Part shown: positions 1 through 64,000 of the stretch, piece after piece
How the letters are laid out: each line of letters starts with the position of its first letter
Position numbering within the stretch: the first letter of the stretch is position 1
Source of the DNA: Alphaproteobacteria bacterium
GTDB taxonomy: Bacteria; Pseudomonadota; Alphaproteobacteria; JASGCL01
Direction of reading: 5' to 3'
Assembly: GCA_051010635.1 (NCBI GenBank)
Contig: JBPCVJ010000002.1
Coordinates: forward strand, 14,848 to 78,847
Length of the DNA: 64,000 nucleotides
Notes under the pieces: model-generated
The model's input: the letters and a program-made list of their open reading frames with translations, nothing else
Told to the model about the DNA's origin: nothing
The model's database searches: none
Made by a program: the position numbers and the translations under genes

Positions 1-1
1 C

Positions 2-1006
2 AATTTTGGCAAGGGCAGTATTATGAAATTGGGGGCAAAACAGCAAGAACATGTTGCATCCATTTCGACTGGTTCATTAAATTTAGATATTGCCTTGGGG
101 GTTGGCGGTTTGCCAAAAGGTAGGGTGGTTGAAATTTATGGTCCTGAAAGTTCGGGCAAAACCACCCTTGCCTTACATGTTTTGGCGGAGGCACAAAAAC
201 AGGGCGGGCAGGTAGCTTTTATTGATGCCGAACACGCCCTTGACCCTGCATATGCTAAAAAACTTGGCGTCAATATTGATGATTTGTTGATATCACAGCC
301 CGATACTGGCGAACAGGCTTTGGAAATTGCTGATACTTTGGTGCGATCATCGGCGGTGGATGTTTTGGTGATTGATTCGGTGGCCGCCCTAGTGCCGCGT
401 GCCGAATTGGAAGGCGAAATGGGCGATGTGCAGGTAGGCACGCAAGCAAGATTGATGAGTCAGGCATTGCGAAAACTTACTGGCACAATCCATAAATCAA
501 ATTCAATGATTATTTTTATTAACCAAATTCGTATGAAAATCGGCATGATGGGTTATGGTAGCCCCGAAACCACCGCTGGCGGTAATGCGTTGAAATTTTA
601 TGCATCGGTTAGGTTAGATATTCGCCGCATTGGTGCGGTGAAACATAGCGATGTTATCATTGGTAATCAAACCAAAGTCAAGGTGGTCAAAAACAAAGTT
701 GCCCCGCCTTTTCGTATTGTGGAATTTGATATTTTATATGGCGAGGGTATATCGCGGGTTGGCGAAGTGATTGATTTGGGGTTGGCCGCTGGGGTTTTGG
801 CAAAATCGGGGGCTTGGTTTTCATATGGCGATGAGAGGATAGGTCAAGGGCGTGAAGCGGTGCGAAGTTATTTAAAAAATAATCCTGAGATTTGCAAAAA
901 AATTGAATTGCAGATAAGGGAAAAATCAGAAAAAATTTCTGAAAATATGCTTGAAGAACCATTAACGCCCGCTGACGAAGATTTACCCCCACCGCCCGTG
1001 GAGTAG
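2..1006 (+). CDS. recA: Recombinase RecA (5' end cut by window edge)
   Basis: Reading frame is open back to position 2 (..[11 protein letters not shown]..). Walker [10 protein letters not shown] and RecA core [14 protein letters not shown] are present. Confidence 0.95.
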
Positions 1007-1023
1007 GTGTGGTTTATTATTCA

Positions 1024-1830
1024 TTATAAAATTTGCAAAAATAAACCAATCCCCACAATAATCGCCAAGCCGATTCGCCACCAAGCAAATAGAATTAATG
1101 TGTGGCTTTGTAAATAATGCACCAGCCATTTAACCGCCATAAAGGCAGTTATGAATGAAACGGCAAAACCGCTTAACAATACCCCAATATCATTGTTGGC
1201 TAACAATGCCGAACCATGTTGCCATATCTTAAAAATTGACGCCGCCGATAAAGTTATCACCCCAAGCAAAAATGAAAATTCAATCGCCCCCGCCATTGAT
1301 AAACCCACCCACATCCCGCCTAACATAGTGGCAAGGCTGCGGCTAACGCCGGGCCACATAGCAAAACATTGTATCAAACCTATCACCAATGATTGTTGCC
1401 AAGTCATATTATCTATTGTGCCTTTTTTGATATGATAATTTTTGGGCAATGATAAAATAACCACCCCGCCAACAAACCACGCCACCACGACTGGTGCCAA
1501 ACCAAATAGATGTTCTTCAATTTTTTTATCAAATAATAAACCTATCACCGCGGCGGGCAAAAATGCCACCAATAAATTTTTTAATAATTTCAACCCCTTG
1601 CGGTCAGAATGAAAAACCCCTGTCAATAATTGTAAAAAACGATGTTTGTAAATTGCCAATACCGCCAATATAGCGCCACCTTGAATGGCAATAATATAAG
1701 CATTGTTGATAGCAGACGAATCAATACCCAATAGCCTTTGGGTGAGAATAAGATGCCCAGTGGAACTCACTGGCAAATATTCGGTTATACCCTCGACCAC
1801 ACCCAATAGGATAGATTGAAAATAATCCAT
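1024..1830 (-). CDS. uppP: Undecaprenyl-diphosphatase (BacA/UppP)
   Basis: MDYFQSILLGVVEGITEYLPVSSTGHL is the N-terminal signature of UppP and the protein is multi-TM. Start chosen at the internal MDYF Met (ATG complement at 1828-1830); the ORF could extend to 1872. Confidence 0.85.
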   Translation of the reverse strand: MDYFQSILLGVVEGITEYLPVSSTGHLILTQRLLGIDSSAINNAYIIAIQGGAILAVLAIYKHRFLQLLTGVFHSDRKGLKLLKNLLVAFLPAAVIGLLFDKKIEEHLFGLAPVVVAWFVGGVVILSLPKNYHIKKGTIDNMTWQQSLVIGLIQCFAMWPGVSRSLATMLGGMWVGLSMAGAIEFSFLLGVITLSAASIFKIWQHGSALLANNDIGVLLSGFAVSFITAFMAVKWLVHYLQSHTLILFAWWRIGLAIIVGIGLFLQIL

Positions 1831-1898
1831 AAAATAGCCTCTACCCATAAAACGATTCGTAAATCCCAGCAATCAAAAAAATAATACCCCTTAAACCA

Positions 1899-1975
1899 TG
1901 GCGTTCCCGACAGGATTCGAACCTGTGACCTTAGGATTAGGAATCCTACGCTCTATCCAGCTGAGCTACGGGAAC
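1899..1975 (-). tRNA. tRNA-Arg (anticodon CCT)
   Basis: Reverse complement GTTCCCGTAGCTCAGCTGGATAGAGCG-TAGGA-TTCCTAA-TCCTA-AGGtCACAGGTTCGAATCCTGT-CGGGAAC-G-CCA forms a cloverleaf: 7-bp acceptor stem, D-loop AGCTCAGCTGGATAGAGC, anticodon loop TTCCTAA, T-loop GGTTCGAATCC, encoded CCA. Confidence 0.9.
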
Positions 1976-2009
1976 ATTGTTTTTATCAATGGCTTTTTTT
2001 ATAAAAAAA

Positions 2010-2609
2010 CTAGTCGTCGCTTTTCATAAAATGGCTAGGCTTCATATCGGTTGAAATAGCTACCACCCCTGATCGCACCAATTCTATCTTACCCAAATCA
2101 TAAGCCCATTTAATAAATTGTTCTGTGTCAGCCACATGGCCACTATATTCAATTATCATACCGCGTGCCATATTTTTAATAACCATCGCACCTTTCTTTT
2201 CTATTTGGGCAATGATTTTTTTTCTCTTATCTTCTGTGCCCTCCAGCAATAATTTTATCAATATAATTTCTACTGACATAAAATTACCATCGGTGGTCAA
2301 ATCATGCACCTCATGCACCGGTACCAACCTTTCAAGCTGGGCTTTAATTTGCCGAATGGTTTTTTCATTACCCAATGTCACCAATGTAATTCTTGATAAA
2401 TAATTATGCTGGCTAACCGGCGAAACAGTAAGGCTTTTGATATTATAACCCCGCCCTGAAAACAACCCCACCACCCTTGCCAATACCCCCGCTTCATTAT
2501 CCACCACCACTGCTAATGTATGAAAACGCCTTTTGGTTTTTTCTTCGCTGATTTCATAAGCCGAAGCTGGCGGCGCATCATCATGGATAGGTTTTTTTTT
2601 ATTTGTCAT
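2010..2609 (-). CDS. ilvH: Acetolactate synthase small (regulatory) subunit
   Basis: ACT-domain AHAS small-subunit pattern HTLAVVVDNEAGVLARVVGLFSGRGYNIKSLTV. Start set at MTNKKK (ATG complement at 2607-2609), 8 nt downstream of the ilvB stop. Confidence 0.85.
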   Translation of the reverse strand: MTNKKKPIHDDAPPASAYEISEEKTKRRFHTLAVVVDNEAGVLARVVGLFSGRGYNIKSLTVSPVSQHNYLSRITLVTLGNEKTIRQIKAQLERLVPVHEVHDLTTDGNFMSVEIILIKLLLEGTEDKRKKIIAQIEKKGAMVIKNMARGMIIEYSGHVADTEQFIKWAYDLGKIELVRSGVVAISTDMKPSHFMKSDD

Positions 2610-2616
2610 ATTTATA

Positions 2617-4383
2617 TCACACCAAAGTTTTTCCTGCCTTGTCAATAGCCTCTTCCCCCTCCACCATCGGCCCCAACAACATTTCATTATGTGGCTTACC
2701 CGATGGTATCATAGGATAACAATTTTCCATTGGGTCAATACAAACATCCACCATCACTGGTCCATCATATAAAAGCATTTTATCAATTATCGTATCCACA
2801 TCTTTTGGTTTTTCCACACGCAAACCCAACCAGCCAAAACTCTCTGCCAATTTAACAAAATCGGGCAAAGAATCAGAATAACTTTCTGAATAACGCCCAC
2901 CATGCAACAATTCTTGCCACTGACGCACCATACCCAAATATTCATTATTAAGAATAAAAATTTTAATCGGCAAACGATATTGTTTGGCGGTTGCCATCTC
3001 TTGCATATTCATCAAAATAGAACCTTCGCCCGCTATATCAATCACCAATTTATCGGGGTTACCAAGTTGTGCCCCTATCGCCGCTGGCATACCATAACCC
3101 ATCGTGCCAAGTCCGCCCGATGTAAGCCAACGATTCGGTTTCTCAAAATGGATATATTGTGCCGCCCACATTTGATGCTGACCCACCTCGGTTGAAATAA
3201 TATAATCACGCGATTTTATTTTTTGTTGTAGGCGTTCTAAAGCATATTGCGGCTTGATAACCTCATCGCTGTTTTTATAATTGAGACATTTTTTACTACG
3301 CCAATCATTTATATTTTGCCACCATTGGCTAAGGTCTGCCTGTTTGGTTGTTTGTGAAAGTGTTTTTAATGTATCACGCAAAGCCAAAAGTGCCGCCTCG
3401 CAATCGGCAAGAATGGTCATATCCACCTCAACCGTTTTATTAAAACTACTACTATCAATATCAATATGAATTTTTTGACTATGGGGCGAAAAATCATCCA
3501 ACTTACCAGTGATTCTATCATCAAACCTTGCCCCCACGCATAACATCACATCGCAATCATGCATCGCCCAATTAGCTTCATAAGTGCCATGCATACCCAA
3601 CATACCCAAAAAATTTTTATCACTGGCAGGAAAAGCCCCAAGCCCCATCAAAGTCAAGGTTACGGGAAAATTTCCCATCGCCACAATGTCTTTCAATAAA
3701 TTAAATCCATGCCCGCCTGAATTGATAAGCCCACCGCCACCATAGATGATAGGTTTTTTTGCCGCCCATAATATTTCGGCAAGTTTTTTTATTTTATGAC
3801 CATCGGGTTTGGTTTGTGGCTGATAACTGGGGTGCGGTTTATCCTTAAAAGATTTATAATCGGTGGCGGCAAATTGCACATCTTTGGGAATATCAATCAA
3901 AACCGGTCCTGGTCGCCCAGCGGTTGCCACATAAAAAGCCTGATGAATAACCCGTGATAGATTTGTAAGGTCCTTCACCAAATAATTATGTTTGGTGCAA
4001 GAACGGGTGATGCCCGTGGTATCGCATTCTTGAAAAGCATCGGTGCCGATAAGATGCGTTGGCACCTGACCCGAAATACACACTATCGGTATTGAATCCA
4101 TCAAAGCATCGGTTAAACCTGTGATGGCATTGGTAGCGCCCGGTCCCGATGTAACCAATAAAATACCGGGTTTGCCTGTGGATCTAGCATAACCCTCAGC
4201 CGCATGGGCGGCACCGCCCTCTTGCCTCACCAAAATATGGCGAATATGATTTTGTTGAAACAGCTCATCATAAATCGGTAACACTGCCCCCCCCGGATAG
4301 CCAAACACGGTATCAACCCCTTGCTCTTTTAAAACTTGTAGCAAAATCTGCGCACCAGTTAATTGAATTTTATCAGCGGTCAT
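2617..4383 (-). CDS. ilvB: Acetolactate synthase large (catalytic) subunit
   Basis: TPP-enzyme motifs (GYPGGAVLPIYD, ThDP-binding GLGTMGYGMPAAIGA.. NNEYLGMVRQWQ). Start at MTADKIQLTGAQ (ATG complement at 4381-4383). Confidence 0.9.
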   Translation of the reverse strand: MTADKIQLTGAQILLQVLKEQGVDTVFGYPGGAVLPIYDELFQQNHIRHILVRQEGGAAHAAEGYARSTGKPGILLVTSGPGATNAITGLTDALMDSIPIVCISGQVPTHLIGTDAFQECDTTGITRSCTKHNYLVKDLTNLSRVIHQAFYVATAGRPGPVLIDIPKDVQFAATDYKSFKDKPHPSYQPQTKPDGHKIKKLAEILWAAKKPIIYGGGGLINSGGHGFNLLKDIVAMGNFPVTLTLMGLGAFPASDKNFLGMLGMHGTYEANWAMHDCDVMLCVGARFDDRITGKLDDFSPHSQKIHIDIDSSSFNKTVEVDMTILADCEAALLALRDTLKTLSQTTKQADLSQWWQNINDWRSKKCLNYKNSDEVIKPQYALERLQQKIKSRDYIISTEVGQHQMWAAQYIHFEKPNRWLTSGGLGTMGYGMPAAIGAQLGNPDKLVIDIAGEGSILMNMQEMATAKQYRLPIKIFILNNEYLGMVRQWQELLHGGRYSESYSDSLPDFVKLAESFGWLGLRVEKPKDVDTIIDKMLLYDGPVMVDVCIDPMENCYPMIPSGKPHNEMLLGPMVEGEEAIDKAGKTLV

Positions 4384-4470
4384 TTTTTTTCTTTCAATAA
4401 AACAAATACTCACAACAGATGAACATGTCAAGGTTGCGATAATTGATAAATTATTTTATAGGCTTGATAT

Positions 4471-5334
4471 ATGAAAAATTTAATCACCATGTTACGCCCA
4501 CACCATTGGGTTAAGAATCTTTTGGTTTTTACGATTTTGGTTGCCGCCAAACAGGCTTTTAACATTGAATTGCTTTGGCAAAATATCATTGTTTTTTTTC
4601 TATTTTGCCTATCTGCATCAAGCGGTTATATTATCAATGATGTGCTGGATAAAAAAAATGATATGCGGCACCCATCAAAAAAATTTCGCCCGATCGCATC
4701 GGGCAAGGTTTCTATATCCATAGCCTTCATCACGACTTTTATTTTATTATTGCTGATGGCATGTTTATCATTGGTATTTTTTTCACCAATGGTTTTATAT
4801 TTGCTGTTTGGTTATTTTCTATTGGCAGTTTTTTATTCCCTCTACTTAAAAAAATTACCGATACTTGACCTGATGATGCTTTCTTTATTTTATTTTTGGC
4901 GGGTGTGGGTGGGTAGCGAATCTGCAAACATACCATTAAGTTTTTGGCTTATCATTTTTACATTGTTTTTATTTTTTAGCCTATCTTGCCTGAAACGATA
5001 TGTTGAATTACAAAAATCAAAAACCAACCGAGAATATAAAAATATCGGTGGGCGTGGCTATTTGCCAAATGATGATATATTTGTCATGTTGATTGGTATA
5101 GCTTCATCTTTTGCGGCATTGGTGGTTTTGTCTTTATATTTTCATGAAATCAATTATTATTTTTCTTATATCTATATTATCATATTATTCCTTTGGCTGA
5201 TGCGGCTTTGGCTATTGAGTTATCGCAATATCATGTATGATGACCCGCTGGTATTTGCCATCAAGGATAAATGGTCGCTGATATTATTTTTCTTTGCTGG
5301 TGTTTTTATCATCATCGATACGCTGTTGATATAA
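4471..5334 (+). CDS. UbiA-family polyprenyl-phosphate 5-phosphoribosyltransferase (DPPR-synthase, Rv3806c-like)
   Basis: N-terminus RPHHWVKNLLVFTILVAA matches the Rv3806c motif RPRQWVKNVLVLAAPLAA. YIINDVLDKKNDMRHPSKKFRPIASGKVS matches YLVNDVRDVEADREHPTKRFRPIAAGVV, including the Asp-rich NDxxDxxxD. The 287-aa protein has about 8 TM segments. Confidence 0.8.
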   Translation: MKNLITMLRPHHWVKNLLVFTILVAAKQAFNIELLWQNIIVFFLFCLSASSGYIINDVLDKKNDMRHPSKKFRPIASGKVSISIAFITTFILLLLMACLSLVFFSPMVLYLLFGYFLLAVFYSLYLKKLPILDLMMLSLFYFWRVWVGSESANIPLSFWLIIFTLFLFFSLSCLKRYVELQKSKTNREYKNIGGRGYLPNDDIFVMLIGIASSFAALVVLSLYFHEINYYFSYIYIIILFLWLMRLWLLSYRNIMYDDPLVFAIKDKWSLILFFFAGVFIIIDTLLI

Positions 5335-5349
5335 ATTTTATAAAATTTT

Positions 5350-7102
5350 ATGAAACATATACAACATTTAAAAAAATATCTTCTAGCTAATAAAATAGCT
5401 AATTATATTTTTTCTTATCGCCTTTACATATTATTTATATTGTTGGTGGTGGCGTGTTTTTATTCTTTTTATAAAAATTCATTCCATATTGTCAAACCAC
5501 ATGCCATGGCAAGCTATCAAAAAAAGGTGGAGGCAATGGTTCTTAGCTATCTGGTTGCTGATGAATATTCTATTGATACCCATAACAAGTGGGGGTTTCT
5601 TATGCAGGACCATTCTTATTATAATCATCTCATCATACCAGAAAATCTTTCTATGCATAATATTTGGATGAATAATAAAAAACGCGAATCAATAACATTG
5701 AGGGTAAAATCTTATCAACCCATAGATTATCTATTACCCAGCTACACTCACCCAAAACCCCATACCCTTGTAAAATTAGAATTGGATAAAAATAGTGCCT
5801 TGCCCATAGATGGTCGTTTTAATTATGGAAAAAATAATTATGGTTATAATGGTAGAGATTTATTTATTAATAAAAAATCACCCCCCCCCCCCCCTCAAAA
5901 CCATCATTAGGGCGGTTGAAATAATTGGCGATAAAACTTATATCACCGTTGCCTTACCATTGGATAAATTATCAGCCATCAATCAAAATAATTTTACCAT
6001 TACACTATCTGGCGAACCCATCACTGCAGATAATATTAAAACATTTGGCTTTTGGCCCTATTTCAGTGCCATAGGCGGACAAAGCTATATTTTTTCTTGG
6101 CTTTACAAACATACCGATAACAAAGATATTAAAACATTATGGAAAATCACTGCCCTGTTATCAGCCATTGGCTTGGTTAGTTTAACATTTTTATATTATC
6201 GTTCCAATATCTTTCCCAAGGGATTTTCAATCGCATTTTTTGTCAGTATATTTTTTTCTACCGCCTTTACCCTATATGCTAGAAATCCTTACTGGATACC
6301 ATTCTTATGGTTTTTGCCAATCATATTTGCATTGCTTTATGTCAAGGCAAAATCTATCAAACAACAGAGGATAACTTTATTATTATTATATTTTGCCTTT
6401 CTATTAAAATGTATGACCAGCAGTTATGAATTTCTTAGCCCCATTGTTTTGATGATGGCGGCACCTGCCAGTTATTTATTTTTTGTAAGTAACAACTATA
6501 AAGATAAAATTGCAAATGGTAAAAAATTTCTTATGATATTTTTTATAACATTTTTAGCTTTTGTAACAACCATTTTTATTCATGCCTATATGGTAGGTGA
6601 AATGATATTGCATCAAAATATCATTGAGGGATTCAAATATCTCTATAATGAAAGATTCCGAGTTAGAGTTATAAATCTTTCAGGCTCAGATGACATATTT
6701 CAGCTTCATTCTTATAGTCAACCTAGCCACGAAGTATCTTATCTATCGGTATTAAAAACTTATATTTTTGATAGATGGTATTATAACAATATTATTTGGG
6801 GTATATCGGGGAAATGGTTTCCATGGTTAATTTTTTTAACTGGTTTGATGATCATATCTAATGATTTTATACCCCTAACCCAACGCAAAAGAAAAACCTA
6901 TAGTGCCTTATTTTTATCATTTGTTTTGGTGGCACCATCTTGGTATATTTTGGTAAAACCTTCAGCCTATAATCAGCAACATATATATTATATGGCATGG
7001 TATTTTGGATTCATCGCGGCATTATTTTATATTATAGCCAGCCACTTAAACATCTATAGAAAAATAATTTTTTCTTATGGCAAAATGAAACTTGATAGAT
7101 AA
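5350..7102 (+). pseudogene. GT-C-like multi-pass membrane glycosyltransferase, disrupted by a +1 frameshift in a C14 tract (phase-variable or pseudogene); paralog of the 14079-15878 gene
   Basis: ORF 5350-5910 (frame 1) ends ..KKSPPPPPQNHH*. ORF 5810-7102 (frame 2) continues ..HPPPPLKTII..NNFTITLSG..KTLWKITALLSAIGLVSLTFLYYRSNIFPKGF. The two pieces align collinearly with the N- and C-terminal parts of the intact 599-aa paralog; removing one C (or adding two) fuses them. Confidence 0.75.
5881..5894 (+). repeat. Homopolymeric C14 tract inside the coding sequence (slipped-strand mispairing site)
   Basis: Fourteen consecutive C from 5881 to 5894, read directly. The homologous position in the paralog (14748-14753) has only C6. 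Confidence 0.9.
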
Positions 7103-7125
7103 AATTTTTTTTATATTTTATCTAT
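7094..7125. terminator. Weak AT-rich inverted repeat between convergent genes (possible bidirectional terminator)
   Basis: atagataaaat (7095-7105), a 9-nt loop, then attttatctat (7115-7125). It overlaps both stop codons. The stem is almost entirely A/T, so stability is low. Confidence 0.2.
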
Positions 7126-8580
7126 AAATTCTGTGCCATATTTTTTGGCTATCGCCATAATGGTGGCTTGGGGGTTGCAACCCATAGCGGTTGGCACTTG
7201 CGACCCATCGGCAATATAAAAATTATCATAACCCCATACCAAACCTGTCTGGTCGGTTATACCCATCTGGCGATTACCGCTTGGCGGGCAAGACCCCATT
7301 AAATGGATAGACATCAAATTATAATTTTCGGTTCGAGAAGAATCTTTTTTTACATCTGCCATATTATGCCACCCCCGATGCCCAGCAATATCGGGCATAA
7401 CTTTTTTGGCACCATATGCAAACATAATTTCAGCCAAATACCCCATACCTTTTTTTAAATTAGCAAAATCAACCATCGCCAATTTATAGTTAATCAACGG
7501 GCTATCAAGCATTGGCAAAAAATGAAACCTACCTTTGGCGGTGGGCTTTATCATAACATAATAGGATCCAACATAATCCATATCCTGTAAAAATTCTGAT
7601 GCATTGTCATAATTATTTGCCAATGCCATACCTACAAAACCTCTGGTAAAAATAGAACCACCAAGCCGAATATCTGGCATAAATTCAGAAACAAAAGCCC
7701 CTGGCGCCATGGAAGCAGCCGTTTGAATTTTTTTAGGAAACAAACCAAACATTTTTAGCGTTGGGTGTAATTGAAAATTATCAAATGGCAAATTTGACCT
7801 TACGCCAGATTTTTTTAATATCATTGGCGTGTGGATAGAGCCAGCACAACAAAATACATATTTGAATTCAATCACCAGCTTTTTTGATGTATTATTTTTT
7901 TTCACATCGCAATAGGCACGCACAGCTTTTTTACCCTTAAAGCTAAGACGATTCACACGGCAACCCAATATCACCCTCATACCCCTTTTCAATGCCAATG
8001 GCAAAAGGCTGTTTGACATTGAGCGTTTGCCCTTTATCGGGTTGCCATATATTCTATCATCTTTTTCATCGGGCTTCATAGCAATCGATAAATATTCAGC
8101 GGCATAATTTAATTTTGCGGCACCTTTGATTAAAACATCGCTATCGGCATAATATTTTTTATGATAACTCACATGCATCTGTGAAAAACTTTTATCCCAA
8201 TAGCGAAGCAAATTTTTATAAGACCATGAATCATCTAATTGATAGGCACTTTGCCAATTTTTTACCACCTGTTCATGAGGGCGTTGAAATATTGCCGAAT
8301 TAATTTCGGTTGAACCGCCAAATGTTTTGCCTTCGGCAAATGCGATATTAGGTTTGCCCAATGTTGCGGTTAAACCCGAATTACGCCACAATTTGATAAA
8401 AACCTCTTCGGGTGTTTTTAATTGTTTGATGGGGTATTTTTCCCCCTCCTCCACCATCAAAACATCCATACCATGTTGGGTGGCAATATCGGCTATGGTT
8501 GCCCCGCCAGCTCCAGAACCTATAATCAACAGGTCAGCTTTATAAATTTTATCAGTGGCATTAACATTGATGAAGGTCAT
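7111..8580 (-). CDS. GMC-family FAD-dependent oxidoreductase
   Basis: N-terminal Rossmann DLLIIGSGAGGATIA..VLMVEEG; 489 aa with GMC-type C-terminal region (..GSCPPSGNRQMGITDQTGLVWGYDNFYIADGSQVPT..). Confidence 0.8.
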   Translation of the reverse strand: MTFINVNATDKIYKADLLIIGSGAGGATIADIATQHGMDVLMVEEGEKYPIKQLKTPEEVFIKLWRNSGLTATLGKPNIAFAEGKTFGGSTEINSAIFQRPHEQVVKNWQSAYQLDDSWSYKNLLRYWDKSFSQMHVSYHKKYYADSDVLIKGAAKLNYAAEYLSIAMKPDEKDDRIYGNPIKGKRSMSNSLLPLALKRGMRVILGCRVNRLSFKGKKAVRAYCDVKKNNTSKKLVIEFKYVFCCAGSIHTPMILKKSGVRSNLPFDNFQLHPTLKMFGLFPKKIQTAASMAPGAFVSEFMPDIRLGGSIFTRGFVGMALANNYDNASEFLQDMDYVGSYYVMIKPTAKGRFHFLPMLDSPLINYKLAMVDFANLKKGMGYLAEIMFAYGAKKVMPDIAGHRGWHNMADVKKDSSRTENYNLMSIHLMGSCPPSGNRQMGITDQTGLVWGYDNFYIADGSQVPTAMGCNPQATIMAIAKKYGTEFIDKI

Positions 8581-8849
8581 TTTTTATCCCCCTCAAATAA
8601 AACCAAAAAAGTAAGCGAACGATAAACCCTTATCAATAATTGAAAAAAATGAATATGTTTGCGTAAAATTTTATCCAATTTCAAAAACAAAAATGGTAAA
8701 TAACATAAAGTCAAAATAACAATAGCCCATTTCACATGAAAGGGAGCATTTTTTAATGATTGTTTAACAAATAAAATATGGGGTGGCTTGACCGCTTTGC
8801 GAAAATGAAGCGGCAATGAATGATGTGTCATCAAACGCACGAATATCAT
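8577..8849 (-). CDS. Small hypothetical membrane protein (90 aa) packed between the SDR and GMC genes
   Basis: The ORF exactly fills the gap: its start is 7 nt after the SDR stop and its stop overlaps the GMC start. One predicted TM (WAIVILTLCYLPFLFLKL). No recognisable family. Confidence 0.35.
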   Translation of the reverse strand: MIFVRLMTHHSLPLHFRKAVKPPHILFVKQSLKNAPFHVKWAIVILTLCYLPFLFLKLDKILRKHIHFFQLLIRVYRSLTFLVLFEGDKK

Positions 8850-8855
8850 ATTGAT

Positions 8856-9896
8856 TTAAAAAATTTTTGATGCTTGCTTGGCAAGGGATAATATCCCGCG
8901 CGGCACTGGCTTGCGATGGGTGGATTGATGGGTTTTATCAAAAGAAGAATAGTTTTTTAAATACCAGCGATAGCTATCAACCATCATATCAACATTGCCA
9001 TATTTCGGTTGCCAGCCAAGTGCTTTGGTTATATGGGTAATATCATAATAAAAATCCTTGTGATAACTTAAATAATGCCATGGACCCAAGGGGGATAATT
9101 TTAACTTATCTGCCGTCAATAAAACCAATTTAGCCAAACCAATCGGTAAAGAAATAACTTTTGATTTTGCACCAACTTTTTTAATAAAAGCTTCTAGGTC
9201 ATGCCTTAAACAGCCAAATGGCAAACCACCAACATTAAATAAACCAGATTTTTTTAACAGGGATGCCCTTACACTCACATTCGCCAAATCTTCAACCTGC
9301 ACAAATTGAAACAAATTATTACCCTTGCCAATGATAAAGATATTGGCATCGTCTTTTATCCAATCAAATAATATTTCAAATATACCAAGCCGTTCCTTGC
9401 CAATGACGGTGCGTGGTCTTATTAAACAGGCTGGCAAACCATCTTTCATCGCCTGTTGCACCAATTTATCAGCATCGGCTTTGGCTTTGCCATATTGTTC
9501 TATCGGTTGCAATGGCGCATTGGGCAAAATAGGCATGGTTTTGGCTAAACCAAAAATTGCCGATGATGACATATTACAAAGCATTTTGATATTATGCTTG
9601 AAACCCATATCAATAATATTTTTTGTGCCCACCACATTGACTTCATGAAATTTTTTGCCCGCTTTCGCCAATGGCACCAAAGCGGCATTGTGGTGAATAT
9701 GGGTAACATGTTTCATCACCTTATCGACTGCCGCCTTATCGGTTACATCCAAATAGGCAAAATGATCCTTGAATTCATCATTTTGCCAAATATCGGTTAG
9801 TAATATATTTTGTTTTTTTGCCAAAAGTTGCCTAGCAATATGGCTACCCACAAAACCCGAACCGCCGGTTATCAAATGTAAATCATTATTTGCCAT
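8856..9896 (-). CDS. NAD-dependent epimerase/dehydratase (extended SDR)
   Basis: N-terminal LITGGSGFVGSHIARQLL Rossmann motif; 346 aa with extended-SDR layout. Confidence 0.8.
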   Translation of the reverse strand: MANNDLHLITGGSGFVGSHIARQLLAKKQNILLTDIWQNDEFKDHFAYLDVTDKAAVDKVMKHVTHIHHNAALVPLAKAGKKFHEVNVVGTKNIIDMGFKHNIKMLCNMSSSAIFGLAKTMPILPNAPLQPIEQYGKAKADADKLVQQAMKDGLPACLIRPRTVIGKERLGIFEILFDWIKDDANIFIIGKGNNLFQFVQVEDLANVSVRASLLKKSGLFNVGGLPFGCLRHDLEAFIKKVGAKSKVISLPIGLAKLVLLTADKLKLSPLGPWHYLSYHKDFYYDITHITKALGWQPKYGNVDMMVDSYRWYLKNYSSFDKTHQSTHRKPVPRGILSLAKQASKIF

Positions 9897-10050
9897 GGTT
9901 ATACCCCATCAATATTTTAATCATTTTATCTATGGTTATAAATATCATCGCCATTCATCTGTTTGTTGGTCTTATTAGCCAATATCATAGCGATTGGCAA
10001 ATAGATAATTATCTTGTTATTTTAATAAAAATTATTTATCAACTAACATC

Positions 10051-10677
10051 ATGACGCAAAAAATTTTTCTAAAATGTTTGCTTTATATTGGCTATTATAG
10101 CTGTGGGTTATTTTTAGGATTCCTATTTTATATATTTGGAATGGCATTAGGTATGTTTGATAATGATTTGCTATTTTACCGCGGCATGAAAGTTATTTTG
10201 GTAAGCCAAATATTTTTGCTTGGCTTGTTATTCTTTTTTGATAAAATCATCAACCAGCACCAAAATACCAAAATAAATCAGCTATTAACATTGGCACCAC
10301 TGAAACCCCATATCATAGCCATTGTGCTTGTAGGGGCAAGTATCAATGTGTGTTTTCATTCGGTTGTGCCCACGATCATTGATAGATCCATCAGCGTTTT
10401 TTTATTAGGGTTCACCCATAATTTAGAAAAAAATAATCAAACAGCTAATATTGATAATTGGCGTCAAGGGTTTGATAAAATCTATGCCGATGATTATCAA
10501 GCCATCGAGCGGCGACTAGAAGAACAGATAAGAAGCGGTAATGTTATAACAACATCAAATGGCACAATTATGCTTACCAACAAAGGCAAACAATTTCTTA
10601 TAGCGGCGGCTTACCTTAACAAATTATTGGGGATTGATAATAAACATGTTAACCCGCCCGTTGATAAATTAAATTAG
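10051..10677 (+). CDS. Hypothetical membrane protein (about 4 TM N-terminal half, soluble C-terminal half)
   Basis: 208-aa ORF directly upstream of the GT-C-like gene (23-nt gap). Hydrophobic segments LLYIGYYSCGLFLGFLFYIFGMALGMF, VILVSQIFLLGLLFFF, IIAIVLVGASINVCF. No PAP2 or GtrA motif recognised. Confidence 0.45.
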   Translation: MTQKIFLKCLLYIGYYSCGLFLGFLFYIFGMALGMFDNDLLFYRGMKVILVSQIFLLGLLFFFDKIINQHQNTKINQLLTLAPLKPHIIAIVLVGASINVCFHSVVPTIIDRSISVFLLGFTHNLEKNNQTANIDNWRQGFDKIYADDYQAIERRLEEQIRSGNVITTSNGTIMLTNKGKQFLIAAAYLNKLLGIDNKHVNPPVDKLN

Positions 10678-10699
10678 ACCAAATATATTATCGCCCACC

Positions 10700-12508
10700 A
10701 TGCTACATCAGGTCAATCATCTTAAAACCAGCCCCATCTATATTACCTTTACTGCCATAACGATAATATTATATGGTTTGGTTATTTTCTTTGCCAAATA
10801 TGGGTTTGATATACTTGATGAGGGGTGGTATCTTTTCACTATCACAGACCCTGATTTTACCAAATCACGGTTTCATTATGGTTTGGGGTATCATTATCTT
10901 TTTCTTTTATTAAATGAAAATATTATTCATTTAAGAATTGCCAATATCATTATTTTTTTCATATTGGCATTCTTATTAGCAAAAGAAATTCTTTTTTCTT
11001 ATTTCAAATCATTCAAATTACGCCCTTATCAATTTTTTATTTTATGCGTGGCAATGGCATCCATATCATTATTATATTTTGTTATCATTTACACACCCAG
11101 TTATAATTCTCTTGCTATCAAAGCCCTCATCATTATAGCCATAGGTCTTATCAATATCCTTAATCACCCTACGCCAAAATTAAAAAAATGGTGGCAACAA
11201 AATAGGTGGGGTGCATTAATTTTAGGATTTGGCATGTTTTTACTTTTTCTTGCCAAACCATCATCATTTTTAGCTGTTTGTTTTTTTCTATTGATGATAT
11301 TTTTATTTTATAAATCATCTAGACTGCTCTTTATAATAGCTGGCATCGCAAGCAGTTCACTATTTTCCATTTATATTATTTTATATTTTGAAGCCGATAT
11401 TATCAAATATATTGAAGAAACAAAAAACACTATCATCGCCCTTCATAAGTTAGATCGCCATTATACATGGATCACTCAATTAAACCTATTGCGGGGGATT
11501 TACATACCCAACATAGCATATATTTTCCTTGCCCTGCCCCTCATATATAAAATAGCACTTACCTATCGCCCATCAAGCTCATGGCTTATCATTCGTTTTA
11601 TCAATCGGTATATTGATATATTTATTATGATATGTTTGTCATTGGGTATAGGTTTGGTAAAACCTTCTCATGTATATGCTTTACAAACTTTTTTTGCCAT
11701 CATGATAGTTTATTGGGCTATTTTGATAAATATATTTCACAATAATAAATTCATTGACCAATTATTAAACCCCAAGATATTTGCCATTATATTATTTTGT
11801 TTTTTATCACCCTATCTATTTGCCTTTGGCACAGCCAATATTATATTGTTTCAAATGTGCTTAGGCGCAATTTTATTTGCATTATGCGCTATTTTATTAT
11901 TATCATTTTTACCAAACAAGCCAAATTATCTTTATATCGGTATTTTATTTTCACAATTATTAACTTTTTATTGCACCACCTATTATATCCACCACCCTTA
12001 TCGCCATATTTCTTTTTTTTCTAACCAATTGGCACCATTAAAATTTTATGATAGCCATAACAAACCCTACTACCTCACCGTATCACAAAATTATAAAAAA
12101 CTAATAGAAAAAAGTCGGTCAATTTTTTATAATAATGGTTTTGCCGCAGGAACGCCCATTATAGATGCAACAGGTGTAGCAACCGGAATTATATTTGCGC
12201 TTGATGCCACCCCATTGGGGCGATATTTTTTAATTACCGAAACTGCTATCAAACATGATATTAAACAAAATCAATGCGATAGAATTGCAAAATCTTGGCT
12301 GATGACCATGCCAAGCCGCACAAATGACCTTTGGGGCGTTGTGCCATTACGCCCCAAAGAAATATTAAAAACCTATCATGCCGACCTAAAAACCGATTAT
12401 GATTTTATAGGCAATATCACGGCTTTAAATTTTCGCACCAAAGGCAAAACCGAAACCATCAATTTCTATCGCCCCAAACCTATACTAAAAACCAAATGTA
12501 AAAAATAA
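10700..12508 (+). CDS. GT-C-like polytopic membrane glycosyltransferase (ArnT/PMT-like architecture)
   Basis: 602 aa with more than 10 TM segments. TM1 is followed immediately by the acidic motif FDILDEGWY, the position of the catalytic DE/DD in GT-C enzymes. Lys-rich C-terminal tail. Confidence 0.5.
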   Translation: MLHQVNHLKTSPIYITFTAITIILYGLVIFFAKYGFDILDEGWYLFTITDPDFTKSRFHYGLGYHYLFLLLNENIIHLRIANIIIFFILAFLLAKEILFSYFKSFKLRPYQFFILCVAMASISLLYFVIIYTPSYNSLAIKALIIIAIGLINILNHPTPKLKKWWQQNRWGALILGFGMFLLFLAKPSSFLAVCFFLLMIFLFYKSSRLLFIIAGIASSSLFSIYIILYFEADIIKYIEETKNTIIALHKLDRHYTWITQLNLLRGIYIPNIAYIFLALPLIYKIALTYRPSSSWLIIRFINRYIDIFIMICLSLGIGLVKPSHVYALQTFFAIMIVYWAILINIFHNNKFIDQLLNPKIFAIILFCFLSPYLFAFGTANIILFQMCLGAILFALCAILLLSFLPNKPNYLYIGILFSQLLTFYCTTYYIHHPYRHISFFSNQLAPLKFYDSHNKPYYLTVSQNYKKLIEKSRSIFYNNGFAAGTPIIDATGVATGIIFALDATPLGRYFLITETAIKHDIKQNQCDRIAKSWLMTMPSRTNDLWGVVPLRPKEILKTYHADLKTDYDFIGNITALNFRTKGKTETINFYRPKPILKTKCKK

Positions 12509-12535
12509 AATCAATGTTCAATTTATCCCATGCGA

Positions 12536-13966
12536 TTAACATTCTGGCAGGGCAACCGAAACTTTACTGGCAAGCCCACCCTCGGAGGTTTCTTTGTATT
12601 TATGCATCATATCCTTCCCCGTTTCCATCATGGTTTCAATCACCTTATCCAAACTCACCAGATGCTCGCCATTGCCATGTAAGGCAAGGCGTGAAGCATT
12701 GATAGCCTTCACCGCACCCATGGTGTTGCGTTCAATGCATGGCACCTGCACCAAACCCTTTATCGGATCACAAGTTAGACCAAGATTATGCTCCATACCT
12801 ATTTCGGCAGCATTTTCTACCTGCTCAACCGAACCACCCATGGCTGCCGTCAATCCCGCAGCCGCCATAGAACAAGCCACACCAACCTCCCCTTGGCAAC
12901 CCACTTCGGCTGCCGATATGGAAGCATTTTTTTTATAAAGCATACCTATTGCCGCAGCGGTTAGCATAAAAATTCGCATATTTTTTATATCCTTACCACC
13001 TGGCACAAATCTATGGTAATAAGCCATCACAGCAGGAATAACCCCTGCCGCACCATTGGTCGGGGCGGTAACCACACGACCACCAGCGGCATTTTCTTCA
13101 TTCACTGCTAGGGCAAACACATTCACCCAATCCATGGTTTTCATAGGAATTTCATCAAGCTCCACATCGCCCAATTTCATTTTTATTTCTTGATTCGATT
13201 TTTCTAAATTATCGGCTATTTGTTTGGCACGCCGCCGAATATTAAGCCCACCGGGCAAAATTCCTTCTTGTTGTATGCCACGCTCAATAGAATTGTTCAT
13301 CGCCTGCCAAATATTATCTATAGATTTTTCAATATCTTCTTGCTTACGCCACACCAATTCATTTTCCATCAATAGTTCGGCAATGGTAATATTTTTTTTC
13401 TTGGTGATGCTTAACAATTCTTCGGCACTGTGAAAAATATTGGGCAAAACCACATTGCTTGATGCAGCGGCATTGCTAACGCCGCGGTTAAATTCTTCAT
13501 CGCTTAATACAAAACCTCCCCCCACCGAATAATATGTGTCTTGATAAATCAATTTGCCATTTTTATCGGTGGCAATAAATTCCATCGTATTGGAGTGTTT
13601 TTCTTTAAATTCGCCATAACGAAAATCCAAATGTTTTTCATAAATAAACTCAATTTCATGTTGCTGATGAAGCAAAAGTTTTTTGGATTTTTTGACATGT
13701 TGAATCTTATTTTCAACCAAATTAGGGTCGGTTTCATCTGGTTTTTCGCCCATCAAACCAAGCACAATGGCACGGTCGGTGGCATGCCCCAACCCCGTCA
13801 TAGCCAACGAGCCATATAGTTTCACCGTCAATTCAGCCACATGGTTTAATTTTTTTTGGGTTACCAAATCAGCCACATACCGATTTGCTGCCACCATAGG
13901 CCCCACCGTGTGCGAACTAGACGGCCCAATACCAATTTTAAATAAATCAAAAACCGATAGATGCAT
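12536..13966 (-). CDS. sdaA: L-serine dehydratase, single-chain Fe-S type
   Basis: [24 protein letters not shown] is the canonical SdaA N-terminus, and Cys-containing beta-domain motifs are present. Start at ATG complement 13964-13966. Confidence 0.9.
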
Positions 13967-14078
13967 AATGATACATTCTACCACAAAAAGCCACGATTAT
14001 CAAAAAATTATTGTATTTATATTAAAAATAATTTAGAAAAAACAAGCAAACTATCATTTTTTTACCATCATTCGCATC

Positions 14079-15878
14079 ATGCATATCAAATTAAAACCAT
14101 TATGGTCCTATCGCCATATTGCCATATTTTTGCTTTTGCTAACGGCTTGCTTTTTTTCTTTTTATAAAAATAGCTTTCGCATCGTAAAAAATAATTATCT
14201 TTTTTACCAAACACCCAGCTATGATGAAATGTTGGTCATTGGTAGAATTTTGGTTGATGAATATAACTTAAAAAAAATAATTACGGTGTATAATTTAGAT
14301 AAAATTGATAAACACAATACCAACAGATATGTTGGAAAAGAAGGGGCGACAAAATATAATTTGCTGTGGCCAGATGTGCCTTACCATTTAAGACTTTCTT
14401 ATATTTTTCAATTGCCACAAAATATATTACAAAATAACCAGCCGATTGACGATATAACATTATCACCCATTGCCTATGAAACAAAATGGTGGAAAAAACC
14501 TAACATCATATTTAATAACATATTTAAATTAAGTGATGATAAAATATATTTAACTAGAATAAAGGTCAAAAAAGATAAACTCAATTTTAAACAACATTAT
14601 CAATATAGGAATCAGCCAAGCGAAACAGCCTATAGACATGATTACAGCTACAGCGGTAGAACATTGCTTATCGGCAATTACAAAACCATGGTAAGGCAAG
14701 TTTTATATAGCCCTGCCTCAGACCTTGCCTATATCCACACCACCATACCCCCCGATGAATTACAAAAAATAAAAAAAAATAATTCCACTATCACCCTATC
14801 GGGCAATGTAATGGAAAAAGAAATATTACAAAACAATGTGCGTTTCGCCAGTTATATCAGCACCGTGGGATTACATGGTTATATTTTTTCTTGGCTGTTT
14901 CAACACAGCGATAAAAACCTTGAAACATTGTGGAAAATCACATCATTATTATCGGCATTGGTTATCGTTGGTTTAACATTTTTATATTATCGCAGTCATA
15001 TTTTTCCCAAAGGTTTTGCCATTAGTTTTTTTGCAAGTTTATTCTTATCGGTTATTTTTACCGCCTATGCTAGAGATCTTTATTGGCTACCCTTCACATG
15101 GTTCTTACCATCTATCTTTGCTATCCTCTATATCAAGGCAGAAAACCATTGGCATAGAATTATTTATATATTGCTGACCTATCTTGCCTTTACCTTAAAA
15201 AATATCACCACTGGCTATGAGATAACATCCAGCGTCATATTAATGGCGGCAGCACCAGCGGCTTATTTGCTATTAACCAGCCAATCACTCAATCAAAAAA
15301 TTATCGCCCTCAAAAAATTTTTTATGATATGTTTTCTAGGCGTAGCAGGTTTTTTCACCAGCCTATTGATACTTGCCTACATCAGGGGCGATTCTAATAT
15401 AATTGATGGGTTAAAATCCATTTATGATGTCAATATAACCAAACGCATTATCAATAAAAGCGATGAGAATATTCCTGGCTACATAAGGGATTCCTCCATA
15501 TCTTATTATGAAGTATTTAAAATATTCTTTCGCTGGAATCATGATTGGGGTTATCCCCAAACATTAAACATAATTGATTGGTTACCGATAAAATTTGTTC
15601 ATTTATTTTTCTTATCTTTTTTTATCACTCTATCCAGCTGGGTGGTGCCATTCTTACAACACAAAAAATATATCTATAACAGTCTATTTATCATATTCTT
15701 TCTTACCGCTTCATCTTATATTATCTTGGCAAAATATGATGCCTATCTACATATATTTCAAAATTTGGTTTTGTGGTATTTTGGTTTTATTGCCGCCATG
15801 TTCTATATCATTGCCAGTGGTATGATGACTTATGGCAAAATAATACTTGCCTATGGCAAAAAGAAAATAGCTGTCTGA
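14079..15878 (+). CDS. GT-C-like multi-pass membrane glycosyltransferase (intact paralog of the frameshifted 5350-7102 gene)
   Basis: 599 aa. N-terminal TM, then a conserved acidic motif (RILVDEYNL versus LVADEYSID in the paralog), then at least 10 TM segments. Long collinear identity blocks with the 5350-7102 product (e.g. ETLWKITSLLSALVIVGLTFLYYRSHIFPKGF). Confidence 0.55.
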   Translation: MHIKLKPLWSYRHIAIFLLLLTACFFSFYKNSFRIVKNNYLFYQTPSYDEMLVIGRILVDEYNLKKIITVYNLDKIDKHNTNRYVGKEGATKYNLLWPDVPYHLRLSYIFQLPQNILQNNQPIDDITLSPIAYETKWWKKPNIIFNNIFKLSDDKIYLTRIKVKKDKLNFKQHYQYRNQPSETAYRHDYSYSGRTLLIGNYKTMVRQVLYSPASDLAYIHTTIPPDELQKIKKNNSTITLSGNVMEKEILQNNVRFASYISTVGLHGYIFSWLFQHSDKNLETLWKITSLLSALVIVGLTFLYYRSHIFPKGFAISFFASLFLSVIFTAYARDLYWLPFTWFLPSIFAILYIKAENHWHRIIYILLTYLAFTLKNITTGYEITSSVILMAAAPAAYLLLTSQSLNQKIIALKKFFMICFLGVAGFFTSLLILAYIRGDSNIIDGLKSIYDVNITKRIINKSDENIPGYIRDSSISYYEVFKIFFRWNHDWGYPQTLNIIDWLPIKFVHLFFLSFFITLSSWVVPFLQHKKYIYNSLFIIFFLTASSYIILAKYDAYLHIFQNLVLWYFGFIAAMFYIIASGMMTYGKIILAYGKKKIAV

Positions 15879-15927
15879 TACTAAAAATTATTGTATTTCT
15901 AACAAGAATAATCTAAAAACACATATC

Positions 15928-16296
15928 ATGGCGAATATCCTCACCCATTTGATTAAAATTTTTGATAGTCGCTTTATCGGTAGCGACCCGCTAGGCAATC
16001 GCTATTATGAAAGACGAAAATATGACGCATGGGGGCGCAAAAAACGATTCATCATCTATATCGGCAAGGAAGATGATGCCAGCCTGTTGCCGCCCGAATA
16101 TCACGCATGGATGCATTATATCATTGATGATTTTCCCACCGCAGGGCAAACCAGCTATCGTCGTTTTTATCAAAAACCGCATAGTGCCAATCTATCGGGT
16201 AGCCGAATGGCTTATAAACCAAAACGCTCCCCTGCCACTGGCGATTACCGGTCATGGTCGCCCAACAAAATGCGTCATCATCAGCCAAAAAAATAA
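15928..16296 (+). CDS. NDUFA12-like protein (NADH:ubiquinone oxidoreductase 17.2-kDa subunit family)
   Basis: GSDPLGNRYYERRK ... RFIIYIGKEDDASLLPPEYHAWMHYIIDD matches the NDUFA12 family pattern G.NxYYE ... PPEWH.WLH..D. Confidence 0.75.
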   Translation: MANILTHLIKIFDSRFIGSDPLGNRYYERRKYDAWGRKKRFIIYIGKEDDASLLPPEYHAWMHYIIDDFPTAGQTSYRRFYQKPHSANLSGSRMAYKPKRSPATGDYRSWSPNKMRHHQPKK

Positions 16297-16300
16297 TATC

Positions 16301-16798
16301 ATGAGCTTTCGCCAATTTTTTATTCTATTTCGTTTGCGCCTGATGGGCATCGCTGTTATGGCGGGGTTGTTATGGGCAACCTATATGGGTCTGGTTAAGG
16401 TAGGGCAATGCAATAGCGATGGTCGTATGATGTTAAAGGGCGTATTTTCATCGGTGGATGGGGTAAAGCGTGGCACACCCATTTTATTGGCAGGTCTTGA
16501 AGTCGGGGAGGTTTGTGCCCTAACCTATCTAACCGATAAAAATCAGGTGGAGATATTAATGGCGGTTGAAGATAATTTAAATCTTGCCGAAGACAGCGGT
16601 TTTGCCATCGTATCTTATGGATTGAACGAACCAAAAATTATCAACATCACCCCTGGCGGTAGTTTTACCAACCTTGCCAATGGCGATGAAATTATTTATA
16701 CCTTGGGCACAGTAGCAATTGAAAAATTGTTATTGCTGGTGTTGGAGCGTGCCGAATCAAAAACCAATCTTACCAAACCCACATCCAACTTAGAATAA
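16301..16798 (+). CDS. MCE-domain protein, MlaD-like (copy 1)
   Basis: N-terminal TM (GIAVMAGLLWATYMGL) followed by an MCE-like core MLKGVFSSVDGVKRGTPILLAGLEVGEV. Start taken at the ATG 4 nt after the NDUFA12 stop; the longer ORF from 16007 overlaps NDUFA12 out of frame. Confidence 0.6.
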   Translation: MSFRQFFILFRLRLMGIAVMAGLLWATYMGLVKVGQCNSDGRMMLKGVFSSVDGVKRGTPILLAGLEVGEVCALTYLTDKNQVEILMAVEDNLNLAEDSGFAIVSYGLNEPKIINITPGGSFTNLANGDEIIYTLGTVAIEKLLLLVLERAESKTNLTKPTSNLE

Positions 16799-16801
16799 AA
16801 T

Positions 16802-17305
16802 ATGCAAACAAAACATAGTTCATTAGAAATTATTTTAGGTGCAGGGCTTTTGGTGCTGGCGGTTTTGTTTGGTTGGCAATTATGGCAAGATAAAGAAAAT
16901 ATTTTACAAAATAAATTTTATGTGGTGAAGGCATCGCTTGACAATGCAAGTGGATTAGATACTGGCACAGCGGTTAAGATGGCAGGATTAAAAATAGGTC
17001 GGGTCAAAAGCAAAAGCCTAAACAAAACAACCTATCGTGCCGAATTAGAAATAGAAATCAACCAAGATATTAAATTACCAAAAGATAGTCGGTTGGTGGT
17101 TGGCGCATCAGGATTATTGGGATCGCCCGAAATAAAAATTGAACAGGGTGCCTCAAGCGAAATGTTAGCCGCCGGTGCTACATTTGAAAAAACCGTCAGC
17201 CAACCATCGCTGGAAGATATGATAGGTCGCGCGATATTTGTTTTGAATGCGGTGGGCAGTGGTAACGATACCGATCTAAACAATGATGATGCGGTTAAAA
17301 AATAA
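16802..17305 (+). CDS. mlaD: MCE-domain protein MlaD
   Basis: TM (LEIILGAGLLVLAVLFGW) followed by the canonical MCE core YVVKASLDNASGLDTGTAVKMAGLKIGRVKS. Confidence 0.75.
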   Translation: MQTKHSSLEIILGAGLLVLAVLFGWQLWQDKENILQNKFYVVKASLDNASGLDTGTAVKMAGLKIGRVKSKSLNKTTYRAELEIEINQDIKLPKDSRLVVGASGLLGSPEIKIEQGASSEMLAAGATFEKTVSQPSLEDMIGRAIFVLNAVGSGNDTDLNNDDAVKK

Positions 17306-18518
17306 AACAATTTTATTTTTATTACCCGCCATGGAAGCGGGTGGAGTTGAAGGTTTTACCATTGATGCCGCAGCGGCAGTTATCAAAGCGGGCGGTCAAG
17401 CTTTGGTGGCATCAAGTGGCGGTGCGATGGTTGCAACGCTTAACAAAATAGGTGCGGTGCATTTTTTTATGCCTTTCAAAACATCATGGCAAAAATTTTT
17501 TCCATTATTTGTTTTGTTAAGACTCTATCGCTTAAGCAAAAGCAAACATGTTAAATTAATATATGTCGCCAGTCGCAGCCCCGCATGGTATGGATGGATG
17601 GTGGCTAAATTATTACGCCTGCCATTGATAACTGGTTTTCATGGCATCTACAGCGGTTATGGTTTTTTACCCAAAAAATTCTACAACCAAGTGATGACCT
17701 GGGGCAATGCAATTCATGCGGTGAGTTTTTTTGTTGAAAAACATATCAAAGATATTTACAAACCCAAAAACCCCATAGCGGTTATTCATGGCGGGGTGGA
17801 TATAAACAAAATTGCCAAGCACAAAATACTAGACAACGATAAACAATATGCCGATGGGGTATTAAAAAATATTTTCCCCCATAACAACAACCAAAGAATA
17901 ATTTTTATGCCTGGGCGATTATCGCACCTCAAGGGGCAATGGTTTTTGCTTAAAGCCTTCAGCCAATTATTAGAGCAAACCACCAATGACGAAGCAAAAC
18001 ATCACCAATGGCATGATGTGATTTTGTTATTACAATCGGTTGGCAAAAAACGCCACTTAAAAAAATTACACAACATCATCGCCCAAAAAAAACTTGATGG
18101 TAGGATTGGTTTTTTACCCTATCAGGAAAATCTTTTGCCATTTTATGATAGGGCAAGTCTAGTCGTCAATGCCAGCCGTCGCCCTGAATCTTTTGGGCGC
18201 ACCATCATTGAAGCCATGGCATTAAACAAAATAACCATTGCCCCCAATTATGGTGCCGCCCTTGAACAAATCAACGATAGTGTCAATGGTTTTTTATTTA
18301 TCGCCCAATCAAGTGAATCTATGGCAAAAGCTTTGAAACGCGCCTTTAACCTAAGCGACCAACAAAAAAAAAGCATCGAGGTAGCGGGGCGACACAGCGT
18401 AGAAGAAAATTTTTCTTTATCTGTCAAGCAAGGCGAATTGGTAAAATTGATGGCAGAGGTTATGGAGCGTCATCATAATATACCTTCATCAGGCAAAGCC
18501 CGTGTGGCGGCGCCGTAA
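17283..18518 (+). CDS. Glycosyltransferase family 4 (GT-B fold; RfaG-like)
   Basis: GT4 C-terminal EX7E region (ESFGRTIIEAMALNKITIAPNYGAALEQINDSVNGFLF). Confidence 0.75.
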   Translation: MMMRLKNKTILFLLPAMEAGGVEGFTIDAAAAVIKAGGQALVASSGGAMVATLNKIGAVHFFMPFKTSWQKFFPLFVLLRLYRLSKSKHVKLIYVASRSPAWYGWMVAKLLRLPLITGFHGIYSGYGFLPKKFYNQVMTWGNAIHAVSFFVEKHIKDIYKPKNPIAVIHGGVDINKIAKHKILDNDKQYADGVLKNIFPHNNNQRIIFMPGRLSHLKGQWFLLKAFSQLLEQTTNDEAKHHQWHDVILLLQSVGKKRHLKKLHNIIAQKKLDGRIGFLPYQENLLPFYDRASLVVNASRRPESFGRTIIEAMALNKITIAPNYGAALEQINDSVNGFLFIAQSSESMAKALKRAFNLSDQQKKSIEVAGRHSVEENFSLSVKQGELVKLMAEVMERHHNIPSSGKARVAAP

Positions 18519-19209
18519 CCCCAGCCACCGACCTATCTTTTGCTATCAAAATTCTTTTTATATCATCCATCGGGCGTTTTTTCAGCCCAACCTCCACCAA
18601 ACTACCCACCATATTACGCACCTGATGATGCAAAAAAGACCTTGCCGAAAAAAATATTTCTATTTCATCGCCCACCATTCTCACTTCGGCTTTATCAAGT
18701 TTTTTGATAGGGGATTTGGCTTGGCAGGCATTGGCACGAAAACTTGTAAAATCATGCTGACCAAGCAAAAAATATGTAGCATTCTTCATCGCTACCCCAT
18801 CAATTTTTTTAGGAATATGCCACACCAAACCACGCTCCAAAACTGGTGGTGATGGGCGATGCAACAACCGATAAAGATAATCACGCCTTATGGCAGAAAA
18901 ACGCGCATGAAAATCATCAGGCACAATATGGCAATCAAGCACAACTATCAAATGGGGTTTTAAATAATAATTCACCGCCCTTAACAATCTTTCGGGGGCA
19001 ATGTGACGCATCATATCAAAAGAAATAACCTGCCCCACCGCATGCACCCCGCTATCGGTGCGCCCCGCGGCATGAATGGTTATTTTCTGCCCTTCAATTT
19101 TTTGCAAAACCTCCTCTATCACTGCCTGCACCGATATTCCCTCCATTTGCCTTTGCCAACCAACATAAGCACCACCATGATAACCGATAGTCATTTTGAA
19201 TCTGGTCAT
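18460..19209 (-). CDS. truA: tRNA pseudouridine(38-40) synthase
   Basis: TruA active-site region AAGRTDSGVHAVGQV with catalytic Asp; 249 aa. Its 3' end overlaps the GT4 ORF by 59 nt (convergent). Confidence 0.85.
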   Translation of the reverse strand: MTRFKMTIGYHGGAYVGWQRQMEGISVQAVIEEVLQKIEGQKITIHAAGRTDSGVHAVGQVISFDMMRHIAPERLLRAVNYYLKPHLIVVLDCHIVPDDFHARFSAIRRDYLYRLLHRPSPPVLERGLVWHIPKKIDGVAMKNATYFLLGQHDFTSFRANACQAKSPIKKLDKAEVRMVGDEIEIFFSARSFLHHQVRNMVGSLVEVGLKKRPMDDIKRILIAKDRSVAGVTAPPHGLCLMKVYYDDAP

Positions 19210-20081
19210 GATCTATTTTTATCCCATTGATATATCATATCAATCCCTTGGCGATAAGACGGGTATTGCAACTGCCAACCGATATTTTTTATTTTATCAT
19301 TTTTAACCCGTTTATTATCAGCAAAAAAACTCTGTGCCATAGATGACATGGTGTGTTTGGCATCGGCAAATTTTTCCAAAGCTGGCAATGGCAAACCAAG
19401 CAATTGAAAACCATAATCCACCACCAAGCGGGGATTGATGGGGGCATCATCAACCACATTGAACACCTCGCCTTTGATATTTTTTTCTATCAACAATGCG
19501 ATTGCCGTTGCAATATCAAAAACATGAATGCGACCAAAAACCTGCCCCGATTTTTCTATTCGCCTTGCCGTGCCATTTTTGATAGATTGCAAAATATTCT
19601 GCCCCATACCATCAAGCAAGGGTCCATAAATACCGCCCAAACGCAAAACCACCGCTTGATATCTAAGCCATGATTTTTCAGCCAGCCATCTTTGTTTGCT
19701 GCGTGTATGTTGGGGGTTGGGCAAGGTGGTTTCATCCACCCACGCACCACCATGGTCGCCATACACCCCCGTGGTTGAAAGATAAATAATATATTTTTGC
19801 CTTGCCCATTTTTCTACCACCATACCATAATGTTGTAAAAAAGCATCGCCATCATTATCGGGTTTGGCTGAAACCAACCATATATCACTATCTACCATGG
19901 CTTTCGCCAATCGGTCGGTAGCCATTTCAAGCGGGGTAATATTTTTTGCCTGTAATAATTTTTTTTTATCCTTATCACGCCAACTGGCAAAAAAACGCAA
20001 TTCATCTAACTTGCCTTTTGTTTGCCAATCATACCATAAACCATTGGCACAGAATCCAAAACCCAAACAGAGTATTTTCAT
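19206..20081 (-). CDS. NAD(P)-binding epimerase-like protein (atypical SDR)
   Basis: MKILCLGFGFCANGL is a degenerate Rossmann N-terminus, and YLSTTGVYGD is an extended-SDR-like core. ATGA overlap with the truA start. Confidence 0.55.
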   Translation of the reverse strand: MKILCLGFGFCANGLWYDWQTKGKLDELRFFASWRDKDKKKLLQAKNITPLEMATDRLAKAMVDSDIWLVSAKPDNDGDAFLQHYGMVVEKWARQKYIIYLSTTGVYGDHGGAWVDETTLPNPQHTRSKQRWLAEKSWLRYQAVVLRLGGIYGPLLDGMGQNILQSIKNGTARRIEKSGQVFGRIHVFDIATAIALLIEKNIKGEVFNVVDDAPINPRLVVDYGFQLLGLPLPALEKFADAKHTMSSMAQSFFADNKRVKNDKIKNIGWQLQYPSYRQGIDMIYQWDKNRS

Positions 20082-20320
20082 AGCTTAAATCTAGCATCGG
20101 CTGATAATAATTTTTTACCACACCGCACCACCACCAAAAGCGATAACGCGGTGCAAATATCTATTGTCATTCTTTTTGACCGATAGCGATCAATGGTATT
20201 TTTAGCCTTTGCTTCATAAAAAAATACCTAACCGAGAATCATAACAAAATCAACTGGCGACCTGAAACCCAAAGATAAGGCTTGACCCTCAACAGAATCC
20301 AACCTATCGATTACATTTGC

Positions 20321-23300
20321 ATGCCGCAAAGAAAAGATATTCACGCTGTATTTATTATTGGTGCAGGCCCCATCGTTATCGGTCAATCTACCGAATTTGA
20401 TTATTCTGGTAGCCAAGCCTGTAAAGCCTTAAAAAAAGCGGGGTATCGTATTGCCCTGGTTAATTCAAACCCCGCCACCATCATGACCGATCCTGCCCTT
20501 GCCGATGCCACCTATATCGAACCCATCACACCCGAGGTGGTGGCTGATATTTTGGCAAGAGAAAAAAAAATACATCCAAATGAAAAAATGGTTTTGCTAC
20601 CCACCATGGGGGGGCAGACCGCACTTAATACCGCCATGGCACTTTACAAAAATGGCACATTAAAACAACTTGATATTGAAATGATAGGGGCAAAACCACA
20701 AGCGATTGACAAAGCCGAAGACCGCGAACAATTTCGCCAAGCAATGAAAAATATTAACCTACCAAGCCCAAATGCTATGTTGATAAAAAATCAGGCAGAG
20801 GCAAAACTTGCTTTAGAAAAAATTGGTTTGCCATTGATTATCCGCCCAAGTTTTACACTTGGCGGGCGGGGTGGCGGCATTGCCTATAACCAACAAGAAT
20901 ATTTTGATAAGATCAATTATGGCTTACAAGAAAGTCATTTGGCAACCGATGGGCAAGGTTCGGTTTTGGTCGAACAATCGGTGTTGGGTTGGAAAGAATT
21001 TGAAATGGAGGTGGTGCGGGATAAAAAAAACAATGCGATTATTGTTTGTTCAATAGAAAATCTTGACCCAATGGGCGTGCATACCGGCGATTCAATTACC
21101 ATTGCCCCCGCCCTTACCTTAACCGACAAAGAATACCAAACGATGCGTCTTGCCAGTTTGAATGTGTTGCGTGAAATTGGTGTAGAAACTGGCGGGTCAA
21201 ATGTACAATTTGCTATCAATCCAAAAGATGGTGCGATGGTGGTGATAGAAATGAACCCACGGGTTTCACGCTCATCGGCGCTGGCATCAAAAGCCACTGG
21301 TTTTCCCATCGCATCGGTGGCGGCATTATTAGCAGTTGGTTATAGTTTAGATGAATTACCCAATGATATCACTGGCGGAAAAATTCCTGCCAGTTTTGAA
21401 CCTAGCTTGGACTATGTCGTCACCAAAATCCCGCGTTTTGCTTTTGAAAAATTTAAGGGTGCCGATGATACCCTCACCACCACCATGAAATCGGTTGGCG
21501 AGGTGATGGCTATTGGGCGTAATTTTAAGGAAAGTTTTCAAAAAGCCCTCGCCAGTTTAGAAACACCCAAAGCACTATTACAATTATTTTATCAACCTGA
21601 TAAACCATCGGAAGTTATTGATGTTGTTGATGGTGATACAATACTATCTTTCTTATCCACCCCAACCCACGAAAGAATTTATTATGTCGCCAGAGCCTTT
21701 GCTGTTGGTTATGGTATAGAAGAAATTTACAGACTAACCAACATAGACAAATGGTTTCTTTCACAAATAAAAGACATCATAAATATAGAAAAAAACAATC
21801 TCAAATTTAGAAAAAAAAATATTTTGCAAGGTCGCCCCGAACCCAAAATAGATATAACCGATATATTGCAAATGAAAAAACAAGGTTATAGCGATGCCAA
21901 TATCGCCCTGCAATTAAGAATGGATGAAGAAGCCATTCGCACAAAAAGAAAAAAATATGGCATTGTGCCAATATTTAAACGCATTGATTCTTGTGCTGGG
22001 GAATTCCCCTCCCCCACCCCTTATCTTTATTCTTGCTATGAAGGCAGTATAGTTAATCGTAAATATGAAAAGGGCGAAGATGAAGCCAACATCACCGATT
22101 CAAATAAAAAAATTATCATCTTGGGCGGCGGACCCAATCGCATCGGGCAGGGCATTGAATTTGATTATGCTTGTGTGCATGCCGCATATAGTTTGAAACA
22201 ACAAGGCTATGAAACCATCATGATCAATTGCAACCCCGAAACCGTATCCACCGATTATGATACTGCCGACCGATTATATTTTGAACCACTAACTGCCGAA
22301 CATGTTTTGAATATATTAGATAAAGAATCAGAAAAAGGCAAGATATTGGGGGTGATAGTGCAATATGGCGGGCAAACACCATTGAAATTGGCAGATGACA
22401 TCATCAAGGCTGGTTATAATATTTTAGGCACTGATTTCACATCAATCAGCAATAGCGAAAACCGCCAATATTTCAGCCGCATAATTGAAAAATTACAATT
22501 ACAACAACCGCCCAACCAAACCATTACCTTTGATAGAAATAAACCATTGGATGAATATTATAAAAAATTTGGCACCGATAGCAAAAAAAATAAAGAATCA
22601 TTATCTACATTGAAAAAACTATCTAATCAAGAGGATGATAAAATAAAAAAAAACATATTATCCGCTTGCCAAAAAATTGGTTTTCCCATCATCATCCGTC
22701 CATCAGAAGTCTTGGGCGGACGGGCAATGGAAATTATATATGATGAAACATCATTCAATGATGCTATTGGGAATTTTATTAGGGAGGTGATAGAATTATC
22801 GGCTAACGCCTCAATCCTGATTGATAAATATTTGAATGATGCCATAGAGGTTGATGTTGATGCGATCGCCGATATAGATGATGATGGCACGGGCGAAGTT
22901 TATGTGGCTGGCATTATGGAACATATTGAAGAAGCGGGGGTGCATTCGGGAGATTCGGCTTGTGCATTACCAACATTTTCTTTATCACCAAACATTTTAA
23001 CAAAATTGGAACAGCAAACAAAAATTTTAGGAAAAGCATTTCGTGTCAAGGGTTTGATGAATATTCAATTTGCTATCAAAGGCGAAGATATATTCATATT
23101 AGAAATGAATCCTCGTTCTAGCCGCACCGTGCCCTTCGTTGCCAAGGCAACCAATTACCCGCTGGCAGAAATGGGGGCTCGGGTTATGGCGGGTGAAAAA
23201 TTATCAAACTTGCCTTGCCCCAAACCATTGACGGCAATGACAGATTTGCCTTTTATATCGGTGAAGGAAGCGGTTTTTCCATTTGATCGTTTTATTAATT

Positions 23301-23887
23301 TTTCTAACAATAATGATACCAAAGGTGCATTGGTGGCATTAGGTCCTGAGATGCGTTCAACCGGTGAAGTGATGGGGATAAGCGAAACCTTACCAGCGGC
23401 TTTTGCCAAATCGCAATTGGCATCGGGTGCTGGTATCCCCTCGCCAAAAACAGCAAAAGGCAATATATTCATATCTATCAAAGATAGCGACAAAAAAATG
23501 GTTTTGCCGCTTGCCAAAAAATTACAACAGGCGGGGTTTCATATTCTTGCCACCCATGGCACCGCCAATTATTTTGAAAAAAATAACATCAGCGGTATCA
23601 CCAAAATAGATAAATTGAGTCAAAAAAATATCCAACAACCATCAATCAAAGAATTATTACTAACAAAAAAAATTGCTATGGTATTTAACACCATGGAGGG
23701 GGGGGTAAGCCGTGGCGATGCCAAAACCATCCGTGCCCTTGCGGTTAAGAATCACATACCCAATTTCACCACCACCCGTGCTATGCAACAAGTTGTCAAT
23801 GCCATCAGCCATAGTGAAGAAAAAAATGAACCCTTAAGCCTACAAGAATGGCATAAAAAAATTCCCAAAACCACAACAAAAAAATAA
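20321..23887 (+). CDS. carB: Carbamoyl-phosphate synthase large subunit
   Basis: [30 protein letters not shown] is the canonical CarB start, and two ATP-grasp halves and an MGS-like C-terminus are present. About 120 aa longer than typical because of low-complexity insertions (e.g. ..[39 protein letters not shown]..) and a Lys-rich tail. Confidence 0.95.
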
Positions 23888-23929
23888 ACCATGATGGCAA
23901 TTTGAACAAGCCTATGCTATGACCGCAAA

Positions 23930-24733
23930 ATGAAATTTTTAATCACTGGTTTTCGTAGTTTTATCTCTTTGCTTGGCACGATAGGTCATACGCTATTGGC
24001 TATTATTGATTCGGCAGGTGCGGTTTGGTTATTTTTTATACGAGGTGTCTTAACAGGGATTTTTCCCCCCTATTACCCACGCTTATGGTTGGCACAGATG
24101 GCAGAAATTGGTTTTTATTCCTTACCAGTGGTTGGTTTAACCACTATCTTCAGCGGTATGGTGCTTGCTATACAAGCCATCGGTAGTTTAAGTGCCAGCC
24201 TAGCCCCCGTGGCGGTGCCAAATTTGGTGGTTTTTGCCATGACCAAAGAATTATCACCCGTGTTGGTGGGGTTGATGGTGGCAGGGCGTATCGGCTCTGC
24301 CATATCTGCCGAATTGGGCACGATGCGGGTAAGCGAACAGCTCGATGCCCTTCATACCCTCAATACCAATGTTTTTGCCTATTTGGTTTTTCCACGATTA
24401 TTGGCGGCCATGGTCATGTTGCCTTTGTTGGTATTGATCGGTGATGCTTTGGGTATTTTTGGTGGTTATATAATGGCGGTGCAACAATTAAAATTACCCA
24501 GCGATGTTTTTTTAAACAATGCTTGGCAAGCCATATCCTTGGTTGGTGTATTTGGTGGATTGATAAAGGCTTTTTGTTTTGGGTTGATCGTTGCCTTGAT
24601 GGGTTGTTATCATGGATATCATTGCACTGGCGGGGCTGAAGGGGTTGGCATTGCCACCACCCGTGCCGTGGTAAGCTCCTCTATCCTTATTCTGATAGCC
24701 AATTTTTTGGTAACCATCTGGTGGTATCAATAA
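23930..24733 (+). CDS. mlaE: Phospholipid ABC transporter permease MlaE
   Basis: 267-aa polytopic permease with the MlaE-family conserved segment (..SAELGTMRVSEQLDAL..). Confidence 0.8.
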   Translation: MKFLITGFRSFISLLGTIGHTLLAIIDSAGAVWLFFIRGVLTGIFPPYYPRLWLAQMAEIGFYSLPVVGLTTIFSGMVLAIQAIGSLSASLAPVAVPNLVVFAMTKELSPVLVGLMVAGRIGSAISAELGTMRVSEQLDALHTLNTNVFAYLVFPRLLAAMVMLPLLVLIGDALGIFGGYIMAVQQLKLPSDVFLNNAWQAISLVGVFGGLIKAFCFGLIVALMGCYHGYHCTGGAEGVGIATTRAVVSSSILILIANFLVTIWWYQ

Positions 24734-24741
24734 TAAAAATA

Positions 24742-25509
24742 ATGGCAAAACACATCCCTAATCCCAACCATCTTATCTCCGTCAATAATTTGTCGGTTAA
24801 GTTCGGTTCTAAACAAGTATTAAAAAACCTATATTTGCATTTGGATCAAGGCGAATCATTGGCAGTTATCGGTGCATCGGGTTCGGGAAAATCGGTGTTA
24901 TTCAAATCTATCTTGGGGCTATTGGAGGTGGCTTACCAAGGGCGTATTTCATTATTTGGCATTGAGCCAAGCCATGCCTCGCGCAGTAAATTAACCGAGG
25001 CTTTTAAAAAAATCGGTATGTTATTTCAATATGCGGCTTTGTTTGATTCCTTACCATTATGGCAAAATGTTGCCTTTCAATCCTATCAAACCAAACAATT
25101 AAATAAATCACAAGCCCGCCAGCAAGCCATTGAATTGATGCAACGGGTTGGGGTGGCCGCCGAAAATGCCGATTTGTTTCCTGCCGAAATTTCTGGTGGT
25201 ATGAAAAAACGGGTTGGTTTGGCACGCGCACTTTTTATGAAACCAACATTATTGTTTGTTGATGAACCCACCTCAGGGCTTGACCCATTGATGTGTCGGG
25301 TGATTGATGATTTGGTATTAGAAAATATCTTGGCTTATAATGCCACCGCCATCACCATCACCCACGACCTTGATACCGTAAAACGCACCGCCAGCCGAGT
25401 TGCCTTGCTCCACCACGGCACCATCGCTTGGCAAGGCACGCCCGATGATATGTTTCAATCGCCCGACCCAGTGGTCAGGGCATTTGTTGATGCAAGAAAA
25501 ATAACCTAA
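24742..25509 (+). CDS. mlaF: Phospholipid ABC transporter ATP-binding protein MlaF
   Basis: Walker A GASGSGKSV, ABC signature LSGGMKKRVGLARAL, Walker B LLFVDEPTSGLD. Start could alternatively be the upstream Met at 24721. Confidence 0.85.
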   Translation: MAKHIPNPNHLISVNNLSVKFGSKQVLKNLYLHLDQGESLAVIGASGSGKSVLFKSILGLLEVAYQGRISLFGIEPSHASRSKLTEAFKKIGMLFQYAALFDSLPLWQNVAFQSYQTKQLNKSQARQQAIELMQRVGVAAENADLFPAEISGGMKKRVGLARALFMKPTLLFVDEPTSGLDPLMCRVIDDLVLENILAYNATAITITHDLDTVKRTASRVALLHHGTIAWQGTPDDMFQSPDPVVRAFVDARKIT

Positions 25510-25577
25510 ATAAAATCCATTCTTAAAAAAAATCCCTTTTTGCAATCTTGGGGTATTTTTGATAGTCATATTTTACT

Positions 25578-27557
25578 ATGTCGCTGAAACAATTTTTTTC
25601 AGATGTTGATGGTCGCATCAGCCTTGCCAGCATTATTGAAAAAGATATGAAATTGACAAAGCGCGGGCGAGAATATGTTGGGCTTTGCCCTTTTCATCAT
25701 GAAAAAACCCCTTCCTTTACGGTGATTGAAGATAAAAAATTCTTTCATTGTTTTGGTTGTGGCAAAAGCGGGCGGGCGATTGATTGGCTGGTTGAAAAAC
25801 GCGGTCTATCTTTCAAAGAAGGTTTATTAACATTATCGCAATTATCTGGGGTGGCATTACCGAATTATAAAAAAACCTCAGCCAGCGAACAAAAAGGATA
25901 TGAGCGTGAAAACGAAGTCTATCCACTTATTATGGCGAATGTTAAACAATATTATCAAGACCATCTTTATAGCCAAGCGGGAAAACACGCACTTAATTAT
26001 TTGCAAGATCGCGGCCTTAAACAACCAACCATACAACATTTTGGTTTGGGATATTCGCCCGATGAATTTGATATAAACAATCTGTTGCAATACCTCACCA
26101 CCAAACTTAAGCAACATCATATCAGCGAGCAAGACCTTATCAAACTTGGGCTGGTGCGCACCACCCATGATCATCGCCAAAAAAAATTTTTATTATTTCG
26201 TGGCAGGGTTATGTTCCCCATCGAACAAAGACATGGCAATATCATCGGTTTTGGCGGTCGGTTTATGGGCGATGCCAGCAAACATAACACTGGCAAATAT
26301 ATCAATTCCCCTGATAGTGCATTATTCTCAAAAGGCAGTCATCTTTATAATTTTAACCATGCCTTGCAAGCCATAAAAAATATCAAAAGCAAAAAACCAC
26401 CCCTGTTGGTGGTGGAGGGCTATATGGATGTTATTGGTTTAACCAAGGCTGGCTTTCTATCAGCAGTGGCACCATTGGGCACGGCACTCACCGAGCAACA
26501 ATTACAACTTCTCTGGCGAATGACCAATATACCCATCATCGGCTTTGATGGCGACCAAGCGGGTATGATGGCGGCTTTTCGTGCGGCACGCCGTGCCTTG
26601 CCCCACCTGTCTAGCAACCAAACGCTGGAATTTGCTTTTATGCCAAATGGCGATGACCCCGATTCTCTGGTGCGGCGACTTGGGGTGGGTAGCTTGATGG
26701 CTGTGCTGTCTAAAAAAATACCACTTCACGAATTTTTATGGCAATGGGAATCGGCACAGGCTGATATAACCCGCCCTGAGGGCATATTGGGGCTTAAGCA
26801 AAACCTGATGAGCTATGCCCGCACCATTGCCAATCCATCGCTGGCAAAACTTTATCAAGATTTTTTTTATGACAAAATTTATCAAACAAAAAACACCCAC
26901 CGCCCATCGCCCACCCGATACCGCCCAAAGCCTGATGGTTATAATAGGTTTTCTCCCAAACCGCCCATCGCTGAAAAGATGGTTGCATTACCAAAAATGG
27001 ATGATTTGACTCTGTTGCCACCCCGTGCCATATTGGCAATTATTAGCCTTTACCCAATGATATACCAAGAATGGCAAAATCAAGGCTTGGAAAGTGGTTT
27101 TTATGATAAATTACAAGAAAAAAATACAAAAAAATCTATCAAAAAGCATCTTGACAATTACTTAAAAAAATTACATATCATTATGAAGGCATTACCCGAA
27201 AAAGACAAACCCAATTATAAAACCCCCAACCCTGAAGATGTATTATTGCAATGGCAAAATCAATTGAAAAATTTATTTTTGCAAGACAACAACGATTCCT
27301 TATGGTATGAGGTTTTTGATAAAAAATTGGGTATGTTTTACCAGCAAATTTTTGCCGGTGATGAAGGTGATGTTCAATACCTAATGAATGAATTAATCGA
27401 ATTGGAAGCCATTGGCACATTGAAAAAAGATTTTCAACACATCCTCTATCAATCACCTGCCAACACAGCCGAACAAAAAAAAATAGAATCTTTTCAAAAG
27501 GAAATTGAAAAAATGGAAAATTCTTTGCATCAGCGTTCATTAAAAACCGACCATTAA
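25578..27557 (+). CDS. dnaG: DNA primase
   Basis: Zinc-ribbon [23 protein letters not shown], then TOPRIM ([11 protein letters not shown] ... GFDGDQAG). Confidence 0.95.
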
Positions 27558-27577
27558 GCCCTCATCAATATAACATC

Positions 27578-29800
27578 ATGAAAAATATTTTTACCAAAAA
27601 AACATTTTCCAACAAGAAAAAACACACCACTGCCAAGCCGAAAAAAACGATGGCCAAAATGCGTGCCAAACCCAAAACAAAAAAAGTTGCGGTAAAAAGG
27701 GTAGTTAAAAAAACAATGATAGGGGTGGCTAAGCAAAATTTATCAACCAAACAGGTGGTAGAAATTTCATGGAAAATAAGCAAAAAAACCAGCCGTATCA
27801 TCGCCAATAAAAAATTTGACCACAACATTGCCAATTTAAACAAATGGGATAAGCTTGACCGATCGGTCAATGCCGAAGATATTATACTGAATATTGATGA
27901 TAAAAATAGCGATAAAAAAACTGAATTAAGCAATCTTGATGCGGTAAAAAAACTCATCCATCGTGGTAAAAAACGCGACTTCATTACCTTTGATGAATTA
28001 AACAAGGTTTTGCCCGAAGGAAAATATAGTTCAGAGCAATATGAAGATTTGATGAGCGAATTATCTGAAATGGGTATTAAAATTTTAGATGATGATGACA
28101 AGGATGACGACAAAGATAGTAAAACCAAAGAAGACTCAAGCGATGAAAAATCTGTGGTAGCCGAGGGCGATGATATACCCACCAAGCCACAAGAAGAAAA
28201 AGAAGCAACCACTCGTTCGCGCGAAGGTGATCCAGTGCGTATGTATTTGCAAGATATGGGAACGGTGGATTTATTATCACGCGAGGGTGAAATTGCCATT
28301 GCCAAAAGAATAGAGGCAGGCAAAATAACAATGATGACCGCTTTATGTGAAAGCCCCTTGACTATGGAAGCGATTATAAAATTTCATGACCGATTGCTAG
28401 AAGGCAGTGGCGTGTTGTTGCGTGAAATCGTTGATTTGGATTTGAGTATCAATCAAGGCAACAGCGGCATCCCCGCCACTTTGGCTGAAGCCGAAGAGGT
28501 TGATTCTTTTTCATCGCATGGCGATGATGATAATAGCTCTTCTTTGACCCATAAGGAGCAATTGTTAAAACCAAAAATTCTAAAAATTTTTGATAGCATT
28601 GCCAGCAATTACCTACGCTTACGCCAACAACAACAAAAGATATTAGACGATATGGAAAATGGTGTTGCCACCAACCCTGCCACCAAAAAAACCTATGATA
28701 AATATCATCTTGAATTGGTTAATTTATTAAAATCACTCTATTTTAATCCCCGCAAAATCGAACAATGGATTAACGAACTTTATGTTTTAAAAAAAGAATT
28801 ATCATCTTATGAAGGGCCTATGTTACGCCTTGCCTTAGGTGCTGGGGTGCCACAAAAAGAATTTTTAGAAGCCATCCAAGGACAAGAATTAAACAAACGC
28901 TGGTTCACCGAGGTCAAAAAGAAATCCAAAGCTTGGAATGAATTTATTATCAAAAATAAAACCACCATTGAAAAATATCGCCAAAATATTATGCGCATTG
29001 TTATTCGCAATAATATGCCAGTGGCACAAATCAAAAAAATTTTTAATAATGTGCAACAGGGTGAGCGAGATTCGAATCGTGCCAAAAATGAAATGATTGA
29101 AGCCAACCTACGGCTTGTCATATCCATCGCAAAAAAATACACCAACCGTGGCTTGCAATTACTTGATTTGGTGCAAGAGGGTAATATCGGCTTGATGAAA
29201 GCGGTGGATAAATTTGAATATCGCCGTGGCTATAAATTTTCAACATATGCCACATGGTGGATCCGCCAAGCCATCACCCGCTCAATAGCCGACCAAGCCC
29301 GCACCATTCGTATCCCCGTGCATATGATAGAAACCATCAATAAAATTTTGCGTTGCTCACGGCAATTAAAACATGAATATAGCCGTGAACCAACCCCTAT
29401 AGAAATTGCTAACAAACTTTCTATGCCACTTGATAGGGTGCAAAAAGTTTTGAATATCGCAAAAGAACCTATCAGTTTAGAAACCCCAGTGGGCGATGAA
29501 GATGATTCCAGACTTGGTGATTTTATTGATGACAAGGCGGCTATCCAACCGCTGGAGGCATCTATCCACGCCAATTTAAAAGATACCACCACCAAAGTCT
29601 TGGCAGGTTTAACCGCACGCGAAGAGCGGGTATTGAGGATGCGTTTTGGCATCGGTATGAATCGCGACCACACACTGGAAGAGGTCGGGCATCAATTTAA
29701 TGTCACCCGTGAAAGAATAAGGCAGATAGAGGCTAAGGCTTTAAGAAAATTAAAACACCCCAAACGGTCAAAAAAACTTCGCACCTTTATTGACCAATAG
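27578..29800 (+). CDS. rpoD: RNA polymerase sigma-70 factor
   Basis: Region 2 [38 protein letters not shown], region 4 [25 protein letters not shown], acidic region 1.1/NCR. Sits immediately after dnaG, the classic operon order. Confidence 0.95.
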
Positions 29801-29854
29801 TTTTTTTATTGGCATGAATTTTTTTTTCATCGCAATATGTTTTAAAAAAATATC

Positions 29855-30757
29855 ATGCCCCACCAAACCCCAAACCCCAGCCGACCGCAAGATTATTTTC
29901 GCTTGCTAAAACCTCGTGTCATGTCGCTGGTGGTTTTTTCAAGTCTGGTCGGGCTGATGATGGCAAAATCTATGGCAGATAATCACCAACATCATTGGGT
30001 GATAGACCTGTTGGCTATTATGTTTATTGCCATGGGGGCAGGTGCAGCGGGGGCGTTAAATATGTGGGTTGATAAGGATATAGATGGCAAAATGTTCCGC
30101 ACCATGAATCGCCCCTTGCCACAAAAAATTATCAGTAGCGATAATGCACTCACCTTTGGTTTATTGTTTGCTATATTTTCGGTTTTATTATTAGGTTTTA
30201 CCACCAATTATCTGGCGGCTGGTTTATTGGCTTTAACCATATTTTATTATGTTGTCATCTATAGTGTGATATTAAAAAAACGCCATATTTACAATGTGGT
30301 GATAGGCGGGGTGGCAGGGGCGTTGCCACCCGTTATCGGTTTTGTTACCATATTACCACAATTCTATTGGCAGGCTTGGTTATTATTTTTTATCATTTTT
30401 TTTTGGACCCCACCCCATTCATGGGCATTAGCCATTTTTCGCAATAAAGATTACAAACGCGCCAATATAAAAATGTTACCTGCGGTTTTAGGATTCAAAA
30501 ACACCGCCTATCAAATGGTGGGGTATAGTTTTTGCCTGCTATTAACATCGCTATTATTTTTTGTCAGCGATCTTACCAGCGATCTAGTAAATTATCTATT
30601 GTTATCACTCACCATGTGGTTTTTTTTATTATCTTTGCAATTTTTATTTTTACACCAAGACAAACAAAAATTTACCCTAGTAGCAAAAAAATTCTTTTAT
30701 TATTCAATTTTTTATCTTTTTTTCTTTTTATTGGCAATTATGATTGATATTTGGTAA
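29855..30757 (+). CDS. ctaB: Protoheme IX farnesyltransferase (heme O synthase)
   Basis: UbiA-family enzyme with the CtaB/CyoE N-terminus YFRLLKPRVMSLVVFSSLVGLMMA and Asp-rich motifs; 300 aa. Confidence 0.9.
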   Translation: MPHQTPNPSRPQDYFRLLKPRVMSLVVFSSLVGLMMAKSMADNHQHHWVIDLLAIMFIAMGAGAAGALNMWVDKDIDGKMFRTMNRPLPQKIISSDNALTFGLLFAIFSVLLLGFTTNYLAAGLLALTIFYYVVIYSVILKKRHIYNVVIGGVAGALPPVIGFVTILPQFYWQAWLLFFIIFFWTPPHSWALAIFRNKDYKRANIKMLPAVLGFKNTAYQMVGYSFCLLLTSLLFFVSDLTSDLVNYLLLSLTMWFFLLSLQFLFLHQDKQKFTLVAKKFFYYSIFYLFFFLLAIMIDIW

Positions 30758-30769
30758 AAGAATAATGAC

Positions 30770-30958
30770 ATGAAAAAATCTACCTTGCCAAAAAAATCTT
30801 ATCGCCAAAATCACCATGTGGTCAAACCCCGCCCCAATGGCAATTTGCGACAAAAAAATTTGGTGGTGGCACTTTTGGTATTGGCATTGGCAGGGTTGTT
30901 TTTTTTCATCACCTTGATAAGATTAAAAACAGGTGCAGACTTGCTTGGGTTAATCTAA
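30770..30958 (+). CDS. Small single-TM protein between ctaB and downstream genes (62 aa)
   Basis: Basic N-terminus plus one TM (LVVALLVLALAGLFFFITLI). Small ORFs occupy this position in several alphaproteobacterial cta clusters. No motif. Confidence 0.35.
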   Translation: MKKSTLPKKSYRQNHHVVKPRPNGNLRQKNLVVALLVLALAGLFFFITLIRLKTGADLLGLI

Positions 30959-30975
30959 AATAAAAAAATTCATCG

Positions 30976-32235
30976 ATGCCGTCATCGCCCACCAGAATGT
31001 TATCGGCAAACAAACATCATTCGCCATTTTTTCAGGGCGCCTTCTTATGGTTGAGTATTGCACTCTTCACATCCTATTTATCGGCAACCTATGGGTTTGG
31101 TGTTTGGTTGTTCCCAGCCATTGCCCCTGAAATAATGAAAACGATAGATTTTTCCTATCAACAAATGGGTATTGCCACCGCTTCTGCACAGATGGCTTTT
31201 TTCATCTTCGCCATTGCCAGTGGTTATATCACCAATTGGATCGGTGAGTTACGCCTATCACGCATTGGGGTATTAATAGCTTTTTTATCGCTGGGTGGCT
31301 TGATAATAGCAAAAGATTTTTGGCTGATAAGTATTTTTTTGGTGCTATTGGGGGGGTCGGCGGCGGTGGTGTGGATACCGATGGTCATGGTAGCAAAACA
31401 ATTTTTTCCCAAAAAACATCGCGGCAAAGCCTTGGTGATTATTTCATCAGGTCCAAGTTATGGTATTTTTATCAATAGTATTTTAATCCATTATTTGTTG
31501 GATAATTTTGGTTGGCGGTCATTATGGTTGGCAACATGTCTTATCGCATTTTTTATCTATCTATTATCGCTGGTTATGTTTCGCCAAGTAATAAAATCAT
31601 CAGCCATAAAAAATAAAAAAACCATAGCAACACAAAAATCACCTTCCATCATCGCCGCGCTTAAATCACAACCACGCAATATGACCCTGATTATTATTTT
31701 TATGTTATTCTTAAATGGCTTAACCTGTCTGCCCTATCTAACCTATCTATCCTCATGGTTGGTGGATGAAAAAAATTTTGATATCAAACAAACTGCCGAC
31801 CTATGGCGTATCTTAAGTATGGTCGGTATGGCAAGTGGTATTTTGATGGCATTGCTGACGGATAAAATATCCATCAAACGCACCCTTATCTTAACCTATA
31901 TTATATTATCGCTGTCGCTGATATGCCTCATCGCAACCAGCGGGGGCATGATGTTATTACCCTATCTATCGGTCATCTTATTTAGCTTATCTTTTTATCC
32001 TATCTATGGGTTGGTGCCAGCCTATATCACCCGCATCTACCATAAAAACCATGCTACGGTATTTTTTTCTTTTGGCAATATAGCACTTGGTATGGGTGCT
32101 TTTCTTGGCAATGGAGCAGGTGGTATATTAAAAGATATGTCTGGAACTTTTTTACCCATCTATATGATTATATTATTAGGTGCGTTGCTTTCTATCTTGC
32201 TTGGTGTTATGATGAAAAATGAACAACGCATATAA
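30976..32235 (+). CDS. MFS transporter
   Basis: 419 aa with 12 predicted TM segments and an MFS-like loop 2-3 motif (..FFPKKHRGKALVI..). Inserted between ctaB and ctaG. Confidence 0.65.
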   Translation: MPSSPTRMLSANKHHSPFFQGAFLWLSIALFTSYLSATYGFGVWLFPAIAPEIMKTIDFSYQQMGIATASAQMAFFIFAIASGYITNWIGELRLSRIGVLIAFLSLGGLIIAKDFWLISIFLVLLGGSAAVVWIPMVMVAKQFFPKKHRGKALVIISSGPSYGIFINSILIHYLLDNFGWRSLWLATCLIAFFIYLLSLVMFRQVIKSSAIKNKKTIATQKSPSIIAALKSQPRNMTLIIIFMLFLNGLTCLPYLTYLSSWLVDEKNFDIKQTADLWRILSMVGMASGILMALLTDKISIKRTLILTYIILSLSLICLIATSGGMMLLPYLSVILFSLSFYPIYGLVPAYITRIYHKNHATVFFSFGNIALGMGAFLGNGAGGILKDMSGTFLPIYMIILLGALLSILLGVMMKNEQRI

Positions 32236-32795
32236 TGAAACCTAATAACCGAAATATCGCTATTGGTTTGGTGGTCATGGTGGTGGGGCTATTGTTGGGT
32301 AGTTTTGCCTCCGCCCCTTTGTATCGTCTGTTTTGCCAAATCACTGGCTTTGGCGGCACACCACAAAATGCTTCGGCAAATCCATCAGGTTATAACAACA
32401 GCGAATTAATCACGGTTGATAATATCAAGGGGTTTCAGCCTTTAGCTATTTTTTTTGATAAAACCATTGCCACCAATACCCCCATTCGTGTCACTATTTT
32501 AACCCCAAAAGCGGTGGTAAAAATTAATCAACCACAGCGAATTATCTATCAGGTGGAAAACCTAACCGACCAACCGCTCATCATCACCAGCACCTACAAT
32601 GCCACACCCCACAAATATGCCAGCAATATCGTCAAGACCGAATGTTTTTGTTTTTATAAACAACCCCTACAGCCACGGGCAAAAAAAGATATGAGCTTGG
32701 TTTTTTTTATCAGCCCAAGGGTGCTAACTGCCGAAGGGGCAAATAAATTGCGTGAATTGACCGTTGGTTATCATTTCTTTTTGGCACAGCAATAA
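32235..32795 (+). CDS. ctaG: Cytochrome c oxidase assembly protein CtaG/Cox11 (copper delivery)
   Basis: Single N-terminal TM plus the Cox11 copper-binding CFCF motif (VKTECFCFYKQPLQP). TAATG overlap with the MFS gene stop. Confidence 0.9.
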   Translation: MKPNNRNIAIGLVVMVVGLLLGSFASAPLYRLFCQITGFGGTPQNASANPSGYNNSELITVDNIKGFQPLAIFFDKTIATNTPIRVTILTPKAVVKINQPQRIIYQVENLTDQPLIITSTYNATPHKYASNIVKTECFCFYKQPLQPRAKKDMSLVFFISPRVLTAEGANKLRELTVGYHFFLAQQ

Positions 32796-32860
32796 AAAAA
32801 ATGGCTGGTTATAAATCTTACTTGATTCTTTTTTGATAAATTGTTAAATCCATTTTTATC

Positions 32861-33730
32861 ATGTCAAACAAAAAACCCAATCATGATTACCATTTGGTTG
32901 ACCCCAGCCCATGGCCATTGTTGGGGGCATTTGCTGGTTTTGTGCTTGCCTTTGGTTTTATCTGTATGCTCCACCCGAATGTTTTCAATATCAAGCCCGC
33001 CACCGATGACCAATTATTAAAAATAACCTATAATGTGTTGATGCTGGCACCGGGGCTTTTATTATTGCTAGCAACTTTTTATTATTGGTGGCGTGATGTC
33101 ATTAGGGAAGGCAAACATGGTCATCACACTGAGGTGGTTGAACAGGGTTTAAGAATAGGTATGGCATTATTTATTCTATCTGAGGTGATGTTTTTTGTGG
33201 CATTTTTTTGGGCATTTTTTTATAGCAGTCTGTTTGTTGATGATATAAAATTAATCACCCGTTATAGTTTCACTGGTGGCACATGGCCACCCAAAGGCAT
33301 CGTGCCTATCAAAACTTTTGAACTGCCCTTTGTCAATACCATGATATTATTGCTATCGGGCACAACCTTAACTTGGGCGCATTATGCCTTGAAAGAAAAT
33401 AATCGCAAAGATTTGGTGCGGGGTTTGCGTTATACTATCCTATTGGGGTTGTTATTTTCTGCTATCCAATTATTTGAATATCTCCATGCCGATTTTGCTC
33501 TCAAAACTGGCACCTATGGTGCAACCTTTTTTATGGCAACTGGGTTTCATGGGCTACATGTTATTATTGGCACGATATTCCTTGCTATCTGTTATTTGCG
33601 TGCCAAGCAGGGTGATTTTTCCCCCACCCATCATTTTGGTTTAGAAGCCGCCGCATGGTATTGGCATTTTGTTGATGTGGTTTGGTTATTTTTATTTGTT
33701 TCTATCTATTGGTGGGGGGGCAGTGGTTAA
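32861..33730 (+). CDS. ctaE: Cytochrome c oxidase subunit III
   Basis: 7-TM COX3 family with conserved HHFG..AAAWYWHFVDVVWLFLF region. Confidence 0.9.
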   Translation: MSNKKPNHDYHLVDPSPWPLLGAFAGFVLAFGFICMLHPNVFNIKPATDDQLLKITYNVLMLAPGLLLLLATFYYWWRDVIREGKHGHHTEVVEQGLRIGMALFILSEVMFFVAFFWAFFYSSLFVDDIKLITRYSFTGGTWPPKGIVPIKTFELPFVNTMILLLSGTTLTWAHYALKENNRKDLVRGLRYTILLGLLFSAIQLFEYLHADFALKTGTYGATFFMATGFHGLHVIIGTIFLAICYLRAKQGDFSPTHHFGLEAAAWYWHFVDVVWLFLFVSIYWWGGSG

Positions 33731-33752
33731 TCATTCCCTATCAATCGCCTAC

Positions 33753-34589
33753 ATGTCGCAAAAAAAATCACGGCTTCGCCCGAAAATTCTATTACCACTT
33801 ATTATCATAAGTTTTTTACTTGGTGTATGGCAATGTTTTCGCCTTTATGCCAAGCAAGATATCATTACCGTGCAATTAAAAAACCAATCCAATCCTGCAC
33901 TTATATGGCAACAACCCAATGATAAAAATTTTTCTTTCATAAAAAAGCAAAACCGAGGCAAAAAATATATCATCAGCGGGGAATTATTTCCTGCCCAAAC
34001 CATCTATCTACTCAGTCTTGCCCCTGATGGTAGCGAAAGTCGCGGCTATTTGCCCATCATGCCATTTTTAACCAGCGATGGTGATTGGTTGCTGGTGGCA
34101 GTTGGTTTTTATCGGGAACGATTGAAAAAAAATATCACCAGCCAAATGATAGATAAAACCATCGGTGATGATTTGGCACAATTACAAAAAAAAAACCTTA
34201 CCCTTACCCTTTACAGCGACCCGATAAGGCAAAAAGGTTTTTTTATGCCTGACAATATTGCCAATAGCAAAATTTGGTTTTACCTAGATAAAACTCATCT
34301 AGCAAAAAAATGGCAAAGGGCAGAATTCTTATCACCCGAACCCAGCAATGATTTTATTTTTAAACTGGCACAATTACAACCTGAAAATACCATCAACCTA
34401 TCAAGCCCGATAGAATTTTTTAGCGAAGGCCTGCCCCTGCCTTACAATCGCCATGTGGAATATATTGCCACATGGTGGTTGCTTGCGCTGTTTGGTTTTC
34501 TACTCTATTGGTTTGGCACAGGCACGGCTAATAAAACAACCAAAAAAAATTATCATAAAAAAAAATTAACATCACAAAAACAACCTTAA
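33753..34589 (+). CDS. SURF1-family cytochrome oxidase assembly protein
   Basis: N-terminus RLRPKILLPLIIISFLLGVWQCFRL and a C-terminal TM, typical of SURF1. Start set at the MSQKK Met (33753); the ORF extends back to 33669. Confidence 0.8.
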   Translation: MSQKKSRLRPKILLPLIIISFLLGVWQCFRLYAKQDIITVQLKNQSNPALIWQQPNDKNFSFIKKQNRGKKYIISGELFPAQTIYLLSLAPDGSESRGYLPIMPFLTSDGDWLLVAVGFYRERLKKNITSQMIDKTIGDDLAQLQKKNLTLTLYSDPIRQKGFFMPDNIANSKIWFYLDKTHLAKKWQRAEFLSPEPSNDFIFKLAQLQPENTINLSSPIEFFSEGLPLPYNRHVEYIATWWLLALFGFLLYWFGTGTANKTTKKNYHKKKLTSQKQP

Positions 34590-34592
34590 CCA

Positions 34593-35237
34593 ATGAACGA
34601 TATTTATGATGAAACACCAAAATACCTGCCCGATAAAATTTCATCGGTGGTGATATTGCTACATGGCTATGGCGCCGACGGCAATGATCTACTAAAGCCG
34701 ATAAAAGAATCTTGGCATAGTCTATTCCCAGAAACCGCCCTGTTTGCCCCGAACGGGCTTATCAAAAGACCCGCTATGGGTTATGAATGGTTTCGCCTTA
34801 CCAATATCAACGAAGAGGAAATCACCACTGGCGTTATTGAAACCGAAAAAACCATCTGGGCATTGATAGCAGCGATTGTAAAAAATCTATCCCTGCCACA
34901 TAAAAAAATTTTTTTTCTCGGCTTTAGCCAAGGCACCATCGTTGCCCTTCATGCGGGATTAAAATACCCATCGCTTTTGGGTGGGGTGATAGGTTTTTCA
35001 GGCGCTCTACCTGACCGTGCCAATATCAAAACCAGCATCAAGCAAAAACCACCGATTGTTTTGTTGCACGGCGAACTTGACCCTGTGGTGCCTTTTATGG
35101 CAAGCGAAATGGCGTCCAATGCCTTAAAGGATGCAAGGGTTGATGTTGCCCTTCATCTTGAGCCCGATCTTGCCCATGCGATAGGACCGATAGGTTTTAA
35201 AATTGCCACCAATTTTTTACAAAAACATCTTGGTTAA
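34593..35237 (+). CDS. Carboxylesterase/phospholipase-family alpha/beta hydrolase
   Basis: Nucleophile elbow GFSQGT, C-terminal His (LAHAIGP), 214 aa (Abhydrolase_2-like). Confidence 0.75.
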   Translation: MNDIYDETPKYLPDKISSVVILLHGYGADGNDLLKPIKESWHSLFPETALFAPNGLIKRPAMGYEWFRLTNINEEEITTGVIETEKTIWALIAAIVKNLSLPHKKIFFLGFSQGTIVALHAGLKYPSLLGGVIGFSGALPDRANIKTSIKQKPPIVLLHGELDPVVPFMASEMASNALKDARVDVALHLEPDLAHAIGPIGFKIATNFLQKHLG

Positions 35238-35332
35238 AATCATTTTGATTTTTTGGGCAATGATTTTTGCCAAGCAAAACAACCAAATTATGATATAAGG
35301 GATAAAAAACCTAAAGGATAAAATAATATAAC

Positions 35333-35917
35333 ATGACCCTTAAAAAACTTGATTTTATTTTGGCATCACGCTCGCCAAGGCGATTGCAATTATTAGCACA
35401 ATTATCCATCGCCCCCAATAGGGTGATACCAGCCGATATTGATGAATCCGTCTTGCCAGATGAATTACCCAAAGATTTTTCCCTTCGCTTAGCAAAAAGC
35501 AAAGCCACAGCTGTGGCAAGGCAGTACCCCAACCATATTATTCTTTCTGCCGACACCGTGGTGGCAATGGGAAGACGGATAATGGCAAAGCCAAAAAATG
35601 AAACCGAAGCCAAACATATAATAAAAAAATTATCGGGCAGACGATGCCGCATCTATACCGCTATGGTGCTAATAAATAAAAAACAAAAACCATTATGCCG
35701 CATCAGCAAAACACGCTTAAAGTTAAAGCCATTACATGATGGGGATATAACAAACTATATCAAAACAGGTGAATGGCAAGATCGGGCGGGCGGGCTGGCA
35801 CTTGATGGCTTGGCTTCTGCATGGTGTATATGGCTAAATGGTAGCCCCACTGCCGCCATTGGGCTTGACCTTGCCATCACCCGTCAATTATTAAAAACTG
35901 CCGAGTTGTTATCGTGA
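35333..35917 (+). CDS. maf: Maf-like nucleoside triphosphate pyrophosphatase
   Basis: ILASRSPRRLQLL ... ILSADTVV signature of the Maf family. Confidence 0.85.
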   Translation: MTLKKLDFILASRSPRRLQLLAQLSIAPNRVIPADIDESVLPDELPKDFSLRLAKSKATAVARQYPNHIILSADTVVAMGRRIMAKPKNETEAKHIIKKLSGRRCRIYTAMVLINKKQKPLCRISKTRLKLKPLHDGDITNYIKTGEWQDRAGGLALDGLASAWCIWLNGSPTAAIGLDLAITRQLLKTAELLS

Positions 35918-37206
35918 AAAATTTATTTTCTACCAACCATAGAGGGCAATTACTTGCCGATAATTTACGCCCAAAAAATTTAAACGATGTGGTTGGGCAG
36001 GAACATCTTACCAGCGATAATGCACCTTTGAGGCTTATGGTGCATGAAAAAAAAATGCGGTCAATGATATTATGGGGACCACCAGGGGTAGGAAAAACCA
36101 CCATCGCCCTACTATTGGCGAAAGATTCCCAAATGGAATTTCGTTCGCTGTCAGCGGTGTTTAGCGGGGTGGCAGATTTGAAAAAAATTTTTGAAGAAGC
36201 CGAAACAGCAAAAAATATGGGTCTAGCAACTTGTTTGTTTGTTGATGAGATTCATCGTTTTAACCGCGCACAACAGGATAGTTTTTTACCATTTGTTGAA
36301 AGCGGTTTAATTACCCTTATGGGTGCCACCACCGAAAACCCATCTTTTGCCCTTAACAATGCTTTGCTATCACGCTTAAGTGTTTTTGTTTTATACCCTT
36401 TGGCAGAAAAAGATTTTATCAAGATATTAAAGCGTGCCGAAGACCATTATGGCAAACAATTCTTGCTTGATGATAATAACAAAAAAACCTTGATTGATTT
36501 GGCGGCGGGCGATGGGCGTTATTTTTTGAATATGTTAGAGCAGGTGCATTTTGCCAATCTCAGCGCTCCACCAAGCCAAGAAGCATTGTTATCACTGGTG
36601 CAAAAAAAATCAGCCATCTATGATAAGGGCGAAGACGGGCATTATAACTATATTTCGGCATTGCATAAAGCAGTAAGGGGTAGCGACCCCGATGCCGCAC
36701 TCTATTGGCTATACCGTATGTTGAATGCGGGGGAAAATAGGGATTTTTTGGCAAGACGGATATTGCGTATGGCTTATGAAGATGTGGGGCTTGCCGATAA
36801 CCATGCCCAACAGGTCGCCCTAACCGCTTGGCAAACTATGGAACGATTGGGTAGCCCCGAGGGTGAAATTGCTCTGGCAACAGCGGTGGTTTATATCGCC
36901 CTTGCACCCAAATCGAATCGCATTTACAAAGCCATTCAACAGGCAGAGGTGTTTGCCAAACAACATAACAACCAATCTCCGCCAAAAATTATTTTGAATG
37001 CACCGACAAAATTGATGAAAGATTTGGATTATGGCAAAGATTATATCTATGACCACAATGACCCTGATGGTTTTTCTGGGCAAAATTATTTTCCCGATGG
37101 TATGGCACGGGTAGAATTTTTTGACCCAGTGGATAGGGGGTTTGAAAGGGAATTGATAAAACGCAAAAATTATTTTGCCCGCTTGCGTGCCAAAAAACAA
37201 AAATAA
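35914..37206 (+). CDS. rarA: Replication-associated recombination protein A (AAA+ ATPase)
   Basis: Walker A GPPGVGKTT, Walker B LFVDEIHRFN, MgsA C-terminal region. ATGA overlap with maf. Confidence 0.9.
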   Translation: MKNLFSTNHRGQLLADNLRPKNLNDVVGQEHLTSDNAPLRLMVHEKKMRSMILWGPPGVGKTTIALLLAKDSQMEFRSLSAVFSGVADLKKIFEEAETAKNMGLATCLFVDEIHRFNRAQQDSFLPFVESGLITLMGATTENPSFALNNALLSRLSVFVLYPLAEKDFIKILKRAEDHYGKQFLLDDNNKKTLIDLAAGDGRYFLNMLEQVHFANLSAPPSQEALLSLVQKKSAIYDKGEDGHYNYISALHKAVRGSDPDAALYWLYRMLNAGENRDFLARRILRMAYEDVGLADNHAQQVALTAWQTMERLGSPEGEIALATAVVYIALAPKSNRIYKAIQQAEVFAKQHNNQSPPKIILNAPTKLMKDLDYGKDYIYDHNDPDGFSGQNYFPDGMARVEFFDPVDRGFERELIKRKNYFARLRAKKQK

Positions 37207-37207
37207 T

Positions 37208-38782
37208 ATGAATCATTATATCTTTGCCAATTATATTTTGCCATATGGTAAGTGGTGGGCAACGATATTGTTTGGTGGTTTGGCAGGGTTTGCCTTTGTG
37301 CCATGGCAGATATTTTGGCTGTTTCCCCTAATGATGTTTTTTTTTATAAAAAACATTTTTGATAAAAATTTTTTTTATAAAAAACCTATAAAAATAATTT
37401 TGGCACATGGGTTTTTATTTTATTTTTTACAAAATCTTGTTGGTTTATCATGGGTAGGGTCTGCCCCTTTGGTATTTGACCAAAGCCTGTGGTGGGTTGG
37501 GTGGTTGATGCGGGTGATGCTACCTGCGATAATCGCATTGCTTTATATGCCTGCCTTTTTTATCGCAAAAAAATTTGGCACAACCCATCTTAAACAATTA
37601 TTATTGCTAGGGCTTGGGTTATCATTGATAGATATATTACGCCACGGGTTTTTATCAGGCTCGCCATGGAATATTGCCAGCCATAGTTTTCTTTATCTTA
37701 ATTTTTTTATGCCATGGGTATCATTGGTCGGGCAATATGTTTTATCTTTTTGGTTATATGGGGTGATTTTTTTATGTGCCATAGGGTTTTATTTCAACAA
37801 CCATCGCCCGTTGGTTTTTAGCACAGTGGTGTTATGGTGTTTGATACCGATGGGTTTGTTTTATTATCTACCTCATCAACCAATCACTTCAGCAGATACA
37901 AACCAACATATACGAGTGGTGCAACCAAATCTATCGGTTGGTGATAAAAAACAAAAACCATTTTTTGAAAATATCAAACGATTAAAAAACCTAAGCCATA
38001 ACCAAGATACTATCCCCACCATCATCATTTGGCCCGAAAGTGCTGTGCCTATCAATTTTGTCAAAAATATTGCGACACGACAATTTATCACCGATTTTAT
38101 GCAAACAAATGATAAATTGTTGCTTGGCGGATTGCGACAAGACGAAGATGGTGCTTATCGCAATAGTATTTTTTTGCTTGATAGCAATGGTAAAATTTTG
38201 GCTTATTATGATAAACATCATCTGGTGCCATTGGGCGAATATGTGCCTTTTGCCTCGCTTGCCAAACAATTAGGTATCTTGCCCTTGGCGGCACAAAATA
38301 TCAATTTGGCAAGGGGGGATGCACCCGTGCCAATAAAAATAAGCGATAATTTTTTTTTCCAACCTTCGATATGTTATGAAATTATTTTTCCTAACCTTGC
38401 CAGACGCAACAATCTAACCACCGACATTGATGCCATCATCAATATCAGCAATGATGCATGGTTTGGCAAAACCATAGGACCAAAACAACATCTTTTTTTG
38501 GCACGCTTGCGGGCAGTAGAAAATGGCGTGCCGCTTTATCGTTCTGCCATAACTGGCATCAGTGCCGTCATTGACCATCGGGGGCATATAGTGCAAAACA
38601 TAGATTTTGGCAAAGCCGATAATATCATATCACCGCTATTAGCCAAAACCACTTATCCACCTTTTTATGCCCGCTATCAAAATATCATTGATGGTAGCTT
38701 GGCTGGCGGGCTGGCTTTGACATTATATTGCCTTTGTTTTATATCATTACCATCGCGCAAAAAAACCAAAAGAAAAAAATGA
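37208..38782 (+). CDS. lnt: Apolipoprotein N-acyltransferase
   Basis: N-terminal polytopic domain plus the CN-hydrolase domain with the catalytic Cys in ICYEIIFP. Start at the ATG at 37208 directly after the rarA stop. Confidence 0.85.
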   Translation: MNHYIFANYILPYGKWWATILFGGLAGFAFVPWQIFWLFPLMMFFFIKNIFDKNFFYKKPIKIILAHGFLFYFLQNLVGLSWVGSAPLVFDQSLWWVGWLMRVMLPAIIALLYMPAFFIAKKFGTTHLKQLLLLGLGLSLIDILRHGFLSGSPWNIASHSFLYLNFFMPWVSLVGQYVLSFWLYGVIFLCAIGFYFNNHRPLVFSTVVLWCLIPMGLFYYLPHQPITSADTNQHIRVVQPNLSVGDKKQKPFFENIKRLKNLSHNQDTIPTIIIWPESAVPINFVKNIATRQFITDFMQTNDKLLLGGLRQDEDGAYRNSIFLLDSNGKILAYYDKHHLVPLGEYVPFASLAKQLGILPLAAQNINLARGDAPVPIKISDNFFFQPSICYEIIFPNLARRNNLTTDIDAIINISNDAWFGKTIGPKQHLFLARLRAVENGVPLYRSAITGISAVIDHRGHIVQNIDFGKADNIISPLLAKTTYPPFYARYQNIIDGSLAGGLALTLYCLCFISLPSRKKTKRKK

Positions 38783-39405
38783 TAAGACAGCACCAACCCA
38801 TTCCGCACGATATTCTTATCTTACCTGATAAATTATTAAGAGAAACATCAAAAGAAATTCCACGGGTATCTGATGAAACCCGTATGATATTTGATGATAT
38901 GTTAGAAACCATGCAACTTGCCAATGGCATTGGTCTTGCCGCACCACAAATTGGTATTTTGCAAAGATTGGTGGTGATAGATTTTCATTATTCCACCCGC
39001 TACCCAAAGGAAGATCTGTTGCTTGCCGAAAAAACTTTGGCATTGGCAAAAACACAAAAAATTCATGATGAAAAACCACAACCCAAAAATGACCAAAAAC
39101 CCCACAGCCTATTTCTTGCCAACCCAGAAATTATTTATCAATCAGACGAAACCAATATCTATGCCGAGGGTTGTCTTTCTATCCCCAATATTTTTGAAGA
39201 TGTTGAACGCCCCAAACACATAAAATTACGCTATTGGGATTATCATGGCAAAGAACGCGAAATAACAGCCGATGGTTTGCTTGCCACTTGCTTGCAACAT
39301 GAGGTGGACCACCTGAATGGCAAATTATTTATTGATTATCTTTCGCCATTAAAAAAAAATATGATTACAAAAAAATTTACCAAATCGGCAAAGGCAAAGC
39401 TATAA
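38779..39405 (+). CDS. def: Peptide deformylase
   Basis: Motifs GIGLAAPQIG, EGCLS, HEVDHLNG. Contains an insertion of about 40 aa (..STRYPKEDLLLAEKTLALAKTQKIHDEKPQPKNDQKPH..) between motifs 1 and 2. Confidence 0.9.
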   Translation: MIRQHQPIPHDILILPDKLLRETSKEIPRVSDETRMIFDDMLETMQLANGIGLAAPQIGILQRLVVIDFHYSTRYPKEDLLLAEKTLALAKTQKIHDEKPQPKNDQKPHSLFLANPEIIYQSDETNIYAEGCLSIPNIFEDVERPKHIKLRYWDYHGKEREITADGLLATCLQHEVDHLNGKLFIDYLSPLKKNMITKKFTKSAKAKL

Positions 39406-39410
39406 AAAAA

Positions 39411-40148
39411 TTAATCATCCTCTGTGCCATTGTTATTTTCTTTTCGTAATTGTTCATAATAATCATCTTCATTATCTAACACATCAGGCGGGGGCACAAA
39501 AACCTCCGCCAGAGCATTTTCTTTGGCAATATATTGATTGGCAAGCCGTTGCAATGCTGCCATATTGTTAGAAAAAAAATGATCGGCGCGCTTTACAAAA
39601 GCATATTCAATCTTGATACCCGGCTGGTTTTGTAATTTTTCAACCAACTTTTCCTGTTCGTTATACGGCACAATTGAATCGGCAGAACCTTGCATAATCA
39701 ACCCTGAGGTCGGGCAAGGAGCCAGAAAAGAAAAATCATAAAGATTAACTGGCGGTGCCACAGCGATAAAACGAAAAATTTCTGGGCGACGCATCAATAA
39801 TTGCATGGCGATCCATGCACCAAAAGAAAAACCCGCTATCCAAAAACGGCGGCTATGGGTATGGTGTTGTTGCATCCAATCAAGCACCGTTGCCGCATCG
39901 GTCAATTCACCTTCGCCCTTAGCAAATGAACCTTCTGATTTTCCCACCCCACGAAAATTAAATCGCAAAACATGGCAACCTTGTTTGGCAAAACAATGAA
40001 ACAGATTAAACATCACCTTATTATTCATCGTGCCACCCTGTTGGGGGTTGGGGTGAAACAAAACAGCACAAGGCGAATCCAATTTTACGCCCGGCATATA
40101 ACGCCCTTCCAATCTTCCTTCTGGTCCATAGATAACAACTTCGGGCAT
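39411..40148 (-). CDS. Alpha/beta hydrolase
   Basis: Nucleophile elbow AGFSFGA and an HPNPQQGGTMNNKV oxyanion region. Start set at the MPEVVIYG Met (ATG complement 40146-40148); the longer ORF to 40358 would overlap the cysE start. Confidence 0.7.
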   Translation of the reverse strand: MPEVVIYGPEGRLEGRYMPGVKLDSPCAVLFHPNPQQGGTMNNKVMFNLFHCFAKQGCHVLRFNFRGVGKSEGSFAKGEGELTDAATVLDWMQQHHTHSRRFWIAGFSFGAWIAMQLLMRRPEIFRFIAVAPPVNLYDFSFLAPCPTSGLIMQGSADSIVPYNEQEKLVEKLQNQPGIKIEYAFVKRADHFFSNNMAALQRLANQYIAKENALAEVFVPPPDVLDNEDDYYEQLRKENNNGTEDD

Positions 40149-40279
40149 GGTGATAGTCCTTCTTAAAAAAATAATTTTTTTATCTATAGAATAATCATAT
40201 TTTTTTAGCAAGCCTTTAAAAAAAACCGCAATATCCATAACGGGCTTGATTTCATAGGGCAATACAGATAAAGGAAACC

Positions 40280-41044
40280 ATGGGAAAAATATCATCAATA
40301 AAAAAACCAAAACAAAAAATGGCAAAAAAATCTCCATCGCTTGCCCAAAAACCACCACGCAAAAAATATCTATGGTGGTTGTTTCGTGAAGTGGATAGTA
40401 TTATTGCTCGCGACCCCGCGGCACGCCATCGCTTAGAGGTGATATTGCTTTTTCACAATTATCATGCGGTAAAAATACACCGATTAAATCATTTTTTATG
40501 GCATTGCCATTTGAAACTTTTGGCAAAATTCATCACCCTGTTGGTGCGTATTTGGAGTGGTATAGAAATTCACCCCGCCGCCGCCATTGGTAAAAGATTA
40601 TTCATTGACCATGGCATGGGGGTGGTGATTGGCGAAACCGCCACCATCGGCGATGATGTTACCTTATACCATGGCGTTACTTTGGGCGGGGTATCACCAT
40701 CGGTGAATGCCGATAAACAACGCTTACAAAAACGCCACCCCAGTTTAGAAAATAATGTTATTGTGGGTTCGGGGGCACAGATATTGGGCCCCATCACGGT
40801 GGGGCAAGGGGCAAGGGTGGGCGCCAATGCGGTGGTGGTAAAGGATGTGCCGCCCTATAGCACCGTGGTGGGTATCCCCGCCAAAGTGGTGGAACAATGG
40901 AATAAAAACGATACCAAACACGATAGTTTTTCAGCCTACGGTGTATCGCAAAAATCTGCAACCAGCGACCCCTTATTAAATGACATTAAACAATTACAAA
41001 AACGCATCAGCCAATTGGAACAACAGGCAAAAAAGAAAAAATAG
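40280..41044 (+). CDS. cysE: Serine O-acetyltransferase
   Basis: SATase N-terminal helix region (..LWWLFREVDSIIARDPAA..) and left-handed hexapeptide repeats GIEIHPAAAIGKRLFIDHGMGVVIGETATIGDDVTLYHGVTLGG. Confidence 0.9.
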   Translation: MGKISSIKKPKQKMAKKSPSLAQKPPRKKYLWWLFREVDSIIARDPAARHRLEVILLFHNYHAVKIHRLNHFLWHCHLKLLAKFITLLVRIWSGIEIHPAAAIGKRLFIDHGMGVVIGETATIGDDVTLYHGVTLGGVSPSVNADKQRLQKRHPSLENNVIVGSGAQILGPITVGQGARVGANAVVVKDVPPYSTVVGIPAKVVEQWNKNDTKHDSFSAYGVSQKSATSDPLLNDIKQLQKRISQLEQQAKKKK

Positions 41045-41047
41045 ACT

Positions 41048-41130
41048 CTTGCGATATAGCCTATAGAGATGTTATATTAGATGAAGATTAGAATCTTACC
41101 ACTTGCGATATAGCCGTAAAAATGTTATAT
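41048..41130 (+). promoter_or_regulatory. Imperfect direct repeat (2 x about 29 bp, 54-bp period) upstream of the toxin-antitoxin pair; candidate operator/promoter
   Basis: CTTGCGATATAGCC-TATAGAG-ATGTTATAT at 41048-41077 and CTTGCGATATAGCC-GTAAAAA-ATGTTATAT at 41102-41130, read directly. Confidence 0.35.
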
Positions 41131-41171
41131 CAAACAAAAGGGGGAAAAACTGTGAAAAAGGCAAAAAAACT

Positions 41172-41342
41172 ATGACTGATAAAAACACAACTAATATAAA
41201 ACCCAAAAAAAATATTGGGAAAAAAATGGCTACTGCCGAACCGTCTGGCTTGACCGAAAAACAAAAGGCAGATATTGAATTTGTGGTAAATGATATTTAT
41301 CGTAGATACCCCATTACCATGCGAAAATTAGCCGATGGTTGA
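41172..41342 (+). CDS. Putative antitoxin partner of the Doc-family toxin (Phd-like position)
   Basis: Small ORF (56 aa from ATG 41172; the TTG-initiated ORF from 41103 runs inside the repeat). Its stop overlaps the Doc gene start by 8 nt, the typical type II TA arrangement. No sequence-level family match made. Confidence 0.45.
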   Translation: MTDKNTTNIKPKKNIGKKMATAEPSGLTEKQKADIEFVVNDIYRRYPITMRKLADG

Positions 41343-41784
41343 TTCTGTCAAGTCTCTTTTTGTTGAAGAAATTAAGGCATTAACTATCATTGCACAAAAA
41401 AAGGCGGTTGAAAAAAAACATGAGCCTATTCCTGATTTTTCGACCCGTTATGATGGAAAATTGGAAAGTTGTTTAAACACACCCTTTACCAGTTTTGGTG
41501 AGGTTGATGTCTACCCTGATTTGCCAGCAAAAGCATCTATTTTGTTTTATTTGATGGTTAAAAACCACCCCTTTCAAAATGGTAATAAAAGAATAGCTGT
41601 TATAACTTTGGGTTATTTTTTATACAAAAACCAGCATATTTTATATATACCAGATGCAAATTTATACCAATTAGCAACATTCGTTGCCGCGTCCGAGTCT
41701 GAAAAAAAAGACTATATGATGAGTATATTAAAAGGTCTTATAGGTTATTTTATGAAACCAGCAACCCCCAAACAATCTAATTGA
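41335..41784 (+). CDS. Doc/Fic-family toxin (death-on-curing-like)
   Basis: NHPFQNGNKRIAV matches the Doc motif HxFx(D/N)GNKR; 149 aa. Confidence 0.7.
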   Translation: MVDSVKSLFVEEIKALTIIAQKKAVEKKHEPIPDFSTRYDGKLESCLNTPFTSFGEVDVYPDLPAKASILFYLMVKNHPFQNGNKRIAVITLGYFLYKNQHILYIPDANLYQLATFVAASESEKKDYMMSILKGLIGYFMKPATPKQSN

Positions 41785-41790
41785 CCAATA

Positions 41791-42120
41791 TTGGTGGTTA
41801 AAAAATGGTTGAAAAAAAATACTGGTTCTGTTAAAAAAAATTCTATGCAGATATTACAAAAAACTATCAGACGGGTGAGGCGAATACAAACCATTGATAG
41901 AATCATTCATAAAATTAGTGATAAAAAAATTGATAACATTCTTTCTTCGCCCTTCATTAAAAAAATGGGGCAAAATATAAAACATTCTTTACCAAGTTAT
42001 TTTTGGGGGGATAATTGGTTACCAACACATATTTCACAATGGAGTATCAATATGACGCTTCAATCAATTGAGGCTTTGCCCGAATCGTTGCTTAATATCA
42101 TTAAAAAAAATGAAATATAA
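41791..42120 (+). CDS. Hypothetical basic protein (109 aa)
   Basis: ORF only; Lys/Arg-rich N-terminus; no motif recognised. Confidence 0.3.
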   Translation: MVVKKWLKKNTGSVKKNSMQILQKTIRRVRRIQTIDRIIHKISDKKIDNILSSPFIKKMGQNIKHSLPSYFWGDNWLPTHISQWSINMTLQSIEALPESLLNIIKKNEI

Positions 42121-42913
42121 TTTAGATCACCTAAATCAACCAGAAAATCAAATCGTGGAAGGTCCTATCCAAGATGATGATGCGTTATTTTTGTTTGCTA
42201 TCATAAGATCTATGGAAATAAGACGCATATTAGAAATTGGTGGATTATCAGGTTATTCGGCAACAAATTTTTTAAAAGCTTTTCGTGAACCAAGTCAATC
42301 GGTGGTTTATACGGTGGATCGCAAGCCTGTTCCCAAAATTGCCGATAACCATCAAGTCATTGTAAAGGATGCAAGATATATCACCATGCAAGATATTGGC
42401 AATCAGCCGCTTGATATGATTTTTTTTGATTGCCATGATTATTATGTGCAAATGGCAATATATAATAATTTTGTCAAAAATGGCATCATCACCAATAAAA
42501 CGCTTTTGGTATTGCACGACACCGATACCATTAAAGTAAAACCCGATGAATTGCCACATAGCAAAAAAAGAAAATATTGGAATAAGCGCGAAAGACTCCT
42601 ACATGATTATTCATTGCCACCAGATAAAAAAAATGGCGAATATCTAGAATGCGCCCATCAACCAGTTGAGCGTGATATGGTAAATAAATTAACTTCTTTG
42701 GGTTATCACCCATTTTCGTTGCATGGTATCAAGCAAAATATAACTAGCAAAAAACCCTATACCTATGGCACCACGGTGATGCAAAAATTTAAAAAATTAC
42801 CCTTGCCCAAACAATATCTACGAATAAGAAAAAGAACAATGTGGCTAAAAAAAAATGCCTATTTTTTATATAAACCCTTGCGGAAAATTTATAAAAAAAT
42901 TCAAAAAAAATAA
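42110..42913 (+). CDS. Class I SAM-dependent methyltransferase, CmcI/O-methyltransferase-family-3-like
   Basis: Motif I ILEIGGLSGYSA, then DMIFFDCHDYYVQMAIYNNFVKNGIITNKTLLVLHDTD (the D-x-IF-x-D-x-H-x-Y ... VVDD pattern of the CmcI family). Start at MKYNLDHL (42110). Lys-rich C-terminal 80 aa. Confidence 0.6.
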   Translation: MKYNLDHLNQPENQIVEGPIQDDDALFLFAIIRSMEIRRILEIGGLSGYSATNFLKAFREPSQSVVYTVDRKPVPKIADNHQVIVKDARYITMQDIGNQPLDMIFFDCHDYYVQMAIYNNFVKNGIITNKTLLVLHDTDTIKVKPDELPHSKKRKYWNKRERLLHDYSLPPDKKNGEYLECAHQPVERDMVNKLTSLGYHPFSLHGIKQNITSKKPYTYGTTVMQKFKKLPLPKQYLRIRKRTMWLKKNAYFLYKPLRKIYKKIQKK

Positions 42914-42917
42914 TCAT

Positions 42918-44969
42918 TCATTCTTGTAATTCTAATCGCCAATAGATGATGGTTTTTCCCGGTGCGGTTTGCCCTGATAACATCATCACTTGGCAAGGTT
43001 CTTTGATAAAATTATTCAAAAAAAATCCTTTGGTCAAAGAAAGGGTTGCCCCCCTTGCCAACAATCGCCCACCCGATTTATCGCTTGATTGCAAAAAAAC
43101 CTCTTGCAATGATGTCATCTTACTTTCTAATTTTTTATCAGGATGTTCACTAAAAATAAGCGGTTCAATAATCACCCCGCCCATATTCTGTTTGTTGCCC
43201 TTTATATTATCCTTATCATGGTTTTTTAGCGATCTCTGCCAATGCTGTTCCAAATCACTAATATGCGAATCGCTTTTGCCAAAAGCCTTCACCGCGGGCG
43301 ATAATGGCAATAGCAAAAAAAAATCCATACCACCAGGGGCGATAATTGTTTCCATCACCTTGATAGAAACCTTGCCCGATGTAGGTTTTGGCATAAATAT
43401 TCTTCTTTCCACCATCAGCCGTTGATATTTTTTATCACCCGCTAAAGCACCTAATTTTTTTTCAAGATTTTTTCCGCCATCAAAAAATTTTTTCCCCACC
43501 AACATCTTACCATTTGGCAATAAAAATTTTTGGCAACTGGCAAAATGCCATCCGCCTTTCAATGCAGAATCTATTTCATAAAATTGTATATCATTACCAA
43601 AATAATAAAAATTTTTATTATCAAACCATTTTTTCCACAACAAAGGTTTAAGCATTTTTTCCACCACCTGCCCCATAGCCCCTGCTTTGGCTGGCTGGCT
43701 AGGCAACCACACCCCCGATTCAATAAAAGATTTTTTCTTAAACACCACATCAAAATTCATCATCAAATGGTTATTAATATTTTGGTGTTTTTGCCCCCCC
43801 ACCGCATCAAGGTTATGATGATACCGCCATTTTTGCCAGGGCAATATCATCGGCAATGATTTTTTCATAACCATCTGCGTTGGTTTTTTTATCTTATCAT
43901 GCCCCACCATTGATAAAATAAATTGCCTATCGCTTAACATTAATGGCACATGGGAAAGCCTAACATGTTTGGGCGGAATTTTTGGCATGGTAATTTTTAT
44001 TGACCGCAATTGGTCGTCTATTCTTTCTAAAACTTCACGATAGATCGGGTAATGGTCGCGTAATTGATAATAAAGTTTTTTATCCATCGCCATCTGCAAA
44101 CTATAACGCCAATTTTGTAAAGATTGGCTGATAATTTTTTCATATGTGGCATCAGCACTATTCAATAACCAATGGGTTAGGCTAGCCAAATTCAACAGCA
44201 TCAAAAAAGGCGATGCCATAGGCATCCGCCGATCGGTAGCAAGGTCAAGCAATTCCAAAAGATGATAATGAATTTTTTTACTACGCAACCAAAACACCAC
44301 AGGCAATTCGGCTGGGGATTTTTTTCTTACCATTTTGCGTTGTTGCTCGGCACGATAAAATATATCCAAATGGGTCAAGGCGAATGCTTGATGCAAAGCC
44401 GTTAGATGATATATTTCATAAGTTTTTTTAAAAAATGGCAAAGGAATTTTTTTTTGCATTATCGGCATCAAGTGATCAATGGCTTGTTGTCGCCATTTAC
44501 CCACATCGGCACGCGCCGCATTGTCATCTATGGTGGTTATATCAATCGCTACTATGGAACGCAAAATTAACCCCGCCAATATAGTTATCACCAATCTATC
44601 CACCGCTGGCTGGTGGGATAATATCATATCAACCATTTTATCTTGGCATGGCAACAGATGGTATTTTTTTTGTGCCGACATATCGGTCATATCCAAAGGA
44701 TATCGTTGTGGCAAAATTGCCAAATGCTGTGGCGACAAGTAAGGCAAATGCGATAGGCTGAGGTTTAAAAAATCATAAAAAGATGGTAGAGGAAAATCCA
44801 CCATCTTATCATGGTGGGGGTTATCAACCCCACCCAACCCCAAATCACCAAAAAGATTATCGGGGGTTAATATCACCCTTTCCAATTTTTCAAATAATGA
44901 TTCATTACCCAAAAAAACCGCAGGGGCTATAGCTAAAGAAATCGCCAGAGGTTTTTTTTCTATCACCAT
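42918..44969 (-). CDS. Large conserved hypothetical protein (683 aa), downstream of ubiG and co-oriented with it
   Basis: Long intact ORF separated from the ubiG stop by 22 nt. No TM segments and no motif I can assign. Confidence 0.5.
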   Translation of the reverse strand: MVIEKKPLAISLAIAPAVFLGNESLFEKLERVILTPDNLFGDLGLGGVDNPHHDKMVDFPLPSFYDFLNLSLSHLPYLSPQHLAILPQRYPLDMTDMSAQKKYHLLPCQDKMVDMILSHQPAVDRLVITILAGLILRSIVAIDITTIDDNAARADVGKWRQQAIDHLMPIMQKKIPLPFFKKTYEIYHLTALHQAFALTHLDIFYRAEQQRKMVRKKSPAELPVVFWLRSKKIHYHLLELLDLATDRRMPMASPFLMLLNLASLTHWLLNSADATYEKIISQSLQNWRYSLQMAMDKKLYYQLRDHYPIYREVLERIDDQLRSIKITMPKIPPKHVRLSHVPLMLSDRQFILSMVGHDKIKKPTQMVMKKSLPMILPWQKWRYHHNLDAVGGQKHQNINNHLMMNFDVVFKKKSFIESGVWLPSQPAKAGAMGQVVEKMLKPLLWKKWFDNKNFYYFGNDIQFYEIDSALKGGWHFASCQKFLLPNGKMLVGKKFFDGGKNLEKKLGALAGDKKYQRLMVERRIFMPKPTSGKVSIKVMETIIAPGGMDFFLLLPLSPAVKAFGKSDSHISDLEQHWQRSLKNHDKDNIKGNKQNMGGVIIEPLIFSEHPDKKLESKMTSLQEVFLQSSDKSGGRLLARGATLSLTKGFFLNNFIKEPCQVMMLSGQTAPGKTIIYWRLELQE

Positions 44970-44990
44970 AATCTATTGCAATGTTGTTGT

Positions 44991-45782
44991 TTAAAAACTG
45001 GCGGTTAAAAAATAATTAACCTTAAAATTATTTTTTGACAAGGCAGTTTTTTTTAATAAAGGATTATACAAAAGCCCCGTCAAATCTTTTGGCAATAACC
45101 CTGCCAGACGACAATAACCACTCAATTCTTCGGGGCGAACAAATTGCCGATATTGATGCGTGCCTTTTGGCAAAAGATGCAAAATATATTCTGCCCCAAC
45201 AATTGCCAACAAAAAAGAATTGAGATTACGATTGATGGTTGAAAATATCACCAAGCCATCAGGTTTAACCAATTGAGCAATGTTTGCCACAAATTTTTTT
45301 CCATCCATCACATGTTCAATCACCTCCATCGCCAACACCATATCAAATGCCGCCAGATTTTTTTTATCGGCTAATAATATCTCAGGTGTTGCCACATCAA
45401 AGGTCAAACCATCATAGAATTTTTGTTTTGCCTGATAGGTGCGTGCCACCTTGATAGTGGTTGGCTCGGCATCTATACCAAGCACCACCCCCCCCCATTG
45501 ATATAAAGCCACCGATAACAACCCACCGCCACAGCCAATATCAAGAATTTTTTTGCCCGCTATACCATGACCACAATGTGCCTGCCATTGCTGTTGAATA
45601 TAATCGCACCTGATAGGATTCAATTCATGCAAAGGGCGAAACGCCCCATCGGGGCGCCACCATTCCTCAGCCATAGTTTGAAATTTTGCCAATTCATCAT
45701 CGCTGATATTATTGGTAAATGATGATGAATCGCCCTTAGCACCATATAATTTATTTTTTGTATTTTTTTTCGCCCGTGCCAT
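44991..45782 (-). CDS. ubiG: Bifunctional 3-demethylubiquinol 3-O-methyltransferase / 2-polyprenyl-6-hydroxyphenol methylase
   Basis: UbiG N-terminal region EEWWRPDGAFRPLHELNPIRCDYI and SAM motif I KILDIGCGGGLLS. Divergent from lysC, a conserved alphaproteobacterial arrangement. Confidence 0.9.
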   Translation of the reverse strand: MARAKKNTKNKLYGAKGDSSSFTNNISDDELAKFQTMAEEWWRPDGAFRPLHELNPIRCDYIQQQWQAHCGHGIAGKKILDIGCGGGLLSVALYQWGGVVLGIDAEPTTIKVARTYQAKQKFYDGLTFDVATPEILLADKKNLAAFDMVLAMEVIEHVMDGKKFVANIAQLVKPDGLVIFSTINRNLNSFLLAIVGAEYILHLLPKGTHQYRQFVRPEELSGYCRLAGLLPKDLTGLLYNPLLKKTALSKNNFKVNYFLTASF

Positions 45783-45944
45783 ATTGCCCCCATATTGAAT
45801 GATATAAATCGCTACCGACCTTTTTTATAAAATTGTTGCAACAATTCGCTTGAATAATCAAGAGAGACTGGTTAAAAGCAAACAGCGATTTTTTTATAGC
45901 CTATTTTTTTATAACTGCAATTATCCCTCTTAAATTATTATCAA

Positions 45945-47264
45945 ATGGCAAAAAACACAAAAAAACATAATACCAATATAAAAAAAACTATCTTGGTCAA
46001 AAAATTTGGCGGTACATCGCTTGGCAATAAACAACGCATCCATGCCACAGCCAATATTATCAAGCATTTTTATCACACCAGCAATGATGGTTTATGTATT
46101 GTGGTATCGGCTATGGCAAAAGAAACCGACCGACTAGTATCGCTGGTGGCGGATATTTTAGAACATGACAAATTTTTTCATCGCACCCGTGAATATGATG
46201 CGGTGGTGGCATCGGGCGAAAATGTCAGCGCAGGTTTATTGGCACTTGCCCTAAATCATATCGGCATCAAGGCAAAATCATGGCAAGGTTTTCAAATCCC
46301 GATTGAAACCGATGACCAGCATGGTATGGCACGCATCACATCAATCAATATAACGGCAATAAAAAAATCTATCCTTAATGGCGAGGTGGCAGTGATAACT
46401 GGGTTTCAAGGCATCAACCATCAAGGATCTATCACCACCTTAGGGCGGGGCGGGTCAGACACATCGGCAGTGGCAATGGCGGTGGCACTTGGGGCAAGGC
46501 GGTGCGATATCTATACCGATGTTGATGGCGTTTATCGCATTGACCCAAAATGGCTGATGGCGGCAAAAAAAATCCCTGCCATTGCATATGAAGAAATGTT
46601 AGAAATGGCATCTTTGGGGTCGGGGGTATTGCACGCCCGTTCGGTTGAATTGGCAATGAAATGCAAAATGCCTTTACAAGTTTTATCAAGTTTTGTAGAA
46701 CCAAAAAACCCCAATGCCAAAAAAAATGGCACGATGGTGCTTGATGAAAAATCTATTACAAAAAATATGAAAAATAATATCGAAGAAAAACTTATCACCG
46801 CTGTGGCAGTTGATAACCAAGAAGCCAAAGTTACGATTTATAAAATCAAAAACCAACCGGGTATGGCGGCTATCATATTTGGTTTATTGGCAGATGCCAA
46901 TATCAATGTTGATATGATTATTCAATCGGGCTCGCACCACGAAAGGGGCGATGAATTTTCTGACATCACCTTTACCTTGCCACGCCAAGAATTAGCCCAT
47001 GGGGTCAAGGTGCTTGAACAAAATCAAACCGCTATCGGTTATGAAGATATTTTAGCCGATGCCGATGTAGCAAAAATTTCCATCATTGGTGTGGGTATGA
47101 GGTCATCGCCAGGGGTGGCAAAAACTATGTTTGCCACATTGGCAAGTGCTGATATCAATATCGAAGCCATTGCCACCAGCGAAATAAAAATCAGCGTGCT
47201 GGTGAAGGAATCCCATGCCCCCCGTGCGGCAAAATTACTGCATAAGGCTTTTCATTTGGGATAA
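45945..47264 (+). CDS. lysC: Aspartate kinase
   Basis: LVKKFGGTSLG kinase N-terminus and two C-terminal ACT domains (..AKVTIYKIKNQPGMAAIIFGLLADANINVDMI.. and ..ISIIGVGMRSSPGVAKTMFATLA..). Confidence 0.9.
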   Translation: MAKNTKKHNTNIKKTILVKKFGGTSLGNKQRIHATANIIKHFYHTSNDGLCIVVSAMAKETDRLVSLVADILEHDKFFHRTREYDAVVASGENVSAGLLALALNHIGIKAKSWQGFQIPIETDDQHGMARITSINITAIKKSILNGEVAVITGFQGINHQGSITTLGRGGSDTSAVAMAVALGARRCDIYTDVDGVYRIDPKWLMAAKKIPAIAYEEMLEMASLGSGVLHARSVELAMKCKMPLQVLSSFVEPKNPNAKKNGTMVLDEKSITKNMKNNIEEKLITAVAVDNQEAKVTIYKIKNQPGMAAIIFGLLADANINVDMIIQSGSHHERGDEFSDITFTLPRQELAHGVKVLEQNQTAIGYEDILADADVAKISIIGVGMRSSPGVAKTMFATLASADINIEAIATSEIKISVLVKESHAPRAAKLLHKAFHLG

Positions 47265-47303
47265 AAACTACCTCAAAATAGCAATTATTTTTTTGTAATT
47301 TTT

Positions 47304-48788
47304 GTGAACATTGCTATAAGTATCTATATGAAAAATAAATTATTCTATGGCGATTGCTTGTCAGTTATGCAAGATAAAATGAAACCAGAATCGATTGATT
47401 TAATTTATCTTGACCCGCCTTTCAATTCTAACAAAACCTATAATGTAATTTATAAAGATAGCACAGGGCGACCATTGCCAGAAAATGTTGAAGCCTTTTG
47501 CGATATGTGGGAAATTGATGACGAGAAAGAACGCATTATTCAAAAAATGCCTATTCTAATGATGAAAAGTGGCATAGATAAATCAGCGGCAGAATTATGG
47601 CAATTGTGGATGCAGGCTTTAAGGAATACCCAACCAAAACTATTAGCATATCTTGCCTATATGACCGAACGGCTTTTACAAATGAAATTAATCTTAAAAC
47701 CAACAGGAAGTTTTTTTTATCATTGCGACCCAACCGCTAGCCATTATATCAAAATTATACTTGACGCAATTTTTGGACATCAAAATTTTACCAATGAAAT
47801 TGTTTGGTGTTATAAATCAGGCGGTGCAAGTTCATATTATTTTGCAAAAAAACATGATATTATTTTCTATTATAGAATGTCAAAGGAAAATTTTACTTAT
47901 AACAATGAAAAAGAAAAAAGTTATATGGGCAAAAATTATAAAACGGGTAATAAAAAAGTTAAATTATATAATGACAATAAAGGAATCTATACTTTAGTTA
48001 ATCCCAAAGATTGGTGGCAAATATCAATGATGGCGACCTCATCAAAAAAGCGAATGGGCTATGATACTGAAAAACCGCCTGCACTGCTTGAAAAAATTAT
48101 AAAAGCAAGTAGCAATGAAGAAGATATTATATTTGATCCATTTTGTGGTTGTGCCACTACACTTATTTCGGCACATAAATTAAATAGACAATGGGTAGGA
48201 ATTGATATTGCTTATCACGCCATAGATAAAATTTCACGAAATAGATTGTCACGAGATAACGCCCTAGCTGAAGGGATAGATTATGAAATTGATGGCATAC
48301 CAAACACGATGGAATCGGCAATGGCTCTGTGGGAAAAAGATAAATATCAATTTCAAAAATTTTTTGTTGAATATATTGGCGGTTTTGTAAGTAGCAAAAA
48401 AAGCAATGATGGTGGAGTTGATGGAGTGCTTTATTGGGCTGATGAAGGCAATACAAAAAATTTGCATAAAATGATAATTGAAGTTAAAGGCGGTGAAAAT
48501 ATAGCAAAAAGCGTCATAAGAGATTTGAGAGGAACAATGGAAAAAACAGGGGCACAGATGGCAGGGTTGATAGTAAGAGATATAGGCGATATTCAAAAAA
48601 GAAATTTTATACAAGAAATGGCACAGGCAGGCGATTATCAAGGCAAGAGGGAACGACCCTATACAAGAATGCAACTACTTACCATAGACGAAATTATAGC
48701 AGGCAAAAGATTTGATACCCCCGACCCCGAAAACATAACCATCAAAGGTGCAAAACAAGGTGTCTTACCTGTGGGCGATACCCGATAA
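47304..48788 (+). CDS. Beta-class (N6-adenine/N4-cytosine) DNA methyltransferase fused to a C-terminal Mrr-like PD-(D/E)xK restriction-endonuclease domain
   Basis: Motif IV LIYLDPPF near the N-terminus and motif I IFDPFCGCATTLISAHKLNRQWVGIDI near residue 280 (beta-class order). The C-terminal 190 aa contain SNDGGVDGVLYWADEG..(x)..KMIIEVKGGENIAKSVIRDLRGTMEKTGAQMAGLIV, matching the Mrr catalytic pattern DGGID ... (Q/E)xK ... vr.l.g. Confidence 0.75.
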   Translation: MNIAISIYMKNKLFYGDCLSVMQDKMKPESIDLIYLDPPFNSNKTYNVIYKDSTGRPLPENVEAFCDMWEIDDEKERIIQKMPILMMKSGIDKSAAELWQLWMQALRNTQPKLLAYLAYMTERLLQMKLILKPTGSFFYHCDPTASHYIKIILDAIFGHQNFTNEIVWCYKSGGASSYYFAKKHDIIFYYRMSKENFTYNNEKEKSYMGKNYKTGNKKVKLYNDNKGIYTLVNPKDWWQISMMATSSKKRMGYDTEKPPALLEKIIKASSNEEDIIFDPFCGCATTLISAHKLNRQWVGIDIAYHAIDKISRNRLSRDNALAEGIDYEIDGIPNTMESAMALWEKDKYQFQKFFVEYIGGFVSSKKSNDGGVDGVLYWADEGNTKNLHKMIIEVKGGENIAKSVIRDLRGTMEKTGAQMAGLIVRDIGDIQKRNFIQEMAQAGDYQGKRERPYTRMQLLTIDEIIAGKRFDTPDPENITIKGAKQGVLPVGDTR

Positions 48789-48858
48789 AAAAAACCTTGC
48801 CAAAAAAACTATTTTGGCTTATAATGTTAAAAGACAATAAAAAAAGAGGTTATTATTT

Positions 48859-49338
48859 ATGTTCAAAAAACAAGAACCGATGCAATATTTTCGTCAAGAG
48901 GAAAACTATATTGGCGATGAAAAACCTATCATTATGGTGGATAAAACCGATGGCGAATCAGATGCGGTGATAGATATTTCTGACCCATCGCAAACCGACA
49001 CAAATGATGGAATGAAAGAAATTATTAGCCAACCCTTGAATAACAATACTGCCCAACCTGCATCAGGCGGGGATTTGATAGGCGATGAGTGGTTGAATAG
49101 TTCTGAAATTGTAAGCGACAATGCCCGTGCCCTATCAGAAAGTGCTATCAATCAGGTGCGTCAAGCGATACGTGATCGCGGCATCGTGGCGGGCGGTATC
49201 AATATCGGGCGGGGCGACATCACCATTGAACAGATCGTGCGTGAATCGGTGCGCCCCTATTTAAAATCATGGGTTGACCATAATTTGGAATCCATTGTTA
49301 AAGAAGTGATGCGGCGTGAAATGGCGCGTTTTGGTTAA
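48859..49338 (+). CDS. PopZ-like polar organising protein (DUF2497 C-terminal domain)
   Basis: Acidic, low-complexity middle. The C-terminus ITIEQIVRESVRPYLKSWVDHNLESIVKEVMRREMARF matches the PopZ C-terminal consensus (LEDLVRE.LRP.LKEWLD.NLP.LVE..V..E..R). Good RBS (AGAGG) 9 nt upstream. Confidence 0.6.
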   Translation: MFKKQEPMQYFRQEENYIGDEKPIIMVDKTDGESDAVIDISDPSQTDTNDGMKEIISQPLNNNTAQPASGGDLIGDEWLNSSEIVSDNARALSESAINQVRQAIRDRGIVAGGINIGRGDITIEQIVRESVRPYLKSWVDHNLESIVKEVMRREMARFG

Positions 49339-49368
49339 AAAAATTTTCTCTTTTGAATAATTAATGGA

Positions 49369-50001
49369 ATGATTGATGCTATCCCCGCCCCGTCAAACAA
49401 TTGGCAAAGGCGGTTGGAAAAACCTAGCATCATTGTTATCCATTACACCGACACCGAACATCTAAAAGATAGTTTAGCATTATTGCGATCGGTTGAAAAA
49501 AAAGTCAGTTGCCATATAGTGATCGATGTTGATGGCACCATCTACCGACTGGTTGATGATGACAAAACCGCATGGCATGCGGGGGTAAGTTATTGGCGGG
49601 GGCTGTATAACATCAACCACCATTCTTTGGGGGTGGAATTACAAAATGGCGGGGTGCGGTATAAAAAACCAAATGGCGATATGGTTGATTATCCCGAAAA
49701 ACAAATTTTATCTTTGATAACATTATTACAATATTGGCAAAAAAAATTTTCTATTGCCGCGCATAATATTATCGGTCATAGCGATATTGCCGCCAACCGC
49801 AAATGCGACCCCGGACCAAAATTCCCTTGGCACAAATTGGTAGAAAAAAACTTGGCTGAAGATATGACCGCACACCAATCTATTCTTGATTTACCCGATG
49901 ACTTGGCAAAAAAAAAATTATGCGATTTGGGCTATGACCCCAAACTACCAATTGAAACATTACGGCGTGCTTTTATGTTGAGATTGGGCTTGCAAAATTA
50001 A
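49369..50001 (+). CDS. ampD: N-acetylmuramoyl-L-alanine amidase, AmpD/amidase_2 family
   Basis: IVIHYTDTE, then AWHAGVSYWRG ... NHHSLGVELQNGG and a downstream CDPGPKFP (zinc-binding His/Cys layout of PGRP/AmpD). Confidence 0.8.
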   Translation: MIDAIPAPSNNWQRRLEKPSIIVIHYTDTEHLKDSLALLRSVEKKVSCHIVIDVDGTIYRLVDDDKTAWHAGVSYWRGLYNINHHSLGVELQNGGVRYKKPNGDMVDYPEKQILSLITLLQYWQKKFSIAAHNIIGHSDIAANRKCDPGPKFPWHKLVEKNLAEDMTAHQSILDLPDDLAKKKLCDLGYDPKLPIETLRRAFMLRLGLQN

Positions 50002-50023
50002 AAAAAAACTTGCAAAATAAAAA

Positions 50024-50382
50024 AGCCGTGGCTCGGCGATTGCAAATATGATAAATATTTGAGGAAAGTCGGGGCTTCGTTTTGGAATCCATTCCGCCTA
50101 ACTGGCGGCGGCATTGTTGGCGACGGCAATGTTAGTGAAAGTGTCACAGAAAATAACCGCCATCATGATGGTAAGGGTGAAAAGGTGGAGTAAGTGCCCA
50201 CCGCCATTTTAGCAATAGAATGGGCAAAGACAAACCAAATGGGAAGCAAGACCAAATAGGACTATCTTATAACTTTAATTCCAAAAAGTTGATAGTCGGG
50301 TTGGTCGCAAGACAATGGTGGCAACGCCATTGCTAGATGAATAATCGCCCAATACAGAACCCCGCTTATGAGCCACGGTATT
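50024..50382 (+). ncRNA. rnpB: RNase P RNA (bacterial type A)
   Basis: P1 pairing agccgtggctc (50024-) with gagccacggt (-50379); P4 signature gaggaaagtcggggcttcg; conserved aagggtgaaaaggtg and acagaaccccgcttat; U-rich tail 50390-50405. Confidence 0.85.
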
Positions 50383-50488
50383 TATTGTAACTACCTTTTT
50401 TGTTTTATCTTATAAAAAAATGTTTTTTTTATTGCAAATGGTGTTAAAAATGCATTAGCTTAACTATAATAGATTTATAAAAAACATC

Positions 50489-51481
50489 ATGGTTATAAAA
50501 TTAGATAAAAAAATCTATGGCAAGTTTTTTACTTGCCAGAATCCGTTTCGTTCTTTTTTATTTCAGCAATGGTTTAAAATGATACCTGCCTATCAAAATC
50601 AAACTATCCTTGAACCATTTGCAGGTGAAAACAATATTGTCAATTTGTTACGCGATGTTGGTATAGGCAATGATTTTAATTCATTTGATATTAACATTCC
50701 ATTAAATAATAAAGCTTCGGATGTTACCATTCAACAGCAAAATACACTAAAAAATTTTCCTAAAAATTATTCTATAGCTATTACCAATCCGCCATATCTT
50801 GCAAAAAATTCTGCAACCCGTGATAAATTGCCTTATCCAAAAATAAAATATGATGATATTTACAAATTCGCCCTTGATATAATGCTAAATCATCTTGATT
50901 TTGTTGCGGCTATTATTCCCGAATCTTTTATTACCTCTGGGTTGTTTCATCACAGACTTTACGGTGTGATTTCTCTTAATTATGAAATGTTTGATGATAC
51001 CGATTGCCCTGTTTGTCTCGCATTATTTATGCCGTTGCGTAATAAACATATTAATCCAAAAGATTTTGTTATTTATTGGGGCGATAAAAAAATTGGTTAT
51101 TATGAAAAATTATCAAAAAACATTATTTCAACACATAAAAGAAGCGATTGGCGTTTTAATGACCCTTCGGGACAAATTGGTCTTTATGCCATAGATACCA
51201 CAGAGGGTGCGACAATTCGTTTTGTGCGTGGTGAAGAAATAAATAGCAAAGAAATAAAAGTAACCAATCGGGGTATAACAAGGATTGGTAAAAACGACAA
51301 TGTTGACAGAGATGATATTATTAACAGAGCAAATGATGTTCTTACTATTTATCGCAAAGAAACTTATGATATTTTAATGACAGCTTTTCGTGGATTAAGA
51401 AAAGATGGCTACTACAGGCGACGATTATCTTTTTATCAAGCCAATCAAATTCTTACCCACGCATTAGCACAATATGTATAA
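50489..51481 (+). CDS. Gamma-class N6-adenine-specific DNA methyltransferase (orphan; no adjacent restriction endonuclease gene)
   Basis: N-terminal GKFFTCQNPFRSFLF (the G-x-(F/Y)-(F/Y)-TP helper motif of N6-A DNA MTases), motif I ILEPFAGENN, motif IV IAITNPPYLAKN about 58 aa later (gamma order); 330 aa. Confidence 0.65.
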   Translation: MVIKLDKKIYGKFFTCQNPFRSFLFQQWFKMIPAYQNQTILEPFAGENNIVNLLRDVGIGNDFNSFDINIPLNNKASDVTIQQQNTLKNFPKNYSIAITNPPYLAKNSATRDKLPYPKIKYDDIYKFALDIMLNHLDFVAAIIPESFITSGLFHHRLYGVISLNYEMFDDTDCPVCLALFMPLRNKHINPKDFVIYWGDKKIGYYEKLSKNIISTHKRSDWRFNDPSGQIGLYAIDTTEGATIRFVRGEEINSKEIKVTNRGITRIGKNDNVDRDDIINRANDVLTIYRKETYDILMTAFRGLRKDGYYRRRLSFYQANQILTHALAQYV

Positions 51482-51569
51482 TCATTTTTAATTTAATTCA
51501 TAAACCAACTACCCGCAAAATAAAAAAAAGGGGAAAGCGATGTTTGTTCGGTTGGCAAGGCAATCTATA

Positions 51570-52454
51570 TCAACCCAATCTTTTTATTAGGGCACTGGTA
51601 TCAAGTTTTTCACTGCCACTATTTTGTAATTCTTCATAGAATTTTTCAACCTGTTCGGTAATGGGTAATTGGATATTTAATTTTTTTGCCTCATCAAGAC
51701 ATATCAATAAATCCTTCACCATCCATTTGATTTGAAAACCAAAATCAAATTCCCGTGCCGCCATAGTTGTGCCGCGATGTTCAATTTGCCAACTCTGCGC
51801 CCCACCATTTGATACAACCTGCAAGGCTTTTTGCATATCTATACCCGCTTGTTCGCCAAAATAAATAGCCTCTGATAAAGCTTGCAACAACCCCGCTATG
51901 GCAATTTGATTCATCATCTTGGTTAATTGCCCCGAACCTGATTCGCCTATCCATTCAATGGTTTTACCATAACAGGTTAATAGTGGTTTGGCTTTGGCAA
52001 AAATAGCTTTATCGCCACCTACCATAATGCTTAAAATGCCTTTGGCCGCACCCGCTTCACCACCCGATATAGGTGCATCAAGGAAATGAATATTTTTTGC
52101 CAAAGCATCTTTATATAATGCCCGTGCCAAACTGGCTGATGCGGTTGTGTGGTCAATAAATATAGCACCTGCTTTCATCACCGAAAAGGCTTCATCGGCA
52201 ACCGCCCTAACCGATGCATCATTGCCAAGACAAGCAAAAACCATATCGGCAGATTCCACCGCACCCTTTATATCATCAGAACTCCTTATGCTTAAGTTAG
52301 ATGTTTCTAATCCCGCCAACCATTTTTTGGCAACCGATGTTGTGCGATTAAAAACCACCAGATCGCTGACCCCATGTTGCGAAGATGCCATTGCCAAATG
52401 GCGTGCCATATTACCACCCATGACTCCCAGACCAAGAAAACTTATTGTCTTCAT
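51570..52454 (-). CDS. NAD(P)-dependent beta-hydroxyacid dehydrogenase (3-hydroxyisobutyrate / 2-hydroxy-3-oxopropionate reductase family)
   Basis: N-terminal MKTISFLGLGVMGGNMARHL Rossmann motif and a 6PGDH-type NAD-binding C-terminal domain; 294 aa. Confidence 0.8.
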   Translation of the reverse strand: MKTISFLGLGVMGGNMARHLAMASSQHGVSDLVVFNRTTSVAKKWLAGLETSNLSIRSSDDIKGAVESADMVFACLGNDASVRAVADEAFSVMKAGAIFIDHTTASASLARALYKDALAKNIHFLDAPISGGEAGAAKGILSIMVGGDKAIFAKAKPLLTCYGKTIEWIGESGSGQLTKMMNQIAIAGLLQALSEAIYFGEQAGIDMQKALQVVSNGGAQSWQIEHRGTTMAAREFDFGFQIKWMVKDLLICLDEAKKLNIQLPITEQVEKFYEELQNSGSEKLDTSALIKRLG

Positions 52455-52478
52455 ATTGATTGCCTAGCAAAATAAAAC

Positions 52479-55184
52479 TTGCTAGACAAGCCTGACATGA
52501 CCCAGAAATTGCTTGATAAGATTTTTTCATTTGCCGCTGTGGAAGATGACCTCTATCAGCGTTGGGAAACATCGGGTGCTTTTCGTGCCGATAACCCGCT
52601 CAAGTCTTTGAAAAATGCACTGCCCTATACGATTATGATACCGCCACCGAATATCACTGGGTCTTTGCACATGGGGCATGCTTTAAATAATACATTGCAA
52701 GATATTATGGTGCGCTATCATCGCTTAAAAAATTATGCCACCCATTGGCAACCTGGCACCGACCATGCCTCCATCGCCACCCAACAGGTGGTGGAGGGGA
52801 AACTAGCAAAAGAGAATTTGGATCGCCACAAATTAGGGCGTGAAGAATTTTTAAAACGGGTTTGGGCATGGAAGGAAGAATCGGGCGGGATTATCAACCA
52901 ACAATTAAGGCGGCTTGGGGCAAGTCCCGATTGGCAAAGCGAACGCTTTACAATGGATGAGGGTTTATCAAAATCGGTTAGCAAAGCCTTTGTTGAACTT
53001 TACAATGATGGTTTGATTTACAAGGCAAAACGCATGGTGAATTGGGACCCAAAAATGGAAACTGCAATTTCTGACTTGGAAGTTGTGCCAACCGAAGTTA
53101 AGGGCAAATTATATTATATCCATTATCCATTGCTAGAGGGCGAGGGCGGTATCACCATTGCCACCACCCGCCCCGAAACCATGCTGGGGGATACAGCGGT
53201 TGCGGTGCATCCCCATGATGAACGCTATCAAAAATTTATTGGCAAGGTTTTACGCCAACCCATCACCCAGCGTGAATTGATAGTCATAGCCGATGATTGG
53301 GTGGATAAGGATGCAGGTTCGGGGGCATTAAAGGTAACGCCATCATCTGACCCCAATGATTTTAAGCTCTACCAAAAACACAATTTGCCCTTGATAGAAA
53401 TTTTTGACAAGACGGGGCATTTGTTAGATAGCGATGCTATCCCCAAACACTATCATAAGGTGGAGCGGTTTCAAGCCAGAAAACAAATCATTGAGGAGCT
53501 GGGCGATTATTTAATCAAAAGTGAAGATATCACCCACACCGTGCCATATGGCGATAGGGGCGGCGTGGCAGTGGAATATCTTTTGACCGAGCAATGGTTT
53601 GTAAAAACCGAAAAACTGGCGGAGCTAGCAATAACCGCAGTAAAATCAAGCAACATAAAATTTATCCCTGAAAATTGGCACAATGATTATTTTCGTTGGC
53701 TGGAAAATATTGAACCTTGGTGTATTTCACGCCAATTATGGTGGGGGCACCGCATCCCTGCCTATTATGATGATGATGGCAAGGTTTTTGTCGCAACCGA
53801 TAAGGCTACTGCCGAAAATTTGGCAATGAAGCATTATGGCAAACCCACCAGCCTAACCCAAGATGATGATGTTTTGGATACATGGTTTTCATCGGCACTT
53901 TGGCCCTTTTCAACGCTTGGCTGGCCAGATAAGGGCGATATGTTAAAACGCCATTACCCCACCAATTTATTGATAACTGGGTTTGATATTCTTTTCTTTT
54001 GGGTAGCACGGATGGTGATGATGGGTATGTATTTTATGAAATCAGTGCCTTTTAAAATGGTTTATGTGCATGCCTTGGTGCGTGATGAAAAGGGGCAAAA
54101 AATGTCTAAATCAAAGGGCAATGTGATTGACCCTTTGGATTTGATAAACCAATGGGGTGCCGATGCGATGCGTTTTACCTTAACCGCCTTATCATCGCCA
54201 GGGCGTGATATAAAATTATCACAAGAGCGTGTGAAAGGTTATCGTAATTTTATTACCAAATTATGGAATGGCGCACGATTTTGTCAATTTGTTTTGGGCG
54301 ATAAAATATCTGCCAGCCCTATCAACCACCAACCACCGCTTGCCAAACATCCCATCAATAATTGGATGATAGCCCAATTGGCAAACACCATTCAACAATG
54401 CGAAAAACATTTGCACAATTACCGATTTGATTATTATGCCAATCAATTACACCATCTATTGTGGCATGAATTTTGTGATTGGTATTTGGAAATTATCAAA
54501 CCGATATTGCAAGATAAACATCACCCCGATTATCATGAAACAAGCGATAGTTTATTATTTGTGTTGCATCAAATGCTTATCATTATGCACCCGACTATAC
54601 CATTTGTTACTGAGGAAATTTATCAAACATTTTTTGCCAAAAAAAATGGCGGGAAGGATTTTTTGTGTAATCAAACTTGGCCTATCTGGCAGGGGGAGGC
54701 AAAATATACATCGGCTGATGGCAACCATGATTATCGTAAAGTCGAACAAATGAAAGAGCTCACCAGTAAAGTGCGGTCGCTACGCACCCTGTTGGAGCTT
54801 GATGAAAAAATTTCACTACCATTGTTTGATAAAAAGAATGATGATAATTGGTATGCACCATTGATAGATTTGGCAATGTTGGTTTCGCATCAGGGAAAGC
54901 CGTCTGGCAAAACCATCGCCATCCCTGCGGGGGATAGCGAATTTATTATCGGGCTACCCAACGATTTACCGATGGAAAACATCAGCCACCTATTGCAAAA
55001 AAAATTAACCCAATTGGCTAAGGATATTGCTATCACCAGACAAAAAACCGACCACGCAGAATTTATGAAACGCGCCAAACCAGAGGTTAAACAAGAATTG
55101 ACTCTACGGCTGGCAAGATTATCCAATGAAAAAAAATTGATGCAGATGGTGGAAAAAAGCCTTTTGGGTATTGCGACAAAATAA
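52479..55184 (+). CDS. valS: Valine--tRNA ligase
   Basis: HIGH motif PPNITGSLHMGHA, KMSKS motif KMSKSKGN, editing domain, coiled-coil C-terminus; 901 aa. Confidence 0.95.
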   Translation: MLDKPDMTQKLLDKIFSFAAVEDDLYQRWETSGAFRADNPLKSLKNALPYTIMIPPPNITGSLHMGHALNNTLQDIMVRYHRLKNYATHWQPGTDHASIATQQVVEGKLAKENLDRHKLGREEFLKRVWAWKEESGGIINQQLRRLGASPDWQSERFTMDEGLSKSVSKAFVELYNDGLIYKAKRMVNWDPKMETAISDLEVVPTEVKGKLYYIHYPLLEGEGGITIATTRPETMLGDTAVAVHPHDERYQKFIGKVLRQPITQRELIVIADDWVDKDAGSGALKVTPSSDPNDFKLYQKHNLPLIEIFDKTGHLLDSDAIPKHYHKVERFQARKQIIEELGDYLIKSEDITHTVPYGDRGGVAVEYLLTEQWFVKTEKLAELAITAVKSSNIKFIPENWHNDYFRWLENIEPWCISRQLWWGHRIPAYYDDDGKVFVATDKATAENLAMKHYGKPTSLTQDDDVLDTWFSSALWPFSTLGWPDKGDMLKRHYPTNLLITGFDILFFWVARMVMMGMYFMKSVPFKMVYVHALVRDEKGQKMSKSKGNVIDPLDLINQWGADAMRFTLTALSSPGRDIKLSQERVKGYRNFITKLWNGARFCQFVLGDKISASPINHQPPLAKHPINNWMIAQLANTIQQCEKHLHNYRFDYYANQLHHLLWHEFCDWYLEIIKPILQDKHHPDYHETSDSLLFVLHQMLIIMHPTIPFVTEEIYQTFFAKKNGGKDFLCNQTWPIWQGEAKYTSADGNHDYRKVEQMKELTSKVRSLRTLLELDEKISLPLFDKKNDDNWYAPLIDLAMLVSHQGKPSGKTIAIPAGDSEFIIGLPNDLPMENISHLLQKKLTQLAKDIAITRQKTDHAEFMKRAKPEVKQELTLRLARLSNEKKLMQMVEKSLLGIATK

Positions 55185-55254
55185 CCGATGATAAAATAAC
55201 AACGGCTTAATTTTTGCAAGTATCAACTTTTGCGAATCTATATGGAAATAAAAT

Positions 55255-56214
55255 ATGAATAAAAACATTATCGCTAAAGATTTATCACCAGAGGCAGAAG
55301 AATGGCTTATGTATTTTTTGGAAACCTATGCCGCCGAGCGAGGTTTGGCAAATTTAAGTTTGCGTGCCTATAAAGATGATATTTGTCAATTTTTTTCTTA
55401 CCTTAAAAATAAAAACATTGCCATATCTAATATATCCATTAAGGTGGCAAAAAATTATTTGGCATGGCTGGTTGAAGATAAAAAAATTGGTCAAACCAGC
55501 CAAGCAAGAAAATTATCTGCCTTAAGGCAATTTTATAATTTTTTATGGCGGGAAAAATATATTGCTAATAATCCTTTTGCCGAAATTGAAAATCCAAAAA
55601 TGCCACGCTCCCTACCAAAAACCTTGTCGGTTGATGATGTGGCAAAATTATTAAAAGCGGTGGCGCATTTAGAAAAAAAGGAACAATTACGATTGCAGGC
55701 TATGGTTGAATTGCTTTATGCCGCAGGTTTAAGGGTTTCAGAAATGTTGGCATTGCCGATGGCGGCAATAGACCTTGAAAAAAAAATTATTCGTGTTATG
55801 GGCAAGGGCAAAAAGGAACGATTTGCCATCATCAATCATAGTGCAAAACAGGCAATAAAAAATTATTTAGCCGTGCGGAATTTATTTTTAAAAGGCGATA
55901 AGCGGTCAGAATTTTTATTTCCATCATCGGGTGGGCGTGGCGCGGTAAGCCGATCGGGGCATTTGACAAGGCAAAGATTTTCACAATTATTAAAACAATT
56001 AGCTGATGACGCCCATCTTTGTGAAAAAAATATCAGCCCCCATATGTTGCGTCATGCCTTTGCTTGCCATCTGTTGGCGGGTGGCACTGATGTTAGGTCA
56101 TTACAGATATTGCTAGGGCATAGCCATATTGCCACCACGGAAATCTATACCCAGCTTGATTTGGCACAAAAGAAAAAATTGGTGTTAGAAAAACACCCTT
56201 TGCAAAAATTTTAA
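55255..56214 (+). CDS. xerD: Site-specific tyrosine recombinase XerD
   Basis: Close collinear match to XerD: MVELLYAAGLRVSEMLAL, IIRVMGKGKKERF, HMLRHAFACHLLAGGTDVRSLQILLGHSHIATTEIYTQL (catalytic R..H-R-H..Y). Confidence 0.85.
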   Translation: MNKNIIAKDLSPEAEEWLMYFLETYAAERGLANLSLRAYKDDICQFFSYLKNKNIAISNISIKVAKNYLAWLVEDKKIGQTSQARKLSALRQFYNFLWREKYIANNPFAEIENPKMPRSLPKTLSVDDVAKLLKAVAHLEKKEQLRLQAMVELLYAAGLRVSEMLALPMAAIDLEKKIIRVMGKGKKERFAIINHSAKQAIKNYLAVRNLFLKGDKRSEFLFPSSGGRGAVSRSGHLTRQRFSQLLKQLADDAHLCEKNISPHMLRHAFACHLLAGGTDVRSLQILLGHSHIATTEIYTQLDLAQKKKLVLEKHPLQKF

Positions 56215-56606
56215 CTGCCCTTTTTAAAATCAAGCGACGCCGAATTGATACAATAACGCAAACCAGTTGGTTTAGGACCATCAGGAAAAACATGGCCAAG
56301 ATGTGCATCGCAAGCATTACAAATAACTTCGGTGCGTTTCATAAAAAAACTATTATCTGCCTCTTCCCCCACGACCTCGCCTTTTTGACCCTTAACGGGC
56401 TTGGTAAAACTTGGCCAACCCGTGCCCGAATCAAATTTATCATTTGATGCAAAAAGTTCGGCACCACAACAACGGCAATGATACATACCGCTTTCATGGT
56501 TATCATTATATTGACCGCTAAAGGCACGCTCAGTGCCTTTTTCACGCGTGATGTGATAAACATCAGGGGGTAAAATTTCTCGCCAATTTTTTTTATTTTT
56601 TTCCAT
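56211..56606 (-). CDS. msrB: Peptide-methionine (R)-S-oxide reductase
   Basis: Two CxxC zinc motifs (YHCRCCGAELF ... CNACDAHLGHVF) and the catalytic RYCINSASL. Confidence 0.9.
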   Translation of the reverse strand: MEKNKKNWREILPPDVYHITREKGTERAFSGQYNDNHESGMYHCRCCGAELFASNDKFDSGTGWPSFTKPVKGQKGEVVGEEADNSFFMKRTEVICNACDAHLGHVFPDGPKPTGLRYCINSASLDFKKGS

Positions 56607-57636
56607 ACCCCATATTGTAAAGCTTAGATTTCAAAAAAGCAATCAATTTTGGCTCTGCCACAATGGTTTGTGGCATCATCAAAACCTGTTTTGCTATATC
56701 AGGTGGCAAGCGGACAAAATCTTTTTTGGTGGTAATCAGTTTGGCGCGATGATGCTGGGCGAGATGAGTCAATTTATGCAATTGCTGTTTGCTAAAATAA
56801 TGATGGTCAGAAAATTTTTTATAACCGACCAGATGACCATGATGTTTTTTTATAGCCGTAAAAAAACTATCAGGGCGAGCAATCGCCGCAAAACCATATA
56901 ATTTTTGCCCAGTGACAAATGGTGGATGATAATTTTTTTTTAAAATAAAGACTGGTTGTTTTATGTTTGGCAAAGATGGTGTTTCATAAAACCCATCACG
57001 CAATAATAACAAACCAGCGGGCGGGCGATGTTGATTGTTAAGTGCCACTGATAAAAATTGTCTTAAAGGTCCAAGCGGCAACAACCAGCCATTTCCCAAA
57101 TAAAAATCTGCCTGTAGGGTTAAAAGAGTCAATGTTGGGCGAAAACTATAATCTTCAAAACCATCATCGGCAATGATAATATTATATTTTTTTTTGGCTC
57201 GCAATTTTTCTATCAATGTTAAACCAGCTCGGCGGTTTTTACATAATACCACATCGCTATATTGACTATGCAATATAGCTTCATCCATCAAAAAATGATT
57301 TTTTTTATTTTTTTCTAACAATATTGCATCACCCTTACCACGCCATGAGGTTTTATAATTCTTAACCAACACCACGGCACGCGGAAAATAACGGCACAAC
57401 ATTGCCACCACAGATGTTTTCCCCCCACCACCTACCACAATATTGCCAACCAATAATATCGGTAATTTGGTAGGCGATGAGCGGTATAAGATCAATTGCA
57501 ATTGTTTTCGCAAAAAACTTATCATCTGCCACAGCAATGCTACGGGCAATAATAAAAACAACAAAGGCAGGCTTGCCCAAAAAATAATTTTTTCCAAAGG
57601 CAAAAGCAAATGTCGGGGATACCACCACAAAAACAT
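56593..57636 (-). CDS. lpxK: Tetraacyldisaccharide 4'-kinase
   Basis: N-terminal TM and P-loop LLVGNIVVGGGGKTSVV; 347 aa. Confidence 0.85.
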   Translation of the reverse strand: MFLWWYPRHLLLPLEKIIFWASLPLLFLLLPVALLWQMISFLRKQLQLILYRSSPTKLPILLVGNIVVGGGGKTSVVAMLCRYFPRAVVLVKNYKTSWRGKGDAILLEKNKKNHFLMDEAILHSQYSDVVLCKNRRAGLTLIEKLRAKKKYNIIIADDGFEDYSFRPTLTLLTLQADFYLGNGWLLPLGPLRQFLSVALNNQHRPPAGLLLLRDGFYETPSLPNIKQPVFILKKNYHPPFVTGQKLYGFAAIARPDSFFTAIKKHHGHLVGYKKFSDHHYFSKQQLHKLTHLAQHHRAKLITTKKDFVRLPPDIAKQVLMMPQTIVAEPKLIAFLKSKLYNMGYGKK

Positions 57637-57637
57637 T

Positions 57638-59014
57638 TTATTTTTTTTTATTTTTTGTTTTTGGCAATGGTTTTGATAATATGGTGGCTGGCAAAGATTT
57701 TGCCATAATATGGGTGATGTTATGTATCATCTTATCTGGTGCATGGCGTGATGAGGTTTGCCAATTTTTTGCATTTTGGCTTATGGTATTTTTTTTACTG
57801 GTTGATAATGCCTTAAACCAAATAATTTTTTTATAGATAATATTGATATCTTCTGTCAAATAGGTCAAATGGCGATGGTCGGTATCTTGATAAATATCAA
57901 TAGCATTATCAATATATTTGCCATGCAAAATAAGCCCGCCTTGGTCAAGCGCTTCTTTTGGGTTATGCCCACCTCGATTGACCCAACTGCCACCCAAAAG
58001 CACCAATGGGCAAAGATGATAAAGACTAGGCAAATGACCAAAAGTTGTCACCTGTATAAATTGATGGTGGTTGAGGTTTTGCTTTGCCGCCGCCATGGCG
58101 AATGATGTTCGCCATAAACCAAGCCGTGGATGGCGTGGCACAATAATAGCAAAAAAATGTTTTTTTAATTCGGGAAATTTTTTGTAAAGTTCAAGAAATA
58201 TTTTTTCTTCGCCTTTATGCAAACAGGCAAACAACAAAGGTTGTTTATCGACTGGGATACAATTTTTATAAAATTGAACCAATGATGTTTGCGGAGCATC
58301 GGTTTTTTTGTATAATTTTAAATTGCCATCATAATGCACAGATTTTTTTGATAATTGGGATAAATAATATTGTGATGTGCTTGATTGTGCCCATAATAGA
58401 CGAAAATGAGAAAAAATAATCCATCTCCAGATAAATAAACATTTAAAAAATACCGCAGTTTTTTTACTAACACGACCATTTAATAAATAGGATGGAATTT
58501 TTTTTACCCGCAACCACAATGAACGACGGGGCAAAAAATCTGATTCTGCCAAAATAAATGCGGCAGGGCGTAAAACTCGCCAATTATTTTTTATCAACCA
58601 CAAGTTATCAAAAGGTGCAAGAGATAAATGAAAATTCTTATGGGGAAATGTGGTCAGCAAAAATGACATCAATGATTTTTTTAAAGCCAATTTGGCGGTT
58701 GGCGATTGACAGGTAATGACAAAAAAAATATCCTTTTGCAAAATGGTTTTTTGCCATGATGTTATCAATGGCAAAATAGATAAGGTTTCACCCAAAGATG
58801 GGGCATGAAGCCAAACAATATCTTTTGTCATAATTTTGCGATGCAATAAACGATGCCCGCAAAAACCAAATCGCTGTTTTAAATCGGCAAAGGATTCTCG
58901 TCTGGTGAGAAAAAACATAACCGCCACACCTAGCCAAAAAATTAACAATAGACCATCCACCAATAAAACAACGCTATAATACAACAATAGCAAAGGATAA
59001 AATTTTTTCATCAT
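57638..59014 (-). CDS. waaA: 3-deoxy-D-manno-octulosonic acid (Kdo) transferase
   Basis: VWLHAPSLGETLSILPLI matches the WaaA/KdtA N-domain signature (WxHxxSxGE); GT30 layout; 458 aa. Confidence 0.85.
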   Translation of the reverse strand: MMKKFYPLLLLYYSVVLLVDGLLLIFWLGVAVMFFLTRRESFADLKQRFGFCGHRLLHRKIMTKDIVWLHAPSLGETLSILPLITSWQKTILQKDIFFVITCQSPTAKLALKKSLMSFLLTTFPHKNFHLSLAPFDNLWLIKNNWRVLRPAAFILAESDFLPRRSLWLRVKKIPSYLLNGRVSKKTAVFFKCLFIWRWIIFSHFRLLWAQSSTSQYYLSQLSKKSVHYDGNLKLYKKTDAPQTSLVQFYKNCIPVDKQPLLFACLHKGEEKIFLELYKKFPELKKHFFAIIVPRHPRLGLWRTSFAMAAAKQNLNHHQFIQVTTFGHLPSLYHLCPLVLLGGSWVNRGGHNPKEALDQGGLILHGKYIDNAIDIYQDTDHRHLTYLTEDINIIYKKIIWFKALSTSKKNTISQNAKNWQTSSRHAPDKMIHNITHIMAKSLPATILSKPLPKTKNKKK

Positions 59015-59026
59015 TAATGTTTTATA

Positions 59027-60787
59027 TTATTCGCCAACCAATTGTTCCCGTGCCAATTCGGCATAAAGCCCACTTTTTTTCAATAATTGATTATGGGTGC
59101 CCTGTTCACGAATCTGCCCCTTATCAAGCACCAAAATCATATCGGCTTTTTTCACCGTTGCTAAACGATGGGCAATAATAATAGCGGTGCGATTTTTTAA
59201 TAATTCTTCCCATGTTTTTTGTAAAGATTTTTCCGTTTTGGCATCAAGTGCCGAGGTTACTTCATCAAGCAAAATAATCGGGGCATTTTTTAAAAAAGCC
59301 CGTGCCAATGATATACGCTGTTTTTGCCCGCCTGATAAAGCATTACCCATTTCGCCTGCTCGGGTGTGAAAGCCTTTCGGCAAATGATTAATAAAATGAA
59401 GCGCCTCGGCACGACTGGCGGCTTTTTTTATGTCTGCCATATCGGCACGCATATCGCCCACCAAAATATTGTCATAGATACTAACATCAAACAACCCCTG
59501 TTCTTGGCTCACCAAAGCTATCTGTTGCCTTAATGAATAAAGCGAAGTTGTTTTAATATCTTGCCCATCAATAAAAATTTTACCGCTATTGGTTTCATAA
59601 AGCCGTGGTATCAAACTCATCAAGGTCGATTTGCCCGCCCCCGATGCACCAACCAATGCCACCATTTTACCACCCGATATAGTCAAGGAAAAATCCTTAA
59701 AAACAGAACGACCATCAGGATAAATAAAACTCACCTTATCAAAAATTATTGTGCCTTTTTTTACTATCAAATCTTTACCCGCTGTAATGGTTTTTCTTTT
59801 TTTCTCTTCTTGTAGCAAGGCAAAAATGCGTGCCAGCGGTGGTAGTGCATCATTGATATTAGCTGTTACCCCAGCCAAAGCGCGTATGGGTGCAAACATC
59901 AGCATCAAGGTTACCAGATAGCTAATAAATTGCCCTTGTGTCATGATACCATTGGCAATACTATAACCCGCCATAGCCAAAGTAATAAAATAAATAATAC
60001 CCAAAATTATATTGACCGATGGATTAGACCAAGCCTTCATAAGATTGGATTTTTTTTGCGTGCGGCTGTTATCAGCAAAAGATTGATTAACCCGTGCCTT
60101 TTGCCATTCTTCAAGCCCATAGGCACGGGTATGTTTTGCCCCCTTCAAACTATCATCTAACACCGCCAGCATATCGCCCGCTTGTGATTGCTGGCGATGC
60201 GATAATATTTTTATGCGTCTGCCCAATATTCTAATAGGCAAAACAAACAATGGAAAAGCTATCAATATCATTAAGGTCATGACCCAATTATAGCTAAACA
60301 ATAACCCCATCAAAAAAATAAAGGTCAATAGATCTTTTCCCAAATTCACAACCAAATTGCTAAGATTGCCAATCACCACATTGACATCATGGGTAAAACG
60401 GGAAATTTCTTTGGCAGTGCCTTCGCTTGATAAAATTTCAAGCGGTCGGGTTTGCAAGGCGGCAAAAATTTTACGGCGTAAAGTTTCAATGATATTAACA
60501 GCGATGCGTTGCAACAAAACCGTCTGCCCAAGCAGGGTAAAACCACGCAACACCGAGGCAAAACAAAATCCACCACCCACCCATAATAAATAAGATAGGT
60601 CATTGTTTTGTGCCGCCTTGATGCCATCGTCAATCGCAGGTTCAACCAATTTGGCTATTGCCGCCGTTGATAAACCACTCATCACCATCAACAAAACAAT
60701 CAATGGATAATGCCAACGATAGTGAAAAAGATAATCACGCCAAAGTTTTTTTAAAAGAGCAAAATCTTGTTGAAGGTTGCTTTTCAT
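59027..60787 (-). CDS. msbA: Lipid A export ATP-binding/permease protein
   Basis: 6-TM ABC exporter domain plus NBD (Walker A GASGAGKST, signature LSGGQKQR, Walker B ILLDEVTSALD). Sits in a cluster with lpxK-waaA. Confidence 0.85.
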   Translation of the reverse strand: MKSNLQQDFALLKKLWRDYLFHYRWHYPLIVLLMVMSGLSTAAIAKLVEPAIDDGIKAAQNNDLSYLLWVGGGFCFASVLRGFTLLGQTVLLQRIAVNIIETLRRKIFAALQTRPLEILSSEGTAKEISRFTHDVNVVIGNLSNLVVNLGKDLLTFIFLMGLLFSYNWVMTLMILIAFPLFVLPIRILGRRIKILSHRQQSQAGDMLAVLDDSLKGAKHTRAYGLEEWQKARVNQSFADNSRTQKKSNLMKAWSNPSVNIILGIIYFITLAMAGYSIANGIMTQGQFISYLVTLMLMFAPIRALAGVTANINDALPPLARIFALLQEEKKRKTITAGKDLIVKKGTIIFDKVSFIYPDGRSVFKDFSLTISGGKMVALVGASGAGKSTLMSLIPRLYETNSGKIFIDGQDIKTTSLYSLRQQIALVSQEQGLFDVSIYDNILVGDMRADMADIKKAASRAEALHFINHLPKGFHTRAGEMGNALSGGQKQRISLARAFLKNAPIILLDEVTSALDAKTEKSLQKTWEELLKNRTAIIIAHRLATVKKADMILVLDKGQIREQGTHNQLLKKSGLYAELAREQLVGE

Positions 60788-60853
60788 ATCATTTTTATCT
60801 TAATTATTTTTTTATAGGCGAGTTTATATTGCTTGGCAATATAATACATGATG

Positions 60854-61465
60854 TTAAGGGTATAAAATTTCGCTATGAAAGCCTTTATCATTTTTAATAA
60901 AAACCAAGCGGTCGTGCAAACGATGCGGGCGATCTTGCCAAAATTCTATTCTGGTAGCAACCAAACACCAACCACACCAATCATCGGGTCGGGGAATTTT
61001 GCCACTGGCAATATATTTAGCAAATTTTTTTTGATAGACTAAGAATGATTTTTTTAAATCATCGGGATGAGCCATTATGCTAGATTGTGCCGATGCCCAA
61101 GCACCAATTTGACTATCTATTGACCGTGAATGAAAATAAACATCGACTTCTTCATCCTTTATCTGGCTCACCATACCTTCTATTCTTATTTGGCGTCTTA
61201 AAGTTTTCCAATGAAATAATAAAGCCGCTTTTGGGTTATCCGCCAAGGCCTTGCCTTTATCGCTTTTTTGATGGCTGTAAAACACAAAACCTTTTTCTGA
61301 AAAATCTTTCAATAGCACCATACGACTGGTGATTCTTCCAGCGGCATCAACCGTGCTTAAACCCATAGCATTGGGGTCATTTGATTCGGTTTTTTGTGCA
61401 TCGGCATACCATTCAGCAAATATCGCAAAGGGATTTTTATGGCGGGCATCAGCAAGAGAATCCAT
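60854..61465 (-). CDS. pdxH: Pyridoxamine 5'-phosphate oxidase
   Basis: FMN-binding split barrel; C-terminal signature IEFWQDRPHRLHDRLVF; 203 aa. Confidence 0.9.
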   Translation of the reverse strand: MDSLADARHKNPFAIFAEWYADAQKTESNDPNAMGLSTVDAAGRITSRMVLLKDFSEKGFVFYSHQKSDKGKALADNPKAALLFHWKTLRRQIRIEGMVSQIKDEEVDVYFHSRSIDSQIGAWASAQSSIMAHPDDLKKSFLVYQKKFAKYIASGKIPRPDDWCGWCLVATRIEFWQDRPHRLHDRLVFIKNDKGFHSEILYP

Positions 61466-61569
61466 AACCCATCATAGCGAATCATGGCTTGAAAAACAAT
61501 TTTTTTACCGCTATAAATAATTATCGTCATAACAAACTATCTTTATAAAAAAATAAGGGGACAAATTCT

Positions 61570-62406
61570 ATGAGCGAAAAAAAAACCGCTGGCCTGATGA
61601 CAGGCAAAAAAGGATTAATCCTTGGTGTTGCCAATGATAAATCTATCGCTTGGGGTATTGCCAATGTTTTACATCAATCTGGCGCCGAACTTGGTTTTAC
61701 CTATCAGGGTGAAGTTTTAGAAAAGCGGGTGCGCCCCCTAGCCGAATCGGTGGGGGCAGATTTTTTAGAACCTTGCGATGTAACCAATGATGAAGATATT
61801 GATAAATTATTTGAAAAGGCAAAAGCCAAATTCGGCACAATAGATTTTCTGGTGCATGCCATTGCTTTTTCTGATAGGAATGAATTAAGCGGTGAATATC
61901 TTGCTACCTCGCGCAAAAATTTTCTTAATAGTTTAGATATTTCTTGTTATTCTTTTACCGCCCTTGCCATGCGGGCTGATAAAATTATGCCAAATGGCGG
62001 GGCATTGCTTACGCTAACCTATTATGGTGCCGAACGGGTTATGCCACATTATAATGTGATGGGGGTCGCAAAAGCCGCCCTTGAGGCATCGGTAAAATAT
62101 TTGGCAATGGATATGGGAAAGCGTAATATTCGTGTCAATGCCATTTCGGCAGGGCCTATCAAAACTTTGGCGGCATCTGGTATTGGTGATTTTCGTTTTA
62201 TTCTAAAATGGAATGAAATAAATAGCCCACTAAGACGCAATGTTAGCATTGATGATATTGGTAAAACAGGTCTGTATTTACTATCCGATTTATCAACTGG
62301 GGTCAGCGGGGAAATTTTGCATGTTGATGCTGGCTACCATATTACTGGTATGGCACAGGATATGGAAAAAACAACCGAATTATTAAATGAATTTCATAAG
62401 GCATAG
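61570..62406 (+). CDS. fabI: Enoyl-[acyl-carrier-protein] reductase (NADH)
   Basis: [21 protein letters not shown]-terminus and the Y-x6-K active site ([12 protein letters not shown]). Confidence 0.9.
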
Positions 62407-62495
62407 TTGATTAAAATGGGCGAAACAAAATATTCGCTCAATTTTTCTTGGTAATATATTGGCATTATGAAAGAATCTGTTATAAAAACAGATAT

Positions 62496-63590
62496 ATGTC
62501 AAATATTTTTGGTCGCCTATTCCGCTTTATGACTTTTGGCGAAAGTCATGGCACTATGATGGGGGCAGTGATTGATGGTTGCCCGCCCAATATCGCCATT
62601 GATGAAAACATGATTCAAAAATGGTTGGATCGCCGGCGCCCGGGTAAAAGCCGTTTTACCAGTCAAAGACAAGAAACCGATAAGGTAAAGATAGTTTCAG
62701 GTATAATAAACGATAAAACATCCACCATCACCACAGGCACACCGATAGGTTTAATCATCGAAAACCATGACCAGCGTTCAAAAGATTATAGCGATATTGC
62801 AAAAAAATTTCGCCCTGGCCATGCCGATTATAGTTATCAACAAAAATATGGCATTCGTGATATGCGTGGCGGTGGGCGATCATCGGCACGGGAAACGGCA
62901 TTGCGGGTAGCCGTGGGTGCGATAGCCCATCAGGTTTTACAAAATATGATTGGCGGCGATTATGCCATCCATGCAGGGTTGGTGCAGATGGGCAAATATA
63001 AAACAAACGAAAAAAACTATGATTGGCAAGGCGTGTGGGATAATGATTTTTATACACCCGATAAAACCATCATAACCACCTTTGCCAATTATCTTGATGC
63101 TATAAGAAAAAAAGGCTCATCGGTTGGCGGTATGATAAAATTGGTGGCACATGGTATCCCCGCGGGATTGGGGTCGCCGATCTATGGCAAATTATCGGCA
63201 GATATAACCGCAGCTATGATGTCTATCAATGCTACCAAGGGGGTTGATATAGGCGATGGTATGGCAGTGGCGGGTATGGAAGCTATTGACAACAATGACC
63301 AGATGGAAAATTTTGATCACAAAGGGGTTAAATTTTTATCCAATCATGCAGGTGGTATTTTGGGCGGTATTAGCACCGGGCAAGATATTATTGTGCAACT
63401 TGCCATCAAACCAACCAGCAGTATTTTGATATCACAAAAAACTATTGATGAAGATTTTCAAAATACCGATATCATTACCAAAGGGCGGCATGACCCATGT
63501 GTTGCTATACGCGCTGTGCCGATAGTGGTAGCAATGATGGCAATAACATTGCTTGACCATCTTTTATTACATCGTGGGCAGGTGGGATAA
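62496..63590 (+). CDS. aroC: Chorismate synthase
   Basis: Start MSNIFGRLFRFMTFGESHG (ATG at 62496) and the conserved GGRSSARETA motif; ends at the ORF stop 63590. Confidence 0.9.
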   Translation: MSNIFGRLFRFMTFGESHGTMMGAVIDGCPPNIAIDENMIQKWLDRRRPGKSRFTSQRQETDKVKIVSGIINDKTSTITTGTPIGLIIENHDQRSKDYSDIAKKFRPGHADYSYQQKYGIRDMRGGGRSSARETALRVAVGAIAHQVLQNMIGGDYAIHAGLVQMGKYKTNEKNYDWQGVWDNDFYTPDKTIITTFANYLDAIRKKGSSVGGMIKLVAHGIPAGLGSPIYGKLSADITAAMMSINATKGVDIGDGMAVAGMEAIDNNDQMENFDHKGVKFLSNHAGGILGGISTGQDIIVQLAIKPTSSILISQKTIDEDFQNTDIITKGRHDPCVAIRAVPIVVAMMAITLLDHLLLHRGQVG

Positions 63591-63632
63591 AAAATAATTG
63601 CAAAAAAAAAATAAATTGCTTAAGGTCGCGCC

Positions 63633-64000
63633 ATGAGATTGGTGGTTTTGAATAATAATGTTAATGGCGAAACGCGTGTTTCAGCAACCCCTGATTCTCT
63701 AAAAATATTAAAAGATAAATATCATCTATCTATCGCTGTGGTTAAGAATGCTGGTATGGCGGCGGGATTTGATGATATGGATTATAAAAAAATCGGTGCT
63801 GAGATGATAGCCAGCAATGATATAGCGGTCGCAACTGGCGATATTATCATTGCCATCTCACCACCCAGTGAAGCTATAATAAAAAAAATGAAATCTGGTG
63901 CATGGCTGATGGCACCCTTACATGCCCAGCAAGATAAAAAAATATTGGCACAACTTATGGCACAAAAAATTTCTGGTTTCGCTTTGGAAATGATTCCACG
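63633..64000 (+). CDS. pntA: NAD(P) transhydrogenase alpha subunit (3' end cut by window edge)
   Basis: N-terminal AlaDh/PNT domain; ..ISGFALEMIPR matches the PntA dI region. The frame is open to the window end. Confidence 0.75.
   Translation, partial: MRLVVLNNNVNGETRVSATPDSLKILKDKYHLSIAVVKNAGMAAGFDDMDYKKIGAEMIASNDIAVATGDIIIAISPPSEAIIKKMKSGAWLMAPLHAQQDKKILAQLMAQKISGFALEMIP

Follow-up and report, generated by a model that had tools for sequence, protein, structure and literature searches.

A putative lipid-linked pentofuranose glycosylation locus with a GMC-type oxidoreductase and a candidate phase-variable membrane protein in an uncultured alphaproteobacterium

Positions 4471–15878 of the window (the whole 64-kb stretch of DNA analysed, from a metagenome-assembled genome recorded as Alphaproteobacteria bacterium) hold a UbiA-family gene, a divergent operon and the genes for the membrane proteins memA1, p208, memB and memA2, together with the housekeeping gene sdaA (12536–13984), which sits within the same span. 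All open reading frames of the locus were found at the coordinates assigned to them in a first-pass annotation.

The UbiA gene (4471–5334, plus strand) begins 40 nt from ilvI and encodes a 287-residue protein without a HAD phosphatase domain which, judged by homology, is an enzyme of the decaprenyl-/polyprenyl-phosphate phosphoribosyltransferase type (DPPRS/PPPRS; polyprenyl-phosphate 5-phosphoribosyltransferase). Pfam returns the general UbiA model only (1.2e-21). The best NCBIfam model is PRK08238, through the UbiA half of the HAD-UbiA proteins that it describes (274 bits, 1.8e-81), and three decaprenyl-phosphate phosphoribosyltransferase models match at E values of 8e-42 to 8e-31; models for quinone, heme and chlorophyll prenyltransferases (UbiA, CtaB, ChlG) reach 2e-9 or worse. 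The scores lie under the NCBIfam equivalog cut-offs (143 versus 207 bits for NF008978; 274 versus 351 for PRK08238, the HAD half of which is absent here), the former of which is cleared by the UbiA of another GMC-type locus, L130 (213 versus 207). A search of solved structures gave matches solely to the Mtb DPPRS Rv3806c (chains 8j8j and 8j8k, the better being 8j8j, E = 1.7e-23). The motifs R9-P-H-H-W-V-K-N, N56-D-xx-D60-xxx-D64, and K175-R-Y-V-E179 are present; across 22 homologues the first is invariant, as are Asn56, Asp57, Asp60, Asp64, and Arg176, with Glu179 nearly so. The catalytic loop II N-D-xx-D-xxx-D and loop IV R-xx-E comprise the residues mutated in ORF15 of Citrobacter youngae, and HAD-UbiA fusions of the PRK08238 family have been demonstrated biochemically to make polyprenyl-phosphate ribofuranose (Kelly et al., 2024; PMC11127046). 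PRPP-dependent transfer of ribose 5-phosphate to polyprenyl phosphate is the activity predicted from homology.

The divergent operon described in the first-pass annotation (9896–7111) was confirmed, and comprises, all on the minus strand, a 346-residue extended, NAD(P)-dependent SDR (8856–9896), a 90-residue protein with one transmembrane (TM) helix (8577–8849), and a 489-residue GMC-family FAD oxidoreductase (7111–8580). The GMC protein matches GMC_oxred_N (1.9e-33) and GMC_oxred_C (4e-14), and keeps the catalytic pair His426 and Asn469. The small protein is a conserved partner of this GMC subfamily, its gene lying immediately upstream, and bears the motifs PFHV(K/R)W and R-V-Y-R-S-L..L..F-E. 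The SDR, of the Epimerase/3Beta_HSD profile type, carries TGGSGFVG at position 10 and YGKAK at position 135, retaining GxxGxxG, the Ser, and YxxxK; no signal peptide was found in either the GMC protein or the SDR. The earlier comparison of the flavoprotein and SDR with DprE1/DprE2 is an analogy of function and not one of family: the oxidase has GMC_oxred_N/C domains, not the FAD_binding_4/VAO domain of the DprE1 family, and the reductase is an extended SDR, not a classical SDR of ~250 residues as is DprE2. By that analogy, the pair may act as the oxidase and ketoreductase halves of an epimerase working on lipid-linked ribose, with arabinose, xylose, or another sugar as the predicted product.

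The three large membrane proteins, which had been likened together to GT-C glycosyltransferases, belong to two unrelated families. memA1 (5350–7102, plus strand; split by a +1 frameshift) and memA2 (14079–15878, plus strand; 599 residues) are paralogs with 44% identity, and are candidate transferases; memB (10700–12508, plus strand; 602 residues) is of a different family and is the only one for which a GT-C fold, a multi-TM core whose first periplasmic loop forms the active site, was established, its fold neighbours including AftA, AftB, and EmbA. memA2 consists of TM1, a non-TM region of ~250 residues that is probably periplasmic, and then about 9–10 TM helices. The acidic motif reported to follow TM1 is present in all three proteins (D60-E-Y in memA2, D71-E-Y in the 5350–5910 part of memA1, and D40-E-G in memB), but the memA ortholog of the related locus L083 reads D-K-F at this position, so that only the Asp of the memA motif is conserved; Asp60 is kept in three of three memA members, followed by E, E, and K, three sequences being too few to judge. 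In memB, Asp40 and Glu41 are invariant and Asp37 is at least 90% conserved across 50 homologues. The memB family is large (about 1000 cluster representatives); no Pfam model covers it, and it matches none of the sequences of solved structures. The first-pass annotation did not mention p208 (10051–10677, plus strand; 208 residues), a conserved accessory protein with three TM helices and a soluble C-terminal domain.

L083 bears memA, p208 (p201 there), the SDR, the small protein, the GMC, and the UbiA between sdaA and ilvI, the cluster being conserved as a unit in this relative. Identities to the window are 85% for the flanking genes, 69% for the SDR, 64% for the GMC, 51% for the small protein, and merely 36% for the UbiA, implying that the cassette is mosaic. 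In a second relative, L001, just UbiA and p208 occupy this site, p208 thus being the sole gene retained beside UbiA. No HAD, PAP2/DUF212, SMR, GtrA, or MATE homologue was found in the 64-kb window or in the loci of these relatives. Further afield, the core of UbiA, GMC, and SDR turns up in dozens of unrelated contigs from metagenomes. Searching with the GMC gave 57 metagenomic loci, many on short contigs: 47 have an SDR1-type gene, 42 a second SDR, 36 a UbiA, of DPPRS type, and 26 an SMR, and most contain the module of GMC, small partner, SDR, and DPPRS-type UbiA. The genes follow a recurrent order (SDR, SMR or GtrA, small partner, GMC, UbiA, SDR2, DUF212 PAP2 phosphatase); in contrast to the window, related GMC-type loci bear an SMR or GtrA, and related loci bear HAD fusions or DUF212. 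Analysis of 80 genome loci containing the nearest UbiA relatives identified a DprE1-like FAD_binding_4 gene, which the present locus lacks, in 47 and a GMC in only one. Seven of these 47, of the Devosia, Brucella, and Rhizobium types, combine the DprE1-like gene with an extended SDR 28–32% identical to that of the window.

The first-pass reading of a lipid-linked pentofuranose locus withstood all three of the refuting checks set for it: the UbiA sides with the DPPRS/PPPRS enzymes and not with quinone or heme prenyltransferases, at least one membrane protein, memB, has a GT-C fold, and the unit is retained in L083. On the basis of homology and conserved context, the best-supported interpretation, and the most likely one, is that a lipid-linked pentofuranose donor is built and then transferred outside the cytoplasm; we put at roughly 0.7 the probability that the locus belongs with the glycosylation systems reported by Kelly et al. 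(2024). In the proposed sequence of reactions, the UbiA enzyme, by virtue of its family membership and intact catalytic motifs, would act as a polyprenyl-phosphate 5-phosphoribosyltransferase, and a phosphatase encoded elsewhere, there being no gene for one nearby, would strip the 5-phosphate. The GMC protein, held at the membrane by its 90-residue partner, would then oxidise a ring hydroxyl of polyprenyl-phosphate ribose to a ketone, which the extended SDR would reduce from the opposite face, giving an epimer (arabino- or xylofuranose); we infer this step because the linkage of the genes is conserved and because GMC and DprE1-like genes alternate across related loci. The donor would be flipped by another protein, no flippase being found nearby, and the polytopic transferases would attach the sugar to a periplasmic acceptor. 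memA2 would be the transferase conserved with the unit and memA1 a paralog switched by a homopolymeric tract, while memB may use the UbiA-derived donor or another one.

The memA1 frameshift falls exactly at a run of 14 C residues (C14; 5881–5894, plus strand), which is translated as a poly-Pro insert and whose length determines the frame. With C13 or C16 the gene reads through (583 or 584 residues, respectively), corresponding to an ON state. The tract far exceeds every other G/C run in the window, the next longest being nine, and is an insertion absent from memA2 and from the L083 ortholog. Phase variation of memA1 through this tract is probable from the sequence, of which one assembly, with a single tract length, is available. 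Homopolymer lengths are prone to sequencing error, and, for a sequence from a metagenome-assembled genome, an error of sequencing or assembly, or a decaying pseudogene, is a substantial though less favoured alternative. Against it, the two halves of memA1 are otherwise intact across 583 codons, with no other stop codon and 44% identity to the paralog, and the tract is a 14-base outlier amid 35% GC; even were its length misrecorded, a C13–C16 tract in a gene for a surface enzyme is a classic substrate for slipped-strand mispairing. Poly-G/C tracts switch LOS/LPS glycosyltransferases in Campylobacter, Haemophilus, Neisseria, and Helicobacter. Like these contingency genes, memA1, which would encode a membrane enzyme that modifies the surface, contains within its coding sequence a long G/C run in which a change in length by 1 nt shifts the frame, and a constitutive paralog, memA2, lies nearby; it differs in being known from a single assembled sequence of an uncultured alphaproteobacterium.

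A less favoured but appreciable alternative is that the span is a mosaic variable region and not one pathway, in which memB, and maybe the second copy of memA, act independently on surface glycans with other lipid-linked donors, having merely been gathered between ilvI and sdaA. memB lies outside the conserved unit, being absent from L083, and its family adjoins none of the other 139 UbiA or GMC loci; the GC content of the locus is 31–37%, compared with 40–42% in the flanks; and the set of genes found here varies among the relatives, as do the UbiA alleles. However, 23 bp separate memB from p208, which precedes it on the same strand within the cluster, no GtrB-type polyprenyl-phosphate-hexose synthase was noticed near the locus, and the GT-C enzymes of the pentofuranose pathway are lineage specific and promiscuous.

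That the GMC protein and SDR are not an epimerase pair seems improbable. They might instead build another head group on the lipid-linked sugar, such as a stable keto-pentose or a pentose that is oxidised further or derivatised, or the SDR might epimerise alone, as does C. youngae ORF13, leaving the GMC protein with another job. The GMC protein is indeed distant from every characterised GMC (the best solved-structure match is choline dehydrogenase, E = 1.5e-20), canonical modules contain two different SDRs, an aminotransferase adjoins the oxidase in Devosia-type loci, showing that keto intermediates can be diverted, and the conversion of ribose to xylose in C. youngae needs a single SDR. On the other side, GMC and SDR1-type genes are nearly always neighbours, the use of an oxidase and a reductase on one hydroxyl is the established logic of DprE1/DprE2, and the window contains no aminotransferase or other tailoring gene. 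Finally, identity of the UbiA protein as an ordinary quinone, heme, or aromatic prenyltransferase among unrelated neighbours, to which its general Pfam match and sub-cut-off scores could be referred, is effectively refuted by a best DPPRS model at least 30 orders of magnitude ahead of the UbiA, CtaB, MenA-type, and ChlG models, by the Rv3806c-only structure match and invariant DPPRS motifs, and by the DprE1-like, GMC, or SDR genes linked to most of its relatives.

Returning to the epimerase reading, in this locus the GMC/SDR pair, so far unstudied, most likely stands where the usual DprE1-like oxidase would. More tentatively, at slightly under even odds, we propose that the GMC protein, its dedicated one-helix partner of ~90–140 residues, and an extended SDR constitute an undescribed, DprE1/DprE2-independent machine that epimerises or re-tailors polyprenyl-phosphate-linked ribofuranose, occurs widely among uncultured bacteria of marine, freshwater, and soil habitats, and in this alphaproteobacterial lineage is coupled to a new memA transferase family with a poly-C phase switch. 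If so, the second SDR of the canonical modules could give pentofuranoses unseen in glycans, e.g. lyxofuranose.

Compared with the mycobacterial pathway (Rv3806c, Rv3807c, DprE1/DprE2, Rv3789, and the Emb/Aft GT-Cs), the locus has a first enzyme of the same family, the same proposed logic of epimerisation by oxidase and reductase, and transferase machinery of GT-C fold. In contrast, the oxidase has a GMC fold where DprE1 has the VAO/FAD_binding_4 fold, the SDR is extended (346 residues) where DprE2 is classical (~250), neither a PAP2 phosphatase nor a GtrA-family Rv3789 homologue is present in the window, and the carrier lipid is presumably undecaprenyl. Arabinosylation of pilin in Pseudomonas aeruginosa PA7 employs a PPPRS, DprE1/E2 homologs, and TfpW, and arabinosylation of the Azorhizobium Nod factor is of the NoeC type. 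Both share with the present locus a Gram-negative Rv3806c-type enzyme leading to a lipid-linked pentofuranose, but use DprE1/DprE2 homologs where the GMC and SDR are found here, and no pilin or nod genes lie near this locus. ArnT, the undecaprenyl-phosphate-L-Ara4N:lipid A transferase, has a GT-C_A fold; sequence identity to it is only 7–10%, Pfam gives neither a PMT_2 nor an ArnT match, and the C-terminal α/β domain differs.

The closest precedent is the three-component system of C. youngae O1/O2, which consists of the HAD-UbiA PPPRS ORF15, the MATE flippase ORF14, the GT-C/GT136 transferase ORF12, and the SDR epimerase ORF13 (PMC11127046). Both are Gram-negative and combine a DPPRS-type UbiA, that of the window being nearest to the UbiA half of PRK08238, with an auxiliary redox enzyme expected to alter the pentose and a polytopic GT-C-type transferase. 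Of the three components, the window contains the PPPRS and a protein of GT-C fold (memB), but no MATE, SMR, or GtrA homologue as flippase, and no HAD phosphatase domain; a GMC oxidase, small membrane partner, and SDR take the place of the single SDR, the transferases are of other families (memA being an orphan and memB lacking a Pfam model), and the candidate phase-variable paralog occurs only here. Since pentofuranose addition by a PPPRS, an epimerase, and a GT-C in Gram-negative bacteria was published in 2024 (PMC11127046), the locus counts as a variant of such systems, its new features being a GMC-type oxidase, the absence of a phosphatase or flippase gene linked to it, candidate transferases that are orphans, and a probable phase switch.

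The locus, from a metagenome-assembled alphaproteobacterial genome, lies between ilvI (2617–4431, − strand) and NDUFA12 (15928–16296). Within these borders are a UbiA-family protein (4471–5334, +) and memA1, a membrane-protein gene that reads as two overlapping ORFs (5350–7102, +); a GMC oxidoreductase (7111–8580, −), a 90-residue protein with one transmembrane (TM) helix (8577–8849, −), and an extended SDR (8856–9896, −); the 208-residue membrane protein p208 (10051–10677, +) and the 602-residue polytopic protein memB (10700–12508, +); and the housekeeping L-serine dehydratase gene sdaA (12536–13984, −), followed by the 599-residue polytopic protein memA2 (14079–15878, +). The ORF coordinates and motifs of the first-pass annotation proved correct when rechecked in the sequence. 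The GC content, ∼39% for the window, is 31%–37% over 4000–16000 versus 40%–42% in the flanking housekeeping DNA, with its minimum at memB and memA2; this fits a foreign origin or cassette exchange, but AT-rich membrane proteins alone could have the same effect. Promoter and terminator scans of this AT-rich DNA were uninformative, and an Rfam scan gave no match inside the locus, the sole matches in the window being a class A RNase P RNA (50024–50384, +) and a tRNA gene (1902–1975, −).

The strongest NCBIfam match of the UbiA-family protein is to PRK08238, in the portion covering the UbiA half of HAD-UbiA proteins (1.8e-81); three models for decaprenyl-phosphate phosphoribosyltransferase come next (8e-42 to 8e-31). 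Models for quinone, heme, and chlorophyll prenyltransferases score at least 30 orders of magnitude more weakly, which rules out a prenyl-transfer role in quinone or heme synthesis. Among solved structures, the protein matches only the Mycobacterium tuberculosis Rv3806c chains 8j8j (E 1.7e-23) and 8j8k. The N-D-xx-D-xxx-D (loop II) and R-xx-E (loop IV) motifs, essential in Rv3806c and in the Citrobacter youngae HAD-UbiA protein ORF15 (Kelly et al., 2024; PMC11127046), are both present and are invariant across 22 homologs. The window protein does not have the N-terminal HAD phosphoribose-phosphatase domain found in most of its ∼40% identical relatives. By homology, it is thus a decaprenyl-/polyprenyl-phosphate phosphoribosyltransferase (DPPRS/PPPRS)-type enzyme, as the first-pass comparison with Rv3806c had proposed.

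The cofactor and catalytic motifs of the GMC oxidoreductase (GSGAGG, His426, and Asn469) and of the SDR (TGGSGFVG, Ser110–112, and Y135-xxx-K) are intact, and neither protein has a signal peptide. Their nearest solved relatives include cholesterol oxidase and sterol 3-dehydrogenase, enzymes whose targets are hydroxyl groups on lipids; a lipid-linked substrate for the pair would be compatible with this, but the resemblance is only suggestive. The GMC oxidase does not belong to the DprE1 family (VAO fold), nor the SDR to that of DprE2 (classical SDR). Across lineages, the ORF immediately preceding the GMC gene encodes P-F/A-H-V/I-R, a TM helix, and R-V/L-Y/L-R-S-L..L..F/Y-E/D, as does that of the window 90-residue protein. 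Because position and motifs are shared in this way, the small protein is a genuine partner dedicated to this GMC clade and not a spurious ORF; at a lenient threshold it has no Pfam match.

A GMC-seeded metagenome scan returned 57 loci, many on short contigs, with an SDR of the first type (SDR1) in 47, a second SDR in 42, a UbiA in 36, and an SMR protein in 26. Their clustered ORFs share one stereotyped arrangement: SDR, SMR or GtrA, small partner, GMC, UbiA, SDR2, and DUF212 divergent PAP2. The UbiAs of these loci are DPPRS type, one scoring above the NCBIfam equivalog cut-off. Canonical GMC modules (L084–L140; for example L102 9037–13177, L111 3185–3616, L084 7280–7705, and L112 11205–12884) hold, besides a further SDR unlike the first, a DUF212 divergent-PAP2 phosphatase together with an SMR or GtrA-like protein, and four GMC-type loci additionally encode a B12-binding radical-SAM enzyme. 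Two SDRs together with an oxidase hint at double epimerization or further tailoring. Of the 80 genome loci whose UbiAs come closest to that of the window, 47 encode a DprE1-like FAD_binding_4 protein, and only one, from a betaproteobacterial MAG (L040), has a GMC gene. These linkage counts indicate that GMC and DprE1-like oxidases alternate beside the same kind of UbiA. Seven of the 80 genome loci, of the types seen in Devosia, Brucella, and Rhizobium, pair the DprE1-like enzyme with an extended SDR 28%–32% identical to the window SDR. These loci (L002 10001–17458, L004, L017, L051, L052, L080, and L081; Brucella here including Ochrobactrum) encode a HAD-UbiA, the DprE1-like enzyme, a 140-residue EamA-like protein, the extended SDR, and a class-III aminotransferase; the majority add a ∼560-residue TM protein. 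The loci look like routes to a lipid-linked amino-pentofuranose by transamination of a keto intermediate.

The three polytopic proteins had been read as one group of GT-C glycosyltransferases, but they sort into two families, memA1 with memA2 and memB on its own, and the GT-C assignment holds for memB. Word-index protein searches with memA and memB gave only self matches or one homolog because low-complexity membrane segments crowded out other candidates, and the impression that memB is an orphan was overturned by an exhaustive HMMER search, which found 996 cluster representatives, nearly all of ∼600–620 residues and matching end to end. The memB family has no Pfam model, although a single member out of 50 hits YfhO, which is a GT-C family. 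Asp40 and Glu41, directly after TM1, are invariant among 50 homologs. A confident AlphaFold2 model from the 50-homolog alignment (pLDDT 85, pTM 0.90) has exclusively GT-C enzymes as structural neighbors, with ArnT and AftA as the top Foldseek matches; by its modeled fold, memB is therefore a GT-C glycosyltransferase. Profiles of memA and memB matched no solved-structure sequence even at E 10, and profile-profile comparisons of memA, memB, and four large TM families of related loci (TM522, f22, f18, and Dev563) were all non-significant (≤47% probability). At a lenient threshold, Pfam has no match for memA, L040_522, or p208.

Members of the p208 family (window 10051–10677, L083 11842–12447, L001 10025–10750, L098 6200–6721, and L117 8071–8625) combine three TM helices with a soluble domain at the C terminus, have conserved F-Y-R-G, L-D-R-S-I-S-V, A-I-x-R-R-x-x-E-Q-x-x-S-G-N, and L-T-x-K-G motifs, and always adjoin a DPPRS-type UbiA or its module. 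That p208 substitutes for the phosphatase or the flippase is ruled out, since in L098 and L117 it occurs alongside HAD, DUF212, and SMR genes and so does not replace them.

The two memA1 ORFs overlap at a run of 14 cytosines (5881–5894). G/C runs in the 64-kb window number eight of length 6, four of 7, two of 8, and one of 9; the only longer run is the C14 tract itself. It is an insertion, missing in memA2 and in the memA ortholog of L083, a relative's locus at the same site. A tract of C13 would give an uninterrupted 583-residue memA1, reading …KKSPPPPLKTIIRAV… and alignable with memA2, and C16 likewise restores the frame. As judged from one assembled sequence, memA1 has the anatomy of a slipped-strand phase-variable gene, but the assembled length may be a homopolymer miscall. 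The second-longest G/C homopolymer in the window, C9 at 45488–45496 (read as G9 on the coding strand), falls within an intact ORF for a SAM-dependent methyltransferase (44991–45782, −).

The unit is conserved in a relative, since L083 keeps memA, p201 (its p208 counterpart), SDR, an 89-residue small protein, GMC, and UbiA between sdaA and ilvI, in a gene set comprising NDUFA12, sdaA, memA, p201, SDR, the 89-residue protein, GMC, UbiA, ilvI, ilvH, an acyltransferase, and BacA; the possibility, raised at first pass, that no relative keeps it is thereby removed. L083 has only one memA and no memB. Its locus genes are far more diverged from those of the window (memA 35%–38%, p201 36%, SDR 69%, 89-residue protein 51%, GMC 64%, and UbiA 36% identity) than the flanking ilvI and sdaA (85%), and the two UbiAs are not mutual nearest relatives. 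In L001, a second relative's locus, only a UbiA (57%) and a p208 homolog lie between ilvI and sdaA. From the UbiA relationships and the locus GC, the site is a variable, mosaic surface-glycan site. As a surface determinant of the organism, the locus evolves fast and is probably phase-variable. The L001 assembly (GCA_030054115.1) is labeled "Hydrotalea sp." (Bacteroidota), and its ilvI and sdaA are 84%–85% identical to those of the alphaproteobacterial window; probably either the bin is mislabeled or the contig does not belong in it. Two or three genes away from the locus is bacA, which encodes undecaprenyl diphosphatase (window 1024–1872, −; L001 4536–5342; L083 20763–21617); this proximity may be coincidence or a tie to carrier-lipid recycling.

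Homology and conserved context support the earlier interpretation of the locus as making a lipid-linked pentofuranose donor and transferring it. In the proposed pathway, UbiA would convert PRPP to polyprenyl-P-ribose-5-P, and a phosphatase encoded elsewhere would remove the 5-phosphate. The membrane-tethered GMC enzyme would then oxidize a ring hydroxyl and the SDR reduce the ketone to give the epimer, both presumably on the cytoplasmic side, given that the two proteins lack signal peptides and that the SDR depends on NAD(P)H. Some flippase would export the donor, and the candidate transferases memA2 (constitutive), memA1 (switchable), and perhaps memB would move the sugar to an acceptor. The window contains no HAD, PAP2, SMR, GtrA, or MATE genes, and tblastn for SMR, GtrA, and DUF212 found no match in the window, L083, or L001.

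DprE1 ranks among the leading tuberculosis drug targets and, to our knowledge, DprE1 and DprE2 provide the sole route to lipid-linked arabinofuranose described so far. Of the leads from this locus, the most valuable is that GMC, small partner, and SDR may together tailor lipid-linked pentofuranoses independently of DprE1/DprE2; if so, a second, unrelated oxidase family takes the place of DprE1, the chemistry evolved twice, and the glycoengineering toolbox gains extra enzymes. The combination beside a DPPRS-type UbiA could also serve as a marker for finding pentofuranose-bearing glycans in uncultured bacteria. The poly-C switch in the paralogous candidate transferase memA1 is a secondary point. 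A full-text literature search found no paper tying GMC enzymes to DprE1/2, UbiA, or GtrA and no description of a GMC-type variant, and a term search of the text and supplement of Kelly et al. (PMC11127046) found no mention of a GMC or FAD oxidoreductase. The general concept of Gram-negative pentofuranose systems is already established (Kelly et al., 2024; PMC11127046), which makes the advance an incremental one, not a conceptual one. Compared with known systems (Kelly et al., 2024; DprE1/DprE2), the window locus is without a linked phosphatase and flippase, DprE1, and DprE2; despite these missing parts, it most likely functions as they do.

Follow-up and report, generated by a model that had tools for sequence, protein, structure and literature searches.

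Poly-G/C tracts of Campylobacter, Neisseria, Haemophilus, Helicobacter, and Bordetella undergo slipped-strand mutation at high frequency, and soluble GT-A or GT-B enzymes are typical of the contingency loci built on them. Such loci have been described for glycosylation and LPS genes in Campylobacter jejuni, Neisseria, Haemophilus, and Helicobacter (Cj1295, PMC3068675; surveys, PMC2831843 and PMC3315296). A contingency locus of this kind has a G/C tract of at least about 8 nt within the ORF or promoter, switches its product from full-length to truncated, or back, as repeats are gained or lost, is otherwise intact and under constraint, and has as its defining property a tract length that varies in a population or among close strains. 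I found the first three of these properties in a split gene, here called copy A, of an uncultured, unclassified alphaproteobacterium: its tract is C14, full-length products of 583 and 584 aa result from C13 and C16, respectively, and the rest of the gene is intact and constrained. The gene lies in a 64-kb stretch of DNA, the whole of which is called the window below. As in the known loci, the long G/C run lies in the first third of the ORF, a change of ±1 toggles the gene between a full-length protein and an early stop, and the product is a predicted surface-glycan enzyme encoded in a variable locus. In contrast to the known loci, the host is not a known host-adapted pathogen, copy A is known from one consensus length with one such tract in 64 kb, and the predicted enzyme is polytopic with a GT-C fold instead of being a soluble GT-A or GT-B protein. 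The best single explanation, to which I give about an even chance, is that the hypermutable tract toggles an accessory paralog on and off and that the consensus sequence caught the gene in the OFF state.

The split gene, its parts, and its paralog are located as follows.

5350..7102, plus strand: the whole split gene, copy A; 583 aa with a C13 tract, 584 aa with C16; GT-C fold predicted

5881..5894, plus strand: the C14 homopolymer and frameshift site, characterized by base count, uniqueness scan, alignment, and predicted structure

5350..5910, plus strand: the N-terminal fragment ORF of 186 aa (NCBI ACR2NY_00460), spanning TM1, the conserved motif after it, and a portion of the beta domain

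5849..7102, plus strand: the C-terminal fragment ORF of 417 aa from the ATG at 5849 (NCBI ACR2NY_00465), or 430 aa from the ATG at 5810

14079..15878, plus strand: the intact paralog, copy B, of 599 aa (ACR2NY_00505), whose equivalent site has no homopolymer

In the consensus sequence of one MAG, an A and a T flank 14 uninterrupted C residues at 5881-5894, and the position of this run inside a coding region was as originally predicted. Frame 1 is open from the ATG at 5350 to 5910 (186 aa) and ends as ...GRDLFINKKSPPPPPQNHH with a stop codon that, in the C14 reading, lies five codons past the tract. Frame 2 is open over 5810-7102 (430 aa) and passes through the tract as ...NHPPPPLKTIIRAVEIIG... 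The shift required to join the two halves is +1, from frame 1 to frame 2. When one C is deleted, a single ORF of 583 aa is obtained, in which the C13 tract codes for Pro178-Pro181, about 30% into the ORF; C16 gives 584 aa. The split by a +1 frameshift, its repair at C13 or C16 to an ORF of about 584 aa, and the full-length similarity to the paralog at 14079-15878 had all been predicted, and the computed ORFs and alignments bear them out; the repaired protein aligns with copy B from end to end with 39% identity (E 3e-104). ACR2NY_00460 and ACR2NY_00465, which were deposited as two hypothetical proteins, are halves of one gene, and ACR2NY_00465 holds the conserved polytopic GT-C core.

The tract is also exceptional in the window. 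The other G/C runs reach at most 9 (C) and 8 (G), the window has no second run of at least 12 C, and such a run did not appear in any of 100 dinucleotide-preserving shuffles. The G+C content of the window is 38.8%, and copy A is the AT-richest gene of the locus (GC 30-31%, GC3 26-29%). Since the only G/C run longer than 9 thus sits in the AT-richest gene and was not reproduced by shuffling, it is no compositional accident. As a separate possibility, it was considered whether the tract is a poly-G read tail inserted by assembly; this was rejected, because both flanks continue one gene in register and in-frame tract lengths exist.

Is the length of the tract correct? Homopolymers of about 14 nt are hard to size on every sequencing platform. 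The run is at the limit of reliable calling, the sequence is a single MAG consensus, and copy A shows no other damage and matches its relatives in conservation; the OFF state may therefore be an error of ±1 in the consensus or the assembly, in which case the true majority would be C13 (or C16), the gene would be intact, and the split would be an artefact. I consider this unlikely, though it survives better than the other alternatives. All of the checked G/C homopolymers lie in intact ORFs (C8 in ilvB, C9 in a methyltransferase gene, G7 and G8 in carB, and G7 at the end of cox3), and two A10 runs are also within long ORFs, one of which is SURF1. Since these homopolymers, up to A10 and C9, are in frame, the consensus is of good quality, and the assembly shows no general tendency to frameshifts at such runs. 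Moreover, an error may shift the length by one or two bases but cannot create a tract, and it is nearly certain that the tract exists in the organism. If it does, copy A would flip ON and OFF, whether or not this is selected. A true C13 would still be hypermutable, so that a miscall would alter the observed state but not the mechanism. A G7 at 33714, which lies in an ORF overlap, was also considered as a second frameshift; this was rejected, since COX3 and SURF1 are separate complete genes.

How did the tract arise? The original prediction took the C6 of copy B (14748-14753, in the codons for IPPDE) as the homologous site and proposed that it had expanded in copy A. It was revealed by BLASTP and MAFFT that IPPDE pairs with LPLDK of copy A, some 25 codons 3' of the tract. 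The KSPPPP sequence at the tract is a six-residue insertion, and copy B and the two closest orthologs read IG[NQ]------YKTMV there. Thus, because KSPPPP faces a six-residue gap and IPPDE pairs elsewhere, the tract was not derived from the C6; that it is peculiar to copy A stands, but that it grew from the C6 does not. None of the 49 other aligned family members has a poly-Pro run. The in-frame tract lengths are 1, 4, 7, 10, or 13 C, a series consistent with an ordinary codon context having been extended step by step. In the predicted structure, the insertion maps to the loop that links strand 170-174 to strand 182-192 of an extracytoplasmic beta domain. Since the tract is placed in such a connecting loop and the insertion is absent from the paralog and the orthologs, a variable number of Pro residues should be tolerated there, as far as the structural model indicates.

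GT-C enzymes hold catalytic acids in the region following TM1. The original prediction that the gene is GT-C-like has moved from a guess to fold-level support: while a structure model built from two sequences reached a pLDDT of only 39.5, a usable model was obtained from an alignment of 50 sequences, and in it a polytopic membrane protein adopts the GT-C core fold, with its first extracytoplasmic loop expanded by a beta-rich domain of about 150 residues. When 1.84 billion representatives were searched exhaustively by HMMER with a two-paralog profile, 728 relatives were obtained, 81 of them at E<=1e-30, and the portion conserved in this family is the C-terminal polytopic domain. The family motif directly after TM1 is FQxD-SE-xLVxGxIxAD. 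Copy A reads YQKK-VE-AMVLSYLVAD, so that E61 (the Glu) and D71 (the distal Asp) are retained while the first Asp is replaced by Lys, and copy B has SY-DE. An acidic motif at this place in the family would be a parallel to ArnT, PMT, ALG3/9/12, PimE, and the mycobacterial arabinofuranosyltransferases AftA, AftB, and AftD, although copy A keeps the motif only in part. Unlike these enzymes, the family has the beta-rich insertion and has no sequence match in Pfam, NCBIfam, or the PDB. Copies A and B matched no Pfam family at E<=1, copy B matched nothing in NCBIfam, and described GT-C families (PMT_2, PMT, STT3, Glyco_transf_22, and those of NCBIfam) were not matched; single-sequence and profile searches of the PDB gave nothing relevant. 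When eight relatives were compared with Pfam at E<=0.01, the only matches were Acyl_transf_3 and a weak Pmp3, both on one protein (P0014), which is a fusion to an Acyl_transf_3 O-acyltransferase. Copy A probably encodes a GT-C-fold glycosyltransferase with an accessory role, in a family that has no annotation.

The interval between ilvB and sdaA was compared among related genomes.

L010: the UbiA gene and a homolog of the 208-aa protein (both described below) only, with no GT-C copy

L001 and L002: one GT-C copy, a 201-aa gene, and the SDR, GMC, and UbiA genes

The present window: two GT-C copies and an extra 602-aa membrane protein that does not belong to the family

Because the gene content of this interval differs among related genomes (no, one, or two GT-C copies), copy A is, judged from these sequences, an accessory and lineage-specific paralog in a diversifying surface-glycan locus; variable copy number is typical of loci under diversifying pressure. 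The 602-aa protein (10700-12508) was considered as a third member of the GT-C family and rejected (hhalign probability 0.7%).

The lineage itself is little known. IlvB is 85-87% identical to a few other MAG sequences and only 67-70% identical to those of named bacteria (Aestuariispira, Marivibrio, and Pacificispira), and the nearest named relatives are, judged by name, mostly marine and Rhodospirillales-like. The window contains intact recA, uppP, ilvBN, sdaA, carB, mlaDEF, dnaG, rpoD, ctaB, cox3, and surf1. The description of the source as an intracellular alphaproteobacterium is unsupported: the MAG is labelled only as Alphaproteobacteria, its named relatives are as distant as 67-70%, and ilvBN, carB, the cytochrome oxidase genes, recA, and rpoD are intact. 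Since one related MAG has a chromosome of 1.63 Mb, a reduced, possibly host-associated lifestyle is conceivable.

Further copies of the genes were also sought. A word-indexed search of 5.8 billion proteins, run with the repaired protein and then with a 50-sequence profile, gave the same two matches both times, ACR2NY_00465 and ACR2NY_00505, which come from one MAG. Both halves and the paralog form singleton clusters, and the halves are singletons among 15 billion proteins. Exact-protein look-ups among contigs gave no match for the halves or the paralog, and two exact-pattern scans of JGI metagenome contigs with the left flank of the tract gave none either. A scan of species-representative genomes found two loci only, from related MAGs of other species.

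Is copy A a dying gene? No further stop codon or frameshift was found across its 1.75 kb, and about 400 codons are open downstream of the tract, where stop triplets are expected about once per 16 codons from the base counts. At 71 conserved columns, copy A has 25 mismatches to the family consensus, intact copy B has 24, and ortholog P0003 has 28. Because copy A is on par with intact homologs, these alignments give no sign of relaxed constraint, and the gene is not degenerate. It is nonetheless conceivable that a redundant paralog was killed by slippage at the expanded tract and is decaying without adaptive switching. The intact copy B lies in the same locus, relatives live with one copy or none, the GC and GC3 values of copy A, the lowest in the locus, would fit AT-biased drift, and the common Asp of the post-TM1 motif is missing. 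However, a recent pseudogene is somewhat less probable than even a miscall: neither a second lesion nor a loss of conservation relative to the intact homologs accompanies the frameshift, a long G/C tract in a gene of 30% GC is unstable and unlikely to form or persist by drift alone, and single-step reversion at C14 would be frequent, so that the dead state is not stable.

Where a homopolymer exceeds the length of the RNA:DNA hybrid, the polymerase can realign during transcription, and in endosymbionts and other bacteria this rescues genes that carry a frameshift (PMC5009743, PMC4256274). Copy A resembles the rescued genes (poly-A genes of Buchnera and Blochmannia, and Citrobacter tssM) in that a long homopolymer is the very site of the lesion and the rest of the gene is intact. 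For tRNA-Pro, the sequence CCC-C is classically prone to +1 shifts (PMC4519876, PMC7577736), the site offers at least four consecutive CCC-C contexts, and the required shift is exactly +1. It is nevertheless improbable that the DNA is stably C14 and that RNA-polymerase slippage (-1 or +2 nt) or a +1 shift of tRNA-Pro at CCC-C provides the enzyme at a low, leaky level, since documented bacterial transcriptional slippage occurs chiefly on A or T runs (PMC5009743) whereas for a C14 run slippage at the DNA level is better documented, since m1G37 and EF-P normally suppress the spontaneous +1 shift at CCC-C, and since read-through is compatible with DNA-level switching, to which it would probably just add leakiness. 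Rather than being the main mechanism, slippage of the RNA polymerase or the ribosome is likely to make the OFF state leaky.

The genes around copy A may supply the substrate of the enzyme. They are as follows.

4471..5334, plus strand: a UbiA-family polyprenyl-phosphate phosphoribosyltransferase-like gene (PF01040, E 1e-21)

7111..8580, minus strand: a GMC-family FAD oxidoreductase gene (PF00732, PF05199), conserved in the syntenic locus of relatives

8856..9896, minus strand: an SDR-type NAD-dependent epimerase/reductase gene (generic SDR), conserved in the syntenic locus

10051..10677, plus strand: a gene for a 208-aa membrane protein with no assigned function, a conserved partner in three of three related loci

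The UbiA-family protein matches NF006088 with an E value of 2e-81, which is below the curated cut-off, and its matches to the decaprenyl-phosphate phosphoribosyltransferase models NF008978, NF008977, and NF008976 (E 8e-42 to 8e-31) are also sub-cut-off. The UbiA gene shares its strand with copy A, ends 15 nt upstream of it, and is probably co-transcribed with it; a scan of 4300-7300 for promoters and terminators gave no usable signal in this AT-rich DNA. The surface-glycan context that had been proposed is supported in that copy A adjoins polyprenyl-phosphate-sugar genes. In having neighbours that would suit the making of a lipid-linked sugar, copy A resembles the GT-C enzymes that use polyprenyl-phosphate sugars (ArnT, PimE, AftA, and others).

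The decaprenyl-phospho-arabinose (DPA) pathway of Corynebacteriales includes the UbiA-type Rv3806c, DprE1, and DprE2, and Pseudomonas aeruginosa has a counterpart for pilin arabinosylation with the GT-C enzyme TfpW. DprE1 is a VAO-type flavoenzyme. The locus resembles this pathway in grouping a GT-C transferase with an SDR and an FAD oxidoreductase, and in having a UbiA enzyme related to decaprenyl-phosphate phosphoribosyltransferase, as far as a sub-cut-off match can tell. Unlike in the DPA pathway, the flavoenzyme belongs to the GMC family, and the combination of a DprE1-type oxidase with DprE2 was not found. Since the flavoenzyme is GMC-type and not DprE1-like, the locus was not filed under the DPA pathway. 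The GMC oxidoreductase is a candidate oxidase of a lipid-linked sugar and the SDR is a candidate reductase of a lipid-linked keto-sugar; by analogy, the UbiA, GMC, and SDR enzymes could make an epimerised lipid-linked pentose.

With the alternatives weighed, how would the ON/OFF switch operate? The tract would have arisen in the loop-coding insertion peculiar to copy A and, at about 14 nt, would be hypermutable through slipped-strand mispairing at replication. At C13 or C16, the gene would be ON and give a full-length enzyme with a loop of four or five Pro residues; at C14 or C15, it would be OFF and give the stub of 186 aa or a similar one. Cells would flip reversibly between the two states, so that the population would be heterogeneous in tract length and mixed for one surface decoration, while copy B and the donor pathway would stay constant. 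The switching enzyme would probably transfer a polyprenyl-phosphate-linked sugar, putatively made by the adjacent UbiA-type, GMC, and SDR genes, to a surface glycan at the outer face of the inner membrane. The original prediction was of a candidate phase-variable surface-glycosylation switch. The frame geometry, the glycan locus, a tract length of C14 within the known range, and the intact gene speak for it; switching itself, as the even chance given above implies, is a reading of these data. Besides the uncertainty in sizing a 14-nt run, several points count against the switch. One such tract in 64 kb gives no sign of a genome-wide phasome, the loss of copy A could be tolerated because an intact paralog is present, and copy A is without the Asp most common after TM1 in the family, which makes it only a putative catalyst.

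A bolder version of the switch reading is that it is a selected contingency switch in a little-known, small-genome alphaproteobacterial lineage, that it governs an undescribed GT-C family adding an oxidised or epimerised (possibly arabinofuranose-like) lipid-linked sugar, and that leaky +1 slippage may provide a third state. I regard this version as tentative and rather more doubtful than the switch alone. If it is true, simple sequence repeat (SSR) phase variation would be extended to polytopic GT-C enzymes and to a clade from which it is not known. The mechanism is of a known kind, and what is new is at most the enzyme class and the clade. If the tract length varies, it would mark a surface decoration worth randomising in a lineage known only from metagenomes, and would hint at pressure from phages, grazers, or a host.

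The family has distant members (L003, L008, and L009) that lie in polysaccharide clusters, where the immediate neighbours recur: a DAO-type FAD oxidase, an AP_endonuc_2 protein, a small EamA- or GtrA-type membrane protein, and a GT2 protein of about 270 aa. The predicted theme is the same as in the present locus: synthesis of a lipid-linked sugar, followed by its oxidation or epimerisation, its flipping, and its transfer. This GT-C family, which is unannotated, deserves to be described separately; together with the partners that recur around it (an FAD oxidase, an epimerase/reductase, a lipid-sugar synthase, and a small flippase-like protein), it is a more original by-product of this analysis than the switch.

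The two GT-C-like genes of the window, copy A (split into two ORFs by the C14 tract) and its intact paralog copy B, belong to a family with a predicted GT-C fold that comprises about 728 representatives at 50% clustering. The members considered here are:
5350-7102, window, copy A
14079-15878, window, copy B
8001-9572, L003, distant member
8001-10010, L008, distant member
4067-6202, L009, distant member
The family is unannotated: no Pfam model matched copies A and B, eight scanned relatives had no glycosyltransferase Pfam domain, and no NCBIfam model matched copy B. The motif FQxDSExLVxGxIxAD is conserved after TM1, and further conserved motifs are LSPW..FARNLYWxPFxWFLP, GYEYxSS, RRTYGD, and LAKxHSYIHTHxNxVLWYxG. 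In distant members, the GT-C gene is directly adjoined by genes for a DAO-type FAD oxidase, a GT2 of about 270 aa, an AP_endonuc_2 protein, and a small membrane protein of the EamA or GtrA type. A fusion with Acyl_transf_3 occurs in one family member. In the public annotation of the MAG, the halves of copy A were deposited as separate hypothetical proteins, not as one frameshifted gene:
5350-5910, ACR2NY_00460 (MGI9461035.1)
5849-7102, ACR2NY_00465 (MGI9461036.1)

It was found that the gene content between ilvB and sdaA differs among related MAGs:
12-5168, L010, UbiA and a 241-aa gene only
8478-18128, L001 and L002, the L010 set plus one GT-C, SDR, and GMC
2617-15878, window, two GT-C copies and an additional 602-aa membrane protein, in an inverted arrangement
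The additional protein is polytopic (10700-12508, + strand) and has no counterpart in the syntenic loci of the relatives, nor any match in Pfam, NCBIfam, or PDB sequences. Its membership in the GT-C family was ruled out (hhalign probability 0.7%). It may act in the glycan locus as a further transferase or polymerase.

Upstream of copy A, the UbiA-type protein (4471-5334, + strand, 287 aa) matches the NCBIfam model NF006088 (482 positions) from position 193 to 478 only; the N-terminal 190 or so positions of the model have no counterpart in the protein. Between the GMC and SDR genes lies a short ORF:
8577-8849, - strand, 89 aa, basic and partly hydrophobic
It matched no Pfam or NCBIfam family and is perhaps not a genuine gene.

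Other ORFs of the window are as follows:
42918-44969, - strand, 683-aa ORF
16007-16798 and 16802-17305, two adjacent MlaD-domain genes
The 683-aa ORF has no Pfam family at E<=0.001. The MlaD-domain gene pair adjoins copy B and a GT4 glycosyltransferase gene; the first gene is listed with 263 aa, of which only residues 112-244 match MlaD. The mlaE and mlaF genes (23930-25509) lie 6 kb beyond the pair, past carB.

Follow-up and report, generated by a model that had tools for sequence, protein, structure and literature searches.

What do two similar membrane proteins of about 600 residues do within one locus, and can a run of cytosines inside the gene for one of them act as a switch? These questions are raised by a 64 kb stretch of alphaproteobacterial DNA, referred to below as the window. 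It contains gene B, which is intact, and gene A, which is read as two open reading frames because of a C14 tract. Three features are central to the analysis.

5350..7102, + strand: gene A, putative membrane glycosyltransferase with GT-C fold and paralogue of gene B, in two open reading frames (5350-5910 and 5810-7102)
5881..5894, + strand: homopolymeric C14 tract within gene A, at codon 178
14079..15878, + strand: gene B, intact 599-aa paralogue with GT-C fold, from the sequence and an AF2 model

Paralogy of genes A and B

The fused product of gene A aligns with the product of gene B from end to end and is 38.9% identical to it across 620 alignment columns (E 1e-103). The C-terminal part of A is 44% identical to B over 425 aa (E 3e-90) and the N-terminal part 33% over 129 aa (E 3e-11). 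Measured against composition-preserving shuffles, the membrane core scores z = 69.7 and the soluble part z = 15.7, and the similarity is therefore due to homology and not to hydrophobic composition. A preliminary description of the locus had proposed a pair of paralogues with a shared topology, and this is borne out. The shared motifs that it quoted, FYKNSF(H/R)IVK, ADEY/VDEY, FLYYRS.IFPKGF and YW.PF.WFLP, are found in A and B. In place of the proposed TM1 followed by ten further helices, the model gives TM1 plus about nine, about ten in total. The two genes are too diverged for a dN/dS comparison, their synonymous sites being saturated at 39% protein identity.

As had been suggested, divergence peaks in the periplasmic soluble region, where residues 66-200 of B show 32% identity and 48 gap columns, compared to 53% identity in the core at 263-460. 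Since A and B differ most in this first-loop insert of about 200 aa, they probably act on different acceptors or form different linkages. Their description as acceptor-specificity variants is plausible.

Predicted fold

The AF2 model of B (pLDDT 84.9, pTM 0.89) places TM1 at residues 11-30, helices of the first periplasmic loop at 39-61, a beta-rich insert at about 65-262 and the membrane core at 265-598. After TM1, about nine membrane helices are modelled at 281-598, in agreement with hydropathy. The protein is polytopic, falls within the GT-C range of 7-13 TM helices and has a cytoplasmic N-terminus according to the model, hydropathy and K/R residues at cytoplasmic helix ends. Its membrane core is structurally similar to solved GT-C enzymes. 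With the model of B as Foldseek query, ranks 1-8 are all GT-C and WaaL follows at rank 9, with no match at E <= 1e-3. Profile searches against PDB sequences returned nothing relevant and no sequence-level tie to any characterised GT-C. Three remote homologies had been suggested for the pair, and the fold comparison backs one of them, to GT-C arabinosyltransferases. At the sequence level, neither Pfam nor HMM comparison matched A or B to the Emb, AftA, AftB or AftD arabinosyltransferases.

A family without a model and its conserved residues

Genes A and B are members of a large family that only a whole-library HMMER search revealed. Among the cluster representatives at 50% identity that make up this library, the search retrieves 1014 at E <= 1e-3, of which 215 reach E <= 1e-30. 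No family model came up when A, B and other members were scanned with Pfam and NCBIfam, the word-indexed protein search returned the query and one orthologue, and a 60-sequence profile added nothing to it. Plasmids searched by tblastn with B yielded no match, and a metagenome scan for relatives of A and B came back empty. Members of the family, such as Cupriavidus necator WP_042886932.1, carry no annotation beyond 'hypothetical protein'. Of seven distant members sampled, six adjoin GT2 genes that resemble polyprenyl-phosphate sugar synthases (ArnC, PgfS, PpgS and Dol-P-hexose synthases), and FAD and NAD redox enzymes lie beside the same six. An ArnE/F-like SMR protein, which is flippase-like, is present in five of these six cassettes; in those five the family member is the sole large polytopic membrane protein. 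The neighbouring UbiA-like, GT2 and ArnE/F-like genes suggest that the family's donor is probably a polyprenyl-phosphate-linked sugar.

Candidate catalytic acids lie on the first periplasmic-loop helix.

5530..5568, + strand: first periplasmic-loop helix of gene A, with E61 at 5530-5532 and D71-E72-Y73 at 5560-5568
14226..14264, + strand: first periplasmic-loop helix of gene B, with E50 at 14226-14228 and D60-E61-Y62 at 14256-14264

The (V/A)DEY sequence that had been put forward as a conserved motif is present in A and B, and its D60 is kept in 42 of 59 members, but E61 and Y62 vary, so that it does not represent a motif of the family. Across 60 family members, the position of E61 is most often K and that of Y62 weakly aromatic (B numbering), and the closest orthologue of A and B carries ADKF at this site. 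Conservation is higher (51 of 57) for E50, which is part of a 'DSE' motif and precedes D60 by ten residues. Both residues lie on the first-loop helix 47-61 of B in the AF2 model. This placement suggests that the catalytic base is probably an acidic residue on this helix, E50 or D60 in B and E61 or D71 in A. Given a cytoplasmic N-terminus, the motifs ARN/DLYW and GYE and residues R456 and K552 would be positioned at periplasmic helix ends. The placement is based on the AF2 helices, the conserved columns and a count by hand of K/R at the helix ends of B, with 16 at cytoplasmic and 7 at periplasmic ends.

Gene neighbourhood and proposed pathway

The genes around A and B point to a supply of lipid-linked sugar.

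4471..5334, + strand: UbiA-family polyprenyl-phosphate phosphoribosyltransferase-like gene, 287 aa, directly upstream of gene A
7111..8580, - strand: GMC-family FAD oxidoreductase, candidate for the oxidase step of lipid-linked pentose epimerisation
8577..8849, - strand: conserved small hydrophobic protein of 90 aa, between the GMC and SDR genes, no family match
8856..9896, - strand: SDR-type NAD-dependent epimerase/reductase, candidate for the reductase step
10051..10677, + strand: 208-aa membrane protein, no Pfam or NCBIfam match
10700..12508, + strand: polytopic membrane protein of 602 aa, with 'FDILDEGWY' following TM1 and a soluble part at the C-terminus

Gene A starts 15 nt past the stop of the UbiA gene. 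The UbiA-family product matches Pfam UbiA (E 1.2e-21) as well as NCBIfam PRK08238 (274 bits) and the models for decaprenyl-phosphate phosphoribosyltransferase (DPPR synthase; E 8e-42 to 8e-31), with all NCBIfam matches below the curated equivalog cut-offs. The locus thus holds a putative UbiA-type polyprenyl phosphoribose synthase, one component of the three-component systems discussed below. By Pfam and NCBIfam, this protein contains no HAD phosphatase domain, no phosphoribose phosphatase is found among the neighbours, and no flippase (MATE, SMR or GtrA-like) is found in the locus, including the 90-aa, 208-aa and 602-aa proteins. The 602-aa protein may be a third, unrelated transferase. It belongs to no Pfam or NCBIfam family, the word-indexed protein search gave nothing, hhalign of the A/B family profile against it was negative, and its single-sequence AF2 model (pLDDT 42) is unusable. 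A scan for promoters and terminators was uninformative in this AT-rich DNA.

We propose, with a probability of roughly 0.6, that A and B are paralogous periplasm-facing GT-C glycosyltransferases that draw on one lipid-linked pentofuranose donor, with A switched by its poly-C tract. Most likely, both are periplasmic pentofuranosyltransferases that differ in acceptor or linkage. According to the family matches, the UbiA-type enzyme would place phosphoribose on polyprenyl phosphate. By analogy with DprE1/DprE2, the GMC flavoenzyme and the SDR would then oxidise and re-reduce one ribose hydroxyl to yield a lipid-linked pentofuranose, for example D-arabinofuranose or xylofuranose. Which sugar results is a guess, as the oxidation would fall to a GMC enzyme and not to a homologue of DprE1. 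The lipid-linked sugar would reach the outer face of the inner membrane, where A and B would each pass it to a surface glycan. Counting against the proposal are the failure of sequence searches to connect A and B with a characterised GT-C, the near-invariant family residues missing from their clade, the lack of recognisable phosphatase and flippase genes in the locus, the GMC type of the oxidase, and the single consensus behind the count of 14 C.

A genome-collection scan found only two syntenic genomes (L001 and L002). In both, a single A/B orthologue is the sole large membrane protein of the UbiA-GMC-SDR cluster, and the gene for the 602-aa protein is missing. The orthologue of the 208-aa protein adjoins the single A/B orthologue in the related genomes. 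Identity to the L001 orthologues is 64% for the GMC protein, 69% for the SDR and 51% for the small protein (89 aa in L001). The chromosome of a related genome measures 1.63 Mb, and the host of the window is an uncultured alphaproteobacterium, probably with a small genome.

The module of UbiA, GMC, small protein and SDR genes is also found on symbiosis plasmids of rhizobia, where the large membrane protein is a different one. On pNGR234a of Sinorhizobium fredii NGR234 (NGR_RS31055-31085), the orthologues show identities of 32% for UbiA, 37% for GMC and 37% for SDR, and the small protein (125 aa) is 29% identical to the 90-aa protein of the window (E 3e-5). As in the window, a large polytopic 'hypothetical protein' adjoins the UbiA-GMC-SDR cluster. 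In contrast to the window, the rhizobial UbiA has a HAD phosphatase domain, the cluster contains an SMR transporter, and the membrane protein of 658 aa next to it shows no relationship to A and B (hhalign probability 0.2).

A further reading concerns the place of A and B within their family. Together with their orthologue, they might form a divergent branch of this unnamed GT-C family that has been re-wired to a UbiA-GMC-SDR pentofuranose pathway, one of the duplicates being switched by poly-C. This proposal is tentative. The usual partners of the family would then be a conserved cassette of GT2, FAD-oxidase, NAD-reductase, TIM-barrel and ArnEF-like genes. The clade of A, B and an orthologue designated X is without several residues that are near-invariant in the family (H432, H554, S555, N562 and P325-W326). 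If the re-wiring took place, the switch of donor would be reflected in the loss of the family's periplasmic His/Asn motif (H554, H558/H560, N562, H432).

The C14 tract in gene A

The upstream frame of gene A runs from the start at 5350 to a TAG stop at 5908-5910, and the downstream frame is open to 7102. The annotation of the source MAG records the gene as two CDS, ACR2NY_00460 and ACR2NY_00465. The frame is broken at 14 C and is open at 13 C (583 aa) or 16 C (584 aa). The repaired gene is a single reading frame without any other stop, with about 42 stops expected at random for its base composition. The tract encodes a PPPP insertion in a loop, which is specific to A and absent from B and X. 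It is the sole homopolymer longer than 10 nt across the window; the next C/G tracts in length, a C9 and a G8, both lie inside intact reading frames. Gene A therefore has the hallmark of a contingency gene, an intragenic homopolymer of at least about 8 nt in which changes of length restore or break the frame. Slipped-strand mispairing in the tract would turn gene A reversibly OFF (14 C) or ON (13 or 16 C). Gene A is known from one assembly, and the count of 14 C is one MAG consensus, which could reflect an assembly error or a mixed population. An exact look-up of the ON-state proteins (13 C or 16 C) in the protein collection searched did not find them, and a metagenome pattern scan for tract-length variants of gene A was empty. 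The earlier statement that one copy is switched by the C tract holds in that the interruption lies exactly at a slippage-prone tract, but switching was overstated for a single consensus assembly. We consider gene A probably phase-variable, its OFF state being read from this one consensus. As the C14 run can plausibly switch gene A on and off, the bacterium is probably able to vary its surface sugars, with a phase-variable modification by A on top of a constitutive one by B.

Gene A might instead be a decaying pseudogene, or its frameshift an assembly artefact, in which case B alone functions and nothing is switched in a regulated way. Sequencing errors are common in long homopolymers, the single assembly that carries gene A has it out of frame, and A differs from the consensus of the family by H554S, H558Q and N562Y. 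We regard decay or artefact as unlikely, because the sole lesion lies exactly in the tract and the 583 codons are otherwise open. Gene A also retains S324, P344, F425 and R456 (B numbering), the four residues that are invariant in the family, together with most of the near-invariant ones, including Y335, W336, K374, E381 and K552. B and X deviate from the consensus at the same positions as A, which is therefore a trait of the clade and not decay. The in-frame C9 and G8 tracts argue against a general weakness of the assembly at homopolymers, and a C14 run in a genome of 39% GC is no chance feature.

Alternative roles of A and B

A and B could have the GT-C fold without being transferases. They would then act as flippases or scaffolds for the lipid-linked sugar, and the 602-aa protein at 10700-12508 would be the real transferase. 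The window has no recognisable flippase, the 602-aa protein carries a GT-C-like 'DxxDE' motif straight after TM1, and non-catalytic GT-C-like proteins exist, such as PIG-U/GAB1, which was part of the fold comparison. In addition, a flippase role has been proposed for TfpW (bioRxiv 10.1101/2020.04.19.049825). Three observations make such a role improbable. The 602-aa gene is missing from L001 and L002, where the A/B orthologue remains the only large membrane protein of the cluster. Five of the six distant cassettes provide a separate ArnE/F-like SMR protein beside a family member that is their only large polytopic protein. The conserved charged residues are predicted at the periplasmic face.

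That A and B polymerise or ligate O-antigen (Wzy/WaaL-like) instead of transferring monosaccharides, as two of the three suggested homologies would have it, is very improbable and was rejected on fold and Pfam evidence: despite the polytopic layout with a large periplasmic loop, the glycan locus and WaaL at rank 9, there is neither a Wzy_C or O-antigen ligase domain nor a fold match to WaaL.

Comparison with known systems

Three-component extracytoplasmic pentofuranose systems consist of a PPPRS, a flippase and the GT-C protein ORF12 of CAZy family GT136 (Kelly et al. 2024, PMC11127046). The window resembles them in that a gene for a UbiA-type polyprenyl-phosphate phosphoribosyltransferase adjoins one for a GT-C fold membrane protein, in its auxiliary redox enzymes, which could epimerise a lipid-linked pentose, and in the logic of periplasmic glycosylation after assembly. 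It differs in its UbiA protein, which is without a fused or adjacent phosphatase, in having no recognisable MATE or SMR flippase, and in its oxidase, which is of GMC and not DprE1 type. For ORF12, a small helical domain in the first loop and a carbohydrate-binding module at the C-terminus are described (PMC11127046), whereas A and B carry the insert of about 200 aa in that loop and lack a C-terminal domain.

Compared to the mycobacterial and Pseudomonas D-arabinofuranose pathways (DPPR synthase, DprE1/DprE2, Emb/Aft; TfpW), A and B show 7-9% identity in structural alignments and no match to a Pfam arabinosyltransferase, and a GMC oxidase stands in place of the VAO-type DprE1. GT-C enzymes of the ArnT/PMT/ALG type, which use polyprenyl-monophosphate sugars, have no detectable sequence similarity to A and B, whose family is marked by the motifs DSE...AD, ARNLYW.PF.WFLP, GYE, RRT and AK.HS..H.H.N.

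Contingency loci with homopolymeric tracts in glycosyltransferase genes are established for Neisseria lgt, Helicobacter fut and Campylobacter. Gene A is similar, as judged from its sequence, in that the length of an intragenic G/C run sets the frame of a putative surface-glycan transferase. We know of no homopolymer switch in any GT-C enzyme. In Salmonella, phase variation of the gtr GT-C operons takes another route, which is based on methylation (Broadbent et al. 2010, as cited in PMC11194591).

Implications

If the assignment is correct, a large family of 'hypothetical proteins' would gain a testable function, periplasmic glycosyltransfer from polyprenyl-phosphate sugars, and attention would be drawn to a conserved cassette of six genes found alongside the family in many bacteria. 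The recent scheme of periplasmic pentofuranose addition would be extended by a GMC flavoenzyme as oxidase instead of a DprE1 homologue, and by one donor pathway that feeds two, possibly three, transferases. Current concepts are not overturned, and the finding is a concrete lead rather than a surprise. For the bacterium, the poly-C switch would provide stochastic variation of its surface glycan, which bears on how it copes with hosts or phages.

A and B form a paralogous pair

Two long membrane-protein genes are read as open reading frames (ORFs) in this region, both on the + strand. They and their neighbours are arranged as follows.

Genes of the A/B locus
4471-5334: UbiA-family gene, 287 aa, its stop 15 nt before the start of A
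5350-5910 and 5810-7102, +: gene A, two overlapping ORFs
7111-8580, -: GMC FAD oxidoreductase, downstream of A on the opposite strand
8577-8849, -: hydrophobic protein, 90 aa
8856-9896, -: SDR epimerase/reductase
10051-10677, +: membrane protein, 208 aa, after the SDR gene
10700-12508, +: polytopic protein, 602 aa (ACR2NY_00495), unrelated to A and B
14079-15878, +: gene B, intact ORF of 599 codons, just past a serine dehydratase gene

The preliminary description of A and B as paralogues that align end to end is borne out: fused A and B share 38.9% identity over 620 columns (E 1e-103), with 44% over the C-terminal 425 aa (E 3e-90) and 33% over the N-terminal 129 aa (E 3e-11), and the sequence motifs it quoted are all found in both proteins. 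Measured against shuffles of A that preserve its composition, the membrane core scored z = 69.7 and the soluble part z = 15.7; therefore, a purely compositional similarity is ruled out. In B numbering, identity is 57% in TM1, 37% in the first-loop helices, 32% with 48 gap columns in soluble residues 66-200, 43% in beta-rich residues 201-262, 53% in core residues 263-460, 39% in the loop 461-505 and 48% in the C-terminal core, so it is indeed the extramembrane parts that diverge most. The A-B identity (39%) slightly exceeds that of either protein to the closest single orthologue (33-35%), and the duplication is thus lineage-specific.

A family without a model predicted to have a GT-C fold

Neither A, B nor any sampled relative matched a model in Pfam or NCBIfam. 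A word-indexed search returned only B itself ("hypothetical protein ACR2NY_00505" of an alphaproteobacterial MAG) and one orthologue at 35% identity. A profile built from these three proteins, run by HMMER against the whole library, hit 1014 cluster representatives at E <= 1e-3, of which 215 reached E <= 1e-30; most of the hits span the membrane core. The named members are all "hypothetical protein", for example WP_042886932.1 of Cupriavidus necator, which is 29% identical to A and B in a full-length alignment.

An AlphaFold2 model of B, built from a 60-sequence family alignment, is confident (mean pLDDT 84.9, pTM 0.89). In it, TM1 (residues 11-30) is followed by two short helices (39-44 and 47-61), a beta-rich insert of partly low confidence (~65-262) and about nine membrane helices that form a bundle (281-598). 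Fold comparison of B scores 15.9 with ALG12, 14.7 with Pmt4, 14.2 with ArnT, 13.5 with AglB, 12.1 with ALG9, 11.8 with ALG3, 11.6 with Pmt2, 10.7 with Pmt1, 10.5 with GPI mannosyltransferase I, 10.3 with AftA and 10.2 each with AftD and AftB; PimE, DPY19, PglB and STT3B are also among the matches. The Foldseek signal was much weaker, with nothing at E <= 1e-3, yet its ranks 1-8 are all enzymes of this GT-C kind. We conclude that A and B have the GT-C fold, with no detectable sequence kinship to GT-C families that have been characterised; PDB sequences searched by profile gave no relevant match. An identity as Wzy or WaaL is dismissed on fold, WaaL appearing first at Foldseek rank 9 with probability 0.20.

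The 60-sequence alignment shows the family motifs F.Q.DSE.LV.G.I.AD (after TM1), PY.SQ.G.QG, LSPW...FARNLYWVPF.WFLP, GYEY.SS, HA..RGD, DV.RRTYGD and LSWFVLAK.HSYIH.H.NFVLWYFGF. Several near-invariant residues of this consensus are replaced in the clade of A, B and the orthologue. H432 gives way to L (B) and Q (orthologue), H554 to D (B) and S (A), and N562 to Y (A) and C (orthologue); A further has Q for H558, all three proteins have A for S555, and P325-W326 are lost.

Conserved acids in the first periplasmic loop

The catalytic acid of GT-C enzymes is usually located in the first periplasmic loop, according to PMC11127046. The (V/A)DEY motif proposed from the pair does sit on a first-loop helix of B (residues 47-61), but it is not a conserved motif: ADKF stands in its place in the closest orthologue, and across the family alignment D60 is D in 42 of 59 sequences (otherwise E, Q or A), E61 is most commonly K, and Y62 is weakly aromatic. 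Ten residues before D60, E50 of the DSE motif is E in 51 of 57 sequences and is retained in A, B and the orthologue. The base may be E50 or it may be D60. With the N-terminus assumed inside, we infer from helix parity in the B model that R332-D333 (ARN/D), K374, E381 (GYE), R456 and K552 lie at periplasmic helix ends. The assumption is supported by a hand count of K and R near the ends of the helices: the predicted cytoplasmic side has 16 and the periplasmic side 7. A and B may alternatively, though less probably, be GT-C-like but non-catalytic.

Distant members and donor cassettes

Some distant members, that of Cupriavidus among them, lie within ABC-transporter O-antigen clusters. A conserved cassette adjoins six of seven sampled distant members (L004 7875-14404, L006 6909-14893, L007 13593-18590, L008 781-5727, L010 8672-13292 and L011 3111-7991), the seventh locus being the exception. 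It comprises two GT2 proteins, one of them membrane-anchored, a DAO-type FAD oxidoreductase, an AP_endonuc_2 TIM-barrel enzyme, a ~260-aa protein that on visual inspection appears NAD-binding and, in five of the six (missing in L010), a 118-aa SMR/EamA protein. In the Cupriavidus cassette L004, the only one scanned, the best NCBIfam models are ArnF/ArnE for the small protein and PgfS, ArnC, dolichyl-phosphate hexose transferase and PpgS for the GT2s, all below curated cut-offs. Proteins of the ArnC/PgfS/PpgS and ArnE/F types serve GT-C enzymes by producing and flipping polyprenyl-monophosphate sugars. The enzyme classes of the cassette independently support a transferase role for the family, and the cassette itself has the appearance of a route, not yet described, to a modified polyprenyl-phosphate sugar. 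At L007 10001-13312, the family member P0011 (1103 aa) carries a C-terminal Acyl_transf_3 membrane acyltransferase fusion, which suggests coupled glycosylation and O-acylation of one glycan.

The donor module and its rearranged locus

The UbiA gene matches PRK08238 best in NCBIfam (274 bits), and three decaprenyl-phosphate phosphoribosyltransferase models at E 8e-42 to 8e-31, below equivalog cut-offs in each case. Two related genomes, one with a chromosome of 1.63 Mb, have syntenic but simpler loci (L001, L002), in which a single A/B orthologue adjoins 201-aa, SDR, 89-aa and GMC genes and UbiA, and is the sole large membrane protein there to use the pathway product. Conservation is far stronger in the donor enzymes (GMC 64% and SDR 69% identity to the L001 orthologues) than in the transferases.

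Relative to both loci, 4471-15878 is rearranged. A and B occupy new sites, A following UbiA and B lying between sdaA and an NDUFA12-like gene; the 208-aa gene has the opposite orientation to its orthologue; and the place beside the 201-aa counterpart, held there by the single orthologue, is taken here by the 602-aa gene, which is absent from both related loci. This position makes the 602-aa protein a possible third transferase served by the same donor. A GT-C-like 'FDILDEGWY' motif follows its TM1 directly, and its C-terminal part of ~170 aa is soluble; it had zero homologues in a word-indexed search, and hhalign against A/B showed no relation. The 90-aa and 208-aa membrane proteins are conserved with the cluster in the related genomes, and neither has a family assignment; both are candidate hub or flippase proteins. 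The glycan genes of the locus are all AT-richer (GC 31% for A, 33% for B, 32% for the 602-aa gene and 34% for UbiA) than the window average of 39%. Elsewhere in the window, a class A bacterial RNase P RNA (50024-50384, +, 254 bits) and a tRNA-Arg(CCT) (1899-1975, -) are ordinary housekeeping RNAs.

Rhizobial symbiosis plasmids such as pNGR234a of Sinorhizobium fredii NGR234 (L012, record 299625-307690) carry the same module of UbiA (32%), GMC (37%), small protein (29%, the counterpart of the 90-aa protein) and SDR (37%). There, UbiA has a HAD phosphatase domain, an SMR transporter is present, and the adjacent 658-aa polytopic 'hypothetical protein' is unrelated to A and B. The donor pathway of the window thus seems to have another putative transferase as its partner on these plasmids. 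The pattern is one of a conserved donor module with interchangeable large membrane proteins.

A C14 tract interrupts gene A

Gene A is broken at a run of 14 C (5881-5894), its upstream frame closing at a TAG (5908-5910). With one C fewer or two more, the halves fuse into 583 or 584 aa with no further stop, where ~42 stops are expected in random sequence of the same composition. The tract is an A-specific insertion that encodes PPPP in a loop of the first-loop insert, and no homopolymer tract is present in the syntenic orthologue loci of the two related genomes. G/C homopolymers of 14 nt are hypermutable by slipped-strand mispairing, as in contingency loci. By analogy, A would be expected to alternate between an ON state at 13 or 16 C and an OFF state at 14 or 15 C, the OFF state here being a single consensus call from one MAG for a 14-mer that is hard to size. 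Exact look-ups of the ON-state proteins and scans of metagenomes yielded no second sample. Two other tracts are in frame within intact ORFs, C9 (45488-45496) in a 263-aa class I methyltransferase (44991-45782, -) and G8 (23698-23705) in carB for the carbamoyl-phosphate synthase large subunit (20282-23887), and are a useful internal control for homopolymer accuracy.

Proposed pathway

The observed paralogy, the modelled GT-C fold, the conserved first-loop acids, the UbiA-GMC-SDR linkage and the C14 tract with its frame effect can be joined into a pathway by analogy with mycobacterial DPA synthesis and with the three-component pentofuranose systems described by Kelly et al. 2024 (PMC11127046). 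UbiA would produce polyprenyl-P-ribose-5-P, and a phosphatase encoded elsewhere would remove the 5-phosphate. GMC and SDR would epimerise one hydroxyl to give polyprenyl-P-Araf or -Xylf, a further protein would flip this donor, and A and B would hand the pentofuranose to a surface glycan, their divergent first-loop insert domain probably setting acceptor or linkage. The system would work like the known PPPRS, flippase and GT-C pentofuranose systems and like GtrABC or Arn-type periplasmic modification. The phosphatase and flippase of the published three-component definition were sought in the A/B locus, and neither was found there. Membership of A and B in GT136 or the arabinosyltransferase families is not established. 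What is new is an unnamed, uncharacterised GT-C family and a GMC-type oxidase, together with duplicated transferases that would be served by one donor pathway and a putative homopolymer switch in one of them, A.

Follow-up and report, generated by a model that had tools for sequence, protein, structure and literature searches.

Arabinan, pilin glycosylation, Nod-factor arabinosylation and O-antigen side chains all depend on lipid-linked pentofuranose donors. In Mycobacterium, DprE1/DprE2 is the decaprenylphosphoryl-ribose 2'-epimerase, which makes polyprenyl-P-arabinofuranose from polyprenyl-P-ribofuranose via a 2'-keto intermediate. Few tuberculosis drug targets have been pursued as much as DprE1, and the rhizobial counterpart of DprE1/DprE2 is NoeH/NoeO. 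The three-component extracytoplasmic system of Citrobacter youngae O1/O2 consists of a PPPRS (ORF15), a MATE protein (ORF14), a GT-C protein (ORF12/GT136) and an SDR epimerase (ORF13); the latter, an extended SDR, turns undP-Ribf into undP-Xylf by itself (Kelly et al. 2024, PMC11127046). A locus on plasmid CP032687.1 of Rhizobium sp. CCGE531 is listed in SI Fig. S12 of the same paper, which makes no mention of a GMC/FAD enzyme or a small partner (Kelly et al. 2024, PMC11127046). We found that this locus is a GMC locus, holding the only PPPRS match on that plasmid at E <= 1e-20. Both the auxiliary SDR epimerases of such systems and the locus type itself (CCGE531 CP032687.1) are already in the literature, while our search of the accessible literature returned no biochemical work on any member of the cassette described below.

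A translationally coupled three-gene operon

The window, i.e., the whole 64-kb stretch of DNA analyzed here, carries a three-gene cassette that is widely conserved yet uncharacterised:

7111-8580, minus strand: GMC-family FAD oxidoreductase, catalytic subunit, 489 aa (Pfam GMC_oxred_N and GMC_oxred_C)
8577-8849, minus strand: small conserved GMC partner, 90 aa, with one hydrophobic segment (homologues upstream of GMC genes)
8856-9896, minus strand: extended SDR of the "SDR-A" type, 346 aa, putative keto-reductase/epimerase (PF01370, PF01073)

Public annotations of such genes are generic ("choline dehydrogenase-like flavoprotein", "NAD-dependent epimerase/dehydratase"). The tight minus-strand packing of the three ORFs claimed by a sequence-only reading of this DNA was confirmed: in the order SDR, small ORF and GMC, the stop codon TAA of the SDR gene is separated by 6 nt from the ATG of the small ORF, whose TGA in turn overlaps the ATG of the GMC gene (ATGA), and a Shine-Dalgarno-like GAGGGGG lies 8 nt upstream of the latter ATG. 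The operon is translationally coupled. Moreover the same SDR-small-GMC order was found in a 64%-identical MAG and in loci at 47%, 44% and 42% GMC identity, so the gene packing is beyond chance.

The GMC flavoprotein and its small partner

In the Pfam scan, the flavoprotein scored 116.6 bits for GMC_oxred_N (cut-off 23) and 53.8 bits for GMC_oxred_C (cut-off 24.6). Its FAD-binding GxGxxG is intact, with G21, G23 and G25 invariant in the alignment of relatives, and its catalytic pair (H426 and N469) is invariant across 28 relatives and aligns with H447/N485 of cholesterol oxidase (motifs HPLGGC and GVNPFVT). Foldseek searches with the AlphaFold model (pLDDT 88.8) matched many GMC structures (E ~1e-28, TM 0.7-0.8, identity 12-18%), the neighbours including cholesterol oxidase, choline oxidase, pyranose/C-glycoside oxidases and, as the top match (TM 0.80), the large subunit of fructose dehydrogenase (FDH). 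Neither a signal peptide nor a hydrophobic segment was found in the protein sequence. Specific NCBIfam equivalogs were rejected: BetA (61 bits vs a cut-off of 732), MftG (70-80 vs 387-400), cholesterol oxidase (52 vs 850) and pyranose oxidase (40 vs 545).

Among GMC enzymes, pyranose 2-oxidases and C-glycoside 3-oxidases are already known to act on secondary hydroxyls of sugars, and many others oxidise primary alcohols (e.g., choline oxidase and HMF oxidase). The first two types are structural neighbours of the window protein. The earlier view that the proposed chemistry is undescribed for GMC enzymes is not supported as it stands; novelty would lie only in the lipid-linked pentofuranose substrate. 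These two types and cholesterol oxidase, all of which attack secondary alcohols of glycosides or lipids, resemble the window enzyme in size (~500 aa), His/Asn pair and Foldseek scores, but share only 12-17% identity with it and come without a small partner or a UbiA/SDR context.

The small ORF, which matched no Pfam family, is homologous to the c6/c5 family of small ORFs upstream of GMC genes (hmmsearch E 4.8e-5; hhalign 70%). Of the 76 loci with enough upstream sequence, 73 have a homologue directly 5' of the GMC gene, and in five cases (P0044, P0061, P0120, L109 and L127) the two proteins form a natural fusion, which supports a two-subunit enzyme. Judged by these homologues, the small ORF is a genuine gene that belongs integrally to the GMC enzyme and is no spacer.

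Joint encoding of a GMC catalytic subunit and a small subunit is also found in membrane-bound sugar dehydrogenases of two or three subunits, namely FDH (Gluconobacter FdhSCL) and the gamma-alpha pair of Burkholderia FAD-glucose dehydrogenase. However, the small subunits of those enzymes are Gluconate_2-dh3 proteins that act as "hitch-hikers" with a Tat signal, and the enzymes work in the periplasm together with a cytochrome c subunit, whereas the cassette has no adjacent cytochrome gene, its GMC protein no export signal and its small protein no Tat motif. In the alignment of the small-ORF family the Tat-type RR motif was absent from the N-terminus, and a Pfam scan of 15 homologues returned Gluconate_2-dh3 for a single one, weakly (E 0.26).

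The extended SDR

The window SDR matched PF01370 (113 bits) and PF01073 (3Beta_HSD, E 2.5e-26), and its catalytic triad is intact, with the motifs TGGSGFVG (TGxxGxxG) and YGKAK (S...YxxxK). The closest solved structures were NSDHL and GalE, with E of just 1e-18 to 1e-15; the HpnA, OleD and SdmB models also matched, far below their cut-offs, and the NCBIfam GalE model reached 76 bits against a cut-off of 262. The protein scored 459 bits for the SDR-A profile vs 68 bits for that of "SDR-B", a second extended SDR that is present in most relatives and absent from the window and its clade. Of the 83 GMC loci analyzed, 65 contain an SDR-A orthologue, and it is usually SDR-B, not SDR-A, whose gene is translationally coupled to GMC in the relatives.

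These data bear on the possible, though somewhat unlikely, scenario of two separate tailoring steps: i) SDR-A as a stand-alone, GalE-like epimerase of polyprenyl-P-ribofuranose, as in ORF13, and ii) GMC and its partner as an independent oxidase of the lipid-linked pentose, its product being perhaps a keto-sugar or a C5' aldehyde/uronate that SDR-B processes further in most relatives. Apart from the preferred coupling of GMC to SDR-B, several observations agree with it: two loci (L095 and L152) encode an SDR-A-like protein, UbiA and SMR without a flavoenzyme, an ORF13-like arrangement suggesting that the SDR may not need a GMC partner; ORF13 acts alone on undP-Ribf (PMC11127046); and GMC oxidases of primary alcohols (choline oxidase, HMF oxidase) are structurally as close to the window enzyme as those of secondary ones. 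Yet true SDR-A and the stand-alone SDR-A-like proteins share only 32-38% identity, so the latter may differ in function, and the window's clade has no SDR-B while its SDR-A, small ORF and GMC form one coupled operon.

The UbiA gene and neighbouring membrane proteins

The cassette is flanked by the following features:

4471-5334, plus strand: UbiA-family polyprenyl-phosphate phosphoribosyltransferase of the DPPR-synthase type, without HAD domain (match to Rv3806c structure)
5350-7102, plus strand: paralogue of the 599-aa membrane protein below, in two ORFs (5350-5910 and 5810-7102; identity to 14079-15878)
5881-5894, plus strand: homopolymer of 14 C (direct sequence reading)
10051-10677, plus strand: 208-aa membrane protein, recurrent at related loci (homologues in L003, L016 and L022)
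10700-12508, plus strand: 602-aa polytopic membrane protein with a GT-C-like layout, candidate glycosyltransferase (topology)
14079-15878, plus strand: 599-aa membrane protein (orthologue adjoins the cassette in a sister MAG, L003)

The cassette had been described as divergent from the UbiA/GT-C genes; in fact the UbiA operon (4471-5334 and 5350-7102) is convergent with it, ending at 7102, 8 nt from the GMC stop, and divergence applies to 10051-12508 only.

The window UbiA (287 aa) matched the Rv3806c structure 8j8j (E 1.7e-23) and carries the motif NDxxDxxxD...RP(I)A(S)G, of which NDxxDxxxD and RP, along with a K motif, are invariant and common to the window UbiA and the PPPRS from plasmid loci. 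By structure match and motifs it qualifies as a homologue of DPPR synthase. Its match to PRK08238 (274 bits) covered the C-terminal half only (positions 193-478), and a HAD-UbiA query aligned to it with the UbiA portion alone; the HAD domain is carried by 13 related GMC loci. As for a recognisable 5'-phosphatase, no DUF218 homologue and no HAD or PAP2 match was found in the cluster ORFs scanned (Pfam and NCBIfam); as for a flippase, the SMR and GtrA profiles matched nothing in the 64-kb window. SMR/GtrA genes are present at many related loci, and PMT_2-type GT-C proteins at some.

The membrane proteins by the window cassette, earlier assumed to be "GT-C", had no Pfam or NCBIfam match. The two halves of 5350-7102 are 44% and 33% identical to 14079-15878, and the frame switch between them falls exactly on the C run. 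The 599-aa protein belongs to no Pfam family, although 970 relatives were found in the representative library; besides the sister MAG, its family is missing from the other GMC loci and UbiA loci, and its AlphaFold model (pLDDT 41) is unusable. The 602-aa protein has ~12-13 hydrophobic segments in residues 13-404, with FDILDEG directly after the first, followed by a C-terminal domain of ~200 aa; no homologues were found in the protein search (an orphan). The 208-aa protein, whose homologues keep a DRSIS(V/F)FLL motif, had no family match and is unrelated to SMR, GtrA and DUF218.

The cassette appears to fit the known three-component pentofuranose glycosylation systems, in the branch with an auxiliary epimerase: they share a UbiA-type PPPRS, an extended SDR and large polytopic membrane proteins, with SMR/GtrA transporters at related loci, but differ in that the window UbiA has no HAD phosphatase domain and the window no recognisable flippase.

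Conservation of the cassette across genomes

The GMC relatives share a neighbourhood of the small ORF and an orthologous SDR-A, usually with SDR-B. In the window's clade, all five loci read (L003/L004, L005, L171, L172 and L173) carry SDR-A, the small ORF, GMC and a short UbiA; one of them (L173) consists of these four genes only, flanked by housekeeping genes. For the wider family, the count was limited to the 48 loci whose flanks reach 5 kb or more on each side (25 non-actinobacterial and 23 Acidimicrobiia-type). Among the non-actinobacterial loci, the small ORF was present in 25/25, SDR-A in 23/25 and a DPPR-synthase-type UbiA within 10 kb in 17/25, while UbiA within 10 kb was found in 0/23 of the Acidimicrobiia-type loci; altogether 31 of the 48 full-flank loci had no UbiA within that distance. 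Recurrent companions were SMR/GtrA flippase candidates, PMT_2-type GT-C proteins, acyltransferase_3 and O-antigen or capsule genes. The small partner and GMC, together with extended SDRs, are spread over Proteobacteria, Cyanobacteria, Acidimicrobiia and rhizobial symbiosis plasmids. S. fredii NGR234 (GMC gene NGR_RS31070) and M. japonicum are among the carriers.

The suggested functional tie of the GMC/SDR pair to DPPR-synthase-type UbiA is borne out in all five clade loci read and in most of the non-actinobacterial ones. The findings that would have spoken against it, i.e., orthology to choline or alcohol dehydrogenases, unrelated neighbourhoods elsewhere and no co-occurrence with UbiA, were looked for and not obtained. 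A stray choline/alcohol dehydrogenase was rejected, as the protein scores far under all of the curated equivalog cut-offs and one neighbourhood is conserved among its relatives.

The generic source annotations and the weak matches to the BetA and GalE models would agree with a chance placement, beside UbiA, of a common catabolic dehydrogenase (for choline, an alcohol or a sugar) and an epimerase of nucleotide sugars. However, both matches are far short of their cut-offs, the small partner is obligatory and even fused to GMC, and the neighbourhood is kept across phyla as well as throughout the clade; this conserved synteny effectively refutes the catabolic explanation, which we give next to no chance. 

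Another explanation is that a cholesterol-oxidase-like GMC and 3-beta-HSD-like SDRs modify a polyprenol or a hopanoid-/sterol-like lipid, the link to UbiA then reflecting a shared carrier. Cholesterol oxidase was the strongest sequence match in the C-terminal region of the GMC profile and among the top structural matches, SDR-A matches 3Beta_HSD, NSDHL and the HpnA/OleD/SdmB models, and the many loci without UbiA point the same way. Nevertheless we consider this quite improbable: the steroid-type matches are far below cut-offs and no stronger than those to GalE or pyranose oxidase, the companions are those of glycan modification, and the loci showed no genes for an isoprenoid cyclase or for sterols.

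Relation to DprE1/DprE2

At other UbiA loci, GtrA-DprE1-DprE2 fill the slot held here by the cassette, and DprE1/DprE2 homologues occur in Rhizobium, Salipiger and many metagenomic UbiA loci. DprE1 and DprE2 from one such locus (L086; E 3.8e-84 to structure 4aut and 3e-28 to 21gq_C, respectively) were used as queries, and neither matched in the window (phmmer for DprE1). Among 80 metagenomic UbiA loci, DprE1 was present in 32, GMC in two and both in none; among 80 GMC loci, DprE1 was present in only one (L075). Such near-exclusive distribution is more easily explained by equivalent jobs, which argues against two separate tailoring steps. In favor of the latter, L075 carries a complete DprE1/DprE2 alongside the small ORF and GMC, without SDR-A or SDR-B, so the GMC enzyme there does something other than replacing DprE1. 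Two further loci (L118 and L155) have DprE1 and an SDR-A-like protein without DprE2, suggesting that this SDR clade can occupy the position of the reductase in a locus.

The cassette and DprE1/DprE2 are alike in having an FAD oxidase and an SDR beside a DPPR-synthase-type UbiA, with flippase and GT-C candidates, and the number of redox enzymes is equal in the window's clade. They differ as follows: i) the flavoenzyme of the cassette has the GMC fold and an obligatory small partner, while DprE1 has the VAO/FAD_binding_4 fold; ii) its SDR is extended (346 aa), while DprE2 is classical (~250 aa); iii) most cassette relatives add a second extended SDR. The sequence-only reading was therefore correct on homology (GMC vs VAO fold, extended vs classical SDR). 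Its idea of a replacement gains from the shared slot and the rare co-occurrence, but the presence of both sets in L075 speaks against simple equivalence. Its two-gene scheme keeps the GMC/SDR linkage, yet is incomplete with regard to the small partner and the second SDR of most relatives. Oxidation plus reduction is a plausible reading; 2'-epimerisation specifically is unsupported, as neither sequence nor fold points to C2' or to an arabinose product.

Proposed mechanism and its meaning

We propose, with a probability of roughly 45%, that the three genes form one enzyme module which remodels a lipid-linked pentofuranose and would be analogous to DprE1/DprE2 without homology to it. The gene identities, operon structure, conserved linkage and distribution complementary to DprE1/DprE2 were observed, whilst the substrate, order of steps, oxidised position and product are inferred, as follows: i) UbiA, the DPPR-synthase homologue, would catalyze the first step of the pathway; ii) after dephosphorylation, the cytoplasmic GMC flavoprotein, kept at the membrane by its one-helix small partner, would oxidise a hydroxyl of polyprenyl-P-ribofuranose to a keto intermediate; iii) the extended SDR would reduce this intermediate with inverted stereochemistry, yielding an epimeric pentofuranosyl donor (Araf- or Xylf-type); iv) the donor would be flipped across the membrane, where polytopic membrane glycosyltransferases may use it to decorate a surface glycan.

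Several observations count against the one-module scheme: the GMC-coupled SDR-B of most relatives, which a two-enzyme scheme leaves unexplained; the gene contents of L075 and of L095/L152; the Acidimicrobiia-type loci, none of the 23 with UbiA within 10 kb; and the lack of a recognisable phosphatase or flippase in the window.

A further reading, which we consider doubtful, is that the small partner and GMC with dedicated SDRs constitute a third, independently evolved route for remodelling lipid-linked ribofuranose, beside DprE1/DprE2 and ORF13, whose full form (with both SDR-A and SDR-B) leads to a donor not yet seen in glycans. If so, the candidates would be D-lyxofuranose, inverted at C2' as well as at C3', or a pentofuranose derivative of the keto, uronic or decarboxylated kind.

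The analysis provides function-linked context for two unannotated families, the small GMC partner and SDR-B. Should a non-homologous set of flavoenzyme and reductase indeed occupy the same pathway position as DprE1/DprE2, this chemistry would have evolved more than once, and the enzyme toolbox for pentofuranose glycoengineering would be larger. Moreover, pentofuranose or modified-pentose decorations would then await discovery in many environmental bacteria and also on rhizobial symbiosis plasmids, where in NGR234 the genes lie beside nod genes.

Organization of the GMC operon

The extended SDR, small ORF and GMC genes are real ORFs and, as the sequence-only reading had described, are tightly packed on the minus strand:

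8856-9896, minus strand: extended SDR, 346 aa (PF01370/PF01073)
8577-8849, minus strand: small ORF, 90 aa, no family
7111-8580, minus strand: GMC oxidoreductase, both Pfam domains above cut-offs

Only 6 nt separate the SDR stop from the small-ORF start. The GMC ATG, which has a GAGGGGG motif 8 nt upstream, is overlapped by the small-ORF TGA (ATGA); the three genes constitute a translationally coupled operon. The proposed divergence from the UbiA/GT-C genes held for the genes at 10051-12508 only, while the UbiA operon (plus strand; UbiA at 4471-5334, then 5350-7102) is convergent, ending 8 nt from the GMC stop. Promoter and terminator scans of the window (GC content ~0.39) were uninformative in such AT-rich DNA.

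The site of the cassette is common to the window (2010-4431 and 12536-16296) and a 64%-identical MAG (locus L003), with the same housekeeping neighbors: ilvB/ilvN at one end, and genes for L-serine dehydratase and an NDUFA12-like protein at the other. Inside the cassette, gene order and orientation differ between the two, and the window carries two more membrane-protein genes.

A distinct GMC enzyme with a small partner

An ordinary dehydrogenase was ruled out as the identity of the GMC protein, as every specific NCBIfam equivalog scored far under its cut-off (BetA, 61 versus 732; MftG, ~80 versus 400; cholesterol oxidase, 52 versus 850; pyranose oxidase, 40 versus 545). A profile built from 28 GMC relatives matched solved GMC enzymes only at ~1e-26. 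The AlphaFold model (pLDDT 88.8) superposed about equally well on several GMC enzymes (TM 0.7-0.8, 12-18% identity), including the fructose dehydrogenase large subunit, cholesterol oxidase, choline oxidase and pyranose/C-glycoside oxidases. The FAD motif is intact, and H426 and N469, which are invariant, align with the catalytic His/Asn of cholesterol oxidase. We take the protein to be catalytically competent and to belong to an uncharacterised GMC subfamily of its own. Neither a signal peptide nor a hydrophobic segment was found in it, and no phage carriage of the gene was found in IMG/VR.

In 73 of the 76 loci with enough sequence, the gene directly upstream of GMC is a homologue of the small ORF. 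The window's small ORF was linked to this family by a match at E 4.8e-5 (hhalign 70%); between the two subfamilies the match is 96%. Moreover, the small-ORF family occurs fused in frame to the GMC N-terminus in three database proteins (P0044, P0061 and P0120; 628-656 aa) and two metagenomic loci (L109:7756-10236 and L127:1233-3158). We read the small ORF, which has one hydrophobic segment and no Pfam family, as a subunit of the GMC enzyme, probably a membrane anchor. Its identity as a Gluconate_2-dh3 small subunit was unsupported by the Pfam scan.

Conserved neighborhood of the GMC gene

With one genome scanned per species, at least 560 GMC relatives were found, and the best 80 loci were analyzed using profiles from the window proteins plus clustering of neighboring ORFs. 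Here and below, each locus sample is the 80 best of a larger set, many contigs end early, ORFs in the compared loci were called mechanically by script, and labels depend on self-chosen profile thresholds. The best 80 GMC loci came from Alpha-, Beta- and Gammaproteobacteria, rhizobia, Cyanobacteria, Acidimicrobiia, Myxococcota, Patescibacteria and one member of the Bacillota.

Orthologues of the window's extended SDR (SDR-A) were present in 65 of the 83 GMC loci analyzed, a second extended SDR type (SDR-B) in 60, and both in 58. SDR-B is ~25-30% identical to SDR-A and often translationally coupled to the GMC gene; the Ser-Tyr-Lys triad is kept in both. The 64-kb window carries SDR-A only, with no SDR-B anywhere. 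SMR-type small transporters and DUF218 proteins also recur among GMC loci, but a profile search found neither in the window.

Linkage between GMC and UbiA varies by lineage. Of the 48 loci flanked by at least 5 kb on each side, the 25 non-actinobacterial ones included 17 with a DPPR-synthase-type UbiA no more than 10 kb away, and the 23 Acidimicrobiia-type ones included none; these counts cover 10 kb around GMC, so a UbiA gene may still lie elsewhere in the genome. The Acidimicrobiia-type loci hold large polytopic membrane proteins, PMT_2-type GT-C, acyltransferase_3 and GT4 genes, and may be cell-wall glycan loci. In these actinobacterial MAGs (L060, L067 and L049, for example), the small ORF, GMC, SDR-A and SDR-B lie amid several paralogous ~680-aa membrane proteins.

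Within the clade of the window, the flavoenzyme, one SDR and the phosphoribosyltransferase form a unit. The loci examined from it, namely the 64%-identical MAG (L003/L004), L005 (42%), L171/L172 (47%) and L173 (44%), all combine SDR-A, the small ORF and GMC with a short UbiA that lacks the HAD domain, and none has SDR-B. L173 consists of those four genes alone, between dnaKJ and rsmB; L171 lies within an O-antigen-like locus where a GtrA-family gene adjoins UbiA. That GMC and UbiA are adjacent merely by chance is a reading to which we give almost no weight.

Relation to known pentofuranose systems

The UbiA protein at 4471-5334 matched the Rv3806c structure (8j8j) at E 1.7e-23 and contains the NDxxDxxxD...K.FRPIA.G motif; by sequence it is a DPPR-synthase homologue. 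Its best NCBIfam model was PRK08238, a HAD-phosphatase/UbiA fusion, yet the match was confined to the UbiA half, indicating that the protein is without a phosphoribose phosphatase domain, unlike the polyprenyl phosphoribose synthase (PPPRS) of Citrobacter, which carries one (Kelly et al., PMC11127046). No 5'-phosphatase or flippase was recognizable in the window.

Three-component pentofuranose systems consist of a PPPRS, a flippase and a GT-C (Kelly et al. 2024, PMC11127046). Auxiliary epimerases described there are ORF13 for Xylf, experimentally shown to be a stand-alone epimerase converting undP-Ribf to undP-Xylf, and DprE1/E2 for Araf, and the authors also remarked on "more elaborate systems" with several epimerases (PMC11127046). 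Rhizobium sp. CCGE531 CP032687.1 is listed in their SI Fig. S12 (PMC11127046). The single PPPRS match on this replicon (E <= 1e-20) sits within a GMC locus comprising SDR-A, SMR, the small ORF and GMC, while the other strand encodes a 658-aa membrane protein, SDR-B and HAD-UbiA; thus the locus type has already been catalogued. A GMC or FAD enzyme is mentioned in neither the main text nor the SI of that study (PMC11127046), nor in any other paper of the literature searched. A literature search for a characterized GMC enzyme in the pathway, the NGR234 y4n names, and GT136/PPPRS follow-ups returned nothing relevant beyond Kelly et al. 2024.

Symbiosis plasmids carry the same cassette, among them pNGR234a (next to nodS/nodU) and pMLa of M. 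japonicum. SDR-A, SMR, the small ORF, GMC, the 658-aa membrane protein, SDR-B and HAD-UbiA are all present on pNGR234a (L084; NC_000914.2, 299.6-307.7 kb) and pRCCGE531b (L085); the NGR234 cassette lies a few kb from nodS/nodU with IS elements on its flanks, and UbiA is at least 77% identical across nine such plasmids. In NGR234, GMC is NGR_RS31070, SDR-A is NGR_RS31085, SDR-B is NGR_RS31060 and UbiA is NGR_RS31055. The azorhizobial genes for arabinosylation, NoeCHOP, proved to be of DprE1/E2 type rather than GMC type.

Membrane proteins and a poly-C tract

Three loci of the window are candidate GT-C genes: 10700-12508, 14079-15878 and a split paralogue of the latter at 5350-7102. The 602-aa product of 10700-12508 has a GT-C-like layout and is an orphan whose word-based search returned itself only. 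For the 599-aa product of 14079-15878, a word-based search gave itself and one relative, and an AlphaFold model from three sequences was unusable (pLDDT 41), while a full HMMER search of 1.84 billion representatives found 970 relatives (E <= 0.001) and no Pfam family. One relative (P0132) is fused to an acyltransferase_3 domain. As this family was absent from every other GMC and UbiA locus analyzed, it is not a universal partner. Profile-profile comparison of large membrane proteins between loci found nothing.

The 5350-7102 paralogue is split into two out-of-frame ORFs (the second at 5810-7102), and the frame shifts exactly at a run of 14 C (5881-5894). Slipped-strand phase variation of a surface-glycan gene may operate at this run; alternatively, the run may reflect a homopolymer assembly error. 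The 208-aa product of 10051-10677 ends in a soluble C-terminal domain and has three or four hydrophobic segments. L003, L016 and L022, also GMC loci, encode homologues that share a conserved DRSIS(V/F)FLL motif; as a flippase or phosphatase the 208-aa protein was rejected, being unrelated to SMR, GtrA and DUF218.

DprE1/DprE2 in the same slot and a proposed role of the GMC-SDR pair

Some other UbiA loci carry DprE1 in the slot that GMC occupies here. On plasmids, 94 records had a PPPRS-type UbiA versus only 10 with a GMC match (tblastn, E <= 1e-30). Those of R. leguminosarum WSM1325 and Salipiger encode HAD-UbiA, GtrA, an FAD-binding oxidoreductase, a classical SDR and membrane proteins, the oxidoreductase and the SDR being genuine DprE1 (E 3.8e-84) and DprE2 (E 3e-28). 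A Vibrio plasmid has UbiA, an EamA/SMR transporter and a membrane protein only; blastn of a Vibrio PPPRS gene against E. coli genomes gave no match.

Table. Gene combinations in 80 metagenomic UbiA loci (best of a larger set, found with a 6-sequence UbiA alignment)
DprE1 next to UbiA: 32 of 80
GMC next to UbiA, small ORF in frame with it: 2 of 80
DprE1 and GMC together: 0 of 80
SDR-A-like and SMR, no flavoenzyme: 2 of 80 (L095, L152)
DprE1, SMR and SDR-A-like, no DprE2: 2 of 80 (L118, L155; also within the DprE1 row)

The four loci of the bottom two rows were inspected individually. In L118 (L118:9341-13692) and L155 (L155:9389-13766) the order is UbiA, DprE1, SMR and an extended SDR 33-35% identical to SDR-A, and DprE2 is absent throughout the 20-kb loci; they are apparent hybrids of the DprE1 and SDR-A systems. 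Among the best 80 GMC loci, DprE1 occurred in one, L075 of Ectobacillus polymachus (NZ_JBLREB010000001.1, L075:9589-17697). This capsule-like locus encodes the small ORF, GMC, UbiA, DprE1, DprE2, an LPG_synthase_TM protein, a DUF212/PAP2 protein and a PMT_2 GT-C, without SDR-A or SDR-B.

The earlier proposal of an oxidase-reductase pair acting on polyprenyl-P-ribose, as a non-homologous counterpart of the DprE1/DprE2 2'-epimerase, thus fits in part: i) GMC and DprE1 use the same slot; ii) their distribution is near-exclusive; and iii) DprE1 is found with SDR-A-like proteins. The analogy is limited by L075, in which GMC stands beside a complete DprE1/DprE2 pair, by SDR-A-like proteins alone with UbiA, which reproduce the ORF13 arrangement (PMC11127046), and by the second SDR in most GMC loci. 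In the main rival, which we consider somewhat less likely than the mechanism below, SDR-A would be a self-sufficient epimerase and GMC would add a separate oxidation; a lipid alcohol as the substrate is unlikely.

Our tentative preference (probability roughly 0.45) is GMC oxidation plus SDR-A reduction on a lipid-linked pentofuranose. A membrane-associated, cytoplasmic two-subunit GMC oxidase would form a keto intermediate on the lipid-linked pentofuranose, which SDR-A would reduce to the epimer. Since sequence and fold are silent on whether C2', C3' or C5' is attacked, we commit to the general mechanism only. We place the module, with its GMC enzyme, small partner and extended SDRs, among the known lipid-linked pentofuranose tailoring systems as a hitherto uncharacterised form, and its interest lies in the parallel with DprE1/DprE2 and in a possible unknown donor sugar.
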